From positions 6,017 to 70,016 of the forward strand of contig JACNJZ010000045.1 of assembly GCA_014382295.1 (NCBI GenBank): 64,000 nucleotides of DNA, given 5' to 3'. Shown here in pieces: positions 1 through 64,000 of the stretch. The position numbers and the translations under genes are program-made. The notes below the pieces were generated by a model. That model was not told where the DNA came from. It saw only the letters and a program-made list of their open reading frames with translations, and made no database searches. Every line of letters starts with the position of its first letter. Positions within the stretch are counted from its first letter, which is position 1. Origin of the DNA: Candidatus Desulfobia pelagia. GTDB lineage: Bacteria > Desulfobacterota > Desulfobulbia > Desulfobulbales > SURF-16.

Positions 1-525
1 GCTGACATAGAACTCATCGGTATGCTCGGGGCCTGTGGAGAAACAGATGCATGGCTCAAGAATCTTGCCGGCCTTCTGGACCTCTTCAAAGACCGCCTGC
101 ATGTTGGGGATGTGATTCATAAAGTCAAACACACGCCAGACATCGACATATTTTGCAAACTCCCGAACCGTCAGCCTGATAACATTCTGCGGATAAGGCC
201 TGTAGCCGAAAAGGTTCACACCCCGGCACAGGGTCTGAAACATTGTATGGGGCATCTTTTCCCGAAGAAGCTTCAGCTTCAGGAAAGGATCAACCTGTTT
301 ACGGAGGATATCAACATGTACTGAGGCGCCACCGGTAATTTCCAGAGAGAAATAGTTGGCTTTCTCCCGGCTCTCTGCGGCCATCAGGTCAGTATGGAGC
401 AATATCCTGTTTTTAAAATCAGACTGGGACAGATCCCGGGCTGTATTGGTGATATAATATCCGTCTGCTGCCCGAATCGTCTTGAGTACTTCCTTAATAT
501 CCATTCCTTGAACTATTCTGTCCAT
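1..525 (-). CDS. pycB: Pyruvate carboxylase subunit B-type carboxyltransferase (oxaloacetate decarboxylase alpha-like), N-terminal ~175 aa; gene runs off the left edge
   Basis: Absent from the ORF track (no stop in window). My minus-strand translation from the ATG at ~525 reads MDRIVQGMDIKEVLKTIRAADGYYITNTARDLSQSDFKNRILLHTDLMAAESREKANYFSLEITGGASVHVDILRKQVDPFLKLKLLREKMPHTMFQTLCRGVNLFGYRPYPQNV...DVWRVFDFMNHIPNM. This follows the HMGL-like carboxyltransferase pattern (DTT.RDAHQS / E.WGGATFD / LLRGQN.VGY / D.FRIFDALN). AAGGAG lies just upstream of the ATG, and the gene sits directly downstream of a biotin carboxylase gene. Confidence 0.8.
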   Translation of the reverse strand, partial: MDRIVQGMDIKEVLKTIRAADGYYITNTARDLSQSDFKNRILLHTDLMAAESREKANYFSLEITGGASVHVDILRKQVDPFLKLKLLREKMPHTMFQTLCRGVNLFGYRPYPQNVIRLTVREFAKYVDVWRVFDFMNHIPNMQAVFEEVQKAGKILEPCICFSTGPEHTDEFYVS

Positions 526-542
526 GGAGACTCCTTTTAAAA

Positions 543-623
543 GTTTTAAGTCAAAAGATTTAAGTTTTAAGCAATAGATTTCAGGTGCATTCTACTTAAA
601 ACTTAACACTTAAATCTTAAAAC
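543..623. repeat. Imperfect inverted repeat (arms 543-571 / 595-623) built from TTTTAAG-like sub-repeats, in the pycA-pycB spacer
   Basis: By hand alignment, arm 1 (gttttaagtcaaaagatttaagttttaag) matches the reverse complement of arm 2 at 23 of 29 positions. The loop is ~23 nt. Confidence 0.6.
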
Positions 624-672
624 TACTGTTTTCTGACTATATTTCTTAATCTAGACTGAAAAGCAACCGGCA

Positions 673-2112
673 TCAACTCGCGTAGGGATTCAATTCCTTA
701 TGGTGAATCTCAGCTATGAGACTGGCGAGTTTACTTCCTTCAGAGATATCTTCCTTGTATTCGAAGAGATGCTTATGGGTTTCGAGGAAGGACGTATCAA
801 AATCCCCTTTCTGAAAATCAGGGTCTTCCACCAGATTCAGATAAAAAGGAATCGTTGTTTTCGGGCCGGTGATGATATAATTCCGCAGGCATCTTCTCAG
901 TCTGTCCACTGTTTCATTCCAGGAATAGCCATGAACTGTCAATTTCACCAGCAGGGAGTCATATACTTCAGGAATAGTAAAACCCTGGTAGACAAAACCA
1001 TCAAGACGAACACCATAGCCACCCGGCGACCGATAGGTAGTAACCGTTTTTCCGCCTTCAGGCATGAAGTTATTCTGAGGATCCTCGGCGTTAATTCTCA
1101 TTTCGATTGCATGGCCACGGATCTGGATGTCATCCTGGGAGAAAGACAATTTCTTGCCGAATGCCAGTTTGATCTGGGTCCGTACAATATCGATGCCAGT
1201 CACCATCTCGGTTACAGTATGCTCAACCTGGACCCTGGTGTTTATCTCCATGAAATAAAATTTGTCCTTATCAACCAGAAACTCAACGGTGCCGGCATTG
1301 AAATAGTTGGATGCCTTGGCAGCCTTTACAGCCGTTTCACATATTTGATCAAGAAGCGCTTTATCCGGAATCATGGAAGGGGCAATTTCTACCAGTTTCT
1401 GATGACGGCGCTGGATGGAACAGTCCCTGGTGCCCAGGTGAATGGTAGTACCTTCTGCATCAGCCATAACCTGGACTTCAACATGCTTGGGATTGATTAC
1501 CATTTTTTCCAGGTACACACTGTCGTCATTAAATGCGGCCTTGGCCTCACTGCGAGCCTGGGGATACTCCTCTTTAAGCTGTGCATCGCTGTGCACTTCC
1601 CTGATTCCGCGGCCACCGCCGCCGGCCGTGGCCTTCAGCATTACCGGGTATCCGTATTGAGCGCAGAATTCCAGAGCCTCGTTCTCACCATCCTTGCCGG
1701 GAGAAAGATTCTGGGTTCCGGGAACCATGGGAATTCCTGCATCAGCCATAATCTGCCGGGCAATAACCTTGTTGCCCAGGTTATGAATGACTTCACTGGA
1801 AGGGCCAATAAAAATGATTCCCGCCTCTTCACACGCTTTGGCAAAATCAGGATTTTCAGCCAGGAAACCATAACCGGGATGGATAGCATCAACATCGTGC
1901 TCTTTCGCGGCTTTAATAACCTTTTCAATACTCAGATAATCAGACCGGGGGCCATCACCGATCCAGACAGCCTCATTGGCAATCCGGATATGAAGAGCCT
2001 CACTGTCCGGTGTTTCATAAATAGCGACAGCAGTATTTCCCAGCTCTTGAACCGCCCTGATAATCCGGATTGCAATTTCTCCGCGATTCGCGATCAGTAT
2101 TTTTTTCTTCAA
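673..2112 (-). CDS. pycA: Biotin carboxylase subunit (pyruvate carboxylase subunit A)
   Basis: 479 aa. Starts MKKKILIANRGEIAIRIIRA. ATP-grasp biotin carboxylase motifs are present (HPGYGFLAEN, KATAGGGGRGI, FMEINTRVQVEH). Assignment to pyruvate carboxylase rather than accC is inferred from the adjacent carboxyltransferase gene. Confidence 0.88.
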   Translation of the reverse strand: MKKKILIANRGEIAIRIIRAVQELGNTAVAIYETPDSEALHIRIANEAVWIGDGPRSDYLSIEKVIKAAKEHDVDAIHPGYGFLAENPDFAKACEEAGIIFIGPSSEVIHNLGNKVIARQIMADAGIPMVPGTQNLSPGKDGENEALEFCAQYGYPVMLKATAGGGGRGIREVHSDAQLKEEYPQARSEAKAAFNDDSVYLEKMVINPKHVEVQVMADAEGTTIHLGTRDCSIQRRHQKLVEIAPSMIPDKALLDQICETAVKAAKASNYFNAGTVEFLVDKDKFYFMEINTRVQVEHTVTEMVTGIDIVRTQIKLAFGKKLSFSQDDIQIRGHAIEMRINAEDPQNNFMPEGGKTVTTYRSPGGYGVRLDGFVYQGFTIPEVYDSLLVKLTVHGYSWNETVDRLRRCLRNYIITGPKTTIPFYLNLVEDPDFQKGDFDTSFLETHKHLFEYKEDISEGSKLASLIAEIHHKELNPYAS

Positions 2113-2253
2113 ATGATCACCTCTTCGTTTAATTGAAAGTCTTACTTTTTATAATGAACTAACATTTTGATTGAAATTTTCTGCCTAAAACCAGACTTTC
2201 ATAATTTATAAAAACAGAAACGGCCAATATAGCCGCTTATAAGCAGTACCTTT

Positions 2254-2395
2254 GATGGCGTCGTAAAAAATCCGACCTACTGCGTTGTAGCAATTTTCCA
2301 GGCACTAGGCACACCATATGTATGGCCTCGCACTTGAAAAATTGCTACGCCTTGTATATCAAACTTTTTACCTAGCCATCCCGAGACTTTTTACG
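2254..2395 (+). repeat. Structured intergenic repeat, copy A (~142 nt); a second copy lies in reverse orientation at 30301-30454
   Basis: Both copies share the blocks GATGGCGTCGYAAAAARTCCGAYCTACTGYGTTG and CGCCTTGTWTATCAAACTTTTTRCYTAGCCATC...GACTTTTTAYG. These flank a central hairpin whose stem differs in sequence between copies but still pairs. The termini CGTAAAAAATC / GACTTTTTACG are mutually complementary. The repeat was first noticed because two spurious track ORFs share the peptide LRLVYQTF.LAI. Confidence 0.75.
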
Positions 2396-2524
2396 AGATT
2401 GTCACCTTTGACAACCTGTATTGAACGGCGCATTATCACGGGGTCCCGCAAATCCTGCGCTTATTTAACAGAGCAAAGTAACAAAAAATATTTTTGGAGG
2501 CAAGGAGAATCGACTCCAGGCCCA

Positions 2525-4291
2525 TCACGTCAAGGCCTTGACCAGGCCCGATCTGCGCAACACCCTGGACGCTGCCGCCTCCCTGAACAGGGCAGGATCC
2601 CCCCACACTTCAACCGACTTTCTGGCCCGGGTCAAAGCCGTATATATCAACTCGGAAACCACTACAGGAGAAGGGATGTCAGGCAGAATGAGAAGCACAT
2701 GATCAAACTCTGAACCCTGACTTTTATGAACCGTCATCGCGTAGGATGTTTCATGTTCCGGCAGCTGCTGGGGAAGAAATGCACGGACAGCTGTTCCAGC
2801 GGAAAAATAGACCTGCGGCTGTTCCGCCACGCTTTTTTCCGCCCAGAAAAGACCTGAATCGCCATTATAGAGCTGCCGGCCATGATGATTCCGGCTCACC
2901 ATGACAGGTCTGCCATGATACCAGCTCCCGCCAGCTCCCAAAACGTCTGATGCCATCCTGTTTATGGACTTCGACCCCATTGGCCCATGGCGCAATGCGC
3001 ATAAAACGGCAAATCCAGCCATGCGGGACAATGCCTCTTCAGGTCCTGATGCCTCCAGGACATACTGCATGTGTTTCTGTATCCGTGACAACAGTTCAGC
3101 AGAAAACATATCGGCGGGAAAGCCTTCATGATCCCGCCAGCAGACATCCTTACATTTTTCATCCTTCAACAACACCAGCGCAGCCTCACCATCTCCCTCT
3201 TTTACAGCCCTGCTCACCAAGAAGATGCCGCTCTCTTCACTGAACCGGAAACTCTGTTTTAGTTCGACAAAAAAATCAACGAGTCCACCTGACGGGCCAA
3301 CAGGAAGACCCGCCACACCGGCCGCCGAAGCAAATTCATTAAACTTACAGGAGAAACCTTCCCTGGAAGCCCGGCATAAATCGCCAAAGACGGCTCCCGG
3401 CTGCACCGAGGCAAGCTGATACCGATCGCCAAGAAGAATGAGCCGACATTTCCCGGGTATTGCCGCCATAAGCCGCGCCATGAGAGGCAGATCAACCATG
3501 GAAGCCTCATCGACAACAACTATGTCGGCTGGCAGGGGATTGTCTTTATTGTAATGAAATCCAGCCCTGCCGCTTCCAAGAAGCCTGTGCACCGTCATGG
3601 CCTCGGCGACCATCTTATCCTTAACCGCATCACTGCAGAACAGACCCTGTTTCGCACCGGCGAGGGCCTCCTGCAGTCGTGCCGCTGCTTTTCCTGTGGG
3701 GGCGGCCAGCATTATTTTCACAGGCCTGTCGCCTGCCATTTCCAGGCAAAGGGCCAGCACTTTTGCCACAACTGTCGTCTTTCCGGTCCCCGGTCCGCCA
3801 CCTATAACACTGACCCTTTGCGAAAAGGCAACAAGACAGGCGACCTTCTGCCAGTTTATACCCCCACAATCTTCCTCTTCAGGAAATAGAAGCTCCAGGG
3901 CCCTTCCCACCTGAACCGAATCAATAGTGCCGATTCCAGCGCCTGTTCTTTCCCGCACAAAAGAGGCTACAGAGGCTTCATACATGTAATAGCGGTTCAG
4001 ATAAAGAAGTGGGGGATCAAAAATAAGGGGAGCATTGCCGCCGGGTCCTGTCACAACATCGGTTGACTGGAGACTGGCGGACCATTCATCCAGTGACGGC
4101 AAACAGCCCTCACCACCTTCGGGAAAACAGCCGGCAACAGTTGACAGATCCAGACAGATATTTCCCTGGGCGGTATGCCGACTGACCAGCTTTACCGCAA
4201 AACGCAGGTCTGCATCGCGTTTTCCGGAAAGGCGTTCAATACATTCAGCCAGGTGGGTATCAAGTGCTGAAAAGGTCCCAGGGATTTTCAT
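2525..4291 (-). CDS. recD: Exodeoxyribonuclease V alpha subunit RecD
   Basis: 588 aa. Walker A GGGPGTGKTT and an SF1 helicase C-terminus (YAMTVHKSQGSEF). 4-nt overlap with recB. Confidence 0.9.
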   Translation of the reverse strand: MKIPGTFSALDTHLAECIERLSGKRDADLRFAVKLVSRHTAQGNICLDLSTVAGCFPEGGEGCLPSLDEWSASLQSTDVVTGPGGNAPLIFDPPLLYLNRYYMYEASVASFVRERTGAGIGTIDSVQVGRALELLFPEEEDCGGINWQKVACLVAFSQRVSVIGGGPGTGKTTVVAKVLALCLEMAGDRPVKIMLAAPTGKAAARLQEALAGAKQGLFCSDAVKDKMVAEAMTVHRLLGSGRAGFHYNKDNPLPADIVVVDEASMVDLPLMARLMAAIPGKCRLILLGDRYQLASVQPGAVFGDLCRASREGFSCKFNEFASAAGVAGLPVGPSGGLVDFFVELKQSFRFSEESGIFLVSRAVKEGDGEAALVLLKDEKCKDVCWRDHEGFPADMFSAELLSRIQKHMQYVLEASGPEEALSRMAGFAVLCALRHGPMGSKSINRMASDVLGAGGSWYHGRPVMVSRNHHGRQLYNGDSGLFWAEKSVAEQPQVYFSAGTAVRAFLPQQLPEHETSYAMTVHKSQGSEFDHVLLILPDIPSPVVVSELIYTALTRARKSVEVWGDPALFREAAASRVLRRSGLVKALT

Positions 4292-7200
4292 TTCTTCACC
4301 AGCATGTCACTTAAATCGTTAATGAGTTCCAGATCTGGAAGATCATAATAGATCCCGCAGGATTGACCACTTTCAGGACGCACTCCCCGTAAAAACAGAT
4401 ACACTATGCCGCCAAAATATGTGTCATAGCGATAATCGGCAATACGGGTTTTCAGATACTGATGCAGAGCCACGGTATAGAGAAGATATTGGAGCATATA
4501 CATTTCCCGCACCATTACTTCCCTGAGAGTGTCTGCCCGGTAATACTCCAGGCGCTGGCCAAGATGATTTGATTTCCAGTCCACTATATAATAACGGCCG
4601 TTATATTCAAAAACGAGATCGATATACCCTTTCAGAAACCCCTCAACCTCATGAAAATCGAGACATTTCCCAACCCTTTCATCTATTCCGTGCTTTGCAA
4701 ATATCTTCTGCAGTGACCGCTTTTCCGAGAGTGCCAGCGGAAAATAAAATTCCAGCTCCGTCAGACGCTGTTCTGCCCTGACCCTGCCCAGCAGCAGTCC
4801 TGGCTCACCTGAGACAAGAGGCGTATGAACCACATTCTGCAGCATGCCCAGAATAGCATCCGACCATTCCACGGCATAACCGTATTGCTGGAGTTTGCGG
4901 CCAATAGAGTCACGCACATGTTCTGCACCGGAGGCAATGTCACCAAAATCAAGATGCTCCAGGAGGTCGTGCATGAAAGTTCCGGCACCTGCCCCCCTGG
5001 GAAAGGAAAAAATTGATCGGTATTCTTCCTCCCCGCCCTGATCTTTATTTTCTTCCAGAACAAAATCCCGGTCCGGCATTTCAGCCCCGCCACCATGGCG
5101 GGTCATTCCACTGAAACTTGTCACCCTCCAGCTGCTTGTTATCTTTACCTCAAAAGATCGGCAGGAAAGGCTCTCAACACCCATTCTGCCGTCAAAGCAA
5201 ACATCTTCGCCCTCTTCCACTACATTACGCAGTTCTATATTCGGCTGTCCCTTCTCCAGTAGAAGCTGGAGATCCTGCACAAACTCCTCATCAGACAACT
5301 TTTTATAGCGCCCGGCATCACCATGAAGCACCCAGGCCAGGGCTGAACTTTCAGCCGTGTTAAAAAGACCCCAGTAGAGATAGCAGCGATGCTTTGCCCT
5401 GGTCATTGCCACATAGAGCAGACGGATATTCTCCGCCAGCTCTTCGCGCCTGGCAAGATCCAGATGAACTCCGCTCTCCTCTGAACCAAAATCCAGGGCC
5501 GGCTTCATCGAGTTATCCGCCATATGAAAGGCAAACACACTCCCGGACTTCAATCGTGAGCCGCCCCAGGCAAAAGGACAGAAGACAATCGGATACTGCA
5601 ATCCCTTGGATCTGTGGATGGTGACAATCTGGACGCGGTCGGCATCACTTTCAAGGCGAAGCTGATGCTCTTCCGCCGTCCGGCTGGCTCCCTGCCGCTT
5701 CAAGGCAAAATACTGAAGAAGTCCGCCTACCCCGGCCCGCTTTCCCTTTGCGTACTGATGGAGGACTTCGCCAAGGTGAAGAATATTTGTCAAGCGCCGC
5801 TCTCCATCAGCAAAACGCAGGCACTGGCAATGAACCTTTCCTGCCACAAGCAGCGTCCGTAACATGCGGATAAAACCTTTTGACAGCCACAATTCATTAT
5901 ACCTGTGAAAAGCTGTCACATGCCCCAACCATTCCTGACCGGTTTCAGCTCCCTCCATGTTTCCAACAGTGCCGCCGAGCATATCTGTTGCCAGGGCAGA
6001 GCGGATCTTTCTGTCACTGCCGGGGTCTGCCGCCGCCTCCAGAATACGTTCCAGCTCCCATGCTTCACGACTCAGAAAAAGGTCGCCAGTTCCTTGATGA
6101 ACACTGACCACATTACAGGATGCCAAGGCCTCTTTCACCAGCTGCGCCTCTCTGTTGGTCCTGACCAGTACGGCTATATCATGGGGGCAGATCGGCCGTT
6201 GACCGATCTTTGCCTCCTCGTCTCTGCCAAGATTCAGCAAACGGCTTATCTCTCCTGCCATATCCCGGGCAATTCGTCGCTTAGCATCTGGGCTTTTTAT
6301 TCTCTTTTTATCACTTTCCAAACGATTGAGGATACACAGCTTGAGACCGGGCTCCTGATTCCCCCGGATGGTCAGATACTCCCTGTCTGTGATTTCCGGA
6401 GCGTGCACCGGAGCAAAAGAAATATCCTCATCACAGAAGACGTTATCCCGTCCTGCAAAAAAAGTGTTTACCGCCGCAATAAGTCCAGGAGCCGAACGAT
6501 AGTTGAACTCCAGCGATCTTCCTGAGCCAATATCACTGATAGCCTTTTTGTAGGTGAAGATATCGGCGCCGCGGAAACTGTATATCGCCTGTTTTGGATC
6601 GCCGATAATATACAACAGTGAACCTGGATCGCCCTCGTAGATTGTAGAAAAAATAGAATACTGGACCGGATCTGTGTCCTGAAATTCATCAATCAGGGCA
6701 GCAGGATATTGCCTTCGAATAGCCGCTGCCAGAGCCTGGCCGTTTCCCCCTGACAGTGATTCATCCAGCAGCACAAGCAGATCATCAAAGGAAAGTATAT
6801 TTTGCTTGTTCTTGCGGACTCTCAACTCAGCACTGCAATAGCGCATCCACTGCTGCTGAAGGGCGCAGACAAGGTCATCATACAGACGGCACAGTTCCGT
6901 GTCCCGGGCTAGAAACTCTCCGCACTGATCAAAAAAAGAATGGCTGGGCGGATCGGCGGCCTGCAGCGTTCCCTTCTCAATGGATTCAGTGGTGAATTTC
7001 GAAAAAGAGGCGGGCAGCTTACCGGGCAACAGTTCCCGTCTTTCTAAAACCCTTTCCAGATCAACAAGGTACTCCGGGATTTTCTCTTTTTTGTAGGAAC
7101 TCTGTTTAAACCCATCAAAGTTCAAGAAAATATCTTTTATGTGCTGGCGGCATACCTGCCAGCTCTGACGCAGCTGCTCAAATGTCCTGCCGTACTCTTC

Positions 7201-7860
7201 TTCGCGCCTGACCCCTTCCCTGCTTTCGAAAAATCCCTCAACCCAGCTCTCCTCAACAAACGGCAGAAAAACAAGATCCCTGCGATAATGCCTCATCAGA
7301 CTGGACAGGGACTCCGGAGCCATCTTCCTGACGGCATGTTTTATAAAACCGGGCGAGCACCTGTTGATGGTAAGACGCCAGAAATCCATGCCAACCTGAT
7401 GCAGAAGATCATCGACATCGGCCACCAGTTCCGTATCAAACAGGATAGAGCTTTCCAGGCCATTTTCCCGCAGCATCCTCTGACAGAAACCATGTATGGT
7501 AAAAATGGAAGCCTCATCAAAATTACGCAGAGCCTCCTGCAGCCGATGTTTTGCAGGAGCAAAATCACCTGTTTCTTCCAGAAGTCCAGAAATGAAACCA
7601 TCAGAAGAACGTCCCTTTTCAAAGGCCGAAAGCACCTTCAGGATCATTTCACGTATCCGGGTGCGCAGATCTTCTGTTGCCGCCTTGGTATAGGTCACGA
7701 CAAGGATAGTATCAACCGTCAGGTTTTTCTCGATAAGGAGCCTGACAAACAGCGCGGAGATCGTATAGGTTTTCCCTGTCCCGGCACTGGCATCAATGAG
7801 ATGTGCTCCGGACAGGGGGGCTGAAAAAATGGCAAATGGCGGAGCAGCAGAATGCGTCAT
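4288..7860 (-). CDS. recB: Exodeoxyribonuclease V beta subunit RecB
   Basis: 1190 aa. UvrD-like N-terminus (AGTGKTYTI) and a C-terminal PD-(D/E)XK nuclease motif (GYIDLVFEYNGRYYIVDWKSN). Overlaps both recC and recD by 4 nt. Confidence 0.9.
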   Translation of the reverse strand: MTHSAAPPFAIFSAPLSGAHLIDASAGTGKTYTISALFVRLLIEKNLTVDTILVVTYTKAATEDLRTRIREMILKVLSAFEKGRSSDGFISGLLEETGDFAPAKHRLQEALRNFDEASIFTIHGFCQRMLRENGLESSILFDTELVADVDDLLHQVGMDFWRLTINRCSPGFIKHAVRKMAPESLSSLMRHYRRDLVFLPFVEESWVEGFFESREGVRREEEYGRTFEQLRQSWQVCRQHIKDIFLNFDGFKQSSYKKEKIPEYLVDLERVLERRELLPGKLPASFSKFTTESIEKGTLQAADPPSHSFFDQCGEFLARDTELCRLYDDLVCALQQQWMRYCSAELRVRKNKQNILSFDDLLVLLDESLSGGNGQALAAAIRRQYPAALIDEFQDTDPVQYSIFSTIYEGDPGSLLYIIGDPKQAIYSFRGADIFTYKKAISDIGSGRSLEFNYRSAPGLIAAVNTFFAGRDNVFCDEDISFAPVHAPEITDREYLTIRGNQEPGLKLCILNRLESDKKRIKSPDAKRRIARDMAGEISRLLNLGRDEEAKIGQRPICPHDIAVLVRTNREAQLVKEALASCNVVSVHQGTGDLFLSREAWELERILEAAADPGSDRKIRSALATDMLGGTVGNMEGAETGQEWLGHVTAFHRYNELWLSKGFIRMLRTLLVAGKVHCQCLRFADGERRLTNILHLGEVLHQYAKGKRAGVGGLLQYFALKRQGASRTAEEHQLRLESDADRVQIVTIHRSKGLQYPIVFCPFAWGGSRLKSGSVFAFHMADNSMKPALDFGSEESGVHLDLARREELAENIRLLYVAMTRAKHRCYLYWGLFNTAESSALAWVLHGDAGRYKKLSDEEFVQDLQLLLEKGQPNIELRNVVEEGEDVCFDGRMGVESLSCRSFEVKITSSWRVTSFSGMTRHGGGAEMPDRDFVLEENKDQGGEEEYRSIFSFPRGAGAGTFMHDLLEHLDFGDIASGAEHVRDSIGRKLQQYGYAVEWSDAILGMLQNVVHTPLVSGEPGLLLGRVRAEQRLTELEFYFPLALSEKRSLQKIFAKHGIDERVGKCLDFHEVEGFLKGYIDLVFEYNGRYYIVDWKSNHLGQRLEYYRADTLREVMVREMYMLQYLLYTVALHQYLKTRIADYRYDTYFGGIVYLFLRGVRPESGQSCGIYYDLPDLELINDLSDMLVKK

Positions 7861-10800
7861 GGCATGTCCCCTCCGATTTCATCCAGATGACTCAGCAGGG
7901 GCATATACATTTTACGGGCAAGATCCTCAAAACGGTCACCCAGGGGGTGGGTATCATGATAACGGAAGGAAAAATAGATATCATCACATTCCCTGGCAGG
8001 ATTATACTCCCCTGCCCATTTCTCCCTGGCATCTGTCCGGGCCTTTGCTTCCTTTCCTTCTGCAGCCCACCGAGCAAAAACATATGATGTTTCAGTAAAA
8101 AACGGAATGGGCTCCGACAGACCCTGCCAGTATATATCGAGGAGAACGTTCAATGCAGCAGAGGGATTTGCCACAGGCCGCAGCTGCAATGTTTCGTCCC
8201 TTGTCAGGATCGTTGTTGTCCGGGGCAGCGATGTGTTCTCTTCAGCCTGGCAATTCAAAAGCAGATGCATGACCCAGGCCCGCAGCAGGTCCTTTCCTTT
8301 CAAGGACGCGCAACGTGCCAGGAGAAGTCCATTATCACGGAGATCAGGCAGCCGGCCCTGCACATAGAAATCACCGCATTGCACATCCACATCAAGGGGA
8401 AGGCCTTCCGTGAGACAATACTGACGGAGACGTTCCGTAAAAAGCAAGACATCATCGACAATCTCTGCACCGAATATGTCTCCGGGCGTTCCATGGGGCA
8501 GCATGCCTTTTGCCTTCAGAAGGGGCACTATCTCACCCTTTTCTTTTTCAGCAAACATCAGGGATACGGCATCATCAGACAGCTGATACCTGCTTAACCC
8601 GTCAATGCGGACAGGTTCATCATCTTCAGCAGACTCCATAGGCCTTCGAAGGACAATATCAAGCCGCCGGTTACAGAAAAAACGAACAGGATGCAGTATA
8701 AAAGCAATCAAATCCTGCATGGCAACCTGCCGGAACTCACTATCTGGAGGATCAAGCGGAAGATCCTGCCAGAATCCGACATCGGCATCGGCCCCTGCCA
8801 GGAGTTTTTCTGCGGCACGACAGTAGATCTCATCATAACTGAACAGCTTTCCGGATCGGAAATAATCCGGGCTGAAGGCCTGTAAACGCTGCCTGGTTAT
8901 CAGCTCTGGCTCTTCCTTTTCGCCCTCTTCCAAGCGGCAGGTCCGTGACACATACTCAAGCAGCTCAGACACCAGAACCGAAGGCGGCAGGACAGAATCA
9001 TCCCGGACAGACTGGCCGACAAAACTGACATAAAACTGTTTTCGTGCCGACAGCAGGGCTTCAAGGAACAGATAACGGTCGTCATTCCTGCGGCTGCGAT
9101 CACCGGGTCGGGGCTTTTGTGCCATTCTGTCAAAACTCATTACCGGCTGAGGCCTGGGGAAACTGCCGTCTTCCATGCCAAGCAGGCAGATTACCTTGAA
9201 GGGAACCGCCCGCATGGGAAGCATGGAACAGAAAGTAATGCCGCCCGTCAGATACCCATAAGGTGATTTTTCCTGTTCCAGCATCTGCCTGATATACGCC
9301 TTGACCACTTCCAGAGGGATACTGTCTGCATACGCTGCCCGATCCTGGTATGAGCCCAGAGAGGAGATCAGCGAACGCAGGAACAGGGCATCCTGTTCCT
9401 GCTCCTGCCCCACGGCCAAACATTCATCCAGAAGATCGAGAAGAAGCCGTGACCATGTGCTCAGATCCCAGCTCTTCTCCAAAAGCTCTATATGCCTGGC
9501 TATACAGGAAAAAGCGGCCATCAGACGGCCCAGGACATCCCCATCTCCCTCGTCTATCCCGTCATAGGGAAGAACTCCTTTAAAAAGCACTCCGCCTGAC
9601 ATGACATATCCGAGAAGGAGCCGGTCAAAACCGGCTCGCCAGGTATTTTCAGAAAAACCAGGAAGCCCCAACGCCTGTCTGTGCCCCTGATCCCTGCCCC
9701 AGCGAATAGCTGTCCCCTCAAGCCATTCAGCTATCTTTTCCAGATCATTTGTCAGCCCGAACCTGGCCTGAACCGGCTGATAATGGAGAACCTCCTGTAT
9801 CCTGCTGTTCTCAAACCGGCTTCCTGCCAACTCAAGAAGGGCCAGAAAACTGTCGGCCAGCTGATTCTGTCTGCCCATACTGCTGTCAGCTATCATAAAG
9901 GGCATATAACGGTGATCGTCTGTTCCCAGTTCAAAAACAGCCTGAACAAAAGGGGAGTAGACTTCAATATCCGGCGCCATGACAATAATATCCCGGGGCC
10001 GGAGGCTCTCATCCTCTTCAAAGAGAGAAAGCAGATGATTTTGAAGCACCTCCACTTCACGCATGGGACTGTGGCACGAATTAACCACGATTGAGCCATC
10101 ATACCTCCGGCCGCAATCACCTTCAGAGAGATCAAGAATATCCCGCTGAATGGACTGCAGCACGGTGTCGCCATCAGGAGCGGCATAGCAGTCTCTTTCC
10201 TGGAAATCATATTCCTGCAGCATGGCGAGAAAATCCCTCCCCAAGCCGCCCATGGATGCCAGCAATGAATTCCCTGTTTCCAGATAGAGATCCTCTCCGC
10301 CGGCACCGTGCTTCCTGGCAAAGTAAAATTTTTCTCTTTCTGATTGTATATCAGCCCACCACTGGCAACAGGGATTCAGGTGAAAAAAACAAACATCACA
10401 CTGTCGTGCAAGTGCGTTAAAAACCTTGAGGAACAGGGGGGGAAGAAGGGAGATACCGAATACGGAAATCCGGCCGGGAAGCGGTAGATCATGCCCACAC
10501 TCAAGCCTTTCCGCAAGCATTTGAAGGATACTCGCCCTGCTGGTCAGATTATATCTGTTGACAAGCATTCTCCAGAGAACAGCCTGCCAGTCAGTGTCTT
10601 CACCTCTTTCCCAGCTGCTGACAACATCCGGACGATAAACTGCATATTGATCAAAAAGGCCGGCAAGAGTCCGGGCCAGCTGATATTTCTTCAAAGGAGC
10701 GTCAGTATAATTACGGACAGAAAAAAAAACAGGACTGTCAGGCAAATCCTGAAACAGATTCATAATCTGCCAGACAGCCTCTTCCCTGTTATAAAAATGC

Positions 10801-11048
10801 AGGCCGGAACTCTCCGGCAGAATCAGCCGGGTAATATCTTCCAGAATTTTATTGGGAAAAGGAAAAGAGCCATTAGCCCAGACGGACAACCGGGAGGCCA
10901 GAGCCATGGAGAGCCATCGCGCCATCCCCTGGCTTTGAACAACTATCGTCTCTGCCTGCAATGGATGGAGTGGCTCCTGCTGCACTATATCTGCCAGCTG
11001 CCCAACCAGATTCTCCATACTGTTGCTAGAAATGAGGTAAAATGCCAT
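7857..11048 (-). CDS. recC: Exodeoxyribonuclease V gamma subunit RecC
   Basis: 1063 aa. First gene of the recC-recB-recD arrangement, translationally coupled to recB. Size and layout are typical of RecC. Confidence 0.85.
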   Translation of the reverse strand: MAFYLISSNSMENLVGQLADIVQQEPLHPLQAETIVVQSQGMARWLSMALASRLSVWANGSFPFPNKILEDITRLILPESSGLHFYNREEAVWQIMNLFQDLPDSPVFFSVRNYTDAPLKKYQLARTLAGLFDQYAVYRPDVVSSWERGEDTDWQAVLWRMLVNRYNLTSRASILQMLAERLECGHDLPLPGRISVFGISLLPPLFLKVFNALARQCDVCFFHLNPCCQWWADIQSEREKFYFARKHGAGGEDLYLETGNSLLASMGGLGRDFLAMLQEYDFQERDCYAAPDGDTVLQSIQRDILDLSEGDCGRRYDGSIVVNSCHSPMREVEVLQNHLLSLFEEDESLRPRDIIVMAPDIEVYSPFVQAVFELGTDDHRYMPFMIADSSMGRQNQLADSFLALLELAGSRFENSRIQEVLHYQPVQARFGLTNDLEKIAEWLEGTAIRWGRDQGHRQALGLPGFSENTWRAGFDRLLLGYVMSGGVLFKGVLPYDGIDEGDGDVLGRLMAAFSCIARHIELLEKSWDLSTWSRLLLDLLDECLAVGQEQEQDALFLRSLISSLGSYQDRAAYADSIPLEVVKAYIRQMLEQEKSPYGYLTGGITFCSMLPMRAVPFKVICLLGMEDGSFPRPQPVMSFDRMAQKPRPGDRSRRNDDRYLFLEALLSARKQFYVSFVGQSVRDDSVLPPSVLVSELLEYVSRTCRLEEGEKEEPELITRQRLQAFSPDYFRSGKLFSYDEIYCRAAEKLLAGADADVGFWQDLPLDPPDSEFRQVAMQDLIAFILHPVRFFCNRRLDIVLRRPMESAEDDEPVRIDGLSRYQLSDDAVSLMFAEKEKGEIVPLLKAKGMLPHGTPGDIFGAEIVDDVLLFTERLRQYCLTEGLPLDVDVQCGDFYVQGRLPDLRDNGLLLARCASLKGKDLLRAWVMHLLLNCQAEENTSLPRTTTILTRDETLQLRPVANPSAALNVLLDIYWQGLSEPIPFFTETSYVFARWAAEGKEAKARTDAREKWAGEYNPARECDDIYFSFRYHDTHPLGDRFEDLARKMYMPLLSHLDEIGGDMP

Positions 11049-11347
11049 CGGCGCAATGTACTGTATCCATTGGTCTCCGCAAACATTATTTTGCCCACAA
11101 AATTCACAAACAATGCTTCATCCACATGAAAACCCCTTTCCGGGCAGACAAGCATGTCCTGCAAATGGTTTTCCCTTTTCACACGAGCACAACTGTCCCA
11201 GTTTCCCCTCATAACCCCTTCAATTCGTACATTTATTCAATTTGACTTTCCTCGTTTCTTTTTGATAGCATTTATATTGTGAATATGTAGAGACATATCC
11301 GCTAAACGATAACAGACAGAACAGAAACACGGTCTGAGGGCGCAACC

Positions 11348-13432
11348 ATGAAAAAGAATAAAAAATCATCCGATAGAATCAACAAAAGCCTGATCATTGC
11401 CGCAATAGCAGCAATCTTTTACCCGCAGGGATCTGTGTCTGCTGGTGCAGTTGATTATACTGAGTTCAGCCTTGAAGAATTAATGGATATAATGATTGTT
11501 TCCGCTTCCAAGAAATCGCAGAAAGCTTCAGAGGTTGCCGCTTCAGCATTCGTAATCAACCGTGAAGACATACAGCGCTATGGATACCGGACACTTGGAG
11601 AATCGCTGCGCAGAATCAGCGGCCTCTATATCAGCTCCGGCCGCGACTATGAGTATCTCGGAGTGCGAGGTTTCAGCCTTCCTGGTGATTATAACACCAA
11701 GATACTTATTCTTATCGATGGTCATCGCCTCAACAGCGCACTCTACGATCAATCCTATATTGAAGAGGGTTTTCCTGTCGACATAGAGAGCATAGAGCGC
11801 ATTGAAGTGGTCAAAGGCCCGGGCTCAGCCATGTGGGGAACCAATGCCCTGTTTGCCGTCGTCAACGTCATAACCCGCACGGCAAGAGATATTGACGGGG
11901 GAAGAGTGACTGCCGAAATTGGAAGCCATAACCGACAGAAAGGACATGTAGAATACGGGAAAGTCCTCGACAACGGGCTTGAGATTGCAGGAAGCATCAG
12001 CGGCCTCGGGTCTGACGGAGAAAATCATATCTATTTTCCTGAACGTGACCAGCCCGGATTTCAGTTCAACAACGGTGTCGCCTCAGGAATTGACGATGAG
12101 GATGCCTATAAGGGCTATCTCACTCTCACGTATAATGATTGGAAATTTTTATTCTATAAAAGCAAGCGCGACAAAAATTTCCCTGCCGCACAATGGGACG
12201 GAGCTTTCAATAAAAACGAGTACTCAACCGATGAGAACACCGCTTTGGAGCTGAGTTATAATACCTCTGTTTTTGATGAAAAGAATGGCCAACTGGCCAT
12301 ACGATTCTTTTATGACAGGTCTGATTACTACGGTGAATATCCATATAACTATGGTGAAGGATGGTTGGGAACAACGGTAGATAACAAGGATGAAGGTGAT
12401 TCAAAACAGCTGGGGGTTGAGATGCGACTCAGTATGGATGTGACTGAAGACCTCGGGGTTACTGTCGGGGTTGAAGCCCTGAAAGTCACAGCAATCCACC
12501 AGAAGAACTGGGATGACAGCCCTCCCGGCTGGGAGTGGTTATATCTGGATACAGGCACAAAAGACAATCGATACCACACCAAGTCCTATTATGCGCAAGG
12601 CGATTATGCACTACTCGACAACCTGAACCTGGTTGCCGGAATTCGAATGGATGATTATTCAACATTTGATGCTCAATACAGCCCGCGTGCGGCTCTCATC
12701 TATCATCCAACCGAAACGACAACATTGAAGCTGCTTTACGGCGAAGCCTTCCGTGCGCCGAACAACTACGAGCGGTTTTATGACGATGACTCCTGGCAAT
12801 TAGGCAATGAGAACCTTACCCCTGAAGAAATCAAGACATGGGAATTTGTCTGGGAGCAGAAAATAAGCAACCATACACGCCTCGTCGCCAATATCTACCG
12901 GTTTGAAATGAAAGATCTCATCCTCCAAAACGAAGATCCCGTCGATTTTTCTCTCCAATTCCAAAATACAAAAGGGGTCACCAGTGACGGTGCGGAGTTG
13001 CAACTGGAATCCCACTTTAAAAACGGCATTACAGGCTATTTAGGCGTCAGTACGGTTAATACAACTTTTGATGAAAACGATTCACGCCTGGATAATTCAC
13101 CGACGTTCAGTGCCTCTGGCGGACTGTCAATTCCTCTCTGGTCAAAAAAAATGTTTGTATCTCCTGAATTCACATACGTTTCAGAACGAAAAGCATCCCT
13201 CACCGACGGCGATGTTGGATCCTGTTTTCTGACAAATCTGAGCGTTGCAACAGGAACTCTTTTTGACAATCTCAACATGTCGTTCAACGTATACAACCTG
13301 TTTGACAAAGAATGGAGCGTACCGGCGGGAGGCGAACATTATTTTTACGAGGACGTTTCTGGAAGCTATCCCTATTTTAATATTCCCCAGGATGGCAGAA
13401 CCTTCAGGTTCCAGTTATCTTACCGATTTTAA
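11348..13432 (+). CDS. TonB-dependent outer-membrane receptor
   Basis: 694 aa. N-terminal signal peptide, plug-domain pattern (VINREDIQRYGYRTLGESLRRISGL...GVRGF), a long beta-barrel region, and a C-terminal aromatic residue (..FQLSYRF). Confidence 0.85.
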   Translation: MKKNKKSSDRINKSLIIAAIAAIFYPQGSVSAGAVDYTEFSLEELMDIMIVSASKKSQKASEVAASAFVINREDIQRYGYRTLGESLRRISGLYISSGRDYEYLGVRGFSLPGDYNTKILILIDGHRLNSALYDQSYIEEGFPVDIESIERIEVVKGPGSAMWGTNALFAVVNVITRTARDIDGGRVTAEIGSHNRQKGHVEYGKVLDNGLEIAGSISGLGSDGENHIYFPERDQPGFQFNNGVASGIDDEDAYKGYLTLTYNDWKFLFYKSKRDKNFPAAQWDGAFNKNEYSTDENTALELSYNTSVFDEKNGQLAIRFFYDRSDYYGEYPYNYGEGWLGTTVDNKDEGDSKQLGVEMRLSMDVTEDLGVTVGVEALKVTAIHQKNWDDSPPGWEWLYLDTGTKDNRYHTKSYYAQGDYALLDNLNLVAGIRMDDYSTFDAQYSPRAALIYHPTETTTLKLLYGEAFRAPNNYERFYDDDSWQLGNENLTPEEIKTWEFVWEQKISNHTRLVANIYRFEMKDLILQNEDPVDFSLQFQNTKGVTSDGAELQLESHFKNGITGYLGVSTVNTTFDENDSRLDNSPTFSASGGLSIPLWSKKMFVSPEFTYVSERKASLTDGDVGSCFLTNLSVATGTLFDNLNMSFNVYNLFDKEWSVPAGGEHYFYEDVSGSYPYFNIPQDGRTFRFQLSYRF

Positions 13433-13494
13433 TGTAAATTCTCAAATGACATAACGACGAACAATGACGCCTTGACCCAGGAGGTTCCTAAGGC

Positions 13495-15621
13495 ATGAGT
13501 TATACTTTTCAGGAAAGATCAAAAGCATTGGCACTGGTGGTAGACGATGATGCGTCCCTCAGGGTGGCCATGGAAGCGGCACTGCAGAAAGCCGGATTTG
13601 AGGTGATCGAGGCGGAAAGCGGCCGGGAGGCAATAGCCCTGTTCCAGGCAAAGAAACCGGACCTTATCCTGCTTGATGTCATCATGCCTGGAATGGATGG
13701 ATTTCAAACCTGCAGCACCATCCGGGATCTCCCGGGCGGCAAACACGTCCAGATCCTGATGGTTACCGGACTCGATGATACCAAGTCAACAGAACGTGCC
13801 TTTGAAGTCGGCGCAAACGATTTCATCTCGAAACCGCTCAACTGGCTTATGCTGGGCCATCGGGCCCGATATATGGAACGGGCGGGGCGTTCGTATAAAG
13901 AACTGATCAAGAGTCAGCAACGTCTGGCCAAAACCCAGAAACTTGCCAAACTAGGCAACTGGGATATCAATCTGTCCACCGGCAAATTCCACTGCTCTTT
14001 TGAAGCAAGGCGTCTTTTAGGATTTGAAAATGCTTCTCACTCACTCACCTTCGAGGATTTCCTGACACCGATTGTTGTCCAGGAACATCACAACGTAAAG
14101 ACAGCAATAAATAATGCCGTTAATACCAGAAAACCATTTTCCGTAAACTACCTGATCATTCTTCCCGACGGCAGCCAGCGACACATCTTGAACCAGGGAG
14201 AAATACTCCCTGACGACACCGGTGCAGCTGAAATAATGCTTGGAGCCATCCAGGATGTCAGTGAATTAAAACTGGCAGAAGAAGAAATCCGTCTGCTGGC
14301 TTTTTATGACGGCCTCACCGGACTGGCTAACCGGATGCTGTTTCACGACCGCCTCGAGCAGGAAATCAGTAAGGCCAAAAGATATAAACAGTATTTTGCC
14401 CTGCTCTTCCTTGATCTTGACCAGTTTAAAAGAATTAATGACCTCTATGGCCACCATATAGGAGACCTTCTGCTGAAAAACGTCTCGGAAACCCTCCAGA
14501 AGTGCGTCCGCACCAGTGATACCGCATCAAGAATGAGCCGGGATGAATCAGAAACGGTCATTGCCAGATTTGGCGGAGATGAATTCATTATCTTACTCCC
14601 GGATATTAATGAACCCGAAAACGCCGCCAAAATAGCAAACAGGATTCTTCATGAAATACCCAGCACTTATGATCTGGATGGTCATGATGTGTCGATTACA
14701 ACCAGCATCGGCATCAGTGTGTATCCCGCAGATGGGGACAAACCAGACATCCTGCTTCGCCATGCCGACTCAGCAATGTACCATGCCAAAGATACCGGTC
14801 GGAATAACTATCAGTTTTATGAAGAATCCCTCAATGCTGTTGTTACCGAAAGATTCTCCATTGAAAAAGATCTCCGCAAGGCTCTGGAGCAAAATGAATT
14901 CCTTCTCTACTATCAGCCGCAGATAAATCTTGCTACCCGTAAAATTGTCGGGGCAGAAGCCTTAATCAGATGGATCCATCCCCAGAAGGGCATGATTCCC
15001 CCTGACAAGTTTATTCCAATTGCAGAAGAATCCGGCATTATCATTGATATCAATAAATGGGTCATCCAGACGGCATGCCAACAGAACAAAAAATGGGAGC
15101 AGCTTGGATTTCCTCCTGTCAGAATTGCCGTAAATCTTTCGGGATATCAGCTTGCTCATCAAAACCTTATTCAAACAATCAAAGAGGCTCTTGATGCAGC
15201 AAATCTTGATCCCAAAAACCTTGAAGTAGAAATTACTGAAAACATTCTGATGCAGGAAGAAGCAAACTCCATTAACATTCTGAACCAGATAAAAGATCTT
15301 AAACTCCGCATAGCCCTCGATGATTTTGGAACAGGGTATTCCTCCCTGAGCTACCTGACCTCTTTCCCTGTTGATGTTCTAAAGATCGACCGCTCTTTTG
15401 TCATGTGCTGCACAGAGCAGAAAAACAACCTGATCATCATCAGGGCAATAATCGCCATGGGGCACAGCCTCGGCATGAAAATTGTCGCAGAAGGTATTGA
15501 AACGGAAGAACAGCTCAAGCTCATGACGGCATATGGCGTGGACGAAGCTCAGGGCTATTATTTCAAGCCGCCTGTCTCCCAGGAAGATTTTGTCAAACTT
15601 CTTGAAAAAGGGACGCTGTAA
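13495..15621 (+). CDS. Response-regulator receiver / PAS / GGDEF / EAL protein (c-di-GMP turnover)
   Basis: 708 aa. REC domain (LVVDDD...DLILLDVIMPGMDG), intact RFGGDEF motif, and EAL-domain motifs (EALIRW, DDFGTGYSSL). Confidence 0.9.
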   Translation: MSYTFQERSKALALVVDDDASLRVAMEAALQKAGFEVIEAESGREAIALFQAKKPDLILLDVIMPGMDGFQTCSTIRDLPGGKHVQILMVTGLDDTKSTERAFEVGANDFISKPLNWLMLGHRARYMERAGRSYKELIKSQQRLAKTQKLAKLGNWDINLSTGKFHCSFEARRLLGFENASHSLTFEDFLTPIVVQEHHNVKTAINNAVNTRKPFSVNYLIILPDGSQRHILNQGEILPDDTGAAEIMLGAIQDVSELKLAEEEIRLLAFYDGLTGLANRMLFHDRLEQEISKAKRYKQYFALLFLDLDQFKRINDLYGHHIGDLLLKNVSETLQKCVRTSDTASRMSRDESETVIARFGGDEFIILLPDINEPENAAKIANRILHEIPSTYDLDGHDVSITTSIGISVYPADGDKPDILLRHADSAMYHAKDTGRNNYQFYEESLNAVVTERFSIEKDLRKALEQNEFLLYYQPQINLATRKIVGAEALIRWIHPQKGMIPPDKFIPIAEESGIIIDINKWVIQTACQQNKKWEQLGFPPVRIAVNLSGYQLAHQNLIQTIKEALDAANLDPKNLEVEITENILMQEEANSINILNQIKDLKLRIALDDFGTGYSSLSYLTSFPVDVLKIDRSFVMCCTEQKNNLIIIRAIIAMGHSLGMKIVAEGIETEEQLKLMTAYGVDEAQGYYFKPPVSQEDFVKLLEKGTL

Positions 15622-15671
15622 TCCAAGAGCAACTTCAAACTGCTCCTAAAACCTTTACCGGACCTCTTACT

Positions 15672-17666
15672 ATGAATGGGAAGAAAAAATCCACAGCCAG
15701 TGAAACAAAGAAAAAAAAAGCCGCGGCTCTCCGGCTGGAGATGATGCGAACCTATCTGGCCGGCCTGATGGATGACGACAATTACCAGAAGTTAAGCCAA
15801 TGCAGCCCCCAGGTCATCGAACCCATCTTCAACGGCGCCATCCGTATGGATCCCGCCTCTATATTTATCAATACCGGATCCGACAGAGACATTGACTACG
15901 TCCGAAAGATGGCTCTCGCAAAAAGGGAAGAATTACCTCTCGCCATCAAAAAACACACCTATCATTTTGATGGCCCCAACGATCAGGGACGCGACACCGC
16001 CAACACCAAATACCTGGCTCATTCCAATACAGAGATAAGCTCCCTCCAGCAGAAAGAGGAACATCGGGCCGGGATCCTGGAAGTCCGCAATATTCTCAAC
16101 AACATCATGACCGGAAAGGAGATGATCGTTACCTTTATCTCCAGAGGGCCTGTCGGCAGCCCCGTGGCAGATCCTACCCTGCAGGTGACAGATTCCTTTT
16201 ACGTTATCCACAGCGAATTCCTTCTCTATAGAATGATGACTCCTGAGGAATTCTCACATGACGTCAGCCAGAAAGGATATATGTTCATCAACTATCACAG
16301 TGCCGGGAAACTGACCAGCACCAACGTCTCTGCCAACCTGCAGAACAGAAGAATATACATGGATGTGGAACGTTTCCGTTCCTACAGCACCAACAACCAA
16401 TATGCCGGAAACTCCATTGCCCCAAAAAAGATAAATCATCGTTTCGGCAACATGAATAACCTGCGAAACCACTTTGGACAGCGGCTGGATGAACATATGT
16501 TTATCACCGGTTTCGATGTCGCCGGAGAAACGATCTACTTTGCCGGCGCCTACCCCAGCGGATGCGGCAAGACAGGAACAGCCATGACCGGAACCCATCT
16601 GATCGGTGATGATCTGGCCAAGATTTTTATTGATTCGGCATCTGGAGAGGTACGTGCCGTCAATCCGGAAAAAGGCATGTTCGGTATCATTGAAGGAGTC
16701 AACCGGGATGATGACCCGGAAATCATGACACTCCTTGAGGGAAAAGAGAATGAAGTTATTTTTTCCAATCTTCTTGTCAGCGACCAGAAACCATACTGGA
16801 TTGGCATGGGAGAACAACTGCCGGTAAAAGGAACCAATTTCAAAGGCGAATGGACTTTCAAATCCAGAGAGCCGGCATCGCACAAAAATGCCCGCTTTAC
16901 CCTTGCCCTGGATGCCATTGAAAATTATGACCCGGAAACAGAAAACCCACGAGGAGTGAAAGTAAGCGCCCTGGTATACGGCGGCCGCGATTATGCAACC
17001 ATGCCGACAGTTGTCATGGCACACGACTGGATGAATACGGTTGTCCATGGGGCTATCATTCGGTCGGCCACCACCGCTACCGAGATTGGTGCTGACGGCA
17101 GTGAAAAACGGTCCCCTTTTGCCAATGAGGCTTTTTTCCCGGGACCCCTTGGACAATATATCAACCATTATAAAGCCTTTGGAGAAAACCAGGATATTGC
17201 CCCAGATAATCTGCCCAGCGGCTTCCAGGTAAACTACTGGCTGCACAAAAGCGCCCGCGGCACTTTGGCTCCAGGGGAACAGGACGGCCTCATTGGCGAA
17301 AAACGCGACACCAAGGTCTGGATGCGGATCATGGCCCTCATGCACATGGAAGACGTCGAAGCAATATGGACACCCATCGGCTCCATTCCCAAATACAGTG
17401 ACCTCAAAAAGCTGTTTACGGAAATTACTGGCAAGGAGTATTCAAAAAAGACATACACAAAACAGTTCTCGCTCTATATCGACAACCTGATCAAGCGGGT
17501 GGATATGTCAGCCAAGGAATTCGCCAGAGAAAAAGGTATGCCCCCTGAGTTTTTTCATGTACTCGACACCTGGAGACGCGATCTGATAGCCTTAAAATCT
17601 ACTATCGGACCGATTGTCACACCCGACCAGATGATCGAGTATGTTGCCGCCAACGTGGATGATTGA
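15672..17666 (+). CDS. Divergent phosphoenolpyruvate carboxykinase (GTP)-family protein
   Basis: 664 aa. Divergent versions of GTP-PEPCK motifs appear in the correct order: YAGNSIAPKK (cf YxGNSLLGKK), YPSGCGKTGTAM (cf FPSACGKTNLAM), GDDLAKIF (cf GDDIAWM), NPEKGMFGIIEGV (cf NPENGFFGVAPGT), HKNARFT (cf HPNSRFT), FQVNYW (cf FxVNWF). Confidence 0.7.
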   Translation: MNGKKKSTASETKKKKAAALRLEMMRTYLAGLMDDDNYQKLSQCSPQVIEPIFNGAIRMDPASIFINTGSDRDIDYVRKMALAKREELPLAIKKHTYHFDGPNDQGRDTANTKYLAHSNTEISSLQQKEEHRAGILEVRNILNNIMTGKEMIVTFISRGPVGSPVADPTLQVTDSFYVIHSEFLLYRMMTPEEFSHDVSQKGYMFINYHSAGKLTSTNVSANLQNRRIYMDVERFRSYSTNNQYAGNSIAPKKINHRFGNMNNLRNHFGQRLDEHMFITGFDVAGETIYFAGAYPSGCGKTGTAMTGTHLIGDDLAKIFIDSASGEVRAVNPEKGMFGIIEGVNRDDDPEIMTLLEGKENEVIFSNLLVSDQKPYWIGMGEQLPVKGTNFKGEWTFKSREPASHKNARFTLALDAIENYDPETENPRGVKVSALVYGGRDYATMPTVVMAHDWMNTVVHGAIIRSATTATEIGADGSEKRSPFANEAFFPGPLGQYINHYKAFGENQDIAPDNLPSGFQVNYWLHKSARGTLAPGEQDGLIGEKRDTKVWMRIMALMHMEDVEAIWTPIGSIPKYSDLKKLFTEITGKEYSKKTYTKQFSLYIDNLIKRVDMSAKEFAREKGMPPEFFHVLDTWRRDLIALKSTIGPIVTPDQMIEYVAANVDD

Positions 17667-17862
17667 AAATCTCAAAATTGAACACATCCATTCTGAAGCC
17701 GGCAAATATGTTACTGTCAGCATAGGTATATGCGACAACGCGACACTTTCCACTCCCAACGAGATTATTACCGATTCAAACACAGCTCTCCAGCAGGCAA
17801 AGACAGAAGGCCGAAACAGACTCATCTGTCTGCATCACAACGAAGAGCCGAACCCGTCATAA
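17665..17862 (+). pseudogene. C-terminal remnant (~60 aa) of a GGDEF diguanylate-cyclase domain
   Basis: Track ORF 17641..17862 reads ...IENLKIEHIHSEAGKYVTVSIGICDNATLSTPNEIITDSNTALQQAKTEGRNRL. That matches the last third of GGDEF domains (hTVSIGhA...AD.ALY.AK..GRNR). The GGDEF motif itself and everything upstream are missing. The similarity starts exactly where the PEPCK-like gene stops. Confidence 0.55.
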
Positions 17863-17887
17863 CAACATCCACCCCCCCTTCATCGCC

Positions 17888-19504
17888 ATGAGAAAACCTA
17901 CCTGTATAACACCAGAGGGACTTTTCCAGTACAGCCTCCATCAACCCGAATACCCCGCCGCCAATCTGCGGGAGCATGATGCGGTCTCAGCGCTTGGCAA
18001 ATGCAATAATGAGGTTGTCGATAATCAACGTAATTTCCCGGCAGAATCCATCACGGTTACCGGTGCCGATCACATCTATGAAGTGCCCAATGCCTTTCCC
18101 TTCAAGGGCACTACCTTTATCAATTCCCGATGGGCCGACCGAAACGCAAGGGCTCCCCAGACCATTGGCCTGAAGCCGCCTGCATCTTCATCCTTTTCAA
18201 AAACGGTAGCAACATGGCTGACCGACACCGGCAACACGCAAACGGATCTTGACAGTCTCTTCAAGGTCCTGCCGGAAGGAGTGCTGCTTGCCGTAGCCAC
18301 AACATCAGCAGATCCCGAAGACCTCGTGCGTCTTGCCAGGCTCTCGGCGGAATTTATTGTCGGAGATGATGGCATCCCATCAGGACTCGTATACAGCGAA
18401 GGCGAACATGGACCCCGCCCCCGGATCAGCCGACATGACCTGTTTGAAACCGTGGCAAACAATCCCCACCTGCCCGATGCATACAAGAATGTTATGGTTC
18501 TGCGCCCCGGAGCCCAGGGAGGAAGTGAAATAGTAGGCGACTGGAACGCCGGGGATGAGAAGAGCCATATCTTTGAATATCTCCGCCGCAATTCTTATAT
18601 CGGCTGGGGCCACTATGCCGCCAACATGGCAAATGATTCCATCCGATACAACATAGATGATCTCAGCAAAGAGGATATGACCGGAATGCGCCATCTCTAT
18701 TACCAGCGCACCTTTGTCCGACTTGCCGAAGAACTTGGCATTCCACTGCCGGCAGAGCATAAGCCCCTCAACGCGGATGACCTGGAATACCTTCGGGAAA
18801 CCATTCTCTCCGTCCTGCACACAGGTACCAAAATCAAATTCAACTCGACACTCTGGGGGTGGAATTTCGGCTTCGACTTTGCGCCTTCCAGATACCGCCT
18901 CCACGCATCTCATCAGCAGATCCATCAGCAGTTTGCAATGCTGCCGCGAACGCTGCCTGTCTACCTCAACGGCAGCAAAACCGACCAGACCCACGAAGGC
19001 TATGGGGCCGGAGATCTGGTGCGGGATTTTGCCATACGCTACCGCCGGGAAACAGGCCAGTCATTATTTGACGACTACATTCGCTGTATTCGAAACAATA
19101 AACGAATGGACAGTCTCAACAATGCCGAAGAAAGTCTCATCATCCATGAAGACAAAAACTGTATTCTCTTTGTCCCCAAAGCCCAGACATCACAATGGGA
19201 AATCCAGCTGATGACACTGGGGCCGATTGGCAATATTCTCGAGGCTGATCAGGAAACAAGGGATTCCCTTGATGCTGCAATACTCATTGCCCAGCGGATT
19301 CTCGCCCGTCTTGGGGCAAAAATGGTAACCTCCATTGAATACTCAAAACGGCTTGACAATCTCGACACGGACCAGCACCTGATCTATGCCTTTCTCCCCC
19401 GCCTTCCCCAGTCACCGGGAGCCTTCAGCGAAGCCCAGCTCCGCTGGATCATGGGCCATTACCCTGAAGATTTCGCCGCCGCCTGCCGGGCCCAGTTGGG
19501 TTAA
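17888..19504 (+). CDS. Conserved-looking protein of unknown function; C-terminal half resembles GalT/HIT-superfamily nucleotidyltransferases
   Basis: 538 aa. The segment IIHEDKNCILFVPKAQTSQWEIQLMTLGPIGNI...GHYPEDFAAACRAQL resembles the GalT half-barrel pattern (F.AFVP.A...PFE..I.P..H / NP E.AA..LR). ASHQQIHQQF is a possible H.H.Q-like nucleotidyl-histidine motif. The family assignment is from memory only. Confidence 0.35.
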   Translation: MRKPTCITPEGLFQYSLHQPEYPAANLREHDAVSALGKCNNEVVDNQRNFPAESITVTGADHIYEVPNAFPFKGTTFINSRWADRNARAPQTIGLKPPASSSFSKTVATWLTDTGNTQTDLDSLFKVLPEGVLLAVATTSADPEDLVRLARLSAEFIVGDDGIPSGLVYSEGEHGPRPRISRHDLFETVANNPHLPDAYKNVMVLRPGAQGGSEIVGDWNAGDEKSHIFEYLRRNSYIGWGHYAANMANDSIRYNIDDLSKEDMTGMRHLYYQRTFVRLAEELGIPLPAEHKPLNADDLEYLRETILSVLHTGTKIKFNSTLWGWNFGFDFAPSRYRLHASHQQIHQQFAMLPRTLPVYLNGSKTDQTHEGYGAGDLVRDFAIRYRRETGQSLFDDYIRCIRNNKRMDSLNNAEESLIIHEDKNCILFVPKAQTSQWEIQLMTLGPIGNILEADQETRDSLDAAILIAQRILARLGAKMVTSIEYSKRLDNLDTDQHLIYAFLPRLPQSPGAFSEAQLRWIMGHYPEDFAAACRAQLG

Positions 19505-19516
19505 TTAAAGATTACC

Positions 19517-19616
19517 ACCACGAAGAACACGAAGAGCATGAAGAAAAAACATATAAAACGCTTTTTCTTTTGTTTTTCTACATGCAGTTCTTCGTGTCCT
19601 TCGTGTCCTTCGTGGT
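19517..19616. repeat. Long imperfect hairpin; arms are three ~9-nt tandem units (CACGAAGAA-like), 13 nt after the stop of the 538-aa gene
   Basis: Arm 1 (19517-19545, accacgaagaacacgaagagcatgaagaa) matches the reverse complement of arm 2 (19588-19616) at 25 of 29 positions. The loop is ~42 nt. No U-tract follows. Confidence 0.6.
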
Positions 19617-19795
19617 TCCACACAATACAGAAGACCTATGGAGTCCGGCCAATGCCACCCGCCCTTTATATTTTGGCAAAATATTTTCGTGTATTTCCGT
19701 GGGTTCTGTGGCAAACTATCTCTCCAAATTTATATACATTAAAAAATCCCATGAGGCCCTTTCGGTTCTCTGTGAAATTTTGACAAGGCAACACA

Positions 19796-21025
19796 ATGAC
19801 GAAAACAGGATATTACGGCAACTGGGGCGGAGCCTTTATTCCAGAAGTGCTTTATGAAACTTTCCGGGAACTCAATACCGCCTTTGAACAGGCAAAAAAG
19901 GAACCTGCATTCTGGCAGGAGTATACGGACCTTATGTCCACGTATTCATGCCGGCCCACTCCCCTCACCCATGCAGAGAATCTCAGCCGTCACTTCGGCG
20001 GCGCCCAGATATATATCAAGAGAGAAGACCTCAATCATACGGGAGCACATAAAGCCAACAACGTCATGGGCCAGGGACTTCTTGTCAAACGAATGGGCAA
20101 GAAACGTGTTATTGCTGAAACCGGGGCTGGCCAGCATGGAGTAGCCACGGCAACCATGGCCGCCAAATTCGGGTTTGACTGCACTATCTATATGGGTGAA
20201 GAAGATGTCATGCGGCAACGCCCGAATGTTTTCTGGATGGAAAAACTCGGTGCAACCGTGGTGCCGGTCACCTCCGGCTCAAAAACCCTGAAAGATGCCA
20301 TAAATGAGGCCTTCCGGGACTGGGTTACCGATATGGATGACACCCATTATGTCATGGGTACCGTCTGCGGCCCCCACCCCTTTCCTGAAATGGTCGCCTG
20401 GTTTCAATCCATCATTGGCATGGAGGCACGCAAACAGATACTCAGCCAGTTCGGCTCCCTGCCAAGCCGCGTTTTTGCCTGTGTTGGCGGCGGATCGAAT
20501 GCAATGGGTGTCTTTCAGGGCTTTCTGGATGATGCCGATGTAGAACTTGTCGGTGTGGAAGCAGGCGGCAAAGGCCTAGAAAGCGGCCAGCATGCTTCCC
20601 GCCTTGCAGGAAAAGATGGCTCAGCCGGGGTTGCCCAGGGGTACAAGACCATGTTTCTTCAGGACGGTGACGGCCAGATGTGCGATACACACTCGGTGGC
20701 CGCCGGCCTTGACTATGTCGGTGTTTCACCGATACTGACAGATCTCTGGGAAAAAAGGCGTGTCCGCTTCGCAGCAGCAACTGACAGCGAAGTGATGGAC
20801 GCCCTCGAACTCACCATGAAAAAGGAGGGCATTATCCCGGCCCTGGAATCAACCCATGCCTTTGTTCAGGCCTTTAAGGAAGCAGGCCAGCTCAACGAAA
20901 AACAAGCGATTCTTATCAACATGTCAGGCCGGGGAGACAAGGACATCTTCACCATTGCCAATGCCTTTGACGATCCATCATGGAAAGAGTTTATCATAGG
21001 AAAAGGAGCTGAATATGCAGCTTGA
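19796..21025 (+). CDS. trpB: Tryptophan synthase beta chain
   Basis: 409 aa. GNWGGAFIPE, REDLNHTGAHKANN (PLP lysine) and ETGAGQHGVATA motifs. Confidence 0.93.
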   Translation: MTKTGYYGNWGGAFIPEVLYETFRELNTAFEQAKKEPAFWQEYTDLMSTYSCRPTPLTHAENLSRHFGGAQIYIKREDLNHTGAHKANNVMGQGLLVKRMGKKRVIAETGAGQHGVATATMAAKFGFDCTIYMGEEDVMRQRPNVFWMEKLGATVVPVTSGSKTLKDAINEAFRDWVTDMDDTHYVMGTVCGPHPFPEMVAWFQSIIGMEARKQILSQFGSLPSRVFACVGGGSNAMGVFQGFLDDADVELVGVEAGGKGLESGQHASRLAGKDGSAGVAQGYKTMFLQDGDGQMCDTHSVAAGLDYVGVSPILTDLWEKRRVRFAAATDSEVMDALELTMKKEGIIPALESTHAFVQAFKEAGQLNEKQAILINMSGRGDKDIFTIANAFDDPSWKEFIIGKGAEYAA

Positions 21026-21779
21026 AGAATATATCAAAAAAACCCGGGCAGACAAAAACATCCTGCTGATGACCCATATCGTTCTTGGCTACACGTCACT
21101 TGAGGTCAACCGGGAAGTCATCAGGCAGATGGTTGAAAACGGCGTCGATCTTATCGAGATGCAGATCCCTTTTTCCGAGCCAATGGCGGATGGCCCGGTT
21201 ATTGTCAAAGCCAACCAGGAAGCCATTGAAACAGGAACAAAAGTTCGCCAGTGTTTTGATTTTGCCGCTGAAATGACCGCAGCCCATGACATCCCTTTTC
21301 TGTTCATGACCTACTACAACATCCTCTACCAATATGGCGTGGAGCAGTTTTTCAAAGACTCCAAAAAAATAGGCATCAAGGGATTCATCATCCCGGATCT
21401 TCCACCGGAGGAAGGTGAAGAGTTTTTCCGGCTCAGCAGGGAATACGGAATTGATCCCATAATGATTTATGCCCCGACATCCACCGAGGAACGGATGAAG
21501 TATCTCGCCGGTTACGGCAGCGGGTTTATTTATTGTGTGGCCAGAAAGGGAGTAACAGGCAAACAGACCGATTTTGACAAAGACTTCGGCAGCTACATGA
21601 AACGGTGTCGGAATTCTACAACAATGCCGCTAGCAGTTGGGTTCGGCATCAGCAGCAGGGAAGATGTGGAAACACTTGTCGGCATAGCGGATATCGCAGT
21701 AATCGGCACCAAAACCATCAAGGTCGTTGAAGAGGAAGGAATTGATGCGGTAGGTTCGTTCATTTCTAGCTTACGCTAG
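21015..21779 (+). CDS. trpA: Tryptophan synthase alpha chain
   Basis: 254 aa. Overlaps trpB by 11 nt. TrpA pattern (IEMQIPFSEPMADGPVI, FMTYYN, GFIYCVARKGVTG). Confidence 0.9.
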   Translation: MQLEEYIKKTRADKNILLMTHIVLGYTSLEVNREVIRQMVENGVDLIEMQIPFSEPMADGPVIVKANQEAIETGTKVRQCFDFAAEMTAAHDIPFLFMTYYNILYQYGVEQFFKDSKKIGIKGFIIPDLPPEEGEEFFRLSREYGIDPIMIYAPTSTEERMKYLAGYGSGFIYCVARKGVTGKQTDFDKDFGSYMKRCRNSTTMPLAVGFGISSREDVETLVGIADIAVIGTKTIKVVEEEGIDAVGSFISSLR

Positions 21780-21783
21780 AAAT

Positions 21784-21884
21784 GCAATTGATAGTGGATA
21801 ATTAAAAATTAAAAATTTTACAGTACTTTACTGATCAGATAAGTACCACCCATTATCAATTATCAATTTTCAATTCTTAATTGC
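21784..21884. terminator. AT-rich imperfect palindrome between convergent trpA and glgC; candidate bidirectional terminator
   Basis: The central near-perfect hairpin gtactttactgatcagataagtac (21823-21846) is centred on TGATCA. The outer arms (gcaattgatagtgg... / ...ttcttaattgc) are made of AATT-containing sub-repeats and are ~24/38 complementary. Confidence 0.4.
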
Positions 21885-21886
21885 CG

Positions 21887-23167
21887 TTAAACACTTTCCC
21901 CGCTTTTCACTTCGAGTGACGGGAAGTCAGCCTCTTTGCTCCATGGCTGCAGGATGCAGTTCCTTCCTACACGGGCACCTTCCGGGACCTCAACCTCTTT
22001 GCCTACCAGGGTAATGCCTGTATAGAGATGGGAGGGATACTTGACATTTACCGTCTCCTTGTCATCTCCGTATCCAATAATGGCATTTTTCCCTATCATA
22101 GCCCGCTTATCGAGAATCGTCAGGTCAAGACAGGCGCCTTCTCCTACAATACAGTCATGAAACAGAATGGAATCGCGCACTACAGCTCCGGGCTTGACAT
22201 GGACACCAGGGCTGAGTACTGAGTTTGTCACCTCGCCTTCAATCACACATCCAGCCGATATCATGGAGCCCTTGACGTTGCAGCCGGCTGCAAACCTGGC
22301 AGGAGGCCTGTCCGGGCTGTAAGCAATTCTCCCCCGTACGTTTTCCTCAACATTCGGCCGTATCCCCCACTTCTCTGGAGAAATAACTGCATCCTCTTTT
22401 AGAAGATCCATATTAGCCTGCCAATAGGCCTGTATTGTGCCAACATCACGCCAGTACCCATGGAAGGGATAGGCAAAGACATTATGATTTTCAATAGCTC
22501 TTGGCAGCAGGTGCATGCCAAAATCCGTCTCATCCTTATCTTGGGACAGCATTTCAAGAAGATATTCCGTGTTGAACACATAAATACCCATGGAGGCAAG
22601 ATTAGTCCGGGCGACCTTCGGTTTTTCCTCCCATTCGACAATCCGACCTTCATCATTGGTGATCCCGGCACCGAATTGATGTATTTCGCTTTCGGGAACC
22701 ACCATCATGCCAACGGTAACATCTGCGTTTTTCTGGCGGTGTGATGCAACCATATCATCAAAATCCATCTTATAAATATGGTCGCCGGAAAGCAGAATAA
22801 GCTCTTTAGCCGGATGGGCCTTGATAAAATCAATGTTCTGGCGAACCGCATCTGCCGTGCCCTGATACCAATCTGAATCCTTTGAGCCGGTGCGCGGCGG
22901 CAGGATTTTCACTCCGCGGGTCCGGCCGGTAAAACCCCAGGCCTCCCCTGTTCCAAGATGGCGCATCAGCGAGAGAGGTTTATATTGTGTCAAGACTCCA
23001 ACCTGCGTCAAACCGGCATTCATTACATTGCTCAGACTGAAATCAATAATCCGGTAAATACCGCCAAAGGGAACAGCTGGTTTCGCCCTGGTCTGAACAA
23101 GATTGTTCAAACGGCTGCCAACCCCGCCGGCCAGGATCAAGACAAGAGTGCTCTCATTACTTATCAT
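21887..23167 (-). CDS. glgC: Glucose-1-phosphate adenylyltransferase, catalytic-type subunit
   Basis: 426 aa. Canonical N-terminal LAGGVGSRL...RAKPAVPFGG.YRIIDF motif and a C-terminal left-handed beta-helix region. Confidence 0.88.
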   Translation of the reverse strand: MISNESTLVLILAGGVGSRLNNLVQTRAKPAVPFGGIYRIIDFSLSNVMNAGLTQVGVLTQYKPLSLMRHLGTGEAWGFTGRTRGVKILPPRTGSKDSDWYQGTADAVRQNIDFIKAHPAKELILLSGDHIYKMDFDDMVASHRQKNADVTVGMMVVPESEIHQFGAGITNDEGRIVEWEEKPKVARTNLASMGIYVFNTEYLLEMLSQDKDETDFGMHLLPRAIENHNVFAYPFHGYWRDVGTIQAYWQANMDLLKEDAVISPEKWGIRPNVEENVRGRIAYSPDRPPARFAAGCNVKGSMISAGCVIEGEVTNSVLSPGVHVKPGAVVRDSILFHDCIVGEGACLDLTILDKRAMIGKNAIIGYGDDKETVNVKYPSHLYTGITLVGKEVEVPEGARVGRNCILQPWSKEADFPSLEVKSGESV

Positions 23168-24423
23168 CGCACCGTCTCCCCTGTTTTAATTTCCCGGGAA
23201 AATTTTCCAGCGGGCAATGCAGGAAAAACAGTACAGTCTGATCCGATAACCGTCTTGTCCGGAATAAAATTATTCCAGCCGAGAACAGTAACCTCTTTAC
23301 TCTCCGCCGGTCCGGGATCGCCAATGACAGCACCATTGCCGATGGTGACATTGACATCACTGACAACCTTTTCCAGCCGTGAATCCTGACCTATTTTATT
23401 ATTGAAAAAAAGAACTGAATCCCTCACTACTGATCCTTTTCCCACATGGACGCCCGGAAAAAGGATTGACCGCTCGACGGTTCCTTCAACGACGCAACCA
23501 TTGTATACCAGGCTGTCCTGAATAGAGGCTGAGGGGCCAACCTTGAGCGGCTGGCAGTCCCCGACATCACGGTGCTCCATATTGGTCCGCACACCCCATT
23601 TCTCGAGATCAATCTTAGGCGCAGGCCCGAGAAGATCCATATTGGTCTGCCAATACTCCTCCATGGTCCGGGTATACCCCCAGTATCCCCTGAACTTATA
23701 GCCATAGACCCGCTTCTGCTCATACATTAACCGGGGAATAATATCCCGGCCGAACTCAAATGAGCTGTTTTCCTTCGCATTTGTCTTTAGAATATCGATC
23801 AGGGTTTTCGGCCTGAAACAGTAGACCGTCAATGAAGCCCAGTTACACCTGGGGCGATCAGGCTTTTCCTTATACTGCAAAACACGGCCGCCCTGGCCAC
23901 CATCTTCATCGTCAATATCAGCAACTCCGAAACGATGGGCCTTATCCATGGGCACCTGAACACAGGCAATGGTCAGATCAGCATCCTTCTCTCGGTGATA
24001 TGCAATCATTTCACGATAATCCATATTATAAACATGGTCACCGGAGAGAATAAAGACCTCTTCGGGGTTATGATATTCTATGAAATCGATATTCTGGTAA
24101 ACAGCATCTGCCGTGCCTTTATACCAGGAAGTATTACCGTAGCCTGCAGAGGGCGGAAGAATGGAAACACCGCGGCTCTTGCCAAGCATGTCCCAGGCTG
24201 CTCCGATTCCAATATGGTTAATGAGAGAAAAACTGCGAAACTGGCTGAGAATTGCCACCTGTTCCAGACCGGAACGCATCAGGTTACTCAGGGCAAAATC
24301 AATTACCCGGTACAAACCGCCAAACGGAACAGCTGATTTAGGACGATAATGGGTGAGGACATTAAGCTCATTAACCCGCCCACCTGCCAAAATCATAGCC
24401 AGAGTCTTTGGTTTGAGGTTCAC
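23164..24423 (-). CDS. glgD: Glucose-1-phosphate adenylyltransferase paralog with degenerate G-rich loop (GlgD-like, probably regulatory subunit)
   Basis: 419 aa. Same fold pattern as glgC, but the N-terminal motif reads LAGGRVNEL instead of GG.G.RL. 4-nt overlap with the downstream glgC. Confidence 0.65.
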   Translation of the reverse strand: MNLKPKTLAMILAGGRVNELNVLTHYRPKSAVPFGGLYRVIDFALSNLMRSGLEQVAILSQFRSFSLINHIGIGAAWDMLGKSRGVSILPPSAGYGNTSWYKGTADAVYQNIDFIEYHNPEEVFILSGDHVYNMDYREMIAYHREKDADLTIACVQVPMDKAHRFGVADIDDEDGGQGGRVLQYKEKPDRPRCNWASLTVYCFRPKTLIDILKTNAKENSSFEFGRDIIPRLMYEQKRVYGYKFRGYWGYTRTMEEYWQTNMDLLGPAPKIDLEKWGVRTNMEHRDVGDCQPLKVGPSASIQDSLVYNGCVVEGTVERSILFPGVHVGKGSVVRDSVLFFNNKIGQDSRLEKVVSDVNVTIGNGAVIGDPGPAESKEVTVLGWNNFIPDKTVIGSDCTVFPALPAGKFSREIKTGETVR

Positions 24424-24484
24424 TGAAGTCCTTCCTTTATAATGGGGTTAGACAAAGTTGGGATTAATCAAACATGATACATGT

Positions 24485-25591
24485 TTAAAGATGTCTTCTT
24501 GTCATCCGACGCAAAGTGATGGTATCAAAATCCTGATCCTGCTTAGGCAGATTCTTGAGTAACACTTCTGCCCTGGCGGCCTCCCTGTGGCCACCGGCAG
24601 CACCAAGTTCGCCAAAAGTTTTTGCGGCCAGGGTTCCGGCATTTTTCTTATAGCCATCACAGCGGAAAATGACGACCAGGCGCTCACCATAAATTCCGGA
24701 GACAAAAACCCAGGAAACTTCATGAACCCGGTTAAAAAAATCAGCGATGATGACCAGGATATCCGGATTTCTGACCCGCCCGACATGGGCATAAAGCCGC
24801 TGATTGTTTATCTTCATTGCCTCAAACGCGGTCTTAAAATAATTGAGCTCCGACATCCTGAGCTCACTAAGCTCGATCTTGCGGACAAGATTTTTATTAG
24901 CGATATTAAAAAGATATCGAAATGATACACCATCAGCAAGGAGAGACTTCTTCTCAAAATTGCGGGTATCAACTTTAATGGCATAAAAAAGGGCGGTTGC
25001 CAGGGCAACCGAAGGCTTCATTCCCGCAGCCCGCAAGTATTCCACCATCATCGAAGCTGTCGCTCCATATTCCGGGCGAATATCGACATAGGTTGCATCC
25101 CACCCCTTGGTCAGGGGATGATGATCTATCACCACATCATAATTCAATTCTTCAAAACAGGGATTATGCAGCGGCTGGGAATCTATCAGGACATATTTGG
25201 AATACTCCTGGGACTTGAGATCTTTAAGACGCTCGGCCTGAATCCTGAGGCGCTCCATCATGGTTATATTACTGAGACGCCGAACTTCATTGGGATAGCC
25301 AATGAGGACGTTTTTCACCTTATAGCGCAGGAGCCGTTTTACAGCCATTGCACTTGCCAGAGCGTCAGGATCAGCGCTTATAACCACCAGCACGTCATCC
25401 TCTTTATCAAAAATATCCCAAAATTCCTGCAGCCTTTCACGGGCTGTTTTGGGAGGAATTTTACGTTTTCTAGAACGATTGGAGCGAGTTAACAGATTAG
25501 TGTTCTTCAATATATTCACCCTACGGGATTGGCCCGTATAAGTTTGCTTTTTACCATACAACCATGTGACAGTGCAAGTAATAGTGGGCAA
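24485..25591 (-). CDS. DHH-family phosphoesterase (NrnA-like); start codon uncertain
   Basis: 368 aa in the track. ISADPDALASAMA (DHH motif I/II region), VVIDHHPL (DHH motif) and a GGH-containing DHHA1 end (ELGAAGGHREAA). The K/R-rich N-terminus may begin further downstream. Confidence 0.75.
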   Translation of the reverse strand: MPTITCTVTWLYGKKQTYTGQSRRVNILKNTNLLTRSNRSRKRKIPPKTARERLQEFWDIFDKEDDVLVVISADPDALASAMAVKRLLRYKVKNVLIGYPNEVRRLSNITMMERLRIQAERLKDLKSQEYSKYVLIDSQPLHNPCFEELNYDVVIDHHPLTKGWDATYVDIRPEYGATASMMVEYLRAAGMKPSVALATALFYAIKVDTRNFEKKSLLADGVSFRYLFNIANKNLVRKIELSELRMSELNYFKTAFEAMKINNQRLYAHVGRVRNPDILVIIADFFNRVHEVSWVFVSGIYGERLVVIFRCDGYKKNAGTLAAKTFGELGAAGGHREAARAEVLLKNLPKQDQDFDTITLRRMTRRHL

Positions 25592-25912
25592 CAGATAATT
25601 ACATAAATAAAGGGTTACTATTCAGGTGCGGCTGCAGCATGCAGCCTTATCCCGATACTGTAAATGTTCAGCAGTATACCAGGCAACCGAGAACTTTGGA
25701 TAGGACGCTACTGAACAGGTACAATAACGGGGAAAAAACCGGATAACTTTAAGGAGGTAAGTAAACCCAGGCTGGACTGATTCGGCCATAGTTTCAGAGG
25801 CTCGCAAGCTTGCTTACCTATCTTGGAGATATGCTGGATAATGGCGGCAATGAACTTGCAGGCATCAAAAGACTGAAAATTTATTGGAGCGATCAGCCAT
25901 TATTGTTTCTAA

Positions 25913-26671
25913 TCAGCCAAAGAATGCTTTGTGAAGTAGTTTTGCACATAAAATAAACAAAATGATGCTGAATATCAAACGGATACTTCGACCTTTCAAG
26001 CGAGTGCTCATGATGCGGGAACCAGCCTGACCTCCGGCAAAAGCCGCAATTGCAGCGGGAATCAAAAAAATCCAATTAATCTGTTGAATTGATACGTACC
26101 CCAGAAAACCGGTCAATGAAGAAAAACATACGATAAACGTTGACGAAGCAGCGGCAATTTTAGTTGGTGTTTTAAGCACATAAATGAGTAGAGGTACAAT
26201 AAATACACCACCGCCGATCCCCAATAAGCCTCCCATCAGCCCAATGCAGGCACCTATTCCAATGCCACCAAAAATTTTAGTGTAAGAACCGATTTTATTT
26301 CGTTCTATCTGGCCTGCAGGCGGCATCAACATACGTACCCCTGCCATGGCCAGGACAATGGCCAAGATAACCAGAAAGGGTTGTGGATCAATATATACAT
26401 TAAGATACGATCCAATTGGAGCCGCCAGGCTCGATGAAATGATCAAGGGAATGGAGAGTGAAAAATCCACCATCCTTTTTCGCGAATAGGTAAAAGCAGC
26501 AGATGCGGCAGCGATCAGATTGAGAAACAACGAGGCTGATGCCGCCTCAGACTTAGCAAACCCAAGAATAACAAAAAGAGGAGAAAATATAAGCCCTCCT
26601 CCGAGACCAACCATCGTCAATACCAGTGATATGAAAAAAATAGTAATGACGAGAAGCGCTGAGATACTCAT
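25913..26671 (-). CDS. TauE/SafE-family (sulfite-exporter-type) membrane permease
   Basis: 252 aa. Polytopic, with a duplicated G.GGG...P pattern (VGLGGGLIFSPL, LLGIGGGVFIVPL). 99 nt downstream of nuoN on the same strand. Confidence 0.8.
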   Translation of the reverse strand: MSISALLVITIFFISLVLTMVGLGGGLIFSPLFVILGFAKSEAASASLFLNLIAAASAAFTYSRKRMVDFSLSIPLIISSSLAAPIGSYLNVYIDPQPFLVILAIVLAMAGVRMLMPPAGQIERNKIGSYTKIFGGIGIGACIGLMGGLLGIGGGVFIVPLLIYVLKTPTKIAAASSTFIVCFSSLTGFLGYVSIQQINWIFLIPAAIAAFAGGQAGSRIMSTRLKGRSIRLIFSIILFILCAKLLHKAFFG

Positions 26672-26770
26672 GAATTTGAGAGATGTACCTTTTTAGAATT
26701 TCATCGGTAACTTCTGCTTTTGAGTGAAAATTTTGTCAGCAAGAGAAAAACCGTTTCCGATGGAAAGGTA

Positions 26771-28216
26771 TTAAAACCCAATCAATGATTTTCCTGCAAA
26801 ACTAAGGATAGGTCCCGGAAAAGTTGCCATACCGATCATTCCAATCATAGCCAGCACTAAAGCTGCTGTCATTCCAGGCGATATTGAAACAGCAGCAGTC
26901 TCTTGTACTGCATTTTCAAAATACATGTACCGTACTACCCGGAGATAATAATACGCCGAAATAACGCTAAAAATCATAGCAGCAACAACCGTAACAATAT
27001 ATCCTGCATGTATTGCGGCTACAAGCAGATAAAACTTACCTATAAACCCTGCTGTCGGCGGGAGGCCAACAAGGGAAAAAAGAAAAACGAGCATTAAAGC
27101 CGCAACCAGCGGATTTGTTTTAGCCAAACCCCGATAATCATCAAGCTGTTCACCGCGTCGCTTGTTATCGCAAAGCAGAATAAGAATGGCAAATGCCCCC
27201 ATATTCATGAAGGCATAGATAAACAGATAATTCATGGTGGCAGACAGCCCCTCATTATTCCCGGCCAGAATCCCTAACAGGGCATAGCCGGCATGGGCAA
27301 TGGAGGAATAAGCCAGCATCCGCTTTAAACTCTTTTGGGCAATAGCAGCAATATTGCCAATAGCCATGGTCAATACTGCTAGAAAGGCGATGATAGGCCC
27401 CCAATGAATATGGACGTCAGCAAATCCCATAATAAGAACACGCCCAAGCACGGCAAAAGCAGCAGCTTTCGGAGCAACCGCCATGAAGGCGGTAATGGAA
27501 GATGGCGCGCCCTCATAGACATCCGGAGCCCACATATGAAAAGGCGCTGCTGCCACCTTGAAACAAAATGCCACCAACACGAGACCAAGCCCCACCAGAA
27601 AGGCATGATTATTTATAAGATCGAGAGAAACCACGCGTTGGGATAACATACTTAAATCGGTGGTGCCGGTAAGTCCGTATATCAAGGAAATTCCATAGAG
27701 GAGGAGACCGGTAGAAAAAGCACCCATCAAAAAATATTTCAAAGAGGCCTCATTGGAGCGGCTATCTTGTTTCAATAAGCCAACCAGACAATAGACACTG
27801 AGAGCCATAAGTTCCAGCCCCAGATAGACAACGATCAAATCACCACCCGAGACCATAGCCATCATTCCCACTGTGGAAAAAACGAGCAGGCTGTAGTATT
27901 CACCATGACGAAGTTTTTCGGTTGTCAGGTAACGTTCTGATAATAAGACTGTAAACAGGACACCGACAAGGCATACCATTTTAAAGAAAACACTGTAGGC
28001 GTCTACGACATACATGTAGCCAAATACTATTCCACTGGGGCTGTTGAACAACAGCACCAGTGAAACCAGAGTACCTGCTGCAGTCAACCAGGGAAGAAGG
28101 AGACGGTTCTCAAAAAAGAGATCCACCACTATTAACAGTATCCCCACAGACAGAAGCACCAGCTCTGGTCCCAAAAAAGAGAGGGAGGACAGAGTGAAAG
28201 GTGAAAATGTATTCAT
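26771..28216 (-). CDS. nuoN: NADH-quinone oxidoreductase subunit N (antiporter-like)
   Basis: 481 aa. Last gene of the nuo-like operon, with a NuoN-type membrane pattern. Confidence 0.8.
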   Translation of the reverse strand: MNTFSPFTLSSLSFLGPELVLLSVGILLIVVDLFFENRLLLPWLTAAGTLVSLVLLFNSPSGIVFGYMYVVDAYSVFFKMVCLVGVLFTVLLSERYLTTEKLRHGEYYSLLVFSTVGMMAMVSGGDLIVVYLGLELMALSVYCLVGLLKQDSRSNEASLKYFLMGAFSTGLLLYGISLIYGLTGTTDLSMLSQRVVSLDLINNHAFLVGLGLVLVAFCFKVAAAPFHMWAPDVYEGAPSSITAFMAVAPKAAAFAVLGRVLIMGFADVHIHWGPIIAFLAVLTMAIGNIAAIAQKSLKRMLAYSSIAHAGYALLGILAGNNEGLSATMNYLFIYAFMNMGAFAILILLCDNKRRGEQLDDYRGLAKTNPLVAALMLVFLFSLVGLPPTAGFIGKFYLLVAAIHAGYIVTVVAAMIFSVISAYYYLRVVRYMYFENAVQETAAVSISPGMTAALVLAMIGMIGMATFPGPILSFAGKSLIGF

Positions 28217-28246
28217 AATTTCAATACCTCGTTAACATGTAACCAA

Positions 28247-30037
28247 TCACATACTCGAAAACATCCAGACCAGGACAACAAAAACGCCACCGGCCATAAA
28301 AGATAAATAGCGCGCTATCTGACCATTCTGCATCCACCGTAATTTTTCTGCAAAGTAGCCGACAACCCGGGCCAAACCATCCACTACGCCATCAATACCA
28401 TGCCAGTCAAACCAGGACCAGAAGCGGGCTGTAATCATAAGCGGCACCATCCCAGCCACCCGATAGACTTCACTCCAGGCATTATCGAATGACTGAATCG
28501 GTTTTCTAGCAAACCACATGAACACCTTGCTCCCCTTGCGATAAAACCAGTCAAAATCGAGACTGATCACCACTTCCGGCGCCAGTTTCTTGACAAACAG
28601 GAAAAACCCCAGAGCTGTGAACAACAGTATCTGCATGGACTCGGAAAGATGATATGCCGTATACGGGTGGTAGTGAACCGGGTATGGCAACAGGTTATAG
28701 AGAAACGGAGTATAGCAGCCGATGAAAATACAGAAAAAGGCGGCCACAGCCATGGCAATCTCCATATTAACCGGCGGGTCATCCGCTTTCTCCCAGGTTT
28801 CCTCGCTACAGTTATTCTTGCCGAACCAAATAAAATAAGGGACCTTGAGGCCTGTGTGGAGAAAGGTTCCGGCAGAGGCCAAGGTCAGCAGGAAAGCAGG
28901 CCACATGAGATGCTCATGAAACCCCGCCGCCACGATCATCGATTTACTGACAAAACCTGAAAACAAAGGAAAGGCTGAAATGGAAAGACCTCCGATGAGC
29001 GTATACACAAATGTTCTCGGCATCTTTTTATACAGGCCGCCGAGATCACTGAATTTACTCTTGTCTGTCATAAACAGCACCGAACCGCAGCCCATGAACA
29101 ACAGCCCTTTATAAAGAATATGGGCAAAAGCATGGGCACAGGCGCCGTTAATAGCCATTTCGGTACCAATACCGACCCCGGCTACCATATACCCGACCTG
29201 ACTGATAATGTGGTAGGCAAGAAGTCGCCTGGCATCATTTTCAAGCACCGCGTAAACGACACCATAGAGGGCCATAATGACGCCGAGGGGGACGAGGATA
29301 TCCATGCCGGCAAAACCACGGGCCAAGGCATAAATGGCGGTTTTGGTGGTAAAGGCACACATGAACACGGCTCCGGCTACTGTAGCCTCCCCGTATGCAT
29401 CAGGCAGCCAGGCGTGTAACGGCGGCACTGCGGCATTCAAAATAAAACCGATCATAATGAGGTAAGTATACAAGGTGGGTGAATCAACTCCGATTGGACC
29501 GAAGGAAAGATCGCCCCCTGTGGCCTTATAGCGTAAAATCAGGCCGGCCAACAACACTAGTCCCCCAAAGGTATGAACCAGCAGGTAGCGATAACCTGCG
29601 GATATGGATTGTTTTCTGCCGCGAAACCAGACAAGGAAAACCGAAGAAAAAGCCATCAATTCCCAGAAAAGAAAGAGGACGATATAATCGGCACAGTAAA
29701 TGACCCCGAGGGAGCCGGCAACATAGAGCCACGCCGCGAAAATCTCCCTGATCCCCTTCGCGTTCATGCCGTAAACAGTACCGATAAGACACATCAATGT
29801 CATGATAAAGCCAAAAACATGGCTTAATCCATCTACCCTGCCAAAGGTAAGCGTCCAGTCCATAAACTGAATAACGCCGAAGGTACCCTTGGCCATTGTT
29901 AACACATTGATGAAAGCAAGCAGAGGCACCAGGAGCAGGTAGAGATTACGAATAACCCTGGGTCCACGCACAAAGGGCAGGAGCAAAGCCCCTATGATCA
30001 GAACAGCGGCTGGATGAATCCATAAATCAGTCATCAT
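28247..30037 (-). CDS. nuoL: NuoL-type antiporter-like subunit with C-terminal lateral-helix extension
   Basis: 596 aa. MrpA/NuoL-like core, plus the C-terminus ...FDWFYRKG...WHGIDGVVDGLARVVGYFAEKLRWMQNGQIARYLSFMAGGVFVV followed by a final TM. This matches the NuoL amphipathic-helix region (IDG.VNG....LR..QTG.....). Confidence 0.75.
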   Translation of the reverse strand: MMTDLWIHPAAVLIIGALLLPFVRGPRVIRNLYLLLVPLLAFINVLTMAKGTFGVIQFMDWTLTFGRVDGLSHVFGFIMTLMCLIGTVYGMNAKGIREIFAAWLYVAGSLGVIYCADYIVLFLFWELMAFSSVFLVWFRGRKQSISAGYRYLLVHTFGGLVLLAGLILRYKATGGDLSFGPIGVDSPTLYTYLIMIGFILNAAVPPLHAWLPDAYGEATVAGAVFMCAFTTKTAIYALARGFAGMDILVPLGVIMALYGVVYAVLENDARRLLAYHIISQVGYMVAGVGIGTEMAINGACAHAFAHILYKGLLFMGCGSVLFMTDKSKFSDLGGLYKKMPRTFVYTLIGGLSISAFPLFSGFVSKSMIVAAGFHEHLMWPAFLLTLASAGTFLHTGLKVPYFIWFGKNNCSEETWEKADDPPVNMEIAMAVAAFFCIFIGCYTPFLYNLLPYPVHYHPYTAYHLSESMQILLFTALGFFLFVKKLAPEVVISLDFDWFYRKGSKVFMWFARKPIQSFDNAWSEVYRVAGMVPLMITARFWSWFDWHGIDGVVDGLARVVGYFAEKLRWMQNGQIARYLSFMAGGVFVVLVWMFSSM

Positions 30038-30290
30038 AATAGTCCTCGCGAGTCATGATGCCAAGATGCCCGAACCACTTGGAAACAAAGATAATCAATG
30101 TACAGGCGACAAAGCCGAAGATAGACCACCACCCCGGGATATAATGCTCAACCCAGCTATGGGCATGGTGCTCCTTACCGGTTAAGCCGGGAATTATATC
30201 GATGATAACAAGGAGAGCAAGAACCCCGTAACAGAGTCTCACGGTCATCTTCATTCGGTCTCGGAAAAAATCAATAAATTGCACTATCAT
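30027..30290 (-). CDS. Small two-TM membrane protein inside the nuo-like operon (possible accessory subunit)
   Basis: The track ORF 30027..30386 is trimmed to M33 (MIVQFIDFFRDRMKMTVRLCYGVLALLVIIDII...WWSIFGFVACTLIIFVSKWF...REDYYDD). The first 32 codons are encoded by repeat copy B. A GGGAG sits 9 nt upstream of this ATG. The 3' end overlaps the nuoL start by 11 nt. Confidence 0.5.
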   Translation of the reverse strand: MIVQFIDFFRDRMKMTVRLCYGVLALLVIIDIIPGLTGKEHHAHSWVEHYIPGWWSIFGFVACTLIIFVSKWFGHLGIMTREDYYDD

Positions 30291-30300
30291 TTGGCACTCC

Positions 30301-30454
30301 CATAAAAAGTCATGCTGCAGCGCCCAGATGGCTAAGCAAAAAGTTTGATAAACAAGGCGCAGTGTTTTTAACAGGGATTTGATCATACATGTCGTATATC
30401 AAATGTCTGTCAAAAACCTGCAACACAGTAGATCGGACTTTTTGCGACGCCATC
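30301..30454 (-). repeat. Structured intergenic repeat, copy B (~154 nt, reverse orientation), inserted between two nuo-operon genes
   Basis: The reverse complement aligns with copy A (2254-2395) over both conserved flanks. The central stem GCAGGTTTTTGACAG / CTGTTAAAAACACTGC pairs but differs in sequence from copy A (GTAGCAATTTTCCAGG / CTTGAAAAATTGCTAC). Confidence 0.75.
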
Positions 30455-30455
30455 A

Positions 30456-31937
30456 TCATTGGGTCACCATATTAACAAAGGTCATCATAAAATCAGGATA
30501 GATACCTATAATTACAGAAATAATTGCGGCAATCATGAGAGGGATAACCATGGACAACGGAGCTTCCTTAATCCCCTCGTAGGTTTCACCCTCCGGTCGC
30601 TTGCCAAAAAAGGCCCGGTAGGTGACAGGAGCAAAGTAGGCGGCATTAAGCAACGTACTGGCCAGCAGAACAAGCAAAATACCGATAGAATGAGTCTCCA
30701 TTTCCATGGCTCCCACCAACAGCTTCCATTTGGTGACAAAACCGGCTACGGGGGGGGCTCCGATCATGGAGAGGGAGGCAATGCCAAAAGCAGCAAAGGT
30801 AAACGGCATAGTCCGTCCAAGACCGGACATTTCCGAAATTGTTTTTTTGCGGGTGGCAACATAAATGGCACCGGCACAGAAAAAGAGGGTTATTTTCGAG
30901 AAAGCGTGATTGGCAATGTGCACCAGACCACCCTCAATCCCATTGGGGGTCAGCAGTGCGACCCCCAGGATAATATAGGAGAGCTGGCTCACTGTGGAAT
31001 AGGCAAGCCGCGCTTTGAGATTATCCTTGGTAAGCGCAATTATCGAAGCCGTGATGATGGTAAATGAGACAAAGTACGCCGTGGGAACCCCAAGACCCAA
31101 GGCACTCATCTGGTCCGTGCCGAATACGTAAAGCATAACCCTGGTAGTGGAAAAAACTCCCACTTTTACCACGGCTACGGCATGAAGTAGCGCACTGACC
31201 GGGGTTGGGGCTACCATGGCACCGGGCAGCCAGTTGTGCACCGGCATGACGCCATTTTTTGCAAAACCGATGAGGAAGCAGATATAGAGGATAGTTACCA
31301 CTACACCATTCACACCGACAGGAATAATGCCGGTGTGAATATTGTCGGCAAAATCCAGACTGCCGGTCAGCACATAGATAAGAATCATTGCCGGCAACAG
31401 CAGCCCTTTAGCCGTTGTGGTCAGGTAGACAATGTACTTGCGGGCACCGGAATAGCCTTCTTCGTCCTGATGGTGGGCGACCAAAGGGTAGGTACAGATG
31501 GAAACAATCTCATAGAAAAGATACAGGGTAAAAATATTATCCGCGAAAGCAACTCCTATCGCACCAAAAAGAGAAAGGGCAAAACATGTATTAAAGCGCG
31601 TCTGGGCATGTTCCAGCAATCCCCGCATATACCCCATTGAATAAAATGCCGCCAGGATCCAGAGAAAAGAGGCGACAATGGCAAATATCATAGAAAATGC
31701 ATCAGCCCGAAAGGTAAGGGATAATCCGGGCAGCATGTCGAACAGTTGATATTTATATACATTACCAGCCATCACTTCGGGAACCATGGAAGCAATAACG
31801 CCAAACATACAGACTGCAGCTGCCACCGACCAAGACTCTCGGATATTCGGATTTTTGCCTGAAAGACTCACTAAAATGGCGCCAAACAAGGCGCACAACA
31901 TTGCAACTAAAGGTTTGCTCGATACAATGACTTCCAT
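30456..31937 (-). CDS. Additional MrpD/NuoL-M-type antiporter-like subunit (no lateral-helix extension)
   Basis: 493 aa. LTFRADAFSMIFAIV...FYSMGYM....RF...LFYEIVSICTYPLVAHH matches the proton-conducting membrane transporter family. It is a fourth antiporter-like gene in addition to M, L and N. Confidence 0.7.
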   Translation of the reverse strand: MEVIVSSKPLVAMLCALFGAILVSLSGKNPNIRESWSVAAAVCMFGVIASMVPEVMAGNVYKYQLFDMLPGLSLTFRADAFSMIFAIVASFLWILAAFYSMGYMRGLLEHAQTRFNTCFALSLFGAIGVAFADNIFTLYLFYEIVSICTYPLVAHHQDEEGYSGARKYIVYLTTTAKGLLLPAMILIYVLTGSLDFADNIHTGIIPVGVNGVVVTILYICFLIGFAKNGVMPVHNWLPGAMVAPTPVSALLHAVAVVKVGVFSTTRVMLYVFGTDQMSALGLGVPTAYFVSFTIITASIIALTKDNLKARLAYSTVSQLSYIILGVALLTPNGIEGGLVHIANHAFSKITLFFCAGAIYVATRKKTISEMSGLGRTMPFTFAAFGIASLSMIGAPPVAGFVTKWKLLVGAMEMETHSIGILLVLLASTLLNAAYFAPVTYRAFFGKRPEGETYEGIKEAPLSMVIPLMIAAIISVIIGIYPDFMMTFVNMVTQ

Positions 31938-31963
31938 ATCTTTAGTTCCTTATCCTTTCCTTT

Positions 31964-33493
31964 TTACGGCAACAGTACATTCGCCATGGGAGCTATACCG
32001 GTCTGCATGCCAATGACCTGTTCAAGCAAATGGGCCACGCTTGCATGCATGACATTGATAAACGGCTTAGGTGCCAAACCTATCCAGAACACTAAAAGCA
32101 GTAACGGTGCCAGCGTAACGATTTCCCGAGTATTCAAATCAGACAGGCCGGTATGGATTGGATTTTCCGTGCCTCCCCATATCACTTTCTGCAGCATACG
32201 CAACATATAGGCTGCTGCCAGGATTGCCCCGGGAATGGCACAGGTGGCTATCAGTTTTGACTTAGCAAATCCACCGGCAAGAATCATAAACTCGCCGATA
32301 AAGCTATTTGTTCCGGGAAAGGCCAGCGACGAAAGTGAAAAAAATGCCAGAAAAGTCACATAGACAGGCATATACATGCCAACCCCCGCATTCAAAGCAA
32401 GTTCTCTGGTGTGGGTCCGTTCGTAAATAATCCCCACACAGAGAAACAGCGCTCCGGTAGTAATGCCATGGTTGATCATTTGCAGCAGAGCCCCTTCCAT
32501 GCCGTTGGGATTGAGAACAAAAATCCCCAGGGTGATAAAGCCCATGTGGCCCACACTGGAATAGGCAATCAATTTTTTCATATCACTCTGGGCAAGAGCT
32601 GTAAAACCGCCGTACAGGATCCCGGCCACAGACAACCATAAAATATACGGGGTGAAAGTAACGGAGGCGGCCGGGGTAATGGGCAGACAAAACCGCAGGA
32701 AACCATATGTGCCCATTTTCAAAAGTACGCTTGCGAGAATCACACTACCGGCTGTAGGAGCCTGAACATGGGCGGCAGGTAACCAGGTATGGAATGGAAA
32801 CATCGGAACCTTGATGGCAAAAGCCAGGAAAAACGCGACAAACACCCATTTTTGGAAGATTGAAGAATACCCTTGTCCCATCAGGAGTGGAATACTGAAG
32901 GTATGAGGGTCTGTATTAAAATAGAGAGCAATGATTGCCACCAGCATCAGTACCGAACCTGCCAATGTATAGAGAAAAAATTTAATCGAAGCATAGATCT
33001 TGCGTTCCCCCCCCCAGACGCCGATAAGAAAAAACATGGGGATGAGTGTTGCTTCCCAGACGATATAGAAAAATACAAAATCCAGGGCCATGAATACGCC
33101 TAACATGGTCGATTCAATGAGCAGAAGGCAGAACATGAACGCCCTCACCTTGGTTGTAATGTATCGCCAGGAACAGAGGACACAGAGTGGCATCAGCAAG
33201 GTAGTCATCAGGACAAGCAGCAGGCTGATACCGTCTATCCCCAGGGTATAATTGACATTAAGGGCCGGAATCCAGCTATGATGCTCACCAAACTGATAGT
33301 TATGGGTGGTTGGGTCAAAACTGTAATAAAGGGGGAGTGAAACAGCTGCTGTCAATATGGTCACACCCAGCGCCCAATATTTCTGAAAATTTTCTCCTGG
33401 AATAACAAACAAAAGAAAGGCCCCTGCCAGTGGCAGAATCATCAGGATACTCAGGATGGGCAGCCACCCGTCATGCAATATCAAAAAATCCAT
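31964..33493 (-). CDS. nuoM: NADH-quinone oxidoreductase subunit M
   Basis: 509 aa. LGIDGISLLLVLMTTLL and FYIVWEATLIPMFFLIGVWGG are classic NuoM motifs. Confidence 0.85.
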   Translation of the reverse strand: MDFLILHDGWLPILSILMILPLAGAFLLFVIPGENFQKYWALGVTILTAAVSLPLYYSFDPTTHNYQFGEHHSWIPALNVNYTLGIDGISLLLVLMTTLLMPLCVLCSWRYITTKVRAFMFCLLLIESTMLGVFMALDFVFFYIVWEATLIPMFFLIGVWGGERKIYASIKFFLYTLAGSVLMLVAIIALYFNTDPHTFSIPLLMGQGYSSIFQKWVFVAFFLAFAIKVPMFPFHTWLPAAHVQAPTAGSVILASVLLKMGTYGFLRFCLPITPAASVTFTPYILWLSVAGILYGGFTALAQSDMKKLIAYSSVGHMGFITLGIFVLNPNGMEGALLQMINHGITTGALFLCVGIIYERTHTRELALNAGVGMYMPVYVTFLAFFSLSSLAFPGTNSFIGEFMILAGGFAKSKLIATCAIPGAILAAAYMLRMLQKVIWGGTENPIHTGLSDLNTREIVTLAPLLLLVFWIGLAPKPFINVMHASVAHLLEQVIGMQTGIAPMANVLLP

Positions 33494-33501
33494 TGTTTAT
33501 C

Positions 33502-33804
33502 CTATCCTCTCAACTGATTTATTTCGTCTGAATATACGGTCCGCCGGTTACGGAACAGGGCCAAGACAATGCCCAGACCGATGGCTGCCTCTGCAGCAGC
33601 AACAGCAATGATAAAAAAAGTCATGACCTGCCCGTGCAGATCAGTCAGGTAATGGCTAAAGGCAACAAAGTTCAGATTTGCGGCATTCAACATAAGTTCT
33701 ATGCAAAGAAACATGATGATCACATTACGCCGGGTCAAAAACCCATACATACCGATGGAAAAAAGTATGATGCTCAATGCCAAATACCAGGTTACCGGAA
33801 TCAT
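33502..33804 (-). CDS. nuoK: NADH-quinone oxidoreductase subunit K
   Basis: 100 aa, three TM helices, NuoK pattern ([16 protein letters not shown]...[11 protein letters not shown]). Confidence 0.9.
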
Positions 33805-34367
33805 TTCTTTCCTCCCCTTGTCAATGACCCTGAACCTTCCTTTTGGGCCATGACAACCTCTTGTTTATCCTGCTTGGCCAGAAGAATTCCGCCAACGACT
33901 GCCACTAGCAGAATCAGAGCGATTATCTCAAATGGCAGAATATACGATGTGAATATTTCAATACCCAGAGCTTTGGTATGAGTTGCCTGGCGGATTGCAT
34001 CCGTGGTCCATTTCCCAGGTGTTCCTAAGCGAAAAGACTGTGTAACCGCTATAAGTATCAAAAAAACCAGGAAGGAGATGAATTTGGAGATATTATGATT
34101 TGCAACAAAACGCTCGGTTTTGATCTCTTGCCTGATATTGACGAGGAACAGCACAAAAAGATACAAAACGAGAATGGCGCCGGCATATACGATAATCTGG
34201 ATCGCTGCCAGAAATTCCGCATTGAGCAACAGGTATAATCCGGCCATATGAAAAAAGAGGACAAGAACGGCCAGAACACTGTGGACAGGATTTCGAAACC
34301 GCACAGCAAGTATGCCGGTAATGACAATCACCAGTGCGCAGTATAGAAAGATAAACTTGCTCAACAT
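33801..34367 (-). CDS. nuoJ: NADH-quinone oxidoreductase subunit J
   Basis: 188 aa, membrane protein. Positioned between nuoI and nuoK with 4-nt and 1-nt overlaps. Confidence 0.8.
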
Positions 34368-35002
34368 TATTCTCCTCCAGTAATCTTTTTACTGCGTGCT
34401 TTTCTTCCTATAAACTGATTTTCAATACGCCAGTCGTCAGGAACAGGAACTCTTTTTGCCGCCGTCAGTTCCGATTCAGGAAGGCCTCTTGGTCGCCAGA
34501 ACGGATTAACATAACTTGATTGATCATATGTGCTGCTGCTCATAAAATCATCCCAATTGCTCAGCAGTTTTTCTTTATCAAAATAGATTGATTCCCGATC
34601 ATACGAGGCATACTCAAATATATCTGTCATGGTAATGGCGTTGACAGGGCATACTTCGACGCAATAGCCGCAATACACGCATCGGAGGGCTTCAATATTA
34701 AAACTATCCATTACCCTGCGGGAGGTCTCTTCTTCCTGATGATATCGAATACTGATACATCGGGATGGGCAGATTTGCGCACAACGCATACAGGCGACAC
34801 ATTTGGCAGTACCGCTCTGCGGATCGCGAACCAGGGCATGCTGGCCACGGAAACCTGGATAGATCGGCGGCTTTTCTTTCGGATATTGCCTGGTAATCGG
34901 CGGGGAAAACAATTTGCTGAGGGTGAGAGCCAATCCCTGCAAAATTTCCGTGTGGAAGATGGTTTGCAGCCAATTTCTTTTCGGTTTGTATTTTACGATC
35001 AT
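34367..35002 (-). CDS. nuoI: NADH-quinone oxidoreductase subunit I (2x[4Fe-4S])
   Basis: 211 aa. Two ferredoxin motifs (CVACMRCAQICP, CVYCGYCVEVCP). Longer than typical NuoI because of a C-terminal tail. Confidence 0.85.
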   Translation of the reverse strand: MIVKYKPKRNWLQTIFHTEILQGLALTLSKLFSPPITRQYPKEKPPIYPGFRGQHALVRDPQSGTAKCVACMRCAQICPSRCISIRYHQEEETSRRVMDSFNIEALRCVYCGYCVEVCPVNAITMTDIFEYASYDRESIYFDKEKLLSNWDDFMSSSTYDQSSYVNPFWRPRGLPESELTAAKRVPVPDDWRIENQFIGRKARSKKITGGE

Positions 35003-35018
35003 ATCAATCTGTCTCGAC

Positions 35019-35987
35019 TTAATTTATGACGATCTTGACCAACCCGGTGAAAAAGATATTACCAAGGGCCAGTGGTATAAGAAGTTTCCAGCCAATCGTC
35101 ATCAACTGATCATATCTGTACCGTGGAAGTGTAGCCCGGATCCAAATAAAGACAAACATTATCAGGTACACTTTCAAAATGAACCATATCGGCGGGAAAA
35201 ATGGGACATTGAAGGGTCCGTTCCAGCCCCCCAGAAAGCAGACAACACCAATTGAGGCCATTACGAACATACCGATATACTCAGCCATGAAGAACATGGC
35301 ATAACGCATACCGCTGTATTCAGTGCAATAACCGGAAACAAGCTCCGTTTCAGCCTCGGGAAGATCAAACGGCACCCGATTTGTTTCAGCCAGCATGGCA
35401 ACAAAAAAAACGAAAAATGCCACAGGCTGGGTAAAAATATACATACCGGTAAAAGAGCTGCCCTGGGCTTCCACGATCTGTGTCAAGTTCAGAGAGCCGG
35501 ACAGCATCATGACTCCGACCAGGCTCAATCCCAGGGAAATTTCATAACTGATCACCTGGGCCATTGAGCGCATGCCGCCGAGCAGGGTATATTTTGAATT
35601 GGATGCCCAACCGGCAAGGATTATTCCGTAACTGGCCAGTGAACTCATGGCAAAGATGAAAAGGAGACCGATATTGATATCAGCAAGGGCCCAGCCTTTG
35701 GCAAACGGAAGGACAGCCAGCGAGACCATCATTGAAACAAGGCAAATAATAGGAGCTGCCAGGAAGAGGGGTTTATCCGCCTGTTCAGGAATGATATCCT
35801 CCTTGAAAAAACTCTTAATGCCATCGGCGATAGGCTGCAGAAGTCCATGCCATCCGACAAGCATTGGCCCCATGCGAACCTGCATATGACCGATGATCTT
35901 TCTTTCAAAATACGTGGCATAGGCGACATGCAGCAAAACGACGCCCACGAGAATTGCAATCTGAACCAATAATATAAGAATCTGCAT
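35019..35987 (-). CDS. nuoH: NADH-quinone oxidoreductase subunit H
   Basis: 322 aa. NuoH/ND1 pattern (ERKIIGHMQVRMGP, GLLQPIADGIK, NRVPFDLPEAETELV.GY.TEYSG). Confidence 0.9.
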   Translation of the reverse strand: MQILILLVQIAILVGVVLLHVAYATYFERKIIGHMQVRMGPMLVGWHGLLQPIADGIKSFFKEDIIPEQADKPLFLAAPIICLVSMMVSLAVLPFAKGWALADINIGLLFIFAMSSLASYGIILAGWASNSKYTLLGGMRSMAQVISYEISLGLSLVGVMMLSGSLNLTQIVEAQGSSFTGMYIFTQPVAFFVFFVAMLAETNRVPFDLPEAETELVSGYCTEYSGMRYAMFFMAEYIGMFVMASIGVVCFLGGWNGPFNVPFFPPIWFILKVYLIMFVFIWIRATLPRYRYDQLMTIGWKLLIPLALGNIFFTGLVKIVIN

Positions 35988-36046
35988 TCTGTTTCCTGAC
36001 TCCTGTCTAGTAAATCAGCAACCATTCACCGGGGTATAAATAGCTT

Positions 36047-36108
36047 GGCAAACTCCCTGACTGTAAAAGTTTGCCAGTGCCCCAGCTGGGTGCGGGTGAA
36101 CTTTTACT
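36047..36108. promoter_or_regulatory. Nested hairpins in the nuoD-nuoH spacer
   Basis: TGGCAAACT (36047-55) pairs with AGTTTGCCA (36069-77). GTAAAAGTT (36064-72) pairs with AACTTTTAC (36100-08). These enclose the perfect palindrome CCCAGCTGGG (36082-91). The 3' part (gaacttttactaagcatc) resembles the conserved 3' block of the 2254/30301 repeat. Confidence 0.5.
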
Positions 36109-36114
36109 AAGCAT

Positions 36115-37332
36115 CTATCTGTCACACTCACCCAATACAACATCAAGTGTACCGATTATGGCAATCAGATCCGCCACCATGGCTCCCTTTGCCAGTGTCT
36201 TAAGGGCACCGATATGGATAAAGGAAGGTGAACGAATATGCATACGGTACGGGCTGCCATTTCCGTCACTGATAAAATAAAATCCGAGTTCTCCTTTGGG
36301 AACCTCTGTCGGTACATAGACATCGCCTTCCATAAAGATATCCCGATCCTCTACCAGCTTAATCAACCCCTGACGGGCCGGAGTGTCCACCTCCACCTTT
36401 CTCCCCGGTTTATTCGGCATGACCAGGTCCGGGGCATCATCACCGATAATAGGACCCGGCGGCATCTGTTCAATACACTGACGCAGAATATGATTGGATT
36501 GACGCATCTCCTCCATCCGGCAGCGGTACCGAGCGTATGTATCACCGGTCTCACCCCGGGGAATTTCAAAATCCACCAGATCATAGGCGGCATAGGGAAA
36601 ATGTTTACGCACATCATAGTCGACACCCGAGCCGCGCAGGCTCGCTCCGGTGAGGCAGAGACTGACGGCATCCCTGGCTGACACTGTTCCGACGTTAACC
36701 GTGCGTTTCAACCAGATGCGGTTGGTATCGATAAGGGTTTCATATTCTTCAATATTGGCAGGAAATGCATCGACAAAACGTACCAGCTTCATCATGATGG
36801 AATGGGTTACATCCTGTCTTACCCCCCCCAGTCGGGTATAGGTTGTGGTCAACCTGGCACCGCATAGCTCTGCAAACAGCTCAAGGAGCTCCTCTCGTTC
36901 CCGGAAGCAATAGAGAAATACAGTCATGGCCCCGATATCAAGAGCATGGGTCGCCAGCCATAGCAGATGACTGGAGATTCTTGCCATTTCACAGACCATG
37001 GTGCGTAAATATTTAGCACGCAGAGGCACCTCAATTTTCAGCAACTTTTCGACAGCCTCACAGTACCCGACATTATTGGCCATGGCGGCGATATAATCCA
37101 AGCGATCCGTAAGAACCAAGTTCTGGACATACGTTCGATGTTCGGCCAACTTCTCAAAGCCCCTGTGGAGATATCCTACATGGGGCTCACATTCCATGAT
37201 CGTTTCACCATCCAGATCCAGATCCACACGAAGTACGCCATGGGTGGCCGGATGCTGCGGACCCATCCTGAGTCGATAATGGTCCTCATTGCCGGCGGAT
37301 ACCGGTATATCAACAGTTGTTGCTTTAATCAT
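36115..37332 (-). CDS. nuoD: NADH-quinone oxidoreductase subunit D
   Basis: 405 aa. MGPQHPATHGVLR, HRGFEKL and a C-terminal ...LGECDR, all typical of NuoD. Confidence 0.92.
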   Translation of the reverse strand: MIKATTVDIPVSAGNEDHYRLRMGPQHPATHGVLRVDLDLDGETIMECEPHVGYLHRGFEKLAEHRTYVQNLVLTDRLDYIAAMANNVGYCEAVEKLLKIEVPLRAKYLRTMVCEMARISSHLLWLATHALDIGAMTVFLYCFREREELLELFAELCGARLTTTYTRLGGVRQDVTHSIMMKLVRFVDAFPANIEEYETLIDTNRIWLKRTVNVGTVSARDAVSLCLTGASLRGSGVDYDVRKHFPYAAYDLVDFEIPRGETGDTYARYRCRMEEMRQSNHILRQCIEQMPPGPIIGDDAPDLVMPNKPGRKVEVDTPARQGLIKLVEDRDIFMEGDVYVPTEVPKGELGFYFISDGNGSPYRMHIRSPSFIHIGALKTLAKGAMVADLIAIIGTLDVVLGECDR

Positions 37333-37888
37333 GCCCGCCTTTCTCTTTACTTAAATTGTCATAAAAATCAAATTTACCCAATTCCCGGCTCTTCGCTTTT
37401 AATTCCTCATAGCCGATCCATTCTGTGTCTCCGCGTAAAGGATATTCTTTGCGTAAAGGATGTCCTTCCCAGTCATCAGGGGTAAGGATTCTTCTCTGAT
37501 CCGGATGGGAATTAAAATTGATCCCCATAAGATCATAGCACTCTCGTTCAAGCCAGTTGGCGCCGATCCACAGTGAAGTTATTGACTCGATGGAGCAGTC
37601 ATGTTCCGGCACCTGGACCCGCAGCCGAAACATTTGTTTTTGAGAAATGGAATACAATTGATACACCACTTCAAACCGTTCAAAAAATGGTCCTTTTCTT
37701 TTGGAATTATCCACCCCGCAGAGACACATGAGATGATTCATGTTGCATTCATCCCGCAGAAATCTGCATATCTCAACAATATGGTCACGCTTTACCATCA
37801 CGGCTTTCTGGCCCAAGTGTTCGTAACTCTCCAGCAGATCATCTGGGAATTCCTCCCGTAATTTTTCAACTATACCAGTTGACTCCAT
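37325..37888 (-). CDS. nuoC: NADH-quinone oxidoreductase subunit C
   Basis: 187 aa. [22 protein letters not shown]...[11 protein letters not shown] pattern. Confidence 0.9.
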
Positions 37889-38391
37889 CTCCCCTGCTCC
37901 CGATTAATTTTTTCCTGCAGTTTAATGAGCCCCTCCAGAAGCGCCTCCGGTCGAGGCGGACAGCCAGGAATGTAGACATCCACCGGCAGAAATTCATCTC
38001 CCCCCTGAACAACAGCATAGGTATCAAACACTCCGCCACTGCACGCACATGATCCCATGGCCAGGACATAACGGGGTTCCGGCATCTGGTCATATACGCG
38101 GCGAACCACAGGAGCCATTTTCTTCGATATGGTTCCGGCCAGGATCAGACAATCGGCCTGACGAGGACTGGCGCGAAAGATAACACCAAATCGATCAAGA
38201 TCATTAGTTGAGGCACCGGCAACCATCATTTCAATGGCACAGCAGGCCAGGCCGAAGGTAACCGGCCAGATAGAACCGGTACGCCCCCAGTTGATTATTT
38301 TATTGAGCGGGCCAACCAGGGCACTGGCGCCGGGAATAAACCTGACACCATCCTGTATCTTGACCAGGCCACTGTTATTCATTTGTCCCAT
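37870..38391 (-). CDS. nuoB: NADH-quinone oxidoreductase subunit B
   Basis: 173 aa. [15 protein letters not shown] and GSCACSGG...IPGCPPRPE (N2 cluster ligands). Confidence 0.93.
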
Positions 38392-38753
38392 TGCAGATTC
38401 CCTTTTTTCCAGGCATAGATAAAGCCGACAAGCAGCAAAATAATGAAAATAAACATTTCCACCAGGGCAAACATTCCCAACTTGTCATATACCAGCGCCC
38501 ATGGGTAAAGAAAGATGGCTTCCACATCGAAAACGATAAAAAGGATCGCAATCGTATAAAATTTGACAGAAAACCGCATACGTGGCGCTTCAGTAGGGGG
38601 ATTGCCCGATTCATAGGCCACCAGTTTCTCAAAATAAGGCCGCTGCACCCTGAAATATCGTCCTATCCAGAGTGTGATCACCCCAAAAGCAATACCAACC
38701 AGCAACAGCATCAGTATGGCCAAGTATTCTGATGGTAAAAATGCACCGGGCAT
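38379..38753 (-). CDS. nuoA: NADH-quinone oxidoreductase subunit A
   Basis: 124 aa, three TM helices. YESGNPP and [15 protein letters not shown] motifs. Confidence 0.9.
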
Positions 38754-38884
38754 AATTTTCTCCCTGTTTTAGGTAGTTGGCTGTTTAGGCTGAAGGTTAT
38801 TTTTAGTTTCAATTATATATAATAATAAACATATGCCCATAATGAACAATTTTTCTTTCAGCCTTGCAACCTTTAAATTACCTC

Positions 38885-39391
38885 TTACGATTTGTTTTGC
38901 AGGAGTTGTTCGGCAAATTGCTGTCGTTTTGCTTCGGATGCTTTATCCGGGGTAGTAAACTCCAAACACCCTGACAAGCACTTTGTGACACATGCCGGTT
39001 TAAGGCCCTCATCGATCCTGTCTTTACACAGATCACATTTGCCGACTTTACCGGTCCTGCCGTTCCACTGCGGCACTCCCCAGGGACAAGCCGTCATGCA
39101 GGCCTTGCATCCTACGCAGAGAGCATCGTCAACAAAGACAATCCCGTCTTTGTCACGGCGCTGCATGGCACCTGTGGGGCAGGCTTCCACACACCACGGA
39201 CTTTCACAGTGAAAACAGGCCATATAGACAAAATCTGAAATCGGCATACCGTTCTTTATCCTGGGACCAACCTCCATGATTTTGCAGTAATAGGCATTTT
39301 TGGCTGAGTCGTTTTTATCTTTGCAATGTGCCTCGCAGGCCCGGCAGCCTATACACCGTTCCACCCGCTGCGTTACTTGATATTTACTCAT
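38885..39391 (-). CDS. Four-cluster [4Fe-4S] ferredoxin-type subunit (PsrB/DmsB-like) of a molybdopterin oxidoreductase
   Basis: 168 aa. CIGCRACEAHC, CFHCESPWCVEACP, CVGCKACMTACP and CDLC...C..C groups. No signal peptide or TM segment. Confidence 0.85.
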   Translation of the reverse strand: MSKYQVTQRVERCIGCRACEAHCKDKNDSAKNAYYCKIMEVGPRIKNGMPISDFVYMACFHCESPWCVEACPTGAMQRRDKDGIVFVDDALCVGCKACMTACPWGVPQWNGRTGKVGKCDLCKDRIDEGLKPACVTKCLSGCLEFTTPDKASEAKRQQFAEQLLQNKS

Positions 39392-39454
39392 GGTTTCAAA
39401 CCTCCATTTCTTGATCGTATATTGGATAGGATTTCAGTAAGTTCCATAAAGATA

Positions 39455-41554
39455 TTACGCTTCGGGCGGTTTTTCGCCACGGCTTATGGAAACAAAGGAT
39501 TCACAGAGATTAAGCCCCCCTCCTGCCTCATCCATTTTATCAAGGAGTCCGCTCATCAAACGCTGATCGCTCACTCCCTTGTTATACGTTCTTGTCTGTT
39601 TTGGAACTTGTCGTCCGAAACCATGAACTGTAAAGACAGCTTCAGGATGGATAAAATCGGTTACGTGTGCCGGAACAGTTCCCGTATAGCCGTCTGCACC
39701 GGTCATATTCACCCAGTCGCCATTTTTGATCCCCAACTTTGCTGCCTCAGCCGTGTTGATTGACACATAATTATAGGGCATCATCTCATTTAACAGCGGG
39801 TTATTCTGGGTATGGCTGTGGGTATGCAGGCCGCAGCGGCCAAAAACAAGACGATATTTCCCCTCCGGCGGCGCCTCTGGACTCTCGTACGGTTTTAATG
39901 ATTCCAACCCGGCCTTGGTCAGCTTCTCGCTTACTATCTCAATTTTCCCCGACGGGGTTTTAAATTTTCCTTCTAAGTTGTCAGGCTCTGGCGGAATGGG
40001 TGTATCCGTTAATGAAATAAATCCCTTTTCATCAAAATCCTCAATAGTATATCCAGTCGGTTCAAGCTGCCAGTCCCAAAGCTCCTCAATGGAATTGTAC
40101 GGAAAGTATTCATCTACACCCATTCGTGTTGCCAGTTGCTTAAAAATTTCCCAACTCGGTTTCGTGTCAAAAATAGGGTCGATTGCCTTCTTGCGTCGAG
40201 CGAGTCGTGGTTTCGCTCCTTTCTGCACGACAATGTGATTATCCCGCTCCAGGAAAGTGGCATGGGGAAGAATTACATCTGAAAACCAGCCATATTCGCT
40301 GTAATGAACATCAATGGAAACAAGTAATTCACAATTATTAAGTAATGCTTTTTGCGCCTCCGGATCTGGCATCTGAGTGAAAAGATCATGACGCATGGCG
40401 ACCCAGGCCTTAACCGGATAAGGTGAACCGGTCTTCATGGCCTCAAAATTCAGGTGTGCAAGACCGGGTCCCTTATCAAAATGAGTATATTTTTTACCGA
40501 CACCATCAGCCCTTTCGATGTCAGGTTTTGGGCAGTCAAGTGCTCTCGGACCTTTTTTTCCACAATCTCCGGGTCCCCTTGGAATGAGCAGCCCCCCTTT
40601 CTGTTCAATAGAGCCCATGAGCGCATTGATGGTATGAATGGCGCGGCTGGCGTAAAACGAATCTCTGTAACGGGTAAGCATCCAACCGGGATGGAAAATA
40701 ATACTCGGCCTATCGTCATTAATTTCCCGGACAAAATCCTTAATGGCGCCTTCCTCAACCCCGCACTCTTTTGCAGCCCAAGCCGGCGTATATTGTTCAA
40801 CAAAATCGCTTAATTCGCTGAAACCGGAAACCCATTGACTGACAAAGTCATTATCATAGGCTCCCTCCTTGATGATCTGATGCAGAATCCCAAGGCACAG
40901 GGCATAGTCCGTTCCGGGGCGTACCAGGAAAAATCGGGTTGCTTTGTTACTTGTCTTGGTCTGCCGGACATCCACATAGGTCAGGCGACCGCCGTTATCA
41001 AGCATGTCAAGAACCTGACGGTTTTCGGGTATGCGTAATGAATCAAAGGTGTTGCGGCCAAAGAGGACCAAGTGCCGAGAATTCTTGATATCATACTGGA
41101 AACCCTTTCGGCCAACGCCATTAATTGACAGACTGGCATGATGGGTGTTTCTGCCACAGGTATCATCATGGTTGGTATAATTTGGTGATCCAATGGCATG
41201 GCAAAAAGTTTTATACATATCCTGCCATGGGCCACCCCTCGAAGAAACAACTATAGATTCAGCTCCATATTTTTCCCTGATTCCTTTCAGTTTATCGGCA
41301 ACATAATCAAGGGCTTCATCCCAGCTTGCAGTGCGCCATTTACCCTCACCCCTTTCACCTTGCCGGATAAGCGGTTGCTGCGGTCTCTGCTGGTCTTTAG
41401 TAAGGGCAATCCCGGCTGTTCCCCGTGCACAAAGGGCACCGTTCAACAAATGCGGATTGCCCTCTATCCAGGTTACCTTATTATTTTCAGACTCAACGCG
41501 GATAGGACAACGAACAGTACACATTCCGCACATGGTGTACACAGATTTTTTCAT
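39455..41554 (-). CDS. Molybdopterin (Mo/W-bisPGD) oxidoreductase catalytic subunit, Psr/Phs-like, no Tat signal (start trimmed to MKKSVYTMCGMC)
   Basis: The track ORF is 720 aa. I prefer M22 as the start because AGGAG lies 8 nt upstream. It has an N-terminal CGMCTVRCP...C..G [4Fe-4S] motif and a candidate Mo-ligand Cys in SPNYTNHDDTCGRN, which is Psr/Phs/Arr-type spacing. No RR-type twin-arginine leader is present. Confidence 0.8.
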   Translation of the reverse strand: MKKSVYTMCGMCTVRCPIRVESENNKVTWIEGNPHLLNGALCARGTAGIALTKDQQRPQQPLIRQGERGEGKWRTASWDEALDYVADKLKGIREKYGAESIVVSSRGGPWQDMYKTFCHAIGSPNYTNHDDTCGRNTHHASLSINGVGRKGFQYDIKNSRHLVLFGRNTFDSLRIPENRQVLDMLDNGGRLTYVDVRQTKTSNKATRFFLVRPGTDYALCLGILHQIIKEGAYDNDFVSQWVSGFSELSDFVEQYTPAWAAKECGVEEGAIKDFVREINDDRPSIIFHPGWMLTRYRDSFYASRAIHTINALMGSIEQKGGLLIPRGPGDCGKKGPRALDCPKPDIERADGVGKKYTHFDKGPGLAHLNFEAMKTGSPYPVKAWVAMRHDLFTQMPDPEAQKALLNNCELLVSIDVHYSEYGWFSDVILPHATFLERDNHIVVQKGAKPRLARRKKAIDPIFDTKPSWEIFKQLATRMGVDEYFPYNSIEELWDWQLEPTGYTIEDFDEKGFISLTDTPIPPEPDNLEGKFKTPSGKIEIVSEKLTKAGLESLKPYESPEAPPEGKYRLVFGRCGLHTHSHTQNNPLLNEMMPYNYVSINTAEAAKLGIKNGDWVNMTGADGYTGTVPAHVTDFIHPEAVFTVHGFGRQVPKQTRTYNKGVSDQRLMSGLLDKMDEAGGGLNLCESFVSISRGEKPPEA

Positions 41555-41640
41555 TAGCTTTTCTCCTTTTCGATGAGGGCGATGCTGGCCCACCCCTTGG
41601 CATTCAAGATGCCGCATATACTGTAAACTGTTTTTTTCAT
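41554..41640 (-). other. 28-codon upstream ORF whose start mimics the oxidoreductase start; its TAA overlaps the main ATG (TAATG)
   Basis: The uORF begins ATGAAAAAAACAGTTTACAGTATATGCGGCAT (MKKTVYSICGI...). The main gene begins ATGAAAAAATCTGTGTACACCATGTGCGGAAT (MKKSVYTMCGM...). That is 24/32 nt identity by hand alignment. Confidence 0.4.
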
Positions 41641-41776
41641 AATTTACTCTTTAAACAAATAGTTTCGTCTGATACCGTATAAGGAAAGTTGGGAAATCTT
41701 TCCCGACACCTCAGAATCTACACAGGTATGCCAATCAACAGAACTGGAATGCGAAACATGATTTCAATATGGAAGA

Positions 41777-42133
41777 TTAAGAAAGAACTTTGGCTACCTT
41801 TTCTTCCAGTTCCTCCTTGTCAATGGGCTTGACGCAGTATTCCTGGGCGCCAAGAGCCAGAGACTGGCGTGCTGTTTCAATGGTTGGATATCCGGTGAGC
41901 ATAATCACCCTTATTTCGGGATAAACTGCTTTAATTTCAGCCAACACCTCCACGCCGCTCATCTTTTTCAGTTTGATGTCAAGTATGACGAGATCCACCG
42001 TGTTGGACTTAATAAAATCAATAGCATCTTCCTCTTCAGTAAAGGTATGGACTTCATGGTCCTTTCTTTCGAGGATTCTTTTTATCAGAATTCCGGCATC
42101 ATAAACGTCATCTAATACCATAATGCGTGCCAT
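41777..42133 (-). CDS. Single-domain CheY-like response regulator (start trimmed to MARIMVLDD)
   Basis: The REC pattern is MARIMVLDD...DLVILDIKLKKMSG...VIMLTGY...CVKP. The 51 upstream codons of track ORF 41777..42286 overlap the preceding gene and were discarded. Confidence 0.85.
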   Translation of the reverse strand: MARIMVLDDVYDAGILIKRILERKDHEVHTFTEEEDAIDFIKSNTVDLVILDIKLKKMSGVEVLAEIKAVYPEIRVIMLTGYPTIETARQSLALGAQEYCVKPIDKEELEEKVAKVLS

Positions 42134-42138
42134 TTGAT

Positions 42139-42783
42139 TTACTCCGTCTGATGTACCGGTAACATAGAACCGGTCGAGGGTCTTCGAGCAGACAATCCCG
42201 CCCTGTCGGCAAGAAAACAGCCGATCAACGTAAAAACATATGCAAGAAGAAAGACGACAGTAATACTCACCCCCTGCATAGCCCACCCCTTGTCTGACAA
42301 ATCAATGAGGTAGGGGGAGCCAAATTGGCTGATGAGCTTCTCTGATGGGAAAACAGTGCTCAGCCAATACTGAGAGAGAAAGAGAGGAATCATATACACT
42401 TGCATGTGTCTGGCGAAACGCTGGGCCAGGTACGTGTTGAAATCCTCATCTATTTCATTGTCTGTATACCGGTACAAAGAATCTCGTGCTTTCCAGTCGT
42501 TAAGTAGGTCAATATTCTTCTGCTGTAAACGTTGTGCTGTGAATTTTTCTTTGAACAGTTGATCTCTCTGGACAACCTTCATCCACCGACGAAGAAGTCG
42601 TGACAGCAGAGCGGTAGCCACGGCCACCAGGATGACCTGCCAGAGCACCGGGACATGCAGCACCATAAGGGGCTTGATAATGATCCACTCAAGTCCCATA
42701 CCGATAAGGGTAAAAAAAGGGCTGATCAGAGACTCAAAAAACCAGTCCAGAATGAATATAAATTGCTGAATCAATGTATCCAT
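42139..42783 (-). CDS. Membrane protein of unknown function
   Basis: 214 aa. About 3-4 hydrophobic segments separated by a charged coiled region (KEKFTAQRLQQKNIDLLNDWKARD). I recognise no family. Confidence 0.5.
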   Translation of the reverse strand: MDTLIQQFIFILDWFFESLISPFFTLIGMGLEWIIIKPLMVLHVPVLWQVILVAVATALLSRLLRRWMKVVQRDQLFKEKFTAQRLQQKNIDLLNDWKARDSLYRYTDNEIDEDFNTYLAQRFARHMQVYMIPLFLSQYWLSTVFPSEKLISQFGSPYLIDLSDKGWAMQGVSITVVFLLAYVFTLIGCFLADRAGLSARRPSTGSMLPVHQTE

Positions 42784-42803
42784 AATTGTATGTCAGGTTA
42801 TTT

Positions 42804-42842
42804 CCCCGAAATTCGCCAATAATCCTGTAGCGAATTCCGGGG
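42804..42842. promoter_or_regulatory. 13-bp inverted repeat (CCCCGAAATTCGC / GCGAATTCCGGGG) in an intra-operon spacer
   Basis: Read directly from the sequence. It lies between the TauE-fusion stop (42875) and the next gene start (42783). No U-tract follows. Confidence 0.4.
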
Positions 42843-42874
42843 AATTGTCTTCATTTGTTTCCGGCTAAAATTTC

Positions 42875-44569
42875 TTAGCGCAAGAAAGGAATAGCATTAG
42901 TATACTTCAAGAACACGATAATCAGGGCCAGTGCCAGCATTCGTTTCAAGAAGATTTCCGGAAGCTTTTTCTGGATTTTTGGTCCCACCATACCGCCACC
43001 CATGGCGCCAGCAGCAATACAGGCAGCCATAATCCAGTCAGGTTGATAACCCATCATGGCATATTTGGCGATAGCACCTGTTGAGGTGGCGAAGGTCCCG
43101 GCCAGGGCGATGGGTACGGCCAGATACATTGGATAGCCTGCCATGGTGGTCATGAACGGCATGAACATGAAGCCGCCGCCAACGCCAAAGGAGGATGCGA
43201 TAATACCCATAAGGAGGCCGGCGATCAGCATCATCAAAGGACGGGCGACAAAGGTCTCACCCCAGAACCGCATGTCAAACTTCATGAAATTAAATTTGTC
43301 GAATTCCACCTTGCCAAGTTCCATGGCCTTACCTGTTGCTTTGGCTTCTTTTACTGCCGCATTAAATTTCTGGATTATGGCCTTCATGGCCTTTTTCTTT
43401 TCAATGGATCCCGGCAGCGATTCTATAAAGAGTTTAATGCCGATAACCAGGCAGATGATACCCAAGTAAAATTTAAACGCCGCAAGATTCAAATACTTGG
43501 CCGAAAGGGGGGGGCCAATAAAAAAGGCGCCTAAGACAATACCGATGGCAAAAAAGATGGCAACAGGCCAGGCAAATCTTTTTTCCTTGAAATAGGTCAT
43601 GAGACCGGTAATGGGCGAACACAGGGTCAGGAACAGGTTCGTGGGTTTGATGGTGTTACCGGCATTAATACCGATGGGACCCTTGGTGCCGATGACGGTA
43701 ATCTGGAAGGCTGCGGTGAACAGACCGCCTGCCGCGCCCATGATAACAAAGAGCACGCCAATAATGAAGGAGCCGCCAATAACGATTAGCGGATTCATAT
43801 AGACACTACCGGTTTTAAAGAAGAACGTCGATTTTTCAATGGTAATAGGAGTGTCTATTTTCTCACCGTTAACATAGATTGCCAATTTTGTGTTTGGTGC
43901 CAGGTGTTTATAGGGCGTCATAGCCACAGAGAACTTGCCGGTAGTTTTATCCAGTTTCAAGGAAACACCTTTGTTCCATGCTTCATTCTGGACGCCGGAA
44001 TCGGTCATGATCATCCTGGCATTGCCGCCGCCGATGGGGAGTTCCTTGGCTACGGTGTTGATGCCAAACTTTTTCTCATGGGTAAAGGTCAGAAATTTCC
44101 ATTGGGCCTCGGAGTTAATAGGACCAAGCATTGATTTGACCGCAGGATCGATGTCACCCCATTGCTTGATTTTGTTGACCTTGACCTTAAATTTAAAGGG
44201 CGGGAAGGCAAATACGCCTGATGTCTGGCCCTTATCTGATTCCTTCATTTTGGCCAGATTGTCCGGGACATTGGTGATAACATAGTAGGCTGGGGGAATA
44301 GCTGTATCGCCAAAGGCGTCTTTGCCGTCTTTGCCATTTGTCAGGCGTTTCTTTTCCTTGGGCCCTGGAGCATCAGCAGGTCTGAACATTTTGTCGCTGC
44401 TGACAACAACATACAGGTCCTCACCCGGAGTGATGGTTCCCTCTATACTTACCGGGGTTCCGGCCTTGACTGTAGTTGATCCGATTGTTGCCTGTACTGC
44501 CCAGCACTGTGAAGCGATTGCCAGTGAGGCTATTGCCGCCAGTAAGGCAAGAAGTGAAATTCGTTTCAT
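42875..44569 (-). CDS. Signal peptide + ~260-aa extracytoplasmic domain of unknown type fused to a TauE/SafE-family permease (start trimmed to MKRISLL)
   Basis: An AGGAGG sits 9 nt upstream of the second ATG. The signal peptide is MKRISLLALLAAIASLAIASQCWA. The C-terminal ~300 aa are polytopic with TauE-type motifs (GAAGGLFTA, FGVGGGFMFMPF). Confidence 0.7.
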   Translation of the reverse strand: MKRISLLALLAAIASLAIASQCWAVQATIGSTTVKAGTPVSIEGTITPGEDLYVVVSSDKMFRPADAPGPKEKKRLTNGKDGKDAFGDTAIPPAYYVITNVPDNLAKMKESDKGQTSGVFAFPPFKFKVKVNKIKQWGDIDPAVKSMLGPINSEAQWKFLTFTHEKKFGINTVAKELPIGGGNARMIMTDSGVQNEAWNKGVSLKLDKTTGKFSVAMTPYKHLAPNTKLAIYVNGEKIDTPITIEKSTFFFKTGSVYMNPLIVIGGSFIIGVLFVIMGAAGGLFTAAFQITVIGTKGPIGINAGNTIKPTNLFLTLCSPITGLMTYFKEKRFAWPVAIFFAIGIVLGAFFIGPPLSAKYLNLAAFKFYLGIICLVIGIKLFIESLPGSIEKKKAMKAIIQKFNAAVKEAKATGKAMELGKVEFDKFNFMKFDMRFWGETFVARPLMMLIAGLLMGIIASSFGVGGGFMFMPFMTTMAGYPMYLAVPIALAGTFATSTGAIAKYAMMGYQPDWIMAACIAAGAMGGGMVGPKIQKKLPEIFLKRMLALALIIVFLKYTNAIPFLR

Positions 44570-44707
44570 TGTATTGTCTCCTCCTTTGGTCAATCCGGGA
44601 AAAGTTTCAATCCCGTTCGACTGTATTGTTTAGTACACGTCAGTTGTTTCTTCCCTTTTATGATTTTGTCACAGCACGCATAACCTCCTTTGCAAAGACG
44701 TTTTTGA

Positions 44708-46264
44708 TCATTTTTCCTCCTTATCGATGTTTTGTGTCTCTTTCCGACAGACCGGCAGCAGCACATGAAACGCCGTGCCTGTGCCGTCTTCTTTATTGGC
44801 AGGACTATCGACTGTGATCCTGCCGTCATGTTCCTGAATGATTCCATAGGAGACGGAAAGTCCCAGGCCGGTGCCCTTGCCCACTCTTTTAGTAGTAAAG
44901 AAAGGATCAAAAATTCTACCTTTCACTTCAGGGGGTATCCCCGGTCCAGTATCACGCACCATGCAATCGATCATTTTTTCTTCGGCAAGGTAGGAGGTGG
45001 TTATGGTAAGGCTCCCTCCATTTTCCATAGCTTGATGGGCGTTGTTTATTATATTGAAAAATACCTGTCGTATTTTCCCCGCATCCCCAGGAACAAGAGG
45101 TAAAGTTTCTGCCAAGATTTTATTCACCTGAATATGGTCAATATCAAGAATATGTTCGGTCACTGCCAGCACTTCATTAACGACTTCATTGAGGTCCAGA
45201 TCTTGTTTAAAACCTCCGGATTGTCTGGAAAACTTCAATAGATCGGCAACAATTTTGCGACAGGCCTTGGCTTGCCTTTCAATAACTATAAGGTTCTGTT
45301 TTTCTTCACTCTCTTTTGGAAAATCATCCTGCATAAGTTGGGCGTAGCCGAGAATGATACCCAGCGGTGTGTTGATCTCATGGGCAACTCCAGCTGCAAG
45401 CTGCCCAACTGAAGCCATTTTTTCCTGGCTTACGAGTTGATCTGTCATGGTCTTGAGCTTCGTCATATCTTTTGCAATACCTTCACACCCGATCATTTGG
45501 CCATGTTCATTGCGGATGGCATTCGCTGTAAGTAAAACATGACAGACAGAACCGTCCTTCTTCTCCATTTCAACCTCAAAATCCCGTACAAAACCATTCT
45601 TGTGAAGGGAAAGCAGATACGCTTCAAGAGCATCATCATTCTTAAAAAAAGAATGGATATTTAAATGTTCGGGAAGTGTGTCGTAGCCCATCATATGCAG
45701 GCCACTGTCATTAATGTCTGAAATAAGTCCTCCATTTGAACAGAAATAGACCATATCCTTGGAATTCTCAAAAAATTGCCTGAATTTTTTCTCAGATTGA
45801 GAAAGTTCAGCGGTTCGCTCTTCCACCATTTCCTCTAAATGCAAGTTTAAACGCATCATTTCGTTGGCCGCATTGATTCGTTGTCTGTTGGCGATTTCCA
45901 GCTTCCTGGCGTTACTTTCGACAATACGAAAGACCTCAACACCTTTATGGTAATAAATAGTGACAGCCGAGACGAAAATCATCATCAAGGAGTTAAACCC
46001 ACCGGAGAACGGCGAGATATGTGCCCATATAGCTTTATTGTCAAATATCAACAGAAACTGTTTGACAATATGACCAACCGCCCTGGAAATAGCAAAAAAC
46101 GCCAACGCAATGCTCAGATAATAAAGAAATCCCCAGATGAAATTTTCCGGCTGCTTGCGGGTCAACAAATAGGCATAACGTAAAGAAAGAAAGGAGAGGA
46201 TAATGATCATTAGTGAACCGATGATATCCGCTAAAGTTGTCGGATAAAGAGGTAGGCTGTTCAT
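44708..46264 (-). CDS. Membrane sensor histidine kinase (multi-TM N-terminus, PAS, HisKA, HATPase_c)
   Basis: 518 aa. H-box [14 protein letters not shown]-box [10 protein letters not shown], and G-boxes DTGPGI / GTGLGLS. Confidence 0.9.
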
Positions 46265-46827
46265 TCACCCTCCCCATTACTATCATCGGTTTCAACGGAA
46301 TGATAAAAAGTACGTAAAGCCAGAAACAGGAAAAAAAGAGCGGGAACACTGATCAGGTGATCGAATTTAGCTATATAATAGGCAAGTTTGGCAGAGGAAA
46401 ATGGACCATATATTCTCGTGTATAGATAACTACTCTCGGTATAAAAATCACTTCTATTAATATGAACCTCTATAGTATGGCCGACAAATGCAAGAACATT
46501 CCAGGAAAACATAAAGAGGCAGAAAAGGAGGAGATACCCCCAGCCACGCCCGCTAAATGAATTACGTTTTATGTCCCAGGCAAGATATACCAAGGAAGCC
46601 ATAAAAAGAATATGAGCCAACTGGTGTACGATAAGTCCCTCGGGGGCGTCATGAGTTTGCAGAGCCCAGGAAAGGGATGGGTGTAAAATAATAAAAGCTG
46701 TAGTCAGTATACATAAGAACGTTAAGGGTAGACGGTGGAGTATAAATTTCAAACACCTACCCCTGGTGCAGCAAAAATGATGCACCACGTCGAGGTGCCT
46801 ATAGAAAACTATAAATTCCGTCATCAA
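46261..46827 (-). CDS. His-rich polytopic membrane protein of unknown function, translationally coupled to the kinase gene
   Basis: 188 aa. 4-nt overlap with the kinase gene. About 4 TM segments with conserved-looking His residues (HDAPEGLIVHQLAHILF, VGHTIEVH). The start codon is uncertain (TTG 46827 or ATG 46824). Confidence 0.55.
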   Translation of the reverse strand: MMTEFIVFYRHLDVVHHFCCTRGRCLKFILHRLPLTFLCILTTAFIILHPSLSWALQTHDAPEGLIVHQLAHILFMASLVYLAWDIKRNSFSGRGWGYLLLFCLFMFSWNVLAFVGHTIEVHINRSDFYTESSYLYTRIYGPFSSAKLAYYIAKFDHLISVPALFFLFLALRTFYHSVETDDSNGEGE

Positions 46828-46902
46828 TTGCTATCAGCGATTTTCAAAAGTTGAATTTCTCAAAAAAAACTTCAGAACTAATCATTTCTTCACTACTTAA
46901 AG

Positions 46903-46917
46903 GCAGGAACCATGCCA
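46903..46917 (-). promoter_or_regulatory. Candidate sigma54 (-24/-12) promoter TGGCAT-N5-CTGC
   Basis: The minus strand reads TTTGGCATGGTTCCTGCCTT. GG and GC are at the consensus spacing (TGGCAC-N5-TTGC). It lies ~75 nt upstream of the first gene of the 46827-41777 operon. Two CATGCAAC motifs (47011, 47069) lie upstream, the second inside the dyad GCAACCTTTAAGTTGC. Confidence 0.55.
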
Positions 46918-47089
46918 AACTAGAGAACACCGGTTATCCATGCATACAACAATCTAGTAATATCAAGGTGTTGAATAATATATTTTTCTAATATTAATAG
47001 CTCACCCTACCATGCAACATCGACAGAGTGGTAGCCAAACGAGGGAAAACGGTGAAACAATAAAACCGCATGCAACCTTTAAGTTGCGC

Positions 47090-47725
47090 TACTGTGTCGA
47101 CTTCGCGATTGGCAACTTCTTTCTACCTTTGTCGGTGAATCTCTGGCCCTGAAAAAAGCGCACGATCTTATCCCATCCGGCTTGGCTGGGGCTTTTAACC
47201 AAGCCCTTATGGAACTTGGTGCCCTTGTCTGCCTGAAAAAAAATCCTTCCTGTGACTCATGCCCTGTGCTGGATGGATGTAAAGCCTATAAACTAATGAT
47301 CATCAACCAACGCCCGATTCCTGCTCCTCGTAAAAAAACAATTCAAATCAACATGGCCTGTGGTGTTCTCAAAAAAAAACGGCTTATTTTTACCCAGAAA
47401 AAGCAAAAAAAGATGCCGGGGCAGGTCTCTAAGAGTTTCCAGGCGGACGCCTGAAAGACGGAGAAAAACTGGAAGATACTGTAGTCAGAGAAATTAAAAA
47501 GGAGGCAGAGCTTGTCGTATACAATGTCAGGCCTGGTAAAACAGTACAGCATTCATATATGAATTACAGAGTGACACTGCATGGCTTTTTCTATGACCAG
47601 AAAAAAATGAAGCAATAACCCGTTCTTCATGCTGCCCAGGAATGTCGTTGAGTAAGTAGAGAGGAACTTGACGATTTCGCCTTTCCAACTGGCCACCGGA
47701 AACTTATCAAACTTTTATATGGCTC
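47090..47725 (+). pseudogene. Decayed copy of the 3' half of mutY (frameshifted, no 5' half)
   Basis: Track ORF 47182..47454 (AGAFNQALMELGALVCLKKNPSCDSCPVLDGCKAY...QRPIPAPRKKTIQINMACGVLKK) parallels residues ~165-250 of the intact MutY at 61719-62801. The DNA similarity (roughly three quarters identical by eye) continues out of frame to the mutY end (...aattacagagtgacactgcatggcttttt...ccaccggaaacttatcaaactttta). Confidence 0.8.
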
Positions 47726-47732
47726 TTTCTTC

Positions 47733-47900
47733 TTAACAGAAATGACAACACCGTAGATCTGTCATCTCTTTCAAAATTTCGCCGCCACCAAGGATAACGA
47801 CCTGGTCCATTTTTCCCGCCATTTTTTCGACACAGAGAAAATGGAACTCCTGACCGGCAGCCATGCTGTTGAGACGTGCCAGCACGTCTTTAAACCCCAT
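47733..47900 (-). CDS. Possible 55-aa protein ending in CCHFC (below the ORF-track cutoff)
   Basis: My own translation is MGFKDVLARLNSMAAGQEFHFLCVEKMAGKMDQVVILGGGEILKEMTDLRCCHFC. There is no convincing SD, and it sits 92 nt downstream of the GAF-protein gene. Confidence 0.2.
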   Translation of the reverse strand: MGFKDVLARLNSMAAGQEFHFLCVEKMAGKMDQVVILGGGEILKEMTDLRCCHFC

Positions 47901-47992
47901 CAACAATCTTTTCAGTAATCTGTGTCTATTCTTACACGTTTTCTCATATCTCTTTGAGGTAAAATATCTTAAGATTTCAAGTACAATTTTAG

Positions 47993-49663
47993 TTATTTGA
48001 ACTCGACAATCTTGGCATTATCAACATAATCCTTTGTTTCAAAGCCAGTCATGGTGATCATTTTTTTAGTAAGTTCAGCCATCTGCTTCATATTGCGGAT
48101 TATCATATCTAAATCCTCCAGCAAAGCTTCCGACTGGATATCATCACGCATAAGCTGGGCTGTTCCCAGGGCGGCAAAGAGAGGTGAATTCAGCTCGTGG
48201 GCAACAGTTCCGGCTATTTCCAATATGCCTTTAAGCTTCATTCGTTCCATTTTTTCCTGCTCCAATAATTGCTGGGTGGTTATATCTCGGACAGTGAAAA
48301 TAACAAACTCCACCTTGCCCTTGTCGTCTAAAATTGGATAAATAGACTGCTCAAGCCACTGATCATTTCCTTCCTTAACCTTATGAATAGTGGAGGTCGT
48401 CTTCTCCCCGCCAGACAGGATCAGGTCAACCGGACACATAGATTCTTCAGGATTATCCCAAGGTGAAATGAGGTTGTAAGGCCGCCCCAGGACCTCCTCT
48501 TCTGAGAAGGCATTTTCTTCAAGAAATCTTCGATTGGCCATGACTACATGTTTCCGGGTATCCAAGACAATAAGCTGAGCCCACAGGGAATCTATGATAT
48601 TTTGGAGAAAACGTTCATTTGCCTCAATCTGGTTGAAAAGAAGAGTTATTTTCTGATAGGTACGGGCATTTTGAATAGCATTGCCACCTTCCTCAGCCAG
48701 TGTTGCCGCAAAATTCACTTCACTTGAGGAAAAACAATGGTGTTCGGCGGTGAGCAACCTCAGGACCCCGATAATCTCAGGACCGTTTTTAATGGGAACA
48801 GCCAGAATGCTTTTAATGCCCTCTTTCTCCATGGAATCGTGATATCTCACCCGGGCATCATTGGAGGCATCATAGATTGCCACTGGTTCACCTTTCAGCA
48901 CGTCAAAAATGGAGTTTTCCCTTTTAACTTGGCCACGTTTCAAGTATTCGTCTGAAAGACCTGTGGCAGCCACCAGTTCCAGCTGATTAGTTTCAGGCTG
49001 GAGCAGACGAATAGTGCAGGCTTTCATTCCCATGACTTTAGGAAGTTTGTCAACAATGGTTTGTAAAATTTCATTCAGATTAAGGGTGGAATTGACCAGA
49101 CGGGATATTTCTTTCACTTCCTGGAGAAAATCCACCTGATTCTCCATCTCTGTAAAAAGTCTGGCATTGGAGACGGCAACCCCAATCTGCTCTGCCAAAG
49201 CCATGGAAAAGGAAATTTCCATGGCCGTGAAAACCCGCGTGCTTCGTGTCAAAAGTCGCATGATACCGATGATATGTCCCTGAAAGGTAATGGGCAGGGC
49301 CAAAACACTTTTAATACTCTCCCTGGCCGCCTCAGCACTGTGCTGATAATGCGGGTCAGTATCCAGAGCAGTTTTCGCTACCGGATTTCCACTCATGATC
49401 ATCTCCATGGATTCTTCAGTATCAATGGAGCCACGGGAAAGATACTCATCAGACAAGCCATGGGCAGCTCCCAGGACAAAAGTGTTCGTACTACTGTCAA
49501 GCAGCCTTATAGTTGCCGCATCAACATCAAGAAGCCCAGGAAGACGATGAACGACCATGTCCATAACCTGCTGGGGGTCAAGTACCATACTGATAAGTTT
49601 GGTGACTTTTTGAAATATCTTGAGGTATTCCTGTTCCGTGCTGGGGACTGTTACAGTTTTCAT
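47993..49663 (-). CDS. GAF-GAF-PAS-HisKA(DHp) signalling protein lacking an ATPase (HATPase_c) domain
   Basis: 556 aa. Two GAF-like blocks (each with AA.GLSDEYL), then a PAS-like block, then the H-box AGTVAHELNSPLFAALG. The protein ends ~75 aa later with no N/G1/G2 boxes. Confidence 0.75.
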   Translation of the reverse strand: MKTVTVPSTEQEYLKIFQKVTKLISMVLDPQQVMDMVVHRLPGLLDVDAATIRLLDSSTNTFVLGAAHGLSDEYLSRGSIDTEESMEMIMSGNPVAKTALDTDPHYQHSAEAARESIKSVLALPITFQGHIIGIMRLLTRSTRVFTAMEISFSMALAEQIGVAVSNARLFTEMENQVDFLQEVKEISRLVNSTLNLNEILQTIVDKLPKVMGMKACTIRLLQPETNQLELVAATGLSDEYLKRGQVKRENSIFDVLKGEPVAIYDASNDARVRYHDSMEKEGIKSILAVPIKNGPEIIGVLRLLTAEHHCFSSSEVNFAATLAEEGGNAIQNARTYQKITLLFNQIEANERFLQNIIDSLWAQLIVLDTRKHVVMANRRFLEENAFSEEEVLGRPYNLISPWDNPEESMCPVDLILSGGEKTTSTIHKVKEGNDQWLEQSIYPILDDKGKVEFVIFTVRDITTQQLLEQEKMERMKLKGILEIAGTVAHELNSPLFAALGTAQLMRDDIQSEALLEDLDMIIRNMKQMAELTKKMITMTGFETKDYVDNAKIVEFK

Positions 49664-49729
49664 GGTAGATGTCTCATCCCGGTAGCTTTTAAGCGCTTAG
49701 TTTTTCCATACACATCGTTATGGGTAGAT

Positions 49730-49930
49730 TTAGTTAGGCAATAACCTGCTAGTTTGACATGCTGCAGTCCTAAATTTCACGGAATCTTTTGTCTCAAAAT
49801 AACAGATTCCAGCCCTTCCAGAGTCAATAAAATTGTCTAATGGTAATAAGGAAACTGTACGTATCTCCTGTAACACTTCTAGGCCTCTCGTTCCCGGCAC
49901 ATTCAGGAAATGGTCAAAGCCTTTTCTCAT
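49730..49930 (-). pseudogene. Possible internally deleted response-regulator receiver remnant
   Basis: 66-aa ORF with AGGAG upstream. LNVPGTRGLEVLQEIR...LPLDNFIDSGRAGICYFETK resembles the REC alpha3-beta4-alpha4-beta5 region (D..MPGMDGLEVL..IR...P.I.LT......A...GA.DYL.KP). The beta1-beta3 part with the acidic pocket is missing. Confidence 0.3.
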
Positions 49931-49974
49931 GATTTGTTTCGCTCCTGACTTTACTGCCTATAACAAAGGCCGCA

Positions 49975-50367
49975 CTAATCAGGAATAAGTTTTTGATAAT
50001 CATATTGCCCTTCAATACTTAATCCAAAAGGGATTTTGGCAAAGCAGATATCCGGCAGCAGGATTAACGGCAGAAAGGTCCCTGGCAATTCAATGAGAAG
50101 CAGTAGGAGAGCAATGCGGAGCCAGGGGCGGTAGAGTAAACACACTCCGATTGCGAATTCCCAACATCCCAGCACTGGCAAAAAAGCCTGCGGCGGAAGC
50201 CAGTAGACCGTCCGCTTTATAAGTTCCTCCTCCGGGCTGAGGCCAAGCGGTTTCAAGGCCCCGAACCAGATGAAAATCAGAGCAAGGGAAATTCTCATCA
50301 AAAATTGACAGTACTTATCCATCCACCTAGCAATTTGCCGATCAATATTGTTTGCCCATTCACGCAT
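49975..50367 (-). CDS. DUF417/DoxX-like small membrane protein (start trimmed to MREWANN)
   Basis: GGAGG lies 8 nt upstream of the internal ATG. The pattern LIFIWFGALKP...GCWEFAIGVCLL recalls YkgB/DoxX-type proteins, from memory only. Confidence 0.5.
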   Translation of the reverse strand: MREWANNIDRQIARWMDKYCQFLMRISLALIFIWFGALKPLGLSPEEELIKRTVYWLPPQAFLPVLGCWEFAIGVCLLYRPWLRIALLLLLIELPGTFLPLILLPDICFAKIPFGLSIEGQYDYQKLIPD

Positions 50368-50518
50368 TTTATTTCCCTCCTTTGTTTTGATTTTCCTTTT
50401 TGCTTCTCCTGAAAAACTCTGGATTACGAAAAATCTGCCAGCTGCCATGGAGAAGCGTGGAGGCTCTTTTCACCGAAAGTCCATTCAACAATGTAAAAAA
50501 GATTGTCCCTTAATTTTA

Positions 50519-51737
50519 GGACTTTCTGAATAATACAGATTTGAGGTCACAGTTTACAGATCAAGTGAAAATTTGAGTTTTTTTAATCAGAACCCACGAT
50601 CACAATCGACATTTTAAACTCAATTTTTTCTGTTTTGCTGCCTTTGTGCAGCGTTTTATAATTTATTTGCACCTTTTGACGGACTGCTCCTATTAAATCG
50701 GGGCCAGTAGTATTTTTTTTCGAACTCGAAACAGATTATAAAGCCCGAATAACAAATGTAATTGGCCTGCATTTTTCGCAAGGCCTCGGTAACGGGTTTT
50801 ACGATAGTTCCATTGGCATTTAATTACTTGAAAAGGGTGTTCGACAATAGCTCTTGCTCTTGAGAGTTTACGGTTTCTCTTTTCTTGGGAACTGGATAAG
50901 GGATTATTGCGACTCGCTTTGTCCAAGATTCCACAAAAGATGCCCTGCTTTCGAAGATCTCGTTTACGAGAAGAATTGAAGTAGCCTTTGTCGCCAAGAA
51001 TTGCTTTCTCCTCTCCATGCAGGAGTTCTTCAAACTGGCGTGTATCATGAATCTTGGCAGTTGTTGTGCTCAGGTTGTGCACCAGGCCTGACTTAGGATC
51101 AACACCGACATGGGCTTTCATCCCGAAGTGCCACTTGCCGTTTTTCTGGGTTGAACTCATTTCAGGGTCACGCTTGCCACTTTGATTCTTGGTGCTGGAA
51201 GGAGCAGCTATTAATGTCGCATCAACAGCAGTACCTTCTTTCATGAGCAGGCCTTTTTGTTCGAGGTGTTCATTTATTGTAGAAAGAATTTTTTCGAAAA
51301 GATTGTGTTTATGCAAGAGATTACGGAACTTGCAAACTGTTGTTTCGTCGGGCACTGACTCTGTAAGAATGTCGATAGATAAAAACTTTTGAAAGGAGTT
51401 TCTGTCGTAGATTGCATCTTCAACAGCGGGATCGGACAAATTGTACCACTCCTGAAGGCAAAGTATACGCAACTTCCTTTCTATATCAATGCGTTTTCTG
51501 CCGGTCTTTGGTTGTTTATGATATGGTTTTATAATAGCGCAAAGTTTCTTCCAAGGAACAACTTGGTCCATCTGGTTTAAGTATTTCTCACAACGAAGTG
51601 TTTTGCGATATAGTGCTATCGAAAGTAGGCTTAGCTGACTCATTTTACCCTCCGCATCATGTTTAACATGTTGAAATAATTATAAACTATGCGGATATAT
51701 TGTAACCTTTATTCTGAATAGTTTTTCAGAGGGTCCT
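50519..51737 (-). mobile_element. Intact IS5-family insertion sequence (~1.22 kb) with terminal inverted repeats and a 4-bp TTTA target-site duplication
   Basis: The left end is GGACTTTCTGAATAATA. The reverse complement of the right end is GGACCCTCTGAAAAACT (13/17 identical). TTTA flanks the element on both sides (50515-18 and 51738-41). It contains a single transposase ORF. Confidence 0.8.
50693..51643 (-). CDS. IS5-family DDE transposase
   Basis: 316 aa. The typical IS5 pattern runs from ...VPWKKLCAIIKPYH....GRKRIDIE..LRILCLQEWYNLSD to AVDATLIAAPSSTKN, HFGMKAHVGVD, ILGDKGY and RARAIVEHPFQVIK (DDE with Y-R-E region). Confidence 0.9.
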   Translation of the reverse strand: MSQLSLLSIALYRKTLRCEKYLNQMDQVVPWKKLCAIIKPYHKQPKTGRKRIDIERKLRILCLQEWYNLSDPAVEDAIYDRNSFQKFLSIDILTESVPDETTVCKFRNLLHKHNLFEKILSTINEHLEQKGLLMKEGTAVDATLIAAPSSTKNQSGKRDPEMSSTQKNGKWHFGMKAHVGVDPKSGLVHNLSTTTAKIHDTRQFEELLHGEEKAILGDKGYFNSSRKRDLRKQGIFCGILDKASRNNPLSSSQEKRNRKLSRARAIVEHPFQVIKCQWNYRKTRYRGLAKNAGQLHLLFGLYNLFRVRKKILLAPI

Positions 51738-51820
51738 TTACTTATAGTAATTAATCAAGATAAAGTATAATTTATTATAAAAATGCTTATCATTAGTAGA
51801 ATTAATACAAAGGCCACGTT

Positions 51821-51834
51821 GTTACTATAGTAAC
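51821..51834. promoter_or_regulatory. Perfect 14-bp palindrome GTTACTATAGTAAC upstream of the LysR gene (candidate LTTR box)
   Basis: Read directly from the sequence, ~125 nt upstream of the lysR ATG. A related half-site ACTTATAGTAA abuts the IS right end (51741-51751). Confidence 0.3.
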
Positions 51835-51958
51835 GATTTTTCATACGCAGACCAAAAATTTTCTTGAAATAAAAAGTAATTCCCACTGCTCTTCATTTAA
51901 AAATTCACTTATTCAAATAAAGTCTGTAGAGGAATAAAAAAGAAAAAAAGAGGCGATC

Positions 51959-52927
51959 ATGGCAATTACGTTCAGGCAGCTTGAAATTTTTAATGCTGTA
52001 GTAGAAACTCAACAGGTTACCCGGGCCAGCAAAAAACTGTTTATAACCCAATCGGCGGTCAGTCTTGCAATAATTGAGCTGGAAAATCAGCTTGGGGGAC
52101 CTCTTTTCGATCGTCAGGGCCGTTCGCTTATTCTCAACGATCGAGGCCGCTATCTCCTACCTTTAAGCAGAGAAATTAGCGATCAGATGAACAATGTCTG
52201 TTCGTTGATGAATGAAAAGGATGGAAATATTGTGGGATCTCTTAATTTGGTCGCCAGTTCCACCATTGGCAATTATGTCCTGCCTTATCTGATCAGTGCC
52301 TTCAAGCAAATGCACCCTGATGTATATATAACCATGCTCGTTCTCAATACAAGAGCGGCAGAAAAGCTGATTGTTGACCGCAAAGTGGATATCGGTTTTG
52401 TTGAAGGGGAGGTGAACAATGAGCAGGTGCAAGTAACTCCCTGGTTTAAAGATGAACTTGTTCTTATATCAAATATTGATAATCTTACCGAAGACAGCGA
52501 TGTATGTAATGTCGCCACCGATCTTAAGAAATATAAATGGATTATGCGGGAGCAAGGTTCCGGAACAGCGCAGATCTTTAAAAAGAAATTAGGAAAACAT
52601 GTAACAGACCTAAACATCATCATGGAATTGGGCCACACTGAAGCAATAAAAAATGCTGTCAAATCAGGAGCAGGTGTGGGCTGTCTGTCTAACCTGACCG
52701 TCTGTAGTGATGTTGAAAACGGCAGGTTGAAGCGACTTTACATAAAGGGAGTTGACATGGAAAGGCAGCTCTCGGTGATCCAGCACAAAAATAAGACTAT
52801 GACAAAATTGATGCAGGAGTTGCTGGATTTCTGTTTTCTGATGAGCCAGTGTAGCCATGGGCAGGCATGTTTGTCCTCTCCACACACATTAATGACGTTG
52901 GTGGAGCAGTTCGATGTCAAGAAATGA
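51959..52927 (+). CDS. LysR-family transcriptional regulator
   Basis: 322 aa. N-terminal wHTH (FRQLEIFNAVVETQQVTRASKKLFITQSAVSLAIIELENQLG) followed by a LysR substrate-binding region. Confidence 0.9.
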   Translation: MAITFRQLEIFNAVVETQQVTRASKKLFITQSAVSLAIIELENQLGGPLFDRQGRSLILNDRGRYLLPLSREISDQMNNVCSLMNEKDGNIVGSLNLVASSTIGNYVLPYLISAFKQMHPDVYITMLVLNTRAAEKLIVDRKVDIGFVEGEVNNEQVQVTPWFKDELVLISNIDNLTEDSDVCNVATDLKKYKWIMREQGSGTAQIFKKKLGKHVTDLNIIMELGHTEAIKNAVKSGAGVGCLSNLTVCSDVENGRLKRLYIKGVDMERQLSVIQHKNKTMTKLMQELLDFCFLMSQCSHGQACLSSPHTLMTLVEQFDVKK

Positions 52928-52938
52928 CGGAAATCCTC

Positions 52939-55626
52939 TTATTCTTTATTTAATAAAAGTTCTAGCTTTTCCAGTTTGTTAATGGTGTATATTTCCTCCC
53001 TGATTAAATCGACATGGGTGATTTCCACCTTGATTTCCGCATCACGGATACAAGTGAAAATCTCTATCTGTTGGCTGGCAAGCTCGAAATGTTCTTTTGT
53101 TACTATGGCAAAATCATTGCCGTACGCCCTGAACAGAAGTGTTTCAGGGAAATTGACCTGCAGTTCATCCGCAATTTCCTTCACAAGCTGATTGCCCTCT
53201 TCCCAACCCCACCGCTTGTTATATTCCGGTAGATTTTTCAGGTGCACACTATAAAAACATTTGTAGTCATTTGTGCTTCGGTTGTTGCGCAGTATTATCT
53301 GAAGATAGTCTTCATTGTATAGACCGGTAAGCTTGTCATTAAAAAAATAGGAAAAACGTCTTTTCTCCAGGTCTGTTCTCGGAAGTTGAGAAACGGTAGA
53401 GGGAATTTTCACATCCTGAAGAACATTAACAGCAGCCTTTACAACTTGAGGATTAAACTGGCTGCCTGCCAGGGATTGAAGTTCTATGACAGCCTCAGGT
53501 ATTTCTTTTCTCGATTTATAGATACGATTTGTCGTCATGGCGTCAAAAGCATCGGCAACCGTCATAATGCTCGACAGAAGAGGAATATCTTCATCTTTGA
53601 GATGATCCGGATATCCGTTTCCATCATACCTCTCATGATGATGCCGGATAATCTCGGCAAGTTCTTTATACATATTAATTTTTGAGAGCATTTCATAGCC
53701 AGCACTGGCATGAATTTTAATAAGATCGTAGTCTAGGTCCGAGAGTTTCCCCGGTTTCAGGAGGACAGAATCCGGTGTGGCAATTTTGCCAATATCATGG
53801 AGCACGGCAGCCTTCTGCAGCTTTTGTATCTCTTTATCATCGAGCCCCATTTCTTTGGCAATCATCACAGAATAGCGGGCTACACGTGCTGTATGCCCGG
53901 CGGTATATGTATCACGATGCTCAATCATATTTACCATGGAGAAAATCGTTTCTTCATAATTTGCAGTGCGTTCAAGTTCCAATCGTGTGACAGCTTCCTT
54001 CTGTTGAAAAGAGTTGATAGCAAAACCGATATCACCGGCCAATTCTTCAAGCATGGCAAGCTCTTCTGGTTCACATCCCTCTTTCCGCCAGGTATAAACA
54101 GTCATAGCGCCTAGTGGTTCAGCATGCTGGTCGGCCCGCAAGGGAAGACCGATAACTGCCTGGAATCCCTTTACTTGAGTTCTCCAGGGAGTTGCATCTA
54201 CCTTTTGCCGGCTGATATCACTGATTACAGTCCTGTTTTCCGCAATACATTTGGCTGTGGGGCTCTGGGGAAATATATTGTCGGCATCTTGGAGGGCATA
54301 CGGCGGGTCAATAAGGTAGTTATCGGCTTCGTGAGACGTATAGACTGTCTGGATATTGTCATTCTCCAACAGGCCAACCCAGCAAAAACCATAATGTCCG
54401 TGTTGGACAAACCTGGCACAGGACTCTTTCAGCAGGCTCTCCAGGGTTAGTGATGTTACAAGCAGCTCATTGACATCAGCAACCGTATGCAGGATTTCCC
54501 TGAGATACATCTCCTGATCCAGGAGGGTATTGATCTTTTCTGTCCGCTGTATCACCTTGACTTCCAGAGTTCTGTTGAGCTCGTCGACCTCAGCTTTTTT
54601 CTGGTGCAGGCTTTGGTTCAGGTAAAAAATGTACAATGTAACAACAAGTACCGCCATGGCAGCCAATGCCAGCAACGCAACCTGCCGCCAGTAGCGTTGT
54701 AAAACATCTTTAAGGGTGAATTTTCCGTAATCCTCATAGGGACTGATTCGAAGTTCCAGCAAACAGTCATGCACCGGTTGGTAGTTAAGGGGTATTGTCC
54801 AGCCTGCTGATTTACTTGCGATGGCCGCTGGGTCACCGGCATCCATGGCCATCAATGCGGAGGCAACGAGACGAGAGAGCTTGTTTGGCGTTGTTTTGAT
54901 GGCAGCTATAGGCCACTCTGGATAGAGATCCGTGCTGATCATGAACGGAAACTGATCGACTTTCTGGGGGTGAAGGATGCGAAGCATCTCAAGCTTGATC
55001 TTCCCCTCAGCAGCCATCCGCTCCAAGGTGTCAGAGCGCACAGTCCCTCCATCAACAGCACCATTGAGGACGGCATATACTACTGCATCATGGGTCGTGC
55101 CATACTGCATAGAGGAAAAATCCGCCAGGGGATCAATACCCTTCCTCTTGAATTCTCTCCAGGCCATAATCCAGCCCCCGAAAGAGCGTGGATCCACAGC
55201 CATAAAGTTCTTTCCCTGAAGATCTTCCAACTCCTTTATGTCTTTTTTATCTGCCCGGGAGAAGATGACTCCCCCAAAGGTTGTTGTTTGCTGACCAGGC
55301 ATATTCTGATTAATCAGAGTCGCGATCCGACTCACACCGTAGAGTTTCTCAAGCTCCACATAGAACGCGGAATTTGCCAACACAAAATCTATTTTTCCCT
55401 CTTTGACTGCGGTGTGAATTTCTTGAAAACCAAGAGGAACTATTTCAAAAAGGTATCCATGAACTGAGGAAGATAAATAATCAGCGGTCTTCGACCATTT
55501 CTGCAGGGTATATGCGGGGCCTCGTTTGGCCAAAACACCAATTTTGACCGTTTGTGCACCCCATAGTACACCTGTCTGGAGTAAGGAAAAAAATATGAGA
55601 ATAAAAATTTTAATTAGGAGAATCAT
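52939..55626 (-). CDS. Sensor HD-GYP phosphodiesterase: PhnD-like periplasmic domain, TM, GAF-like, HD-GYP, degenerate GGDEF-like C-terminus
   Basis: 895 aa. A signal/TM segment, then a phosphonate-binding-protein-like domain (VKIGVLAKRG...FVLANS...GGVIFSR). HD-GYP motifs are VLHDIGK and HHHERYDGNGYP. The C-terminal LTGLYN...RAYGNDFAIV replaces GGDEF. Confidence 0.85.
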   Translation of the reverse strand: MILLIKIFILIFFSLLQTGVLWGAQTVKIGVLAKRGPAYTLQKWSKTADYLSSSVHGYLFEIVPLGFQEIHTAVKEGKIDFVLANSAFYVELEKLYGVSRIATLINQNMPGQQTTTFGGVIFSRADKKDIKELEDLQGKNFMAVDPRSFGGWIMAWREFKRKGIDPLADFSSMQYGTTHDAVVYAVLNGAVDGGTVRSDTLERMAAEGKIKLEMLRILHPQKVDQFPFMISTDLYPEWPIAAIKTTPNKLSRLVASALMAMDAGDPAAIASKSAGWTIPLNYQPVHDCLLELRISPYEDYGKFTLKDVLQRYWRQVALLALAAMAVLVVTLYIFYLNQSLHQKKAEVDELNRTLEVKVIQRTEKINTLLDQEMYLREILHTVADVNELLVTSLTLESLLKESCARFVQHGHYGFCWVGLLENDNIQTVYTSHEADNYLIDPPYALQDADNIFPQSPTAKCIAENRTVISDISRQKVDATPWRTQVKGFQAVIGLPLRADQHAEPLGAMTVYTWRKEGCEPEELAMLEELAGDIGFAINSFQQKEAVTRLELERTANYEETIFSMVNMIEHRDTYTAGHTARVARYSVMIAKEMGLDDKEIQKLQKAAVLHDIGKIATPDSVLLKPGKLSDLDYDLIKIHASAGYEMLSKINMYKELAEIIRHHHERYDGNGYPDHLKDEDIPLLSSIMTVADAFDAMTTNRIYKSRKEIPEAVIELQSLAGSQFNPQVVKAAVNVLQDVKIPSTVSQLPRTDLEKRRFSYFFNDKLTGLYNEDYLQIILRNNRSTNDYKCFYSVHLKNLPEYNKRWGWEEGNQLVKEIADELQVNFPETLLFRAYGNDFAIVTKEHFELASQQIEIFTCIRDAEIKVEITHVDLIREEIYTINKLEKLELLLNKE

Positions 55627-56004
55627 AGCAATATATCTTTACTCTTTATTCTGCCGATCACTGTAGTACAAATTAATATAACCATATGGTGTTCAAATAA
55701 AAGAAGAAAGAATTGTTTTTTTGTTAAAGCTGTAATGTAATAACCTTATCAGCGAACAGTATACATTACGAGTTTTAAGATTTCTCTCTTCACTTCGAAA
55801 TGAATATGTAGCTTTTGGTATTTAATTTTTACTGTCTCTCTGTTCTTGCTTAGAAAGTGATTCCTGGAGGGAGACGCACCTAACCAGATGGCACCAAGTG
55901 TAAAATAACAATCACAATTAATGGTGAACATTCCATTATACCCTTCTTCTTTTACATAAAATCCTTGACACAATTAACGTTCAGTCTTTTTATACATAAA
56001 CAAG

Positions 56005-56277
56005 ATGTTTCCTTGCGAGGAAAATCCTCGTACCCTTCAACACATAACGGAGTGTTTAACAATGGAAAAACAAATAGATATGATATGCGTTTCAGATATG
56101 GAAGGCTTTGATAGAGAGCTCTTTGAAAAGGCCAAAAAAAAGCTATCCATACATTTAAGCAAGTTTGGTTGGAAATTTGAGGATTGTGTCCATGAGGAAG
56201 GCGACAAGGTCTGGTCGTGCAAACCAGCTGCTATATGGTTCCTGATACCAGACATTGACCCGAATGACTGGGATTGA
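56005..56277 (+). CDS. Hypothetical small acidic protein (start may be M20 at ~56062)
   Basis: 90-aa ORF with no recognisable motif. A GGAG lies upstream of the internal ATG. Confidence 0.35.
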   Translation: MFPCEENPRTLQHITECLTMEKQIDMICVSDMEGFDRELFEKAKKKLSIHLSKFGWKFEDCVHEEGDKVWSCKPAAIWFLIPDIDPNDWD

Positions 56278-56375
56278 TTTTTATTGCGGAATATACCTAT
56301 ATTGCCGTATTCGCAAAAAGCGTTCATACGCCGCGTGAATCTTTGGGATCCCCTTGATATTACTGGTGGCGATAA

Positions 56376-56696
56376 TTGAAATCACGACTTTTGGCAAGAT
56401 CACCTATATTGATTGTCAGCTTTTTCCTTTTCATCTTCTCTGCTACGGAAAAAGGGAATGCTCAACCTCCGGTTGATAATGAATCATGTTCTTCATTTAT
56501 CGCCTTCTACTGTACAACCTGCCACAATACCCAGCGCATCTGCGCGTCATTGGCGACCCAGGATGAAGAGGCCTGGAAAAAAATAATCCATACTATGGCA
56601 GAATATGGTGACATGAATAATGCTGACGAGAAATACACCCTTTCCTGCATGCACTTTATGGAACCAGGCTCCGAAATTGTCTGTAAACAGAAATAA
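56376..56696 (+). CDS. Small secreted protein with a single CXXCH motif (putative mono-heme c-type cytochrome)
   Basis: 106 aa with a TTG start. Signal-peptide-like MKSRLLARSPILIVSFFLFIFSA, then YCTTCHNTQRI. Several downstream Met/His residues could act as the sixth ligand. The stop is 3 nt before the next gene. Confidence 0.5.
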   Translation: MKSRLLARSPILIVSFFLFIFSATEKGNAQPPVDNESCSSFIAFYCTTCHNTQRICASLATQDEEAWKKIIHTMAEYGDMNNADEKYTLSCMHFMEPGSEIVCKQK

Positions 56697-56698
56697 AC

Positions 56699-59170
56699 AT
56701 GTTTGATTTTTTAAAAAATGTGACTTACCAGATTATTTCACCAATAGCCTCAGCACGATCTAGATATGAGACCTTCAAGGACCTGTTAAAAAACGACCAG
56801 AAAGCACATGAGCTGCTGGCCACCCTGGAGGAGGTCTATTACCAGAACAAAAAAGTCGATATCAATTATGCTACCAGGTTATACAGTCAACTATCTCAGG
56901 CTGTTTCAACAATGGTGGCATGCCTGGGGAAAATGTCTCCAGGCGAGAGCACCAATCTCCGCGCCTATTATCGAAAAATAGACTTCTTCTGCAGATTTGC
57001 ACTTGCTCCCCCGGAGATTGACACATCCCCTCCTTTTATTCTGCCGATCACTAAAATTTATCCAGATGACAGCCTGACCGGCGGTAAGGGTTTTAATTTC
57101 TGCATTCTGAAAAACACCCTCGGACTTCCCGGGCCTCATGGTTTTATTATTTCCACCTCTGCTTATAACTATTTTATTAAGGAAAGTGGGCTCCGACATA
57201 CAATAGATGAAATCCTGGCCGAGATTGACATCCATTCTACAGAATCCCTCCATAACAGCTCAAAGCAGATTATAGATCTTATCGGCAACACAGCACTGCC
57301 CGACTCGCTCAAAAAAGAGTTGAATCAGGCCTTCAAGGAATTACGGAACCAATGCAGCACGGATATCACCTTGGCAGTGCGAAGCAGTGCTGTGGGCGAA
57401 GATTCCAAAATCTCCTTTGCCGGCCAATATCTTTCAATTCTTGATGCAGATGGCGGCAACCTGCTGGAATCCTACAAACAGGTGACGGCCAGTAAATTTT
57501 CTCCCCGGGCTCTCTACTACAGAATAAGCAATGGACTCCATGATTATTCAACAGCCATGGCCGTCCTTGTTTTGGAGATGGTTGACGCCAGTGTAAGCGG
57601 TGTCATAACTACCAAGGACTCTTTCGATAAAGGCGATGACGTTGTCTGTATTCACTCCCTGCAAGGTCGGGGTGAGGATCTGGTCAGCGGCAAAAGATCT
57701 CCTGACACAACAATTATCCAGAAAGAAAAACCATTTAAAATACTACAGCAGATTCCATCACGCCCGGGGGATGCTTTCACCCTGACAGAAGACCAGGCAA
57801 AGCAACTCGCCCAATGGGCCATCCGCATTGAATCGCACTACGGAGTTCCCCAGGAAATTGAATGGTGCATAGATCAGAATGGCTCTCCTCTCATCCTCCA
57901 GACGCGCTTTTTAAGGGTACAAAAAAAGCCTGAACAGACAGAGATCGACACATCATCATACAGAGAGCTCTTTCGCGGAGGAGAATTAGCAGCCAGAGGA
58001 TCGGCAGCAGGCAAAATATATCTCCTGAATGACTTTAACCGCCTATCAGAAGTCCCCAAGGGCGCCATTCTAGTAACACGATCAACCCTACCATCCCTTG
58101 CAACCATTGCCCACAATCTTGCCGGGGTTATCGCCGATGCAGGAAGTGCTGCAGATCATTTTGCTTCAGTGGCAAGGGAGTTCAACATCCCAACCCTGGT
58201 GAAAACCAATATCGGCACAGAACTCTTCACCTCCGGACAGCAGGTCACTCTTTGGACGGATCAGACCACTGTCTTTGATGGTGTAGTGGAAACCCTTATT
58301 ACACAATATTCTGAAGATGAAAAAGAAAAGGAAACACCGTTTCTGAAATCAATGAGTATCGTCATCTCATTAATCTCGCCGCTCAGAATGGTGAACCCTG
58401 CTGACCCATCCTTTGTCCCGGAAAGCTGCCGTTCTCTCCATGACATCATACGCTTCGTCCATGAAAAGGGTATGATGTCAATGTTTGGGCTGGCTCTCCA
58501 TAAACCTCTCCGAAAAGGAGGCTCAAAACTTCTCGAATCCAACATCCCTCTGCAGTTATATCTTCTGAATGTCGGGGGTGGTCTCTCTCCAGAATCAGAC
58601 TCTCAGAAAACTATAGCTATAGAAGATGTCCTCTGCCGCCCCCTGCTTGCCCTCTGGAAAGGCTTGGCGCATACCGGAGTCACATGGCAGGACAGATCCC
58701 ATTTTGACTGGGGTGCCTATGATGACCTTGTCATGGCCGGTGGTGTGGTTAACGCTAAATCAATTGCTTTTGCCAGCTATGCAGTTATTTCTCAGGATTA
58801 CTTGAATCTTAACATGCGATTTGGTTATCATTTTGCCATCCTTGACGCACTCTGCAGCCCGGATAACGGTGAAGGCTACATAACTCTCCGCTTTGCCGGC
58901 GGCGGGGGTGACATAGAAGGAAAACTTCTGAGACTGGCCATGATCAGTGAAATCTTGAGCCGCCTCAATTTTACCGTTACCCGGAAAAGTGACCTGCTGG
59001 ATGCCCGTTTCTCCGATCGGAATACAGATAAGATACTTGAAACGCTTGATATGCTCGGACGCCTGCTGGGGGCAACCAGAATCATGGATATGATTCTTAC
59101 CAATGAAGAGATGGCGGCAGGGGCGGTCGAAGAATTTATGAATGGCAAATATACTTTTTCCAAGGAGTAA
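56699..59170 (+). CDS. PEP-utilising-enzyme family protein: PPDK_N/PpsA-type ATP-grasp + swivel phospho-His domain + ~300-aa C-terminal domain of unknown function
   Basis: 823 aa. GGKGFNFCILKN, AVRSSAVGEDSKISFAGQ, then the mobile-domain pattern ILVTRSTLPSLATIAHNLAGVIADAGSAADHFASVAREFNIPTLV with the His retained. The C-terminus does not look like the PEP/pyruvate TIM barrel. Confidence 0.75.
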   Translation: MFDFLKNVTYQIISPIASARSRYETFKDLLKNDQKAHELLATLEEVYYQNKKVDINYATRLYSQLSQAVSTMVACLGKMSPGESTNLRAYYRKIDFFCRFALAPPEIDTSPPFILPITKIYPDDSLTGGKGFNFCILKNTLGLPGPHGFIISTSAYNYFIKESGLRHTIDEILAEIDIHSTESLHNSSKQIIDLIGNTALPDSLKKELNQAFKELRNQCSTDITLAVRSSAVGEDSKISFAGQYLSILDADGGNLLESYKQVTASKFSPRALYYRISNGLHDYSTAMAVLVLEMVDASVSGVITTKDSFDKGDDVVCIHSLQGRGEDLVSGKRSPDTTIIQKEKPFKILQQIPSRPGDAFTLTEDQAKQLAQWAIRIESHYGVPQEIEWCIDQNGSPLILQTRFLRVQKKPEQTEIDTSSYRELFRGGELAARGSAAGKIYLLNDFNRLSEVPKGAILVTRSTLPSLATIAHNLAGVIADAGSAADHFASVAREFNIPTLVKTNIGTELFTSGQQVTLWTDQTTVFDGVVETLITQYSEDEKEKETPFLKSMSIVISLISPLRMVNPADPSFVPESCRSLHDIIRFVHEKGMMSMFGLALHKPLRKGGSKLLESNIPLQLYLLNVGGGLSPESDSQKTIAIEDVLCRPLLALWKGLAHTGVTWQDRSHFDWGAYDDLVMAGGVVNAKSIAFASYAVISQDYLNLNMRFGYHFAILDALCSPDNGEGYITLRFAGGGGDIEGKLLRLAMISEILSRLNFTVTRKSDLLDARFSDRNTDKILETLDMLGRLLGATRIMDMILTNEEMAAGAVEEFMNGKYTFSKE

Positions 59171-59176
59171 TATATT

Positions 59177-60238
59177 TTGTCTGAATACGAATTAACCTGG
59201 GTCACAGAAAGTCTTGCGGTCGGCCATGCGCCTATGTCCTATGCTGAACTTGACGACATTCGTTCCCAGGGAATTGACGCTATTATTAATCTCTGTGGGG
59301 AGTTCTGCGATCTCCATGAGATTGAAGAAAAATCGGGATTCGAGGTCTACTATATCCCTATTCCCGATGAAACTGCCCCGGATATGGCCGAATTGGAAAA
59401 GGGGCTGGATTGGCTTGATGAAGCAATCTATCTGGGGAAAAAAGTACTGGTACATTGCCGGCACGGCATCGGCAGAACAGGAACCCTTGTGACTGGATAC
59501 CTCATTCGCAGGGGGCTGGGACTTAAAATGGCGGAGAAAAAACTCAAAGGAACCAGGTCCCAGGCCAGTAATTATTCACAGTGGCGGCTGCTGAAAAAAT
59601 ACGGCAAAAAATCAGGAAAACTCACCATCAGGGAACCATCGCTGGAAAGCGGTCACTTGATTGACCTGAGCAGTTTTTTCATGGAGTATGAGTCCCTTGT
59701 CAGCGAGGTCGAAAATAAAATAACCGGTCAATCCGAAACAAATCCTCCCCGATGCGGAATCAATGACCCAAAGGGCTGTTACCGATATTTTGAACTGCAG
59801 TTTATCGAGGCTATTTACCTCGGCAACAAGATAAACAAAACACTTACAGCAGAACAACGACAGCAGGCAATTGAGCGGGCTGTTGACGTCTGGAAACAGA
59901 TACGCGCTATAGTTCGCAATGAGTCAGCGGATTCAAAAAAAGATCTGGAAGATCACTACCTGAGAAAGAATATTCTTTGTCCTTTATATGTAGACGGGTG
60001 CCAGATCACAGATTATCGACCACTAAGCTGTCGGTTATACGGTATAGAAAAAGAAGTGATCGACATGAATCTTCTTGAAGAGATGCTCACCAACATCTCC
60101 AGGTCTCTGTTCATGTCTTTATCCGGCTTTTTCCCAGAGAAAAACCTGTTTCTCGTTTCCTGTGCAGACACGGTTTCCGGCAGGTTTGCCCAGATTTATT
60201 TCCATTTTCTTGCATCACTGGAAAATCAGGACAAATAG
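59177..60238 (+). CDS. Fusion of a dual-specificity (Cys-based) phosphatase domain with a YkgJ/CxxCxxCC-like metal-binding domain
   Basis: 353 aa with a TTG start and AGGAG 9 nt upstream. The active-site signature is VLVHCRHGIGRTGT (HCX5R[ST]). The C-terminal half has PRCG...GCYRYF and CPLYVDGCQITDYRPLSCRLYG, typical of the YkgJ zinc/iron-chelating family. Confidence 0.7.
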   Translation: MSEYELTWVTESLAVGHAPMSYAELDDIRSQGIDAIINLCGEFCDLHEIEEKSGFEVYYIPIPDETAPDMAELEKGLDWLDEAIYLGKKVLVHCRHGIGRTGTLVTGYLIRRGLGLKMAEKKLKGTRSQASNYSQWRLLKKYGKKSGKLTIREPSLESGHLIDLSSFFMEYESLVSEVENKITGQSETNPPRCGINDPKGCYRYFELQFIEAIYLGNKINKTLTAEQRQQAIERAVDVWKQIRAIVRNESADSKKDLEDHYLRKNILCPLYVDGCQITDYRPLSCRLYGIEKEVIDMNLLEEMLTNISRSLFMSLSGFFPEKNLFLVSCADTVSGRFAQIYFHFLASLENQDK

Positions 60239-60280
60239 TTTGTTTGAAAACTCTCCCAGATGAGTTAAACCTTGTGAACC

Positions 60281-61717
60281 ATGAGCGCACACACTGATAC
60301 CAAAAACAATCCTCAAACCGTTTTGATTGTTGACGACGAGCCCGATATGCTCACCATGCTCCAGCTCGTATTGAAACGACAATGCGACTGCCAGGTTGTC
60401 CTGGCACAATCAGGGAAAAACGCCCTGCAAAAACTTAAAGAATACAAGCCTGATGTCGTGATAACAGATATCAAGATGCCCGACATGGACGGTCTTGCCC
60501 TGTTAAAAAGAATCAGGGATATCGACGACACAATCTCCATAATTATCATGACAGGCTACGGCACCGTCGAGATGGCTGTTGAGGCGCTGAAAGAAGGAGC
60601 CTATGATTTTCTGGAAAAACCCTTCAACAAAGACCATATTGTTCGCACAATTCATCATTGCCTCGAAAGAACCAAACTCTTAAGAAACTATCAAAGCCTT
60701 CAGGCACAACTGATTGACAGCAATCAGCTCCATGGTTTTATCGGCAATTCTCCCGCCTTGAAAAAAGCCTTGGACCTCATTGCACTGGTGGCAGATACCG
60801 ATGCAACGATTCTTATTCGCGGAAATTCCGGAACAGGAAAAGAAGGGGCGGCAAAAGCACTTCATGCCCTGAGTCATCGTAAACAAAACAGGATGATTAC
60901 TGTAAACTGCCCTACCCTTCCAGAGCAGATTTTAGAGAGCGAGCTTTTCGGATACAGCAAAGGGGCATTTACAGGTGCAACATCCGACAAAAAAGGCCTG
61001 TTTGAAGAAGCAAACCATTCAACAATTCTTCTGGATGAAATCGCTGATATTCCTGTTTCAATACAGACAAAACTGCTTCGAGTCCTCCAGGAAAAAGAAA
61101 TACAGCCGCTGGGCCAGAATAAATCCATCAAGGTTGATGTCCGGGTTGTGGCCTCAACAAACCAGGATCTGGAGGCAAAGATAGAATCCGGAGAATTCAG
61201 GGAAGATCTGTATTACCGACTCAATGTGATAAATATTACCATGCCGTCTTTAAGCGATATGTCCGAGGATATCCCCCTCTTGTCCCACCATTTTCTGGCT
61301 CTTTTCAAAAAAGAATATAATAGGCCTGATATCCAGTTTGCTCCGGATGCCATTGACTATCTTTACCATCGGCATTGGCCTGGAAATGTCCGAGAACTGC
61401 AAAACATCATCAAAAGAGTTGTTATTGTAGCCCGAGAAGAAGTTATTGATGCCGCTGCCCTGAAGAACGCGGAACAGAAGCATTCCGGAAGATTAAACTG
61501 TTCAGAAATGCAGCAGGCCATATTCAGCCTTCCCTATAATGACGCAAAAGCTGAGGCAACCAAACATTTCACGGTTGCCTATATTTCAAATGTACTCAAT
61601 CAGAATAATGGCAATGTGACCTCCGCTGCCCAGAAAAGCGGCATGGATCGTCAGGCATTGCAGCGGATTATGCGCCGGTACAATATGAAGTCTGCCGATT
61701 TTCGCAAAAAAGATTAA
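60281..61717 (+). CDS. Sigma54-dependent response regulator (NtrC family: REC + AAA+ + Fis-type HTH)
   Basis: 478 aa. REC domain (VLIVDDEPD...VVITDIKMPDMDG), Walker A GNSGTGKE, the sigma54-contact loop KGAFTGA, and a C-terminal HTH (GNVTSAAQKSGMDRQALQRIMRRY). Confidence 0.92.
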   Translation: MSAHTDTKNNPQTVLIVDDEPDMLTMLQLVLKRQCDCQVVLAQSGKNALQKLKEYKPDVVITDIKMPDMDGLALLKRIRDIDDTISIIIMTGYGTVEMAVEALKEGAYDFLEKPFNKDHIVRTIHHCLERTKLLRNYQSLQAQLIDSNQLHGFIGNSPALKKALDLIALVADTDATILIRGNSGTGKEGAAKALHALSHRKQNRMITVNCPTLPEQILESELFGYSKGAFTGATSDKKGLFEEANHSTILLDEIADIPVSIQTKLLRVLQEKEIQPLGQNKSIKVDVRVVASTNQDLEAKIESGEFREDLYYRLNVINITMPSLSDMSEDIPLLSHHFLALFKKEYNRPDIQFAPDAIDYLYHRHWPGNVRELQNIIKRVVIVAREEVIDAAALKNAEQKHSGRLNCSEMQQAIFSLPYNDAKAEATKHFTVAYISNVLNQNNGNVTSAAQKSGMDRQALQRIMRRYNMKSADFRKKD

Positions 61718-61718
61718 T

Positions 61719-62801
61719 TTGATGAGCCCTTCTGATTTTTCCAGGAAATTACTGGCCTGGTACGGCAAAAACCGCCGCGACCTTCCCTGGCGAAAGACCA
61801 AGGATCCCTATTCCATCCTTGTTTCCGAAATCATGCTGCAGCAGACTCAGGTGGACAGGGTCAAAGAATATTATCTGCGCTGGATTCACGAATTCCCCGA
61901 CATTTCCTCTCTTGCGTCGGCTGATGAAGAAAAAGTCCTCACCCTGTGGGAAGGCCTCGGTTACTATTCAAGGGCTAGAAATCTTCACAAGACGTCAATC
62001 CAACTCAACAGTACCGGAAAAAATGTACCGGACAGCATTGAAGGACTAACCTCCCTTCCGGGAATCGGCCCATATACTGCCGCCGCTGTAATGAGTATCG
62101 CTTTTAACAGAGATGAGCCCCTGGTTGATGCCAATGTCGAACGGGTATTTTCCAGGTTTTTCGATGTGAATCATCCCGTCAAGTCACGTGAAGCGCAAGA
62201 TATCTTCTGGAAAAAAGCGAAACAGCTCCTGCCTTCAGGGCAGGCGGGAGAATATAATCAGGCGCTCATGGAACTGGGAGCCCTTATCTGCCTTAAAACC
62301 AATCCTCTCTGTGACTCATGCCCTGTCCAGGACGGATGCAAAGCCCTTAATCTGGGCCTGATCGACCAGCGTCCGATTTCCGCACCCTCGAAAAAAACGA
62401 TCCAGATCAACATGGCCTGTGGTGTTCTTAAAAAAAACGGCCTGTTTTTTATTCAGAAAAGACAGGAAAATGATGTATGGGCCGGCCTCTGGGAGTTTCC
62501 CGGTGGGCGCCTGAAAGAAGATGAGAGTCCTGAAAAAGCCGTTGTGCGTGAATTTATGGAAGAAACTGAACTTGCGATACATAATGTCAGGCCCATCGCG
62601 ACAGTCAAACATTCCTACATGAATTATCGAGTAACACTGCACGGTTTCTTTTGTGATCAGTACAAAAAAGATCAGCAGCCGATCCTCCATGCCGCCCAGG
62701 ATTTCCGGTGGGTGAGCGCTGCAGAACTAGAGGAGTTTGCCTTCCCTGCCGGACACCGCAAACTCATTACACTTTTAAAGGAAAATGCTTTTACGAACTA
62801 A
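61719..62801 (+). CDS. mutY: A/G-specific adenine DNA glycosylase MutY (ATG at 61722 probably the true start)
   Basis: 360 aa. LLAWYGKNRRDLPWR, EIMLQQTQV, the FeS loop C.....C..CP....C, and a C-terminal NUDIX-like domain (GLWEFPGG). Confidence 0.92.
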   Translation: MMSPSDFSRKLLAWYGKNRRDLPWRKTKDPYSILVSEIMLQQTQVDRVKEYYLRWIHEFPDISSLASADEEKVLTLWEGLGYYSRARNLHKTSIQLNSTGKNVPDSIEGLTSLPGIGPYTAAAVMSIAFNRDEPLVDANVERVFSRFFDVNHPVKSREAQDIFWKKAKQLLPSGQAGEYNQALMELGALICLKTNPLCDSCPVQDGCKALNLGLIDQRPISAPSKKTIQINMACGVLKKNGLFFIQKRQENDVWAGLWEFPGGRLKEDESPEKAVVREFMEETELAIHNVRPIATVKHSYMNYRVTLHGFFCDQYKKDQQPILHAAQDFRWVSAAELEEFAFPAGHRKLITLLKENAFTN

Positions 62802-62896
62802 GGTTGCAAATAGCCTTGCACTGAACTAAAGTTGATATTTGTAAATAACTATTTCAGGAACGAACAAATACCGTTGTCAAGAAGGAGAAGGATGTC

Positions 62897-63481
62897 ATGA
62901 AACGATTAGCTTTACTCTTGTGTATCATATTTGCTTCCGCAGGATTAAATGGCTGCGGTTATAACCAGATTCAACAAAACGACGAGGCCGTTATTGCCGC
63001 CTGGGGTGACGTTGAAGCGTCCTACCAGCGCCGTGCGGATTTGATTCCAAACCTGGTAGAAGTTGTCAAAGGCTATGCCGCCCACGAAAAAGAAACACTC
63101 ACCGCCATCACCGAAGCCCGTGCCAAAGTCGGCCAAATACGGCTTGGCAGCGATATCATTAACAATCCCCAGGCAATGGAACAATTTCAAGCCGCCCAGG
63201 GAGGGTTGAGTTCAGCCCTTTCCCGTTTGATGGTTGTTGTTGAACGATATCCCGATTTAAAAGCCAATCAGAATTTCCTGGATCTCCAGCACCAGCTGGA
63301 AGGGACTGAAAACCGAATCAATGTGGCCCGAGTCCGTTTTAATGAGACTATCCGTGTGTTTAATACCTCTATCCGGACCTTTCCAAACAATCTGACCAAC
63401 AACCTGTTATTGAAACTTCCAAGAAAGGAACCATTTAAGGCTGAGGCCGGATCGGAAAAAGCACCCGCTGTTTCATTTTAG
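62897..63481 (+). CDS. lemA: LemA-family protein
   Basis: 194 aa. N-terminal lipoprotein-like signal (LNGCGYN) and the LemA pattern ([22 protein letters not shown]...[26 protein letters not shown]...R..FN). Confidence 0.88.
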
Positions 63482-63496
63482 TTAACCAAGGGAAAA

Positions 63497-64000
63497 GTGA
63501 ATAATTTCAATAGGTTTTCAACACACCTAAATTCTTGCAAAAAGGGGCGGGCACGTCGGCGCAGTGTATTTATTGCCGTCTTTTTCCTCTGCTGCTTTTT
63601 TATCTCTCCAGCCAGTGGTCTGGAGGTTCCTGAGTATCATGGCTATGTAAATGATTATGCCAATATGATCTCACCCGGGATGAAGAGCAAACTTGAACGG
63701 GCCCTGCAATCTTTTGAGCTGTCCGATTCAACCCAGATAGCCATCCTTACCCTTGATTCTCTTGAAGGGGATTCCCTTGAAGATTTTTCCATCCGAACGG
63801 TCGATAAATGGAAAATTGGCCAGAAGAGCAAGGACAACGGTGTTCTTTTGCTTATCTTCAAAAAAGATCGAAAGATGCGCATCGAAGTAGGACGCGGCCT
63901 CGAAAGTGTCTTAACCGATTTGTTGTCCGGCCGGATCATTGATGGCGTTATTTCTCCGGCTTTCAAGGCAGGCAAGTTTGATGAAGGATTCGCCAACGGC
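63497..64000 (+). CDS. TPM-domain (YgcG-like) protein, partial at the right edge
   Basis: Absent from the track (no stop in window). My translation from the GTG at 63497 is MNNFNRF...VFIAVFFLCCFFISPASGLEVPEYHGYVNDYANMISPGMKSKLERALQSFELSDSTQIAILTLDSLEG...GVLLLIFKKDRKMRIEVGRGLE. The lemA-TPM pairing is common. Confidence 0.75.
   Translation, partial: MNNFNRFSTHLNSCKKGRARRRSVFIAVFFLCCFFISPASGLEVPEYHGYVNDYANMISPGMKSKLERALQSFELSDSTQIAILTLDSLEGDSLEDFSIRTVDKWKIGQKSKDNGVLLLIFKKDRKMRIEVGRGLESVLTDLLSGRIIDGVISPAFKAGKFDEGFANG

Follow-up and report, generated by a model that had tools for sequence, protein, structure and literature searches.

Repeats in the Candidatus Desulfobia pelagia genome probably belong to a family of small non-coding mobile elements with a long hairpin and a covarying central stem

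Among the small repeated elements of bacterial genomes, Correia and RUP elements duplicate the dinucleotide TA, and roles in stabilising, insulating or processing mRNAs have been proposed for ERIC and Correia elements. The attC sites of integrons are recombined as a folded bottom strand, in a reaction that makes no target duplication. Transposition by HUH (Y1) enzymes, as in IS200/IS605, likewise makes no target duplication. In REPINs, inverted conserved arms enclose a spacer that is conserved in length and pairing; these elements show compensatory changes, and a single-stranded hairpin has been proposed as their intermediate (Bertels and Rainey 2011, PMC3116915). REPINs are associated with transposases of the RAYT (HUH) type; target-site duplications are not mentioned in the same paper (PMC3116915).

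We analysed a structured repeat that an initial annotation had located twice, as copies A and B, in a 64,000-nucleotide stretch of the Candidatus Desulfobia pelagia genome (the whole stretch is hereafter referred to as the window). Both copies were found at the positions given there; when aligned, they have a mean column identity of 81%, with two strongly conserved blocks flanking a divergent centre. Each of the conserved blocks occurs exactly twice in the window, where dinucleotide-preserving shuffles lead one to expect 0.00–0.01 occurrences. A covariance model of 84 family members, run over the window with filters off, detected copies A and B alone (149.5 and 159.6 bits, respectively); palindrome echoes on the opposite strand scored about 57 bits, and the next unrelated match 9.5 bits. 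As had been described, the sequence of the central stem differs between the two copies while pairing is retained in both. Compared with shuffled sequences, the folds had z values of −4.0 (copy A) and −4.9 (copy B) on the strand drawn in the initial annotation, and of −7.1 (copy A) and −6.9 (copy B) on the complement strand. The start of copy A at 2254 was correctly placed, whereas its true right end is 2403, 8 nt beyond the proposed 2395. Complementary termini are indeed present, but in the predicted fold the left arm has its partner inside the element, in another copy of the right end (CAAACTTTTTACCTAGCCATC); the terminal GACTTTTTACG constitutes a second, outer right end. The two copies also have opposite orientations relative to local transcription, as claimed: copy A is antisense to recD and accC, and copy B is sense in an mrp/nuo-like operon. 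The features of the two copies are as follows.

2248..2253, + strand: left target-site duplication of copy A (ACCTTT); the identical hexamer lies directly to the right of the element
2254..2403, + strand: copy A, complete element of the 150-bp class, GATGG...TTGTC; 149.5-bit covariance-model match over the full model
2254..2277, + strand: left terminal inverted repeat of copy A, end site L (GATGGCGTCGTAAAAAATCCGACC); inverted partner of both right-end sites
2284..2350, + strand: central stem-loop of copy A, a variable covarying stem with the conserved loop CATACCATATGTATGG; covariation in helices 3–5
2359..2380, + strand: inner right-end site of copy A (TCAAACTTTTTACCTAGCCATC), which pairs with the left end as helices 1–2 of the predicted folds
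2385..2403, + strand: outer right terminal inverted repeat of copy A (GACTTTTTACGAGATTGTC); its reverse complement matches the left end
2404..2409, + strand: right target-site duplication of copy A (ACCTTT), repeating the left hexamer
30455..30460, − strand: left target-site duplication of copy B (AATGAT); a single AATGAT stands in the empty sites L181 and L180
30292..30454, − strand: copy B, complete element of the 162/163-bp class; 159.6-bit covariance-model match; sense inside the mrp/nuo-like operon
30286..30291, − strand: right target-site duplication of copy B (AATGAT); supplies the ATG (30290–30288) of the downstream 87-aa gene

Using a 21-mer of block 2 (GCCTTGTNTATCAAACTTTTT), we searched for further copies in genomes that each represent one species. 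This gave 57 matching stretches, about 50 of them in Desulfobulbales MAGs (under the names Desulfobulbaceae, Desulforhopalus, Desulfopila, Desulfocapsaceae, Desulfurivibrionaceae and Desulfobulbia), with a maximum of 10 loci in one fragmented MAG. Four of the species-genome matches (Lysinibacillus, Muiribacteriota, Peptoniphilaceae and one Gammaproteobacteria genome) shared the 21-mer only, by chance; genuine copies were also present in a bin labelled as Gammaproteobacteria, and a second bin, labelled as Desulfobacteraceae, had a divergent form. At least 120 metagenome stretches matched a left-end 25-mer, and a scan of viral contigs added one further copy and one divergent relative; a search of the plasmid collection (blastn, distant mode) found no similar sequence. 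From all loci, 120 complete elements with different flanks were extracted. They fall mainly into size classes of 150, 161–163 and 179–180 bp, distinguished by the spacer that separates the inner from the outer right end. Since the search patterns fixed block 2 in loci L001–L057 and the left 25 nt in loci L058–L177, the conservation of these segments in the respective loci is partly due to ascertainment; the central stem was part of neither pattern. Genomes of Desulfobulbales and metagenomes of sediments commonly contain the family. The papers searched for MITEs in Desulfobulbaceae/Desulfotalea and for ISDol1 contained nothing on it, and it appears to be a so far undescribed MITE family of Desulfobulbales, although the kind of element is already known.

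Every copy starts with GATGG(C/A)nTCGTAAAAAGTC and ends with GACTTTTTACGAGnnCATC, which is the start sequence inverted. The termini are thus inverted repeats of 19–24 bp (GATGGnnTCGTAAAAAGTC ... GACTTTTTACGAGnnCATC), and they are present in all size classes (left, GATGGCGTCGTAAAAAGTC; right end, reverse-complemented, GATGnnCTCGTAAAAAGTC). At most positions of the left terminal inverted repeat, at least 90% of 31 copies are alike; these 31 copies had been found via the other block, so that the conservation of the left end is not a product of ascertainment. One left end site (GATGGCGTCGTAAAAAGTCCGATC) is accompanied by two directly repeated right sites, the inner AAACTTTTTACTTAGCCATC and the outer GACTTTTTACGAGnnCATC, separated by a spacer whose length, according to size class, is 4 nt, about 16 nt or about 33 nt. 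The inverted left end, the inner right and the outer right site, each of about 20 bp, have the motif ACTTTTTAC-N3/4-(G)CCATC in common. All three resemble sites to which a transposase provided in trans would bind.

The left site is an inverted copy of the inner right site, with a central palindrome between them, and a single strand can therefore fold into a hairpin of about 130 nt. Repeated end sequences account for the pairing of helices 1 and 2, for which selection on the fold need not be invoked. Sequence is conserved in the loop (CATACC-ATATGTAT) and in the internal loops that stay unpaired. The G+C content is about 43% over the whole element; the arms, end sites rich in A+T and about 24 nt long, do not fold by themselves. 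The elements are non-coding: no ORF fits a transposase, and the ORFs that span an element are short, frame-dependent read-throughs. Further short element types carry the same termini on unrelated interiors, as expected if several passengers were moved by one transposase.

Most elements are bordered by direct duplications. In copy A, the duplication begins immediately past the outer right terminal inverted repeat. Among 117 elements with both flanks, an exact flank duplication of 6 bp was found in 59 and of 7 bp in 12, against about 0.06 exact 6-mers by chance. The duplicated sequence is locus-specific, being different at every locus, but its first base is nearly always A and its last T, a target preference of 5′-A-NNNN-T-3′, with GA following in 31 of 71 cases. 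A boundary model with TG...CA ends and a 4–5 bp duplication was rejected from the behaviour of non-consensus flank bases. When the inner four bases match, the base at the sixth position ahead of the element is A in 59 of 63 cases (background, 33%); and when a recognisable duplication has a flanking base other than A or T, the same unusual base occurs on the other side in 9 of 12 cases. Because these non-consensus bases are duplicated, they are part of the target and not of the element, which is GATGG...CATC.

An empty site was found for copy B, which stands between an Mrp/Nuo antiporter-like gene (493 aa) and a small gene downstream. Two NCBI assemblies encode homologues of the 493-aa protein, with 96% and 88% identity. 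Copy B is absent at the orthologous site in both of these relatives; the sites read GACCCAATGATAGT and GACCCAATGATCGT, and the two genes overlap there at ATGA. The window reads GACCCAATGAT, the 163-bp element (GATGG...GTGCCA) and AATGATAGT. Copy B is a precise insertion into the gene overlap, with AATGAT duplicated; the left AATGAT includes the TGA stop codon of the upstream antiporter-like gene (30456–31937). For copy A, no empty site was found: all contigs with an identical accC protein carry the element and share the same 413-nt spacer. Two syntenic loci, L015 and L027, carry independent insertions in opposite orientation; they were unusable as reciprocal empty sites, their intergenic regions being too diverged.

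The best explanation, and in our judgement a highly probable one, is that the repeats are copies of a MITE, a family of small non-coding mobile elements, with a long hairpin. They are 150–180 bp long and non-coding, have terminal inverted repeats and target duplications, occupy many non-orthologous loci and are polymorphic in presence and absence. Of the three identities that the initial annotation had suggested, a structured MITE agrees with these properties, and a small RNA or a REP/BIME-like element does not. A transposase supplied in trans would act at the end sites. This enzyme may be a DDE-type transposase encoded elsewhere, and its staggered cut would give rise to the 6-bp (sometimes 7-bp) target duplication on insertion. 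The central stem would be kept if only hairpin-competent copies made new copies. The strand relevant for this would be the complement of the drawn strand, since it is there that the spread mismatches form G·T/G·U wobbles. A requirement for an internal hairpin is not normal for DDE transposition, and we infer that the selection operates at the level of propagation. TG...CA is the common terminal pair of DDE elements. The termini of the present element, GA...TC, count against the DDE reading.

No autonomous partner with the same termini was found in about 1 Mb of loci, in the window, in the plasmid collection or among viral contigs. Pairs of end motifs 0.6–4 kb apart, sought in all loci, gave candidates at L047 and L152, which enclose ordinary genes. 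An all-against-all comparison of ORFs for multi-copy proteins returned only regulators, ABC ATPases and similar proteins and no partner, and no transposase adjoins the truncated copies in L139, L073 and L157. The scan of viral contigs showed no IS. The sole transposase gene of the window (IS5 family, 50693–51643) was rejected as the partner, as its ends are unrelated.

To evaluate the covariation of the stem, we aligned 31 full-length copies with MAFFT; the RNAalifold consensus had 42 pairs, with 96% of the cells paired. Fourteen pairs were altered on both sides, in 77 cells, as compared with 22 ± 3.5 cells in shuffles (none of 500 as high) and 7–19 cells in slid controls. A second alignment comprised 84 copies from both scans, onto which the structure was transferred from the 31-copy alignment; RNAalifold applied directly to the 84-copy MAFFT alignment gave a poor consensus because the subfamilies were out of register. 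In the 84 copies, 19 pairs were altered on both sides, in 200 cells against 62.8 ± 6 in shuffles, and all five measures were above every shuffle (0 of 500). Helices 3–5 hold 16 of the 19 doubly changed pairs. At columns 45/88 the pairs UA, GC, AU and CG all occur, and the GTAG-like sequence at the base of the stem varies and covaries (GTAG, GCAG, GTGG). Within subfamilies (at least 90% identity), deviation from the subfamily consensus amounted to 2.6% in stem columns and 4.6% in unpaired columns of the hairpin (p = 0.0007). The covariation between copies is statistically solid, with 31 as well as with 84 copies, and upholds what had been read from copies A and B; the repeat is neither confined to these two copies nor devoid of covariation.

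The mismatches within helices 3–5 were unequally distributed between the strands. On the drawn strand, there were 62 A·C against 16 G·T cells, with one invariant T·G pair set aside (alignment columns 32/100), which runs against the bias; counted once per 90% cluster, the mismatches were 41 A·C against 16 G·T. The states found in at least two copies at different loci were A·C at 11 positions and G·T at 1, whereas private states were A·C at 6 and G·T at 12, a difference (Fisher p = 0.002) whose p-value, like any for this strand asymmetry, overstates the independence of copies related by descent. Each A·C of the drawn strand corresponds to a G·T/G·U wobble in the complement, and the complement is accordingly the more stably folding strand, in 87 of 94 copies with RNA parameters and in 78 of 94 with DNA parameters. 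In copy A, the fold has −60.3 kcal/mol on the complement and −41.8 kcal/mol on the drawn strand; in copy B, both strands fold about equally. Ten hairpin-less derivatives were identified, and none was seen multiplied, while the full-length classes have many members. The lengths of the ten are all different, which indicates that each is a dead-end deletion. These results are suggestive of a process in which copies that keep the complement-strand hairpin, wobbles allowed, stay able to spread, and they hint at a part played by a single-stranded hairpin in this spread. We take selection on the fold to be the most likely origin of the covariation.

The covariation of a MITE could also arise by template switching in the quasi-palindrome, with one arm copied from the other and a double change made in one step. 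Correction of quasi-palindromes is an established mutational process, and it would fit the rarity of one-sided G·U intermediates at most covarying pairs and the many transversions from one Watson–Crick pair to another, for example UA to AU or GC to CG. It also agrees with independent deletions that excise exactly the central palindrome between short direct repeats, and which show that, as DNA, the hairpin or cruciform promotes mutation. However, there are intermediates that have spread: 20 copies, of several subfamilies and at different loci, carry C·A at columns 35/98. Symmetric templating would not leave mismatches that are strongly strand-biased when spread (11 vs 1) and not when private (6 vs 12). 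Within subfamilies, moreover, stem columns are more conserved than unpaired ones. We therefore regard arm-to-arm copying as the source of the covariation as an account to be taken seriously, if an unlikely one; templated correction behind a part of the signal is a live alternative to selection on the fold.

In a more far-reaching reading, the hairpin would be a mechanistic requirement for mobility: the element would be recognised or processed as a folded single strand, the one with G·T wobbles at the spread mismatches, and a staggered duplication of 6–7 bp would nevertheless be made. This we consider quite doubtful. To our knowledge, structure- and strand-specific recognition of the HUH/attC type combined with a target duplication of the DDE type has not been described for bacterial MITEs. 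If the hairpin were truly required for movement, it would point towards a single-stranded step in a transposition pathway that makes duplications. The family offers hundreds of copies dated by their divergence, in which compensatory changes can be separated, with a strand signal, into those that have spread and those that have not. With its strand-biased compensation and three-site ends, it is a good system in which to ask whether a duplication-making element needs a single-stranded hairpin to spread.

The genomic surroundings of the copies bear on their effects on the host. Copy A is located between the stop codon of recD (2525) and the start of the biotin carboxylase gene accC (2112), on the strand opposite to its neighbours; a terminator-like hairpin (2238–2218) is nearby, with copy A between the recD stop codon and this hairpin, upstream of the latter. 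The copies in the window are solitary and dispersed, 28 kb apart and adjoined by housekeeping genes, and between loci both the flanking genes and the orientations vary. Of the 120 complete elements, two fall inside an ORF as called. Rickettsia palindromic elements insert into genes in frame; this was considered here too and rejected, the traceable read-through ORFs being start-codon extensions and not fusions. C-terminal extensions of some antiporter homologues, considered as read-through of the element, proved instead to be natural His/Pro-rich tails. Gene calling lengthens the 87-aa gene that follows copy B to 119 aa, its ORF extending back into the element, and two contigs end inside a copy or at its edge; the family breaks assemblies and misleads gene callers.

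In 14 cases, the upstream gene ends in a TGA composed of the last T of the duplication and the GA of the element; the other end of the element is used in this way in 3 cases. Locus L018 is a second case of insertion at ATGA. Read inward, the consensus ends contain a T|GA stop in one frame and TCG-TAA in a second. The stops at the ends, together with the target preference, allow insertion at stop codons and at stop/start overlaps without truncation or extension of the proteins, and the inward-reading stops at both ends limit the damage. Insertion at such sites inside operons spares both genes and illustrates how a selfish element can be nearly harmless. The insertions, placed between genes and in many cases precisely at a stop codon, look mostly tolerated by the host rather than useful to it.

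We regard as improbable that the repeat is instead a host RNA element, whose hairpin in the mRNA would stabilise, insulate or process transcripts and whose fold would be under selection at the level of the host. The copies do lie in transcribed intergenic regions (copy B in an operon), the fold is very stable as RNA, and the sense orientation is weakly favoured between co-directional genes (29 sense vs 15 antisense, p = 0.049). Yet the better-folding strand is the complement of the strand that is mostly transcribed in these co-directional contexts, and this preponderance of the weaker-folding strand among transcripts argues mildly against an RNA function in the host and for a step at the DNA level. 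Moreover, private mutations freely break pairs, insertions are polymorphic among close relatives, the syntenic insertions at L015 and L027 arose independently and in opposite orientation, and the same benefit would be needed at hundreds of unrelated loci.

Movement of the repeat as a single-stranded DNA hairpin by a RAYT or another HUH (Y1) transposase, in the manner of a REPIN/REP-like element, is very improbable. Conserved arms, a spacer of which only the pairing is kept and frequent compensatory changes match the design of REPINs (PMC3116915), and wobbles specific to one strand would fit an enzyme acting on single-stranded DNA. Against this, a locus-specific duplication of 6–7 bp is exact in 71 of 117 copies and borne out by an empty site, the arms differ from the short, G+C-rich palindromes of REPs, and the GTAG-like base of the stem varies and covaries instead of being fixed. 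A duplicated small-RNA gene or a riboswitch-like cis-regulator can be dismissed as scarcely credible: the structure is stable and covarying, and the left arm, with two alternative partners in the inner and the outer right site, might in principle operate as a switch, but the copies occur in both orientations beside genes that are unrelated between loci, and the target duplications and the empty site show mobility. Rfam gave no match in the 64-kb window at the gathering threshold and, at E ≤ 10 around both copies, only chance matches to eukaryotic miRNAs, snoRNAs and lncRNAs far below the thresholds; promoter and terminator scans identified no such site inside either copy.

Among described systems, IS21 family elements, Tn552, Tn7 and Mu resemble the Desulfobulbales MITE in that sites of about 20 bp are directly repeated at an end. 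Tn552 and the ISDol1 group of ISNCY make duplications of 6–7 bp, and ISDol1 comes from a Desulfobacterota host. In contrast to these systems, no such transposase is found near any copy of the present element, and its termini are GA...TC, not TG...CA; the papers mentioning ISDol1 that we found give no end sequences. The likeness may serve as a lead.

Correia/NEMIS elements of Neisseria, ERIC/IRU of enterobacteria and RUP of pneumococcus are like the present element in being 100–180 bp long without coding capacity, in having terminal inverted repeats, a target-site duplication and tens to hundreds of intergenic copies, and in their frequent co-transcription with neighbours and folding into long hairpins. 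Unlike them, the Desulfobulbales element has a 6–7 bp duplication with an A-NNNN-T preference, one left and two directly repeated right end sites, a documented covariation of the central stem with a strand bias, and Desulfobulbales hosts. With integron attC sites it shares a conserved structure of variable sequence and one better-folding strand; in contrast to attC sites, which stand in cassette arrays beside an integron integrase, its copies are solitary, dispersed and flanked by duplications. The element is not an attC site, a REP/BIME or an Rfam RNA. In behaviour, it is closest to REPINs, from which it differs in its 6–7 bp duplication, in its terminal inverted repeats of 19–24 bp and in arms that are A+T-rich end sites instead of G+C-rich REPs.

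Two syntenic loci from different genera each carry one copy of the MITE, a non-coding hairpin element of 150–180 bp, in the same intergenic region:

L015, 3687–3848, one copy
L027, 4288–4449, one copy

The flanking proteins are 62–83% identical between these loci; the flanks of the copies are unlike each other and their orientations are opposite, and thus the two copies are independent insertions.

The family is a mosaic. A module of 17–20 nt (CGATAAGCGTAGACTTCGAG or its reverse complement) occupies several differing positions within family members, the left end included. A further small module, CCCCGAGGGCAC...GGGGCG, is nested in some copies, and the small module TTCGACAAGCTCACGGCCCTGAGCAAAGTCGAAGGG lies within those of the metagenomic loci L060 and L160. 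Members with the 17–20 nt module or other nested modules include, among others:

L023, 1472–1652
L075, 2389–2583
L005, 2000–2200
L018, 1251–1381

Other short elements, of about 55–130 bp, have the MITE termini (GATGGnnTCGTAAAAAGTC ... CCATC) and unrelated interiors:

L051, 1650–1750
L001, 3830–3957
L012, 2545–2599
L186, 568–700
L190 and L191, a divergent relative with a different central hairpin

The elements frequently adjoin each other directly. Separately, the metagenomic locus L077 (~2374–2398, minus strand) holds only half an element, from the left end through the loop, with a 16-bp direct repeat, CTTTTTACTTACTTTT, on both sides, differing from the usual 6-bp duplication.

The window also contains a transposase gene:

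50693–51643, minus strand, 316 aa, DUF772 and DDE_Tnp_1 domains, IS5-family type

A search of the surroundings of this gene found no terminal repeat similar to those of the MITE; therefore, the gene probably represents an unrelated insertion sequence.

Two observations concern copy B and the gene that follows it:

window 30027–30386, minus strand (and L178, 4552–4911), small gene 3′ of copy B, 119 aa in public gene calls
window 30292–30304, minus strand, right end of copy B, ATGGGAGTGCCA versus the family consensus ACGAGnnCATCA

The call of 119 aa arises because the open reading frame extends backward into copy B. In insertion-free relatives the gene encodes 86–87 aa, starting at the ATG equivalent to window 30290–30288, and the longer call is an artefact of annotation due to the repeat. 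The insertion removed the original upstream context of this gene, and the right end of copy B creates a Shine-Dalgarno-like GGGAG 6 nt 5′ of the ATG. The departure from the consensus may be a compensating change for the downstream gene. Upstream of copy B, the antiporter-like subunit (window 30456–31937) is without the His/Pro/Gly-rich C-terminal tail (67–94 aa, THGAP-like repeats) of some of its homologues (P0017, P0018 and P0024), a tail that has no connection to the MITE.

Copy A is followed by a further hairpin:

window 2218–2238, minus strand, hairpin plus T-run, terminator-like, located between copy A and the start of accC

As this hairpin separates copy A from accC, copy A is probably inside the 3′ untranslated region of recD; the recD transcript would then bear the element's better-folding strand.

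Metagenome contigs from the same organism as the window end inside or at the edge of copies A and B:

L179, antiporter side, stops 29 nt past the antiporter gene
L185, accC side, stops 240 nt upstream of accC

As these contig ends show, the repeat fragments short-read assemblies.

Follow-up and report, generated by a model that had tools for sequence, protein, structure and literature searches.

The nuo locus of the window (the whole stretch of 64,000 nucleotides of DNA analysed here) is, judged from sequence identities, a chimera of two Nuo lineages, the green type and a second 11-subunit lineage that we refer to as type 2. This chimeric make-up is new; the four-pump composition of the encoded complex is already known. 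Our working hypothesis, to which we give about an even chance, is that three inherited blocks form one membrane enzyme, a proton-coupled menaquinone:sulfur-compound oxidoreductase that possibly runs in reverse.

Gene content and chimeric descent of the nuo cluster

As a check of the gene order proposed in an earlier note on this DNA, we examined the ORFs and assigned them to families. All 13 predicted genes were recovered on the minus strand, running from 38753 to 26771 in the non-canonical order nuoA-B-C-D-H-I-J-K-M-D1-s-D2-nuoN:

38379-38753, minus strand: nuoA, by family assignment; type-2 lineage
37870-38391, minus strand: nuoB, with N2 ligands C50, C51, C115 and C144
37325-37888, minus strand: nuoC, by family assignment
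36115-37332, minus strand: nuoD, 405 aa; NuoD equivalog, 513 bits
35019-35987, minus strand: nuoH, by family assignment
34367-35002, minus strand: nuoI, 211 aa
33801-34367, minus strand: nuoJ, by family assignment
33502-33804, minus strand: nuoK, by family assignment
31964-33493, minus strand: nuoM, green-type descent; TIGR01972, 613 bits
30456-31937, minus strand: D1, 493 aa; NF006236, 832 bits, full length
30291-30456, minus strand: palindromic repeat element of 166 nt between D1 and s
30027-30290, minus strand: s, 87 aa, two predicted TM helices
28247-30037, minus strand: D2, 596 aa; NF009310, 734 bits
26771-28216, minus strand: nuoN, type-2 lineage; TIGR01770, 463 bits
25913-26671, minus strand: TauE/SafE-family anion exporter, 99 nt downstream of nuoN and possibly part of the nuo unit

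The nuoM gene is displaced and lies between nuoK and D1. The predicted absence of nuoE/F/G from the nuoD-nuoH junction was borne out, the gap there being 127 nt long and containing no gene, and scanning of window ORFs of at least 150 aa against Pfam or NCBIfam gave no NuoE/F/G homologue. The Q-module remains intact, with conserved N2 cysteines in NuoB and a conserved quinone-site His/Tyr in NuoD (H31 and Y80), and residue inspection of NuoD revealed no NiFe ligands. For all 15 genes, comprising these 13 and the two upstream genes for a molybdoenzyme (MoA) and an Fe-S protein (FeSB), dN/dS relative to the related locus L008 is 0.04-0.15, indicating purifying selection on each.

The pump block resembles green-type clusters (identities of 64-78% for NuoM, 70-88% for D1, 38-86% for s and 58-78% for D2), whereas the other subunits are distant from them (A 31-41%, B 52-64%, C 27-41%, D 34-41%, H 39-45%, I 24-38%, J 24-32%, K 37-48% and N 33-38%). 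In summary figures, identity to the green type is 76-88% for the genes of M, D1, s and D2 but only 28-59% for nuoA-K and nuoN. Against the type-2 locus L087, the pattern is reversed, with 77% identity for A, 77% for B, 58% for C, 73% for D, 84% for H, 60% for I, 57% for J, 73% for K and 52% for N (the L087 NuoN is partial) but only 51% for M. Green-type NuoD is also shorter than that of the window (371-375 versus 405 aa), and green-type NuoI (~146 aa) lacks the conserved C-terminal extension of ~55 aa (NWDxF...NPFWRPRG...VPxDW) that the window NuoI shares with type-2 NuoI. Type-2 clusters of Desulfobulbales (L087, L170 from strain B35, and Desulfolithobacter dissulfuricans GF1_30490 onward) read MoA-FeSB-nuoABCDHIJKLMN and share with the window the MoA clade, the FeSB subtype (168 aa), the NuoA-K lineage (57-84%) and the NuoI extension; they differ in having a canonical three-pump arm, with a NuoL of 639-641 aa followed by M and N, where the window has M-D1-s-D2 in place of L-M. 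Both parent clusters occur together in one MAG (L072 and L087) and in cultured D. dissulfuricans (GF1_30490-30530 and GF1_31140-31220).

We considered that NADH might nevertheless be the electron donor, with a NuoEFG-like set encoded elsewhere (e.g. Hox/Mvh-type diaphorase subunits) docking on the complex, as raised by the authors on Desulfurivibrio dismutans for its green-type Nuo. This appears quite unlikely because no nuoEFG was seen among the scanned ORFs of the 64 kb or in ~90 Desulfobacterota loci taken with flanks of 10 kb, EFG being present only in the version on the rhizobial plasmid, and because the lineage-specific extension of NuoI suggests a surface other than the canonical NuoG-facing one.

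The four-pump arm

D1, s and D2 form a conserved module of three genes that stands in for NuoL. [quoted passage not shown] The extra pump pointed out in the earlier note is not supported as a novelty: the module has at least 526 relatives, occurs in more than 500 species genomes and is the norm for Desulfobulbales and Desulfovibrionales. The earlier note had also allowed that the arrangement might be standard for a characterised Nuo type, and this holds for the subunit composition but not for the exact order, since 69 of 80 sampled species loci read K-D1-s-D2-M(-N) over the length covered by their contigs, and six share the window order K-M-D1-s-D2-N, which among the sampled loci is restricted to a small Desulfobulbales clade (L001-3, L006-L010 and L012). 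A Phyllobacterium plasmid copy of green complex I is 54% identical to the window in D1, 44% in s, 53% in D2 and 55% in M. Besides its usual order of K-D1-s-D2-M-N, green complex I differs from the window complex in that in the latter NuoN, the Q-module and the proximal membrane part descend from another Nuo lineage (28-59% identity), that nuoEFG is present in the rhizobial operon but not in the window operon, and that the window operon is preceded by the molybdoenzyme and a four-cluster Fe-S protein.

In agreement with the claim of four antiporter-like subunits, all four retain most channel residues. D1, the MrpD1 of green complex I, is a NuoL/MrpA-like pump core without lateral helix (channel residues E143, K227, H252, K258, K348 and K403), and its identity across Desulfobacterota is higher than to the rhizobial plasmid copy. 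NuoM has E147, K228, K259 and E401. D2 (MrpD2) had been read as a NuoL with lateral-helix tail; the L-type C-terminal lateral helix and the last TM helix are present, but D2 is a separate family and not an orthologue of canonical NuoL, scoring only 167 bits with the NuoL model (cutoff 407 bits). Its lateral helix is of canonical length (~65 residues compared with ~68 in E. coli NuoL) and not lengthened as in 2M complexes, leaving the picture of an enlarged arm held by this tail unproven. This canonical length counts against the proposed four-pump enzyme, as do the low confidence of the AlphaFold model of D2 over residues 476-570 and the replacement of the TM7 Lys by an invariant Asn201, because of which the pumping competence of D2 is uncertain.

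Read from the first ATG, the s ORF has 119 aa; when 79 distinct homologues are aligned, its start falls at MIVQFIDFFRDR, confirming the predicted 87-aa protein with two TM helices. It has the motifs HAHT, PGFWSxFGF and GIMTREDYYD, is specific to the D1/D2 module and has a dN/dS of 0.09, and searches of Pfam, NCBIfam and PDB returned no relative. The 166-nt palindromic repeat ahead of s is a species-specific insertion; in relatives, the D1-s junction is instead a 4-nt overlap.

Because NCBIfam and source annotations name D1 and D2 'Na+/H+ antiporter subunit D' and D2 is without the TM7 Lys, D1-s-D2 could be a separate Mrp-like cation/proton antiporter merely sharing the operon. We regard this as very unlikely: in nearly every sampled locus the module lies inside the nuo cluster by nuoK, nuoM or nuoN, it never occurs with MrpB/C/E/F/G in these loci, and canonical NuoL is missing wherever it occurs, supporting that the module fills NuoL's place. 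Moreover, the L-type lateral helix of D2 needs neighbouring subunits to clamp, and in relatives the start of s overlaps the D1 stop and the start of D2 overlaps the s stop, pointing to coupled translation.

Complexes with more than three antiporter-like subunits have been described as 2M complex I in Nitrospira and as Complex_I_3 in 'Ca. Manganitrophaceae' (Chadwick et al. 2018; Yu et al. 2022, PMC9040806), with an extra proton and support of reverse electron transport proposed (Chadwick et al. 2018; PMC9040806). The window complex shares the high number of such subunits with both and its hybrid nature with Complex_I_3, which was described as containing green-type MrpD1/D2 (PMC9040806), but it has no second NuoM, no 26-residue lateral-helix insertion, four pumps rather than five, and another backbone lineage and taxon.

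The upstream molybdoenzyme and Fe-S protein

Beyond the coordinates covered by the earlier note, MoA and FeSB (38885-41554) constitute a candidate non-NADH redox module in the following context:

44708-46264, minus strand: PAS histidine kinase
42875-44593, minus strand: TauE-family protein, 572 aa
42139-42783, minus strand: membrane protein of 214 aa matching no known family
about 41777-42133, minus strand: receiver-domain protein
39455-41554, minus strand: MoA, PsrA/PhsA-like Mo-bisPGD oxidoreductase, 699 aa from MKKSVY; the ORF reaches 41617
38885-39391, minus strand: FeSB, 168 aa, PsrB/DmsB/HycB-like; Fer4_11

The block at 41777-46264 accompanies MoA-FeSB in Desulfobulbales, and homologues of its 572-aa protein in D. 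sulfexigens and Desulfolithobacter are DUF8269+TauE proteins. MoA has the Pfam domains Molybdop_Fe4S4, Molybdopterin and Molydop_binding and an FS0 motif (C-x2-C-x3-C...C), and it scores 518 bits with the PhsA model, under the cutoff of 694. Among solved structures, T. thermophilus PsrA is its best match (2vpw_A, E=6e-116), with residues 3-696 aligning to 38-747 of the chain; because the alignment begins near the N-terminus of that chain, there is no room for a TAT leader, and a cytoplasmic location is predicted for MoA. Scanning of the ORFs around MoA gave no anchor gene of the PsrC/NrfD type. The four groups of Cys residues in FeSB fit four [4Fe-4S] clusters, and the protein matches PsrB (2vpw_B) and HycB (7z0s_B).

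Several observations link MoA-FeSB to Nuo. FeSB belongs to a Nuo-linked subtype (67-75% identity to Nuo-linked FeSB versus 43-54% to the stand-alone 150-aa form) with an extra C-terminal helix that stand-alone FeSB lacks, and MoA falls within the single clade formed by Nuo-linked MoA. FeSB stops 3-18 nt before nuoA in L087, L100, L170, L147, L152, L155 and L012, in lineages whose NuoD is only 58-85% identical to that of the window. Because the Nuo-linked loci were collected by a search seeded on MoA, the rule that FeSB/MoA always precede type-2 nuo holds for the retrieved loci only.

An 11-subunit Nuo is usually assumed to be of the ferredoxin type, as cyanobacterial NDH-1. It is possible, if less than probable, that the complex functions as a ferredoxin (or flavodoxin):menaquinone oxidoreductase whose fourth pump harvests the larger ferredoxin-to-menaquinone span, with MoA-FeSB an independent soluble thiosulfate/polysulfide reductase. 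Consistent with this, most Desulfobulbales MoA-FeSB pairs lie away from nuo, green-type clusters sharing the D1-s-D2 arm have no upstream MoA-FeSB, and in the window FeSB and nuoA lie 131 nt apart with a promoter-like site (38839-38812) in between, so that co-transcription is not assured. N-module-less Nuo is also generally thought to be linked to ferredoxin or several partners, its donor being debated (PMC11238625). Against it stand the tight FeSB-nuoA junctions that the hybrid relative L012 shares with five or more diverged lineages of type 2, the confinement of the C-terminal additions to Nuo-linked FeSB and type-2 NuoI, and the monophyly of Nuo-linked MoA.

Dissulfuribacter thermophilus provides a further comparison. 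By description, its PhsAB-like reductase likewise consists of a TAT-less PhsA-like and a PhsB-like protein without PhsC anchor, and its model includes TauE/SafE exporters such as those near the window locus (PMC13490349). Thiosulfate disproportionation strongly induces this cytoplasmic enzyme, which speaks for the enzyme proposed here. It is not encoded beside nuo. The authors propose a purely soluble role (PMC13490349), which favours independence from Nuo, and the Nuo subunits of Dissulfuribacter decreased rather than increased under this condition, which counts against the proposed enzyme. In D. dissulfuricans, PhsA-1, PhsB-1 (168 aa), NuoA, NuoB and NuoC were detected as expressed, NuoA and NuoB solely under thiosulfate disproportionation, in line with the proposed enzyme. 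A literature search found no paper commenting on PhsAB-Nuo adjacency.

A proposed menaquinone:sulfur-compound oxidoreductase

In the proposed three-block enzyme, NuoA, B, C, D, H, I, J, K and NuoN would derive from the N-module-less 11-subunit type-2 lineage, the cytoplasmic PsrA/PhsA-like molybdoenzyme and the four-cluster Fe-S protein would be that lineage's upstream partners, and NuoM, D1, s and D2 would be a transplant from green/NUO11+M complex I that took over from the NuoL-NuoM of type 2, D1 presumably taking up a position within the arm. FeSB and MoA would dock on NuoI, and electrons would pass between Mo-bisPGD, FS0, the four FeSB clusters, the two NuoI clusters, N2 in NuoB and menaquinone at NuoD/H. 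In formate hydrogenlyase, a Mo enzyme is wired through HycB to a NuoI-like subunit (PDB 7z0s); HycB is a homologue of FeSB, and this wiring serves as a precedent for MoA-FeSB-Nuo wiring. Both systems place a cytoplasmic Mo-bisPGD enzyme and a HycB/DmsB-type multi-cluster protein beside a complex-I-family enzyme, but FdhF-HycB-HycCDEFG ends in a NiFe centre rather than a quinone pocket with N2, and MoA is of the Psr/Phs rather than the formate dehydrogenase family.

Redox turnover would be coupled to the translocation of ions by the E-channel together with the four antiporter-like units, at a nominal 5 H+ per 2 e-. The substrate couple is likely to be of very low potential, probably thiosulfate/(sulfide+sulfite). 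Textbook values put this couple at about -400 mV and menaquinone at -74 mV; the enzyme would therefore work near equilibrium and plausibly in reverse, with proton-motive force driving electrons from menaquinol to thiosulfate or polysulfide in sulfur-compound disproportionation. With a fifth proton, the required proton-motive force would drop from ~165 to ~130 mV (arithmetic: 2 x 328 mV / n). The locus may couple a known four-pump arm with a candidate non-NADH redox partner encoded directly upstream.

Subunit content and known relatives of the operon

The earlier note had described a thirteen-gene complex-I-like operon that includes an 87-aa two-helix ORF, and this description, including the gene order, was borne out by ORF calls, NCBIfam and Pfam searches, and an alignment of homologues of the small protein. 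The 13 contiguous ORFs lie on the minus strand from 38753 to 26771; all Nuo and antiporter-like subunits have NCBIfam or Pfam matches within this one cluster, and NuoA, B, C, D, H, I, J, and K, identified by NCBIfam, are followed by five further genes:

After nuoK, minus strand: NuoM (TIGR01972, 613 bits), the sole protein passing the NuoM model
After nuoM, minus strand: D1, a 493-aa antiporter-like protein matching the equivalog NF006236 end to end (832 bits)
Between D1 and D2, minus strand: s, 87 aa, with two hydrophobic helices
After s, minus strand: D2, a 596-aa antiporter-like protein matching NF009310 (734 bits) and scoring only 167 bits with the NuoL model (cutoff 407)
After D2, minus strand: NuoN (TIGR01770, 463 bits)

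The assignment of D2 as NuoL was therefore not upheld. The reported lack of nuoE/F/G at the D–H junction holds, the nuoD–nuoH gap being 127 nt long and without a gene, and NuoE, F, and G homologues were found neither in the operon nor among the scanned ORFs of at least 150 aa elsewhere in the 64-kb window. NuoB keeps the N2 cysteines (C50, C51, C115, and C144), and NuoD keeps the quinone-site residues H31 and Y80 and carries an N-terminal GPQHP and a C-terminal GECDR motif where the NiFe CxxC pairs of a hydrogenase would be; judged by these residues, the Q-module looks functional.

The four-pump architecture flagged by the earlier note is present, but its composition is already described and is the standard form in the phylum. 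D1 is 70–88% identical to proteins of hundreds of Desulfobulbia, Desulfobacterales, and Fundidesulfovibrio genomes, and a scan using one genome per species returned at least 526 relatives. In the best 80 of these loci, every ORF was typed against a reference panel. The order A-B-C-D-H-I-J-K-D1-s-D2-M-N, or the part of it covered by the contig, is found without nuoEFG in 69 of the 80; six have the order of the window, and the remainder are incomplete, have no call for s, or carry a local J/K swap. Nearly all of these Desulfobacterota loci contain the D1-s-D2 trio where the contig reaches that far, and D1 and D2 are embedded in nuo clusters in every case. On a Phyllobacterium plasmid, with a D1 54% identical to that of the window, the order is J-K-D1-s-D2-M-N-A-B-C-D-E-F-G. 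Yu et al. 2022 (PMC9040806) and PMC7415380 describe such a rhizobial complex as green complex I, and a Desulfovibrio africanus operon was labelled 'NUO11+M' by Degli Esposti (2015) (PMC4758237). As in these complexes (hereafter the green type), two MrpD-like proteins replace NuoL in the window, the second with a lateral helix and a small ORF between them. A four-pump complex without N-module is thus neither new nor rare. On the question raised by the earlier note, whether the order is standard for a characterised type, the composition is that of a known type, whereas the exact order differs, being K-M-D1-s-D2-N in the window and K-D1-s-D2-M-N in the green type. Overall, the original observation is confirmed and its interpretation is partly supported. 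Three metagenome-assembled genome (MAG) records with D1/D2 72–78% identical to those of the window (L082, P0088, and P0306) carry the taxon labels Opitutaceae, Betaproteobacteria, and 'Nitrospira bacterium SG8_35_1', reflecting either horizontal transfer of a green-type cluster or binning or label errors.

The classes of the antiporter-like subunits were judged by family bit scores, PDB scores, and signature residues. Because D1 and D2 each have Gln at the position of E. coli NuoL-315 and Lys at positions 342 and 399, both are L/MrpA-like rather than M-like; D2 has the lateral helix and D1 does not. The best solved relatives are MbhH (6cfw_H) for D1 and MbsH' (6u8y_X) for D2, and no structure of a D1-s-D2 module is among the PDB matches. 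In every canonical antiporter-like subunit, a Lys in TM7 pairs with a Glu in TM5. In D2, the TM8, TM11, and TM12 lysines are kept and Asn201 replaces the TM7 Lys, invariantly so in the window and 35 homologues (71–91% identity). Three D1 homologues of 560–587 aa (P0017, P0024, and P0040) have His/Pro/Gly/Ala-rich C-terminal tails of 70–95 residues; D1-s fusions were considered and set aside for these proteins because the extra sequence is low-complexity.

A comparison of the lateral helix with that of canonical NuoL, as the earlier note had suggested, revealed no lengthening: the stretch between the conserved Pro and the last TM helix measures ~65 residues in D2 as against ~68 in NuoL of E. 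coli, and D2 aligns to NdhF without insertion in a HMMER alignment, in which a 14-residue insertion seen with MAFFT is gone. The AlphaFold2 model of D2 (pLDDT 71.6) falls below 50 over residues 476–570, exactly the lateral helix, and the helix length was therefore taken from alignments. D2 therefore lacks the ~26-residue insertion which, as summarised in PMC9040806, Chadwick et al. 2018 used as an argument for a fourth pump in 2M complexes; its lack in the rhizobial proteins was likewise noted by Yu et al. (PMC9040806). The window also differs from 2M complex I in having a single NuoM, with L-type D1 and D2 in place of a second NuoM paralogue, and from an Mrp cation/proton antiporter in that MrpA with its C-terminal domain and MrpB, C, E, F, and G are all missing.

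The small subunit s and its homologues make up a family of their own (219 representative clusters), for which no relatives were found in Pfam, NCBIfam, or the PDB, also with a 21-sequence profile; FrdD (best match, E=3) and MbhD (faint, 2 of 21 members) were treated as noise. Because all 79 distinct homologues share the N-terminus MI(V)x(F/L)ID(F/Y)(F/L)R, its length is taken as 87 aa, and the motifs HAHT, PGFWSxFGF, and GIMTREDYYD are conserved. We infer that s is the obvious candidate for an adaptor accommodating the extra pump subunit. In the window, two copies of a palindromic element were found:

30291-30456: 166-nt palindromic element, filling exactly the gap from the D1 stop to the s start
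2252-2385: second copy, 74% identical, intergenic

The predicted RNA fold of the 166-nt element has −65.8 kcal/mol (z = −6.8). At the D1–s position it is confined to the window species, and in its place D1 and s overlap by 4 nt in the 96%-identical locus L006 and in loci L007–L012; L104 has a 36-nt piece of the element. The element looks like a MITE/REP-type insertion that breaks D1-s translational coupling and creates a spurious 119-aa ORF. The three enlarged spacers of the region (FeSB–A, D–H, and D1–s) are not copies of one element, and only the D1–s spacer is a repeat.

A chimera of two Nuo lineages

The window differs further from green complex I and NUO11+M in that its Q-module and proximal membrane subunits come from another lineage than its pump block. 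A search with MoA, the molybdoenzyme encoded upstream of nuoA, recovered a second 11-subunit lineage, here type 2, with the order MoA-FeSB-A-B-C-D-H-I-J-K-L(639–641 aa)-M-N, and the window proteins were compared with green-type clusters and with the type-2 locus L087.

Table. Identity of window proteins to green-type clusters and to type-2 L087
Subunit, green type, L087
M, 64–78%, 51%
D1, 70–88%, not applicable
s, 38–86%, not applicable
D2, 58–78%, not applicable
A, 31–41%, 77%
B, 52–64%, 77%
C, 27–41%, 58%
D, 34–41%, 73%
H, 39–45%, 84%
I, 24–38%, 60%
J, 24–32%, 57%
K, 37–48%, 73%
N, 33–38%, 52% (partial comparison)

NuoD has 405 aa in the window and 371–375 aa in the green type, and NuoI has 211 aa and ~146 aa, respectively. 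From the split in identities and the comparison with type 2, we conclude that the window operon has a type-2 backbone, with green-type M-D1-s-D2 substituted for L-M. The two parental types occur together: L087 and L072, a standard green-type locus, are from the same MAG, and the cultured Desulfolithobacter dissulfuricans has both:

GF1_30490-30530: type 2, PhsA-1 (701 aa), PhsB-1 (168 aa), NuoA (124 aa), NuoB (173 aa), and NuoC (195 aa)
GF1_31140-31220: green type, NuoM (516 aa) through NuoD (377 aa)

Among the 80 best loci, the hybrid order is found only in a small clade comprising the window species, a 'Desulfobia sp.' MAG (D1 96% identical), and Desulfocapsa-like MAGs (down to 84%), while the green cluster of the sister genome L011 (D1 88% identical) still has its standard form. 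Among the 80 best matches, no second D1 locus belongs to any of the six hybrid MAGs, a weak hint that the parental complexes were merged rather than duplicated. Because dN/dS against L008 is 0.04–0.15 for all 15 genes from MoA to NuoN (dS ~1), we conclude that the hybrid is maintained by selection. In the arm of complex I, the physical order is J/K-N-M-L. The swap junctions would accordingly fall at subunit interfaces, N staying with its own J/K and M with its own D1/D2; contacts that are co-adapted would thus be retained, and only the N–M interface would be new. What is new here is a clade-restricted, selected chimera of two Nuo lineages in an unusual order, joined to a Psr/Phs-like module.

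The molybdoenzyme pair and its linkage to nuo

Two genes lie directly upstream of nuoA, just beyond the interval given in the earlier note:

39455-41554, minus strand: MoA, 699-aa Mo-bisPGD enzyme
38885-39391, minus strand: FeSB, 168 aa, with four Cys groups

With an FS0 motif in the Mo-bisPGD catalytic subunit and a four-cluster partner, MoA-FeSB is a Psr/Phs-like pair. The closest solved relative of MoA is the Thermus polysulfide reductase PsrA (2vpw_A, E=6e-116, aligned from chain residue 38); its score with the PhsA model is 518 bits, below the cutoff of 694, and substrates of CISM enzymes are not readable from sequence (PMC12998232). A twin-arginine (RR) leader is missing from MoA, and the ORF scans of the window gave no PsrC/NrfD-type anchor gene; the two proteins are accordingly predicted to be a cytoplasmic, anchor-less pair. 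Identification of MoA with the TAT-exported MolyABC of disproportionators was set aside because it lacks a TAT leader and has no TorD-like gene nearby. Rfam matches, including a Moco riboswitch, are absent from the window.

Most MoA-FeSB pairs lie away from nuo (80-locus metagenome survey; also D. sulfexigens), accompanied by genes for a histidine kinase and a receiver protein, for a TauE-family protein of 572 aa, and for a membrane protein of ~210 aa. Two membrane proteins of no known family, each with 3–4 predicted TM helices, are encoded in the window:

42139-42783: 214-aa membrane protein
46261-46827: 188-aa membrane protein

In many loci of Desulfobulbales, the 214-aa protein is encoded alongside MoA-FeSB and the TauE-family protein of 572 aa, and it could serve stand-alone pairs as their membrane partner. 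A DDE transposase gene (50693-51643) separates the sensor/MoA block (minus strand) from PPDK-like, phosphatase, and sigma-54 regulator genes (plus strand, 56699-61717). In Desulfocapsa sulfexigens (L086) and Desulfolithobacter (L169), the latter genes directly adjoin the kinase-TauE-MoA block and share its orientation, which suggests an IS-associated inversion in the window. At 673-2136, two putative ORFs of ~478 aa, one per strand, overlap fully, and Pfam searches of the strand tested matched neither.

In the Nuo-linked loci L087, L100, L170, L147, and L152/L155 and in the hybrid L012, FeSB ends 3–18 nt before nuoA, and NuoD identity with the window across the Nuo-linked lineages goes down to 58%. 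Nuo-linked MoA proteins, including that of the window, form one clade. Nuo-linked FeSB proteins (166–171 aa) have a C-terminal helix (…ASExxRRQxFAExLL) that the stand-alone 150-aa FeSB lacks, and a conserved NuoI extension of ~55 residues is found in type-2 and hybrid operons only, green-type NuoI being without it. FeSB is homologous to HycB, which in formate hydrogenlyase wires the Mo enzyme to a NuoI-like subunit. In L087 (4942-9413) and L170 (4740-9335), an oxidative-stress set lies ahead of MoA-FeSB-nuo (Fur/PerR-like regulator, AhpC, desulfoferrodoxin, rubredoxin, flavodiiron protein, and a 107–108-aa protein), which might bear on the use of the type-2 complex. L152 (12589-14202) and L155 have a 537-aa ORF without Pfam family, flanked on one side by MoA-FeSB of the stand-alone type and on the other by a second FeSB-like gene abutting nuoA.

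The main rival to a functional coupling, a conventional ferredoxin-dependent Nuo with MoA-FeSB as an independent neighbour, we regard as possible but less likely. Counted against coupling are that the Nuo-linked loci were ascertained through MoA, that the FeSB–nuoA spacer in the window is 131 nt long with a promoter-like site, and that Dissulfuribacter Nuo is down under thiosulfate disproportionation. Scans for promoters and terminators gave no more hits than shuffled sequence did and so do not settle the operon structure. The coupling proposal is also weakened by D2, which has no TM7 Lys and no lengthened lateral helix. On the other hand, published proteomics of D. dissulfuricans documents expression of the orthologous neighbourhood; thiosulfate disproportionation was the only condition under which NuoA and NuoB were detected. 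A TAT-less PhsAB-like enzyme of Dissulfuribacter is among the most induced proteins under this condition, and the authors name its 'potential membrane association' as a subject for further work (PMC13490349). No literature linking PhsAB-like proteins to Nuo was found in the searchable library.

A candidate electron-input module

We tentatively propose, as a possible if still doubtful reading, a new class of electron module in which the position of NuoEFG is taken by a Psr/Phs-like molybdoenzyme of the cytoplasm, joined to the lineage-specific NuoI extension together with its four-cluster subunit; in Nuo, the 'soluble' PhsAB-like enzyme of sulfur disproportionators would then have its long-sought membrane partner, the four-pump arm would have been added by recombination in this clade, and the complex would drive pmf-dependent electron transfer from menaquinol to thiosulfate or polysulfide, or the reverse, with 5 H+ per 2 e−. 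With FeSB/MoA in the place of NuoEFG, electrons would pass from the Mo site through FS0, the four FeSB clusters, and the NuoI clusters to N2 and menaquinone, coupled to the E-channel and four antiporter-like units, and the enzyme could conceivably operate in either direction. The potential of thiosulfate/(HS− + HSO3−) is ~−402 mV and that of menaquinone −74 mV. From these textbook potentials, the pmf to lift two electrons by 328 mV is ~164 mV at 4 H+ and ~131 mV at 5 H+, and this lower need would rationalise grafting a four-pump arm on a type-2 enzyme.

The electron source of N-module-less complex I in anaerobes is an unresolved question (PMC11238625), and the D. dismutans paper posits 'some unknown electron-donating oxidoreductase'. 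The tight, repeated FeSB–nuoA linkage and the paired additions to FeSB and NuoI provide a concrete, testable partner candidate, and because the type-2 parent is expressed in the cultured D. dissulfuricans GF1, an organism for testing it is available. Without such coupling, this would be a rearranged operon of a four-pump family that is already on record; with it, Nuo would supply the missing membrane link of the cytoplasmic PhsAB-like enzyme implicated in thiosulfate disproportionation. The natural swap of a three-pump arm for a four-pump arm bears on the modularity of the complex I arm and on why extra pumps evolve.

Follow-up and report, generated by a model that had tools for sequence, protein, structure and literature searches.

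The locus described here raises the question of how a complex I (Nuo) that lacks NuoE, NuoF and NuoG exchanges electrons, and whether a molybdopterin oxidoreductase (MopB) and an iron–sulfur protein (FeS2) encoded directly upstream of nuoA take the place of the missing N-module. We analyzed the 64-kb stretch of DNA that holds these genes (hereafter, the window); all genes of the region lie on the minus strand.

The MopB–FeS2 pair

The catalytic subunit MopB (39455..41554) comprises 699 aa and was assigned to the Psr/Phs clade of molybdopterin oxidoreductases by Pfam, NCBIfam and alignment with PsrA. Its start was placed at the ATG at 41554 (MKKSVYTMCGMC), which is preceded by AAGGAGAAAAGCTA; the mechanical ORF is longer (39455-41617). 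Its homologues all begin with MKKSVY and measure 694-705 aa, a length common to all 120 of those listed. The protein matched the Pfam models Molybdop_Fe4S4 (PF04879), Molybdopterin (PF00384) and Molydop_binding (PF01568), and its best solved relative was PsrA of Thermus (2vpw_A, E 6e-116), with residues 3-696 of MopB paired to chain residues 38-747. Since this alignment starts at chain residue 38, MopB lacks only the region of the TAT leader, confirming a leaderless catalytic subunit of the Psr/Phs type as proposed in a preliminary description of this DNA. A twin-arginine motif was absent both from MopB and from the alternative upstream start of the 41617 ORF. In the homologue alignment, all four cysteines of the FS0 motif (CX2CX3C...C; C9, C12, C16 and C42) were invariant. 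The candidate Mo ligand C133, invariant in 16 homologues, stands opposite C173 of PsrA in the 2vpw_A alignment, a residue reportedly identified as the Mo ligand by Jormakka et al. 2008.

According to its bit scores, MopB is nearer to Psr/Phs enzymes than to the Fdh, Dms, Ttr, Arr, Qrc and NuoG groups. NCBIfam models gave 516.9 bits for PhsA (under the equivalog cut-off of 694), 255 for Fdh-alpha, 204 for DmsA, 140 for QrcB, 127 for ArrA, 67 for TtrA and 56 for NuoG, and comparison with the PDB gave 392 for PsrA, 190 for acetylene hydratase and 165 for FdhF. Substrate specificity inside the Psr/Phs clade cannot be told from sequence (PMC12998232). Neither the multi-TM or large ORFs of the 64-kb window, as described earlier, nor the genes tabulated for 11 related loci included an NrfD-type anchor. 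The lack of a TAT leader together with that of an NrfD-type PsrC/PhsC subunit places the predicted active site on the cytoplasmic side, and by its sequence MopB is a cytoplasmic thiosulfate/polysulfide-reductase-like enzyme.

The partner subunit FeS2 (38885..39391; 168 aa) was characterized by its motifs, Pfam, clade membership and an AF2 model. It contains 16 cysteines in four motifs (C13-23, C59-71, C92-102 and C119-138), predicted to hold four [4Fe-4S] clusters, and matches Pfam Fer4_11 (PF13247) at 5.4e-25. With a hydrophilic N-terminus and no predicted TM segment, it bears out the earlier view of a four-cluster protein devoid of signal and membrane segment. The AF2 model (pLDDT 87) showed a C-terminal helix at residues 148-167; its best fold match was PsrB (2vpw_B, TM 0.78), while HycB (7z0s_B) matched as well and was also found by sequence (3e-13). 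FeS2 proteins and the 150-aa type 1 FeS proteins, which belong to a paralogous pair discussed below, form separate clades, and the C-terminal extension was present in 18/18 partnered FeS2 proteins but in none of the type 1 proteins.

PsrABC (Thermus 2VPZ, Wolinella) and PhsABC (Salmonella) thus provide the nearest catalytic and FeS subunits, alike in FS0 and in the Mo-Cys ligands. They differ in being periplasmic, with a TAT leader and an NrfD-type PsrC/PhsC subunit, neither of which the window pair has, and the C-terminal region of PsrB of ~50 residues is replaced in FeS2 by a single 20-residue helix. The MOLY cluster (MolyABC), a proposed marker of sulfur disproportionation, likewise contains a CISM-family A+B pair with a suspected part in that process; it is predicted to be extracytoplasmic and includes a TorD/DmsD chaperone, whereas the window pair lacks both a leader and a chaperone gene.

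The EFG-less nuo operon and its surroundings

The nuo genes follow in the order A-B-C-D-H-I-J-K-M-(MrpD-like)-(119 aa)-(NuoL-like)-N, so that the Q-module and first membrane-arm genes occupy 34367..38753 and the remaining membrane arm 26771..34367. NCBIfam and Pfam identified nuoA (38379-38753), nuoB (37870-38391), nuoC (37325-37888), nuoD (36115-37332), nuoH (35019-35987) and nuoI (34367-35002), and NCBIfam identified nuoJ (33801-34367), nuoK (33502-33804), nuoM (31964-33493), an extra MrpD-like subunit (30456-31937) and nuoN (26771-28216). The arm genes also include one for a 119-aa protein with two TM segments (30027-30386). The place of NuoL is taken by a divergent NuoL-like protein of 596 aa (28247-30037), which aligns with NuoL of D. 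propionicus at 27% identity through the C-terminus, including the lateral helix. All eleven subunits of the set (A, B, C, D, H, I, J, K, L, M and N) are therefore encoded in one operon. As had been described, nuoE, nuoF and nuoG are missing: nuoD is directly followed by nuoH, and none of the three was found elsewhere in the 64-kb window. NuoD scored 512.6 bits against its equivalog model (cut-off 360) and below 26 bits against hydrogenase models, and it lacks CxxC pairs at both termini; judged by these features, it is an ordinary quinone-type subunit and not a [NiFe] hydrogenase large subunit. The C-terminal tail of NuoI, 55 aa long, has no counterpart among solved complex I structures.

The coordinates confirmed that the pair ends 131 nt upstream of nuoA on the same strand. 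This AT-rich spacer (38754..38884, minus strand) extends from the FeS2 stop codon (38885-38887) to the nuoA ATG at 38753, contains an inverted repeat (GGCTGAAAG...CCTTCAGCC) and has no terminator-like site on the nuo strand; its folding z was –1.7, versus –6.7 for the spacer of locus L003. At 131 nt it is the longest FeS–nuoA gap seen, most relatives having 8-27 nt. A promoter within the spacer had been suggested, and one promoter-like site was indeed present (TGGGCA-16-TATAAT, 38839..38812, 10/12 match), although the regional number of such sites equals the shuffle expectation. The long gap and the 10/12 match suggest that nuo may also have a transcript of its own.

Such a promoter would suit the view that MopB–FeS2 is a soluble cytoplasmic reductase under common regulation with Nuo but physically free of it, trading electrons with ferredoxin, flavodoxin, a DsrC-like thiol protein or another diffusible carrier. 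Nuo, with its 11 subunits, would separately accept reduced ferredoxin, in line with proposals for other complexes devoid of EFG, and the operon would be shared because the pair and Nuo serve the same sulfur metabolism; linkage in an operon is just as compatible with functional coupling by way of a diffusible carrier. The gaps of 8-27 nt in most loci speak against such a separation. On the whole evidence, including the comparisons given below, we regard this explanation as rather unlikely, though deserving serious consideration.

Upstream of MopB lies a cluster of regulatory and membrane proteins. A stand-alone response-regulator receiver (41777..42133; Pfam Response_reg 5.8e-25), whose likely start is MARIMVLDD, keeps its place immediately 5′ of MopB in many loci. 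It is preceded by a 214-aa membrane protein with ~3 TM segments (42139..42783), which gave no family match and travels with the gene of a TauE/SafE permease (42875..44593, or from 44569; Pfam TauE 2.1e-27). The permease has a signal peptide and an extracytoplasmic domain of ~270 aa, which is DUF8269 in relatives. Pfam further identified a PAS histidine kinase (44708-46264) and, 5′ of it, a 188-aa membrane protein (46261-46827). The order of membrane protein, kinase and response regulator is kept in >40 loci, and the 188-aa protein and the kinase are a conserved sensory unit of the cluster. A small second TauE/SafE permease (25913..26671; Pfam TauE 1.6e-45) directly follows nuoN. Pfam hence verified both TauE/SafE genes that had been noted at 25913-26671 and 42875-44569, and the sulfur-oxyanion theme read into them gained support for the upstream permease, which recurs beside MopB–FeS: TauE genes adjoin the pair in most type 1 loci and several FeS2 loci. 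From its sequence and setting, the upstream permease is likely a transporter of the sulfur substrate or product. The counterpart of the 214-aa protein, annotated as ‘transmembrane protein co-occurring with TauE/SafE’, had a higher abundance when D. thermophilus disproportionated thiosulfate (PMC13490349).

Linkage of FeS2 and nuo across genomes

Comparison across genomes revealed two paralogous types of the pair, type 1 with a 150-aa FeS protein and the FeS2 type of the window. Most close MopB homologues (63-71% identity) belong to type 1 and reside in a kinase/regulator/TauE cluster, as in Desulfocapsa sulfexigens (L001) and ~70 other loci, in none of which nuo is adjacent. In the FeS2 type, nuoA directly follows FeS2 in 15/15 loci with an FeS2 identity of at least 63% and enough flank, the window counted (window, L003, L053, L004, L016, L010, L072, L083, L084, L163, L164, L167, L168, L169 and L171, the last being Desulfobulbus propionicus DSM 2032). 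The preliminary description had expected homologous pairs to be syntenic with EFG-less nuo operons and had treated non-synteny as refuting its proposal; taken naively, the type 1 loci away from nuo would count as such, but for these FeS2 loci the expected neighbourhood was found throughout. A membrane arm like that of the window, with the extra MrpD-like subunit, was seen only in L003 and L053, the other linked loci having the standard L-M-N set. In Desulfolithobacter dissulfuricans GF1, gene order was taken from locus tags, and consecutive tags encode PhsA-1 (701 aa), PhsB-1 (168 aa), NuoA (124 aa), NuoB (173 aa), NuoC and NuoD; the window pair is the counterpart of this PhsA-1/B-1 paralogue.

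Because the FeS2 clade directly precedes nuoA in all 15 loci, the adjacency of nuoA to MopB–FeS2 is not accidental. A neighbourhood merely inherited within one lineage, and devoid of functional meaning, would agree with the fact that most loci stem from a single order, Desulfobulbales. The linkage is, however, kept down to 63% FeS identity in several Desulfobulbales families and in Thermodesulfobacteriaceae, and recurs with another nuo order in Thermodesulfovibrionales (Nitrospirota), so that two phyla are involved: in L166, an FeS2 with 59% identity to that of the window lies 8 nt before nuoB-D-I-A-C-H-J-K. It also outlasts a change of the membrane arm and a switch in MopB type. Two unrelated groups of MopB are found linked to nuo, and the MopB of the window is no chimera; by this comparison the catalytic subunit was exchanged while FeS2 and nuo stayed linked. 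We thus consider mere inheritance very improbable.

More distant FeS2 proteins are followed by other redox genes, namely NuoE/NuoF/2Fe-2S+4Fe-4S genes in L165 and a GltD-like NAD(P)H oxidoreductase in L170 and L085. The occurrence of NuoE/F-like, GltD-like or nuo genes behind FeS2 suggests a connector role with interchangeable partners, and FeS2 indeed looks like a connector to exchangeable electron-transfer modules. This pattern bears on the notion of a free soluble reductase. Type 1 pairs apparently function with no partner gene alongside, as such an enzyme would; yet the dedicated FeS clade with its extra C-terminal helix tracks an adjacent redox partner in 18/18 cases, and NuoEF-like or GltD-like subunits fill the slot behind FeS2 in paralogous operons.

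The cytoplasmic PhsAB-like pairs of sulfur-disproportionating Desulfobacterota (DITHS69_2027/2028 of D. thermophilus; PhsA-2/B-2 of D. dissulfuricans) belong to the same family, are leaderless, have no C subunit, are associated with TauE and the TM protein that co-occurs with it, and are induced by thiosulfate. The model for D. thermophilus has a PhsAB-like enzyme that is free in the cytoplasm and receives electrons from AprAB, and under thiosulfate disproportionation the PhsAB-like proteins went up while Nuo went down (PMC13490349), both in favour of a soluble reductase. Neither of these PhsAB-like pairs, however, adjoins nuo. PhsB-2 of GF1 has the type 1 length of 150 aa, and in D. thermophilus DITHS69_2027/2028 lie apart from the nuo genes (2265-2274). 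The D. thermophilus pair may therefore not be of the nuo-linked type, and the anticorrelation may not bear on FeS2. The same study called for investigation of whether the cytoplasmic PhsAB-like enzyme may associate with the membrane (PMC13490349).

Proposed coupling to Nuo and direction of electron flow

We propose that MopB–FeS2 is wired to the NuoI/NuoB end of the adjacent Nuo and replaces its missing N-module, a reading suggested by the absence of NuoEFG and by the conserved linkage, and to which we assign a probability of about 55%. The idea as such is not new. It was first raised in 2016, when Frank et al. proposed coupling of pair and Nuo for Thermodesulfovibrio sp. N1, where Psr/Phs A and B genes (THER_0567/0568) lie beside an EFG-less NuoABCDHIJKLMN cluster (THER_0569-0582) (PMC5165239). 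The window shows the same arrangement, with A and B genes immediately 5′ of the EFG-less nuo genes on the same strand. It belongs to another phylum, however, and differs in its type 1-like MopB, in the extra MrpD-like subunit and in the upstream kinase/regulator/TauE cluster; its nuo order also differs from that of the Thermodesulfovibrionales locus L166 (B-D-I-A-C-H).

In the proposed complex, FeS2 would serve as the electron wire, and electrons would pass between Mo-bisPGD, FS0, the four FeS2 clusters, N6a/N6b (NuoI), N2 (NuoB) and menaquinone. The architecture would parallel that of E. coli formate hydrogenlyase (7Z0S/7Z0T), in which a leaderless cytoplasmic MopB and a four-cluster FeS connector (FdhF–HycB) are attached to the NuoI-, NuoB- and NuoC/D-like subunits HycF, HycG and HycE, together with HycC/D. 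In its fold FeS2 resembles the connectors of modular pterin enzymes, HycB among them. Formate hydrogenlyase ends in a [NiFe] hydrogenase with no quinone site and its MopB is of the Fdh clade, whereas the window encodes a quinone-type NuoD, a full A/H/J/K/L/M/N arm and a MopB of the Psr/Phs clade (PhsA 517 versus Fdh-alpha 255 bits). The membrane arm, with its four antiporter-like subunits, would link electron transfer to the translocation of protons; a sulfur oxyanion would cross the membrane via a TauE-type permease, and expression would be controlled by the PAS kinase and the response regulator.

Proteomic data on GF1 concern the PhsAB-1-linked operon itself. Among its products, NuoA and NuoB were found only when thiosulfate was disproportionated (TD), and values of % NSAF under TD versus sulfate-reducing (SR) conditions were 0.124 vs 0.087 for PhsA-1, 0.068 vs 0.046 for PhsB-1 and 0.098 vs 0.047 for NuoC. 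The three proteins are alike in level and change in the same direction, with modest shifts. The authors of that work regarded Phs as a minor player.

If the coupling holds, we slightly favour a reductase as the normal mode: the resemblance of the pair to reductases and its paralogues with NAD(P)H modules suggest that it may serve as an output module for electrons and not as an input module. The proton-motive force would then lift menaquinol electrons through reversed Nuo to drive cytoplasmic thiosulfate or polysulfide reduction. The thiosulfate couple lies at –402 mV versus –74 mV for menaquinone, and thiosulfate and polysulfide couples are generally far below menaquinone. PhsABC is reportedly driven by the proton-motive force (Stoffels 2012). 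Physiologically, it reduces a much lower-potential couple with menaquinol (PMC13490349), and this thermodynamic problem is common to PhsABC and the window pair. By our estimate, a fixed 4-5 H+ per 2 e– would cancel the gain of about one ATP per sulfite oxidised in thiosulfate disproportionation. Such a cost speaks against the reductase mode and in favour of oxidation, or of a role in processes other than disproportionation.

In the oxidative direction, which corresponds to the ‘input module’ of the preliminary description, MopB in the same supercomplex would oxidise a low-potential sulfur compound in the cytoplasm (such as sulfide, giving polysulfide, or sulfite together with sulfide, giving thiosulfate) and pass electrons forward through Nuo to menaquinone with protons pumped. 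This is a sub-case of the proposed coupling, whose probability it shares as far as the coupling goes; as a complete explanation, we judge it distinctly unlikely. Complex I usually runs forward, with a donor near –400 mV an extra antiporter-like subunit would increase the energy gained, and by our estimate reverse operation seems too expensive for disproportionation. The paralogous back-ends, by contrast, are NAD(P)H-oxidising modules, as is typical of reductases. To our knowledge, every characterised Psr/Phs-clade enzyme is a reductase, and we know of no pathway that needs cytoplasmic thiosulfate or polysulfide made by MopB. In favour of oxidation, Nuo was up in S0 disproportionation by D. dismutans, which was read there as extra energy conservation, and a Desulfurivibrio MAG has the MopB–FeS2–nuo operon, the genus being described in one report as growing by sulfide oxidation (PMC5516251); against it, cytoplasmic PhsAB-like proteins rise with thiosulfate as substrate (PMC13490349).

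More tentatively, and at somewhat less than even odds, the FeS2 clade may mark a plug-and-play enzyme of the Psr/Phs type with at least three back-ends, namely the Q-module and membrane arm of complex I (with two arrangements of the operon), an NADH module of the NuoEF type and an NAD(P)H module of the GltD type, of which the Nuo-linked form would be a true respiratory supercomplex. If so, this form would be a proton-coupled sulfur-compound:menaquinone oxidoreductase and a missing link between the quinone pool and the low-potential cytoplasmic sulfur chemistry of sulfur disproportionators. The version in the window, with four antiporter-like subunits, would reach a higher H+/e– ratio, and the Nuo-linked form would be a present-day analogue of the ancestral MopB whose trace survives in NuoG.

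The MopB-FeS2 pair of the window

All genes of interest in the window are encoded on the minus strand. The FeS partner (FeS2, 38885-39391, minus strand, 168 aa) matched Fer4_11 at 5e-25 and contains 16 cysteines and four ferredoxin motifs, while no hydrophobic segment was found in this protein. Both its sequence and its fold are similar to those of HycB and further four-cluster connectors from modular pterin enzymes. FeS2 differs from the FeS proteins of type 1, i.e., of paralogous MopB-FeS pairs not located beside nuo, mainly by a conserved C-terminal extension (approximately TPxxASxxKRQxFAEQLL), which was predicted by AlphaFold to form a single helix (residues 148-167, mean pLDDT 87).

The catalytic subunit MopB was delimited to 39455-41617 (minus strand) by the ORF finder, but we took the ATG at 41554 as its start. 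This codon directly follows AAGGAGAAAAGCTA, and both the lengths of the homologues (694-712 aa in 120 of 120 listed) and the N-terminus MKKSVY, or a close variant, in those that were aligned or inspected agree with the assignment. MopB comprises the domains Molybdop_Fe4S4, Molybdopterin and Molydop_binding. The top curated family was thiosulfate reductase PhsA with 516.9 bits, which did not reach the equivalog cut-off of 694; scores for Fdh-alpha (255), DmsA (204), ArrA (127), TtrA (67) and NuoG (56) were far lower. The closest solved structure was Thermus PsrA (2vpw_A, E 6e-116). Since residues 3-696 of MopB paired with chain residues 38-747 of 2vpw_A, the part missing from MopB is exactly the TAT-leader region. 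In this alignment, MopB Cys133 lies opposite PsrA Cys173, the Mo ligand. The MOLY cluster was rejected as the identity of the MopB-FeS2 pair, since MOLY is a different enzyme that is TAT-exported and accompanied by a TorD chaperone.

Immediately 5' of MopB, we observed a 28-codon ORF (MKKTVYSICGILNAKGWASIALIEKEKS, 41554-41640, minus strand) whose TAA overlaps the MopB ATG (TAATG). Its first 10 residues resemble a MopB N-terminus (MKKSVYSICGMC in the Desulforhopalus locus L002), and it is not present in the nuo-linked loci L003, L053, L004 and L016. The ORF has the appearance of a remnant of another, deleted MopB gene once located directly after the response regulator; possibly, it represents a coupled leader peptide instead.

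Linkage of FeS2 to nuo and to other partners

A scan with one genome per species yielded 80 related loci, onto which the window proteins were mapped. In most of them, the gene order was TM188 (a 188-aa membrane protein), PAS kinase, response regulator, DUF8269-TauE, in some cases TM214 (a 214-aa membrane protein), MopB and a 150-aa FeS protein, with no nuo genes nearby. Examples of this type 1 are Desulfocapsa sulfexigens (L001) and the Desulforhopalus chromosome (L002). In a minority of loci (L003, L053, L004, L016 and the second pairs of L010 and L072), an FeS protein of 166-171 aa, 69-89% identical to that of the window, was directly followed by nuoA-B-C-D-H. L010 (10001-15551) and L072 (10001-16719) carry both types in tandem in the order MopB1-FeS1-MopB2-FeS2-nuoA. 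It is plausible that this tandem is the ancestral state and that the window arrangement was derived from it by loss of FeS1 and MopB2. A further arrangement was seen in L065 (1-12549), where nuoN of an EFG-less nuo operon is directly followed by a type 1 MopB-FeS pair; the sequence begins within nuoC, and NuoD of this operon is 83% identical to that of the window.

Neighbour-joining trees, built from uncorrected alignments of these proteins without reference enzymes, placed all nuo-linked FeS proteins in one well-separated clade (FeS2). The nuo-linked MopBs fell into two groups: L010 and L072 formed a deep pair, and the second group (window, L003, L053, L004, L016) was sister to type 1. A sliding-window identity scan ruled out that the window MopB is a MopB1/MopB2 recombinant left by a deletion, as it was uniformly nearer to type 1 (63-88% identity) than to the nuo-linked MopB2 of L010 and L072 (40-63%). 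With FeS2 forming one clade, MopB two groups and the window MopB being no chimera, the FeS2-nuo link has stayed constant through a change of the catalytic subunit.

Two further MopB-FeS2-nuoABCD loci, L083 and L084, came from scanning metagenomes with the FeS2 alignment; they were the two nuo-linked members among four close relatives in 80 loci, the other 76 being distant, uninformative FeS proteins. A protein search revealed at least 120 clusters (131-171 aa, 57-93% identity), and genomic contexts were taken for ten of them. FeS2 was directly followed by nuoA in L163 (a Thermodesulfobacteriaceae MAG), L164 (a Desulfurivibrio MAG), L167, L168 and L169, and also in Desulfobulbus propionicus DSM 2032 (L171, complete genome), where a 694-aa MopB and a 167-aa FeS protein precede nuoABCDHIJKLMN with a 13-nt gap. 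The preliminary description had proposed that conservation of the pair's neighbourhood with EFG-less nuo operons be checked, and nuoA was indeed next to FeS2 in all 15 loci with at least 63% FeS2 identity, the window included, although this context sample, which comprised only four more distant loci besides, is small and biased toward long contigs. Most FeS2-nuoA gaps measured 8-27 nt; those of the window, L003, L010 and L163 were longer (73-131 nt). Adjacency without meaning is essentially excluded.

The four more distant FeS2 proteins (57-60% identity) adjoin other partners. In L166 (its FeS cluster has a Thermodesulfovibrionales member), FeS2 lies 8 nt 5' of nuoB-D-I-A-C-H-J-K. It is followed by NuoE-like, NuoF-like and 2Fe-2S/4Fe-4S proteins in L165 (5001-8644), and by a GltD/SudA-like NAD(P)H oxidoreductase in L170 (5001-7930) and L085 (6001-8563). 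The systems of L165, L170 and L085 look like soluble, NAD(P)H-linked cytoplasmic reductases of the thiosulfate/polysulfide type, for which we found no description in the literature. All 18 partnered FeS2 proteins possess the C-terminal helix, which is missing in type 1 proteins. Together with the partner pattern, this suggests that the gene after FeS2 acts as a slot for an electron-transfer partner, and in the FeS2 clade of the window this partner is Nuo. The main rival explanation assumes that the enzyme is soluble, does not dock, and has its regulation and a diffusible carrier in common with Nuo; the free-standing type 1 pairs speak in its favour, but it explains neither the partner-slot pattern nor the FeS2-specific helix.

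The nuo operon, the spacer and the surrounding genes

The nuo genes of the window are arranged in the order A-B-C-D-H-I-J-K-M, followed by an extra MrpD-like subunit (493 aa), a 119-aa two-TM protein without family match, a divergent NuoL-like subunit and N. The operon contains no nuoE, nuoF or nuoG, and neither an NrfD-like nor a NuoE/F/G-like ORF was found within the 64-kb window. Its membrane arm (26771-33493, minus strand) thus has four antiporter-like subunits versus the usual three, an arrangement shared only by L003 and L053 among the linked loci. The NuoL-like subunit (596 aa) is 27% identical to D. propionicus NuoL and could be aligned through the lateral-helix C-terminus. NuoI (211 aa) carries a C-terminal tail of about 55 residues (YVNPFWRPRG...KR..VP..W), encoded by the C-terminal third of nuoI (34367-34534, minus strand). 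We compared 14 MopB-linked Nuo operons, the Thermodesulfovibrionales type among them; the tail was conserved in every one and had no counterpart in NuoI/TYKY of solved complex I, where alignments ended at query residue 161 or earlier. Judging from this comparison among MopB-linked operons only, the tail could be part of a docking surface.

The spacer between the FeS stop codon and the nuoA ATG (38754-38884, minus strand) measures 131 nt. No intrinsic terminator was found on its coding strand, and a search for a Moco riboswitch or another Rfam family, 5' of MopB or in the spacer, gave no gathering-score match anywhere in the window. The unusual length of the spacer and its single 10/12 promoter-like match favour the soluble enzyme with a diffusible carrier, the count of such sites being that expected from shuffles. 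Within the spacer, GGCTGAA(A/G)G ... CCTTCAGCC forms an inverted repeat. L003, the closest relative, has a doubled version of this repeat in its spacer (3220-3339), which gives a very stable hairpin (z -6.7, -47.6 kcal/mol); the window retains the stem, with an AT-rich loop (z -1.7). Because no T-run follows it, the hairpin is not an obvious terminator, and it may serve in mRNA processing or stability, dividing the soluble from the membrane part of the operon. A REP-like dispersed element was rejected, as the motif frequency in the window was barely above that of shuffles; no further exact copy was found there.

Both TauE genes of the window were confirmed. The preliminary description, which had reported these two genes, a leaderless MopB, an anchorless FeS protein, a 131-nt gap and an EFG-less nuo operon, was right in every checkable detail. 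The 214-aa membrane protein was considered as a hidden anchor and discarded: it has about three TM segments and no family match, and in relatives it accompanies TauE rather than MopB-FeS. The window further encodes a PPDK_N/PEP-utilizer protein (823 aa), a protein-tyrosine-phosphatase-like protein, a sigma-54 response regulator and a GAF-PAS kinase (56699-61717, plus strand; 47993-49663, minus strand). All four genes recur beside type 1 MopB-FeS in D. sulfexigens and Desulforhopalus, suggesting that they belong to a larger conserved regulatory neighbourhood.

Electron flow, precedents and implications

In the best-supported reading, MopB-FeS2 takes the position of the N-module (NuoEFG) on Nuo. 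The Mo site and menaquinone would exchange electrons via FS0, the four FeS2 clusters, N6a/N6b (NuoI) and N2 (NuoB), and this transfer would be coupled to proton translocation. Formate hydrogenlyase, with FdhF-HycB on HycF/G/E, offers a structural precedent. What we observed are gene-level facts only. The interpretation of the pair as a complex I electron module is therefore partly supported: strongly as regards conserved linkage, and not at all as regards physical docking, direction or substrate. We infer docking from synteny, the dedicated FeS clade and the absence of another anchor or input module in the window.

The central idea already has a precedent, as a NuoABCDHIJKLMN cluster linked to Psr/Phs-family A and B genes was described for Thermodesulfovibrio sp. 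N1 (Frank et al. 2016, PMC5165239). Gene arrangement and hypothesis thus entered the literature in 2016; the window is a further, somewhat variant case, and the comparative basis is now much broader, with clear models for experiments. In the supplement on Desulfolithobacter dissulfuricans GF1, PhsA-1 (701 aa), PhsB-1 (168 aa), NuoA (124 aa), NuoB (173 aa), NuoC and NuoD are consecutive, while PhsB-2 has the type 1 length of 150 aa. Thiosulfate disproportionation was the only condition under which NuoA and NuoB from this operon were detected, and PhsA-1, PhsB-1 and NuoC, of similar abundances, were 1.4-2.1-fold higher under this condition. The GF1 authors remarked on the lack of a C subunit in Phs and left Phs and Nuo unconnected. 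In Dissulfuribacter thermophilus (2026, PMC13490349), a cytoplasmic PhsAB-like enzyme, TauE and a TauE-co-occurring transmembrane protein were up on thiosulfate; there, the Phs genes are not beside nuo, and Nuo was down. That study calls for examination of the enzyme's 'potential membrane association'. Our literature search did not turn up biochemical or structural work on a Psr/Phs-Nuo complex.

The direction of electron flow is the least certain step. In a reductase mode, menaquinol would reduce a sulfur compound, with proton-motive force driving Nuo in reverse. In favour of this mode, Psr/Phs-clade enzymes are reductases, the paralogous back-ends (NuoEF-like, GltD/SudA-like) oxidise NAD(P)H, and the proteomic responses are to thiosulfate. 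Salmonella PhsABC reportedly spends proton-motive force on thiosulfate reduction (Stoffels 2012). At -402 mV, thiosulfate is far more negative than menaquinone (-74 mV); nonetheless, menaquinol-driven thiosulfate reduction is the physiological function of that enzyme (PMC13490349). By our own estimate, however, a fixed cost of 4-5 H+/2 e- would use up the approximately one ATP gained per sulfite oxidised. Owing to this cost, the opposite, forward direction is a serious alternative: a sulfur donor of low potential would reduce menaquinone, with pumping.

Anaerobe bioenergetics has long asked how the widespread NuoEFG-less complex I-like enzymes are fed or drained of electrons, and the recent literature on sulfur disproportionation has assigned Nuo an 'unknown oxidoreductase'. 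A second loose end is the anchorless cytoplasmic PhsAB-like enzyme, whose electron source is unknown (PMC13490349). The comparative evidence joins the two, and the gene linkage occurs in the cultured organisms D. propionicus DSM 2032 and D. dissulfuricans GF1. If the link is true, complex I would be able to swap its N-module for a catalytic molybdoenzyme; the link would also explain how, in these bacteria, menaquinone (-74 mV) exchanges electrons with sulfur couples of around -270 to -400 mV.
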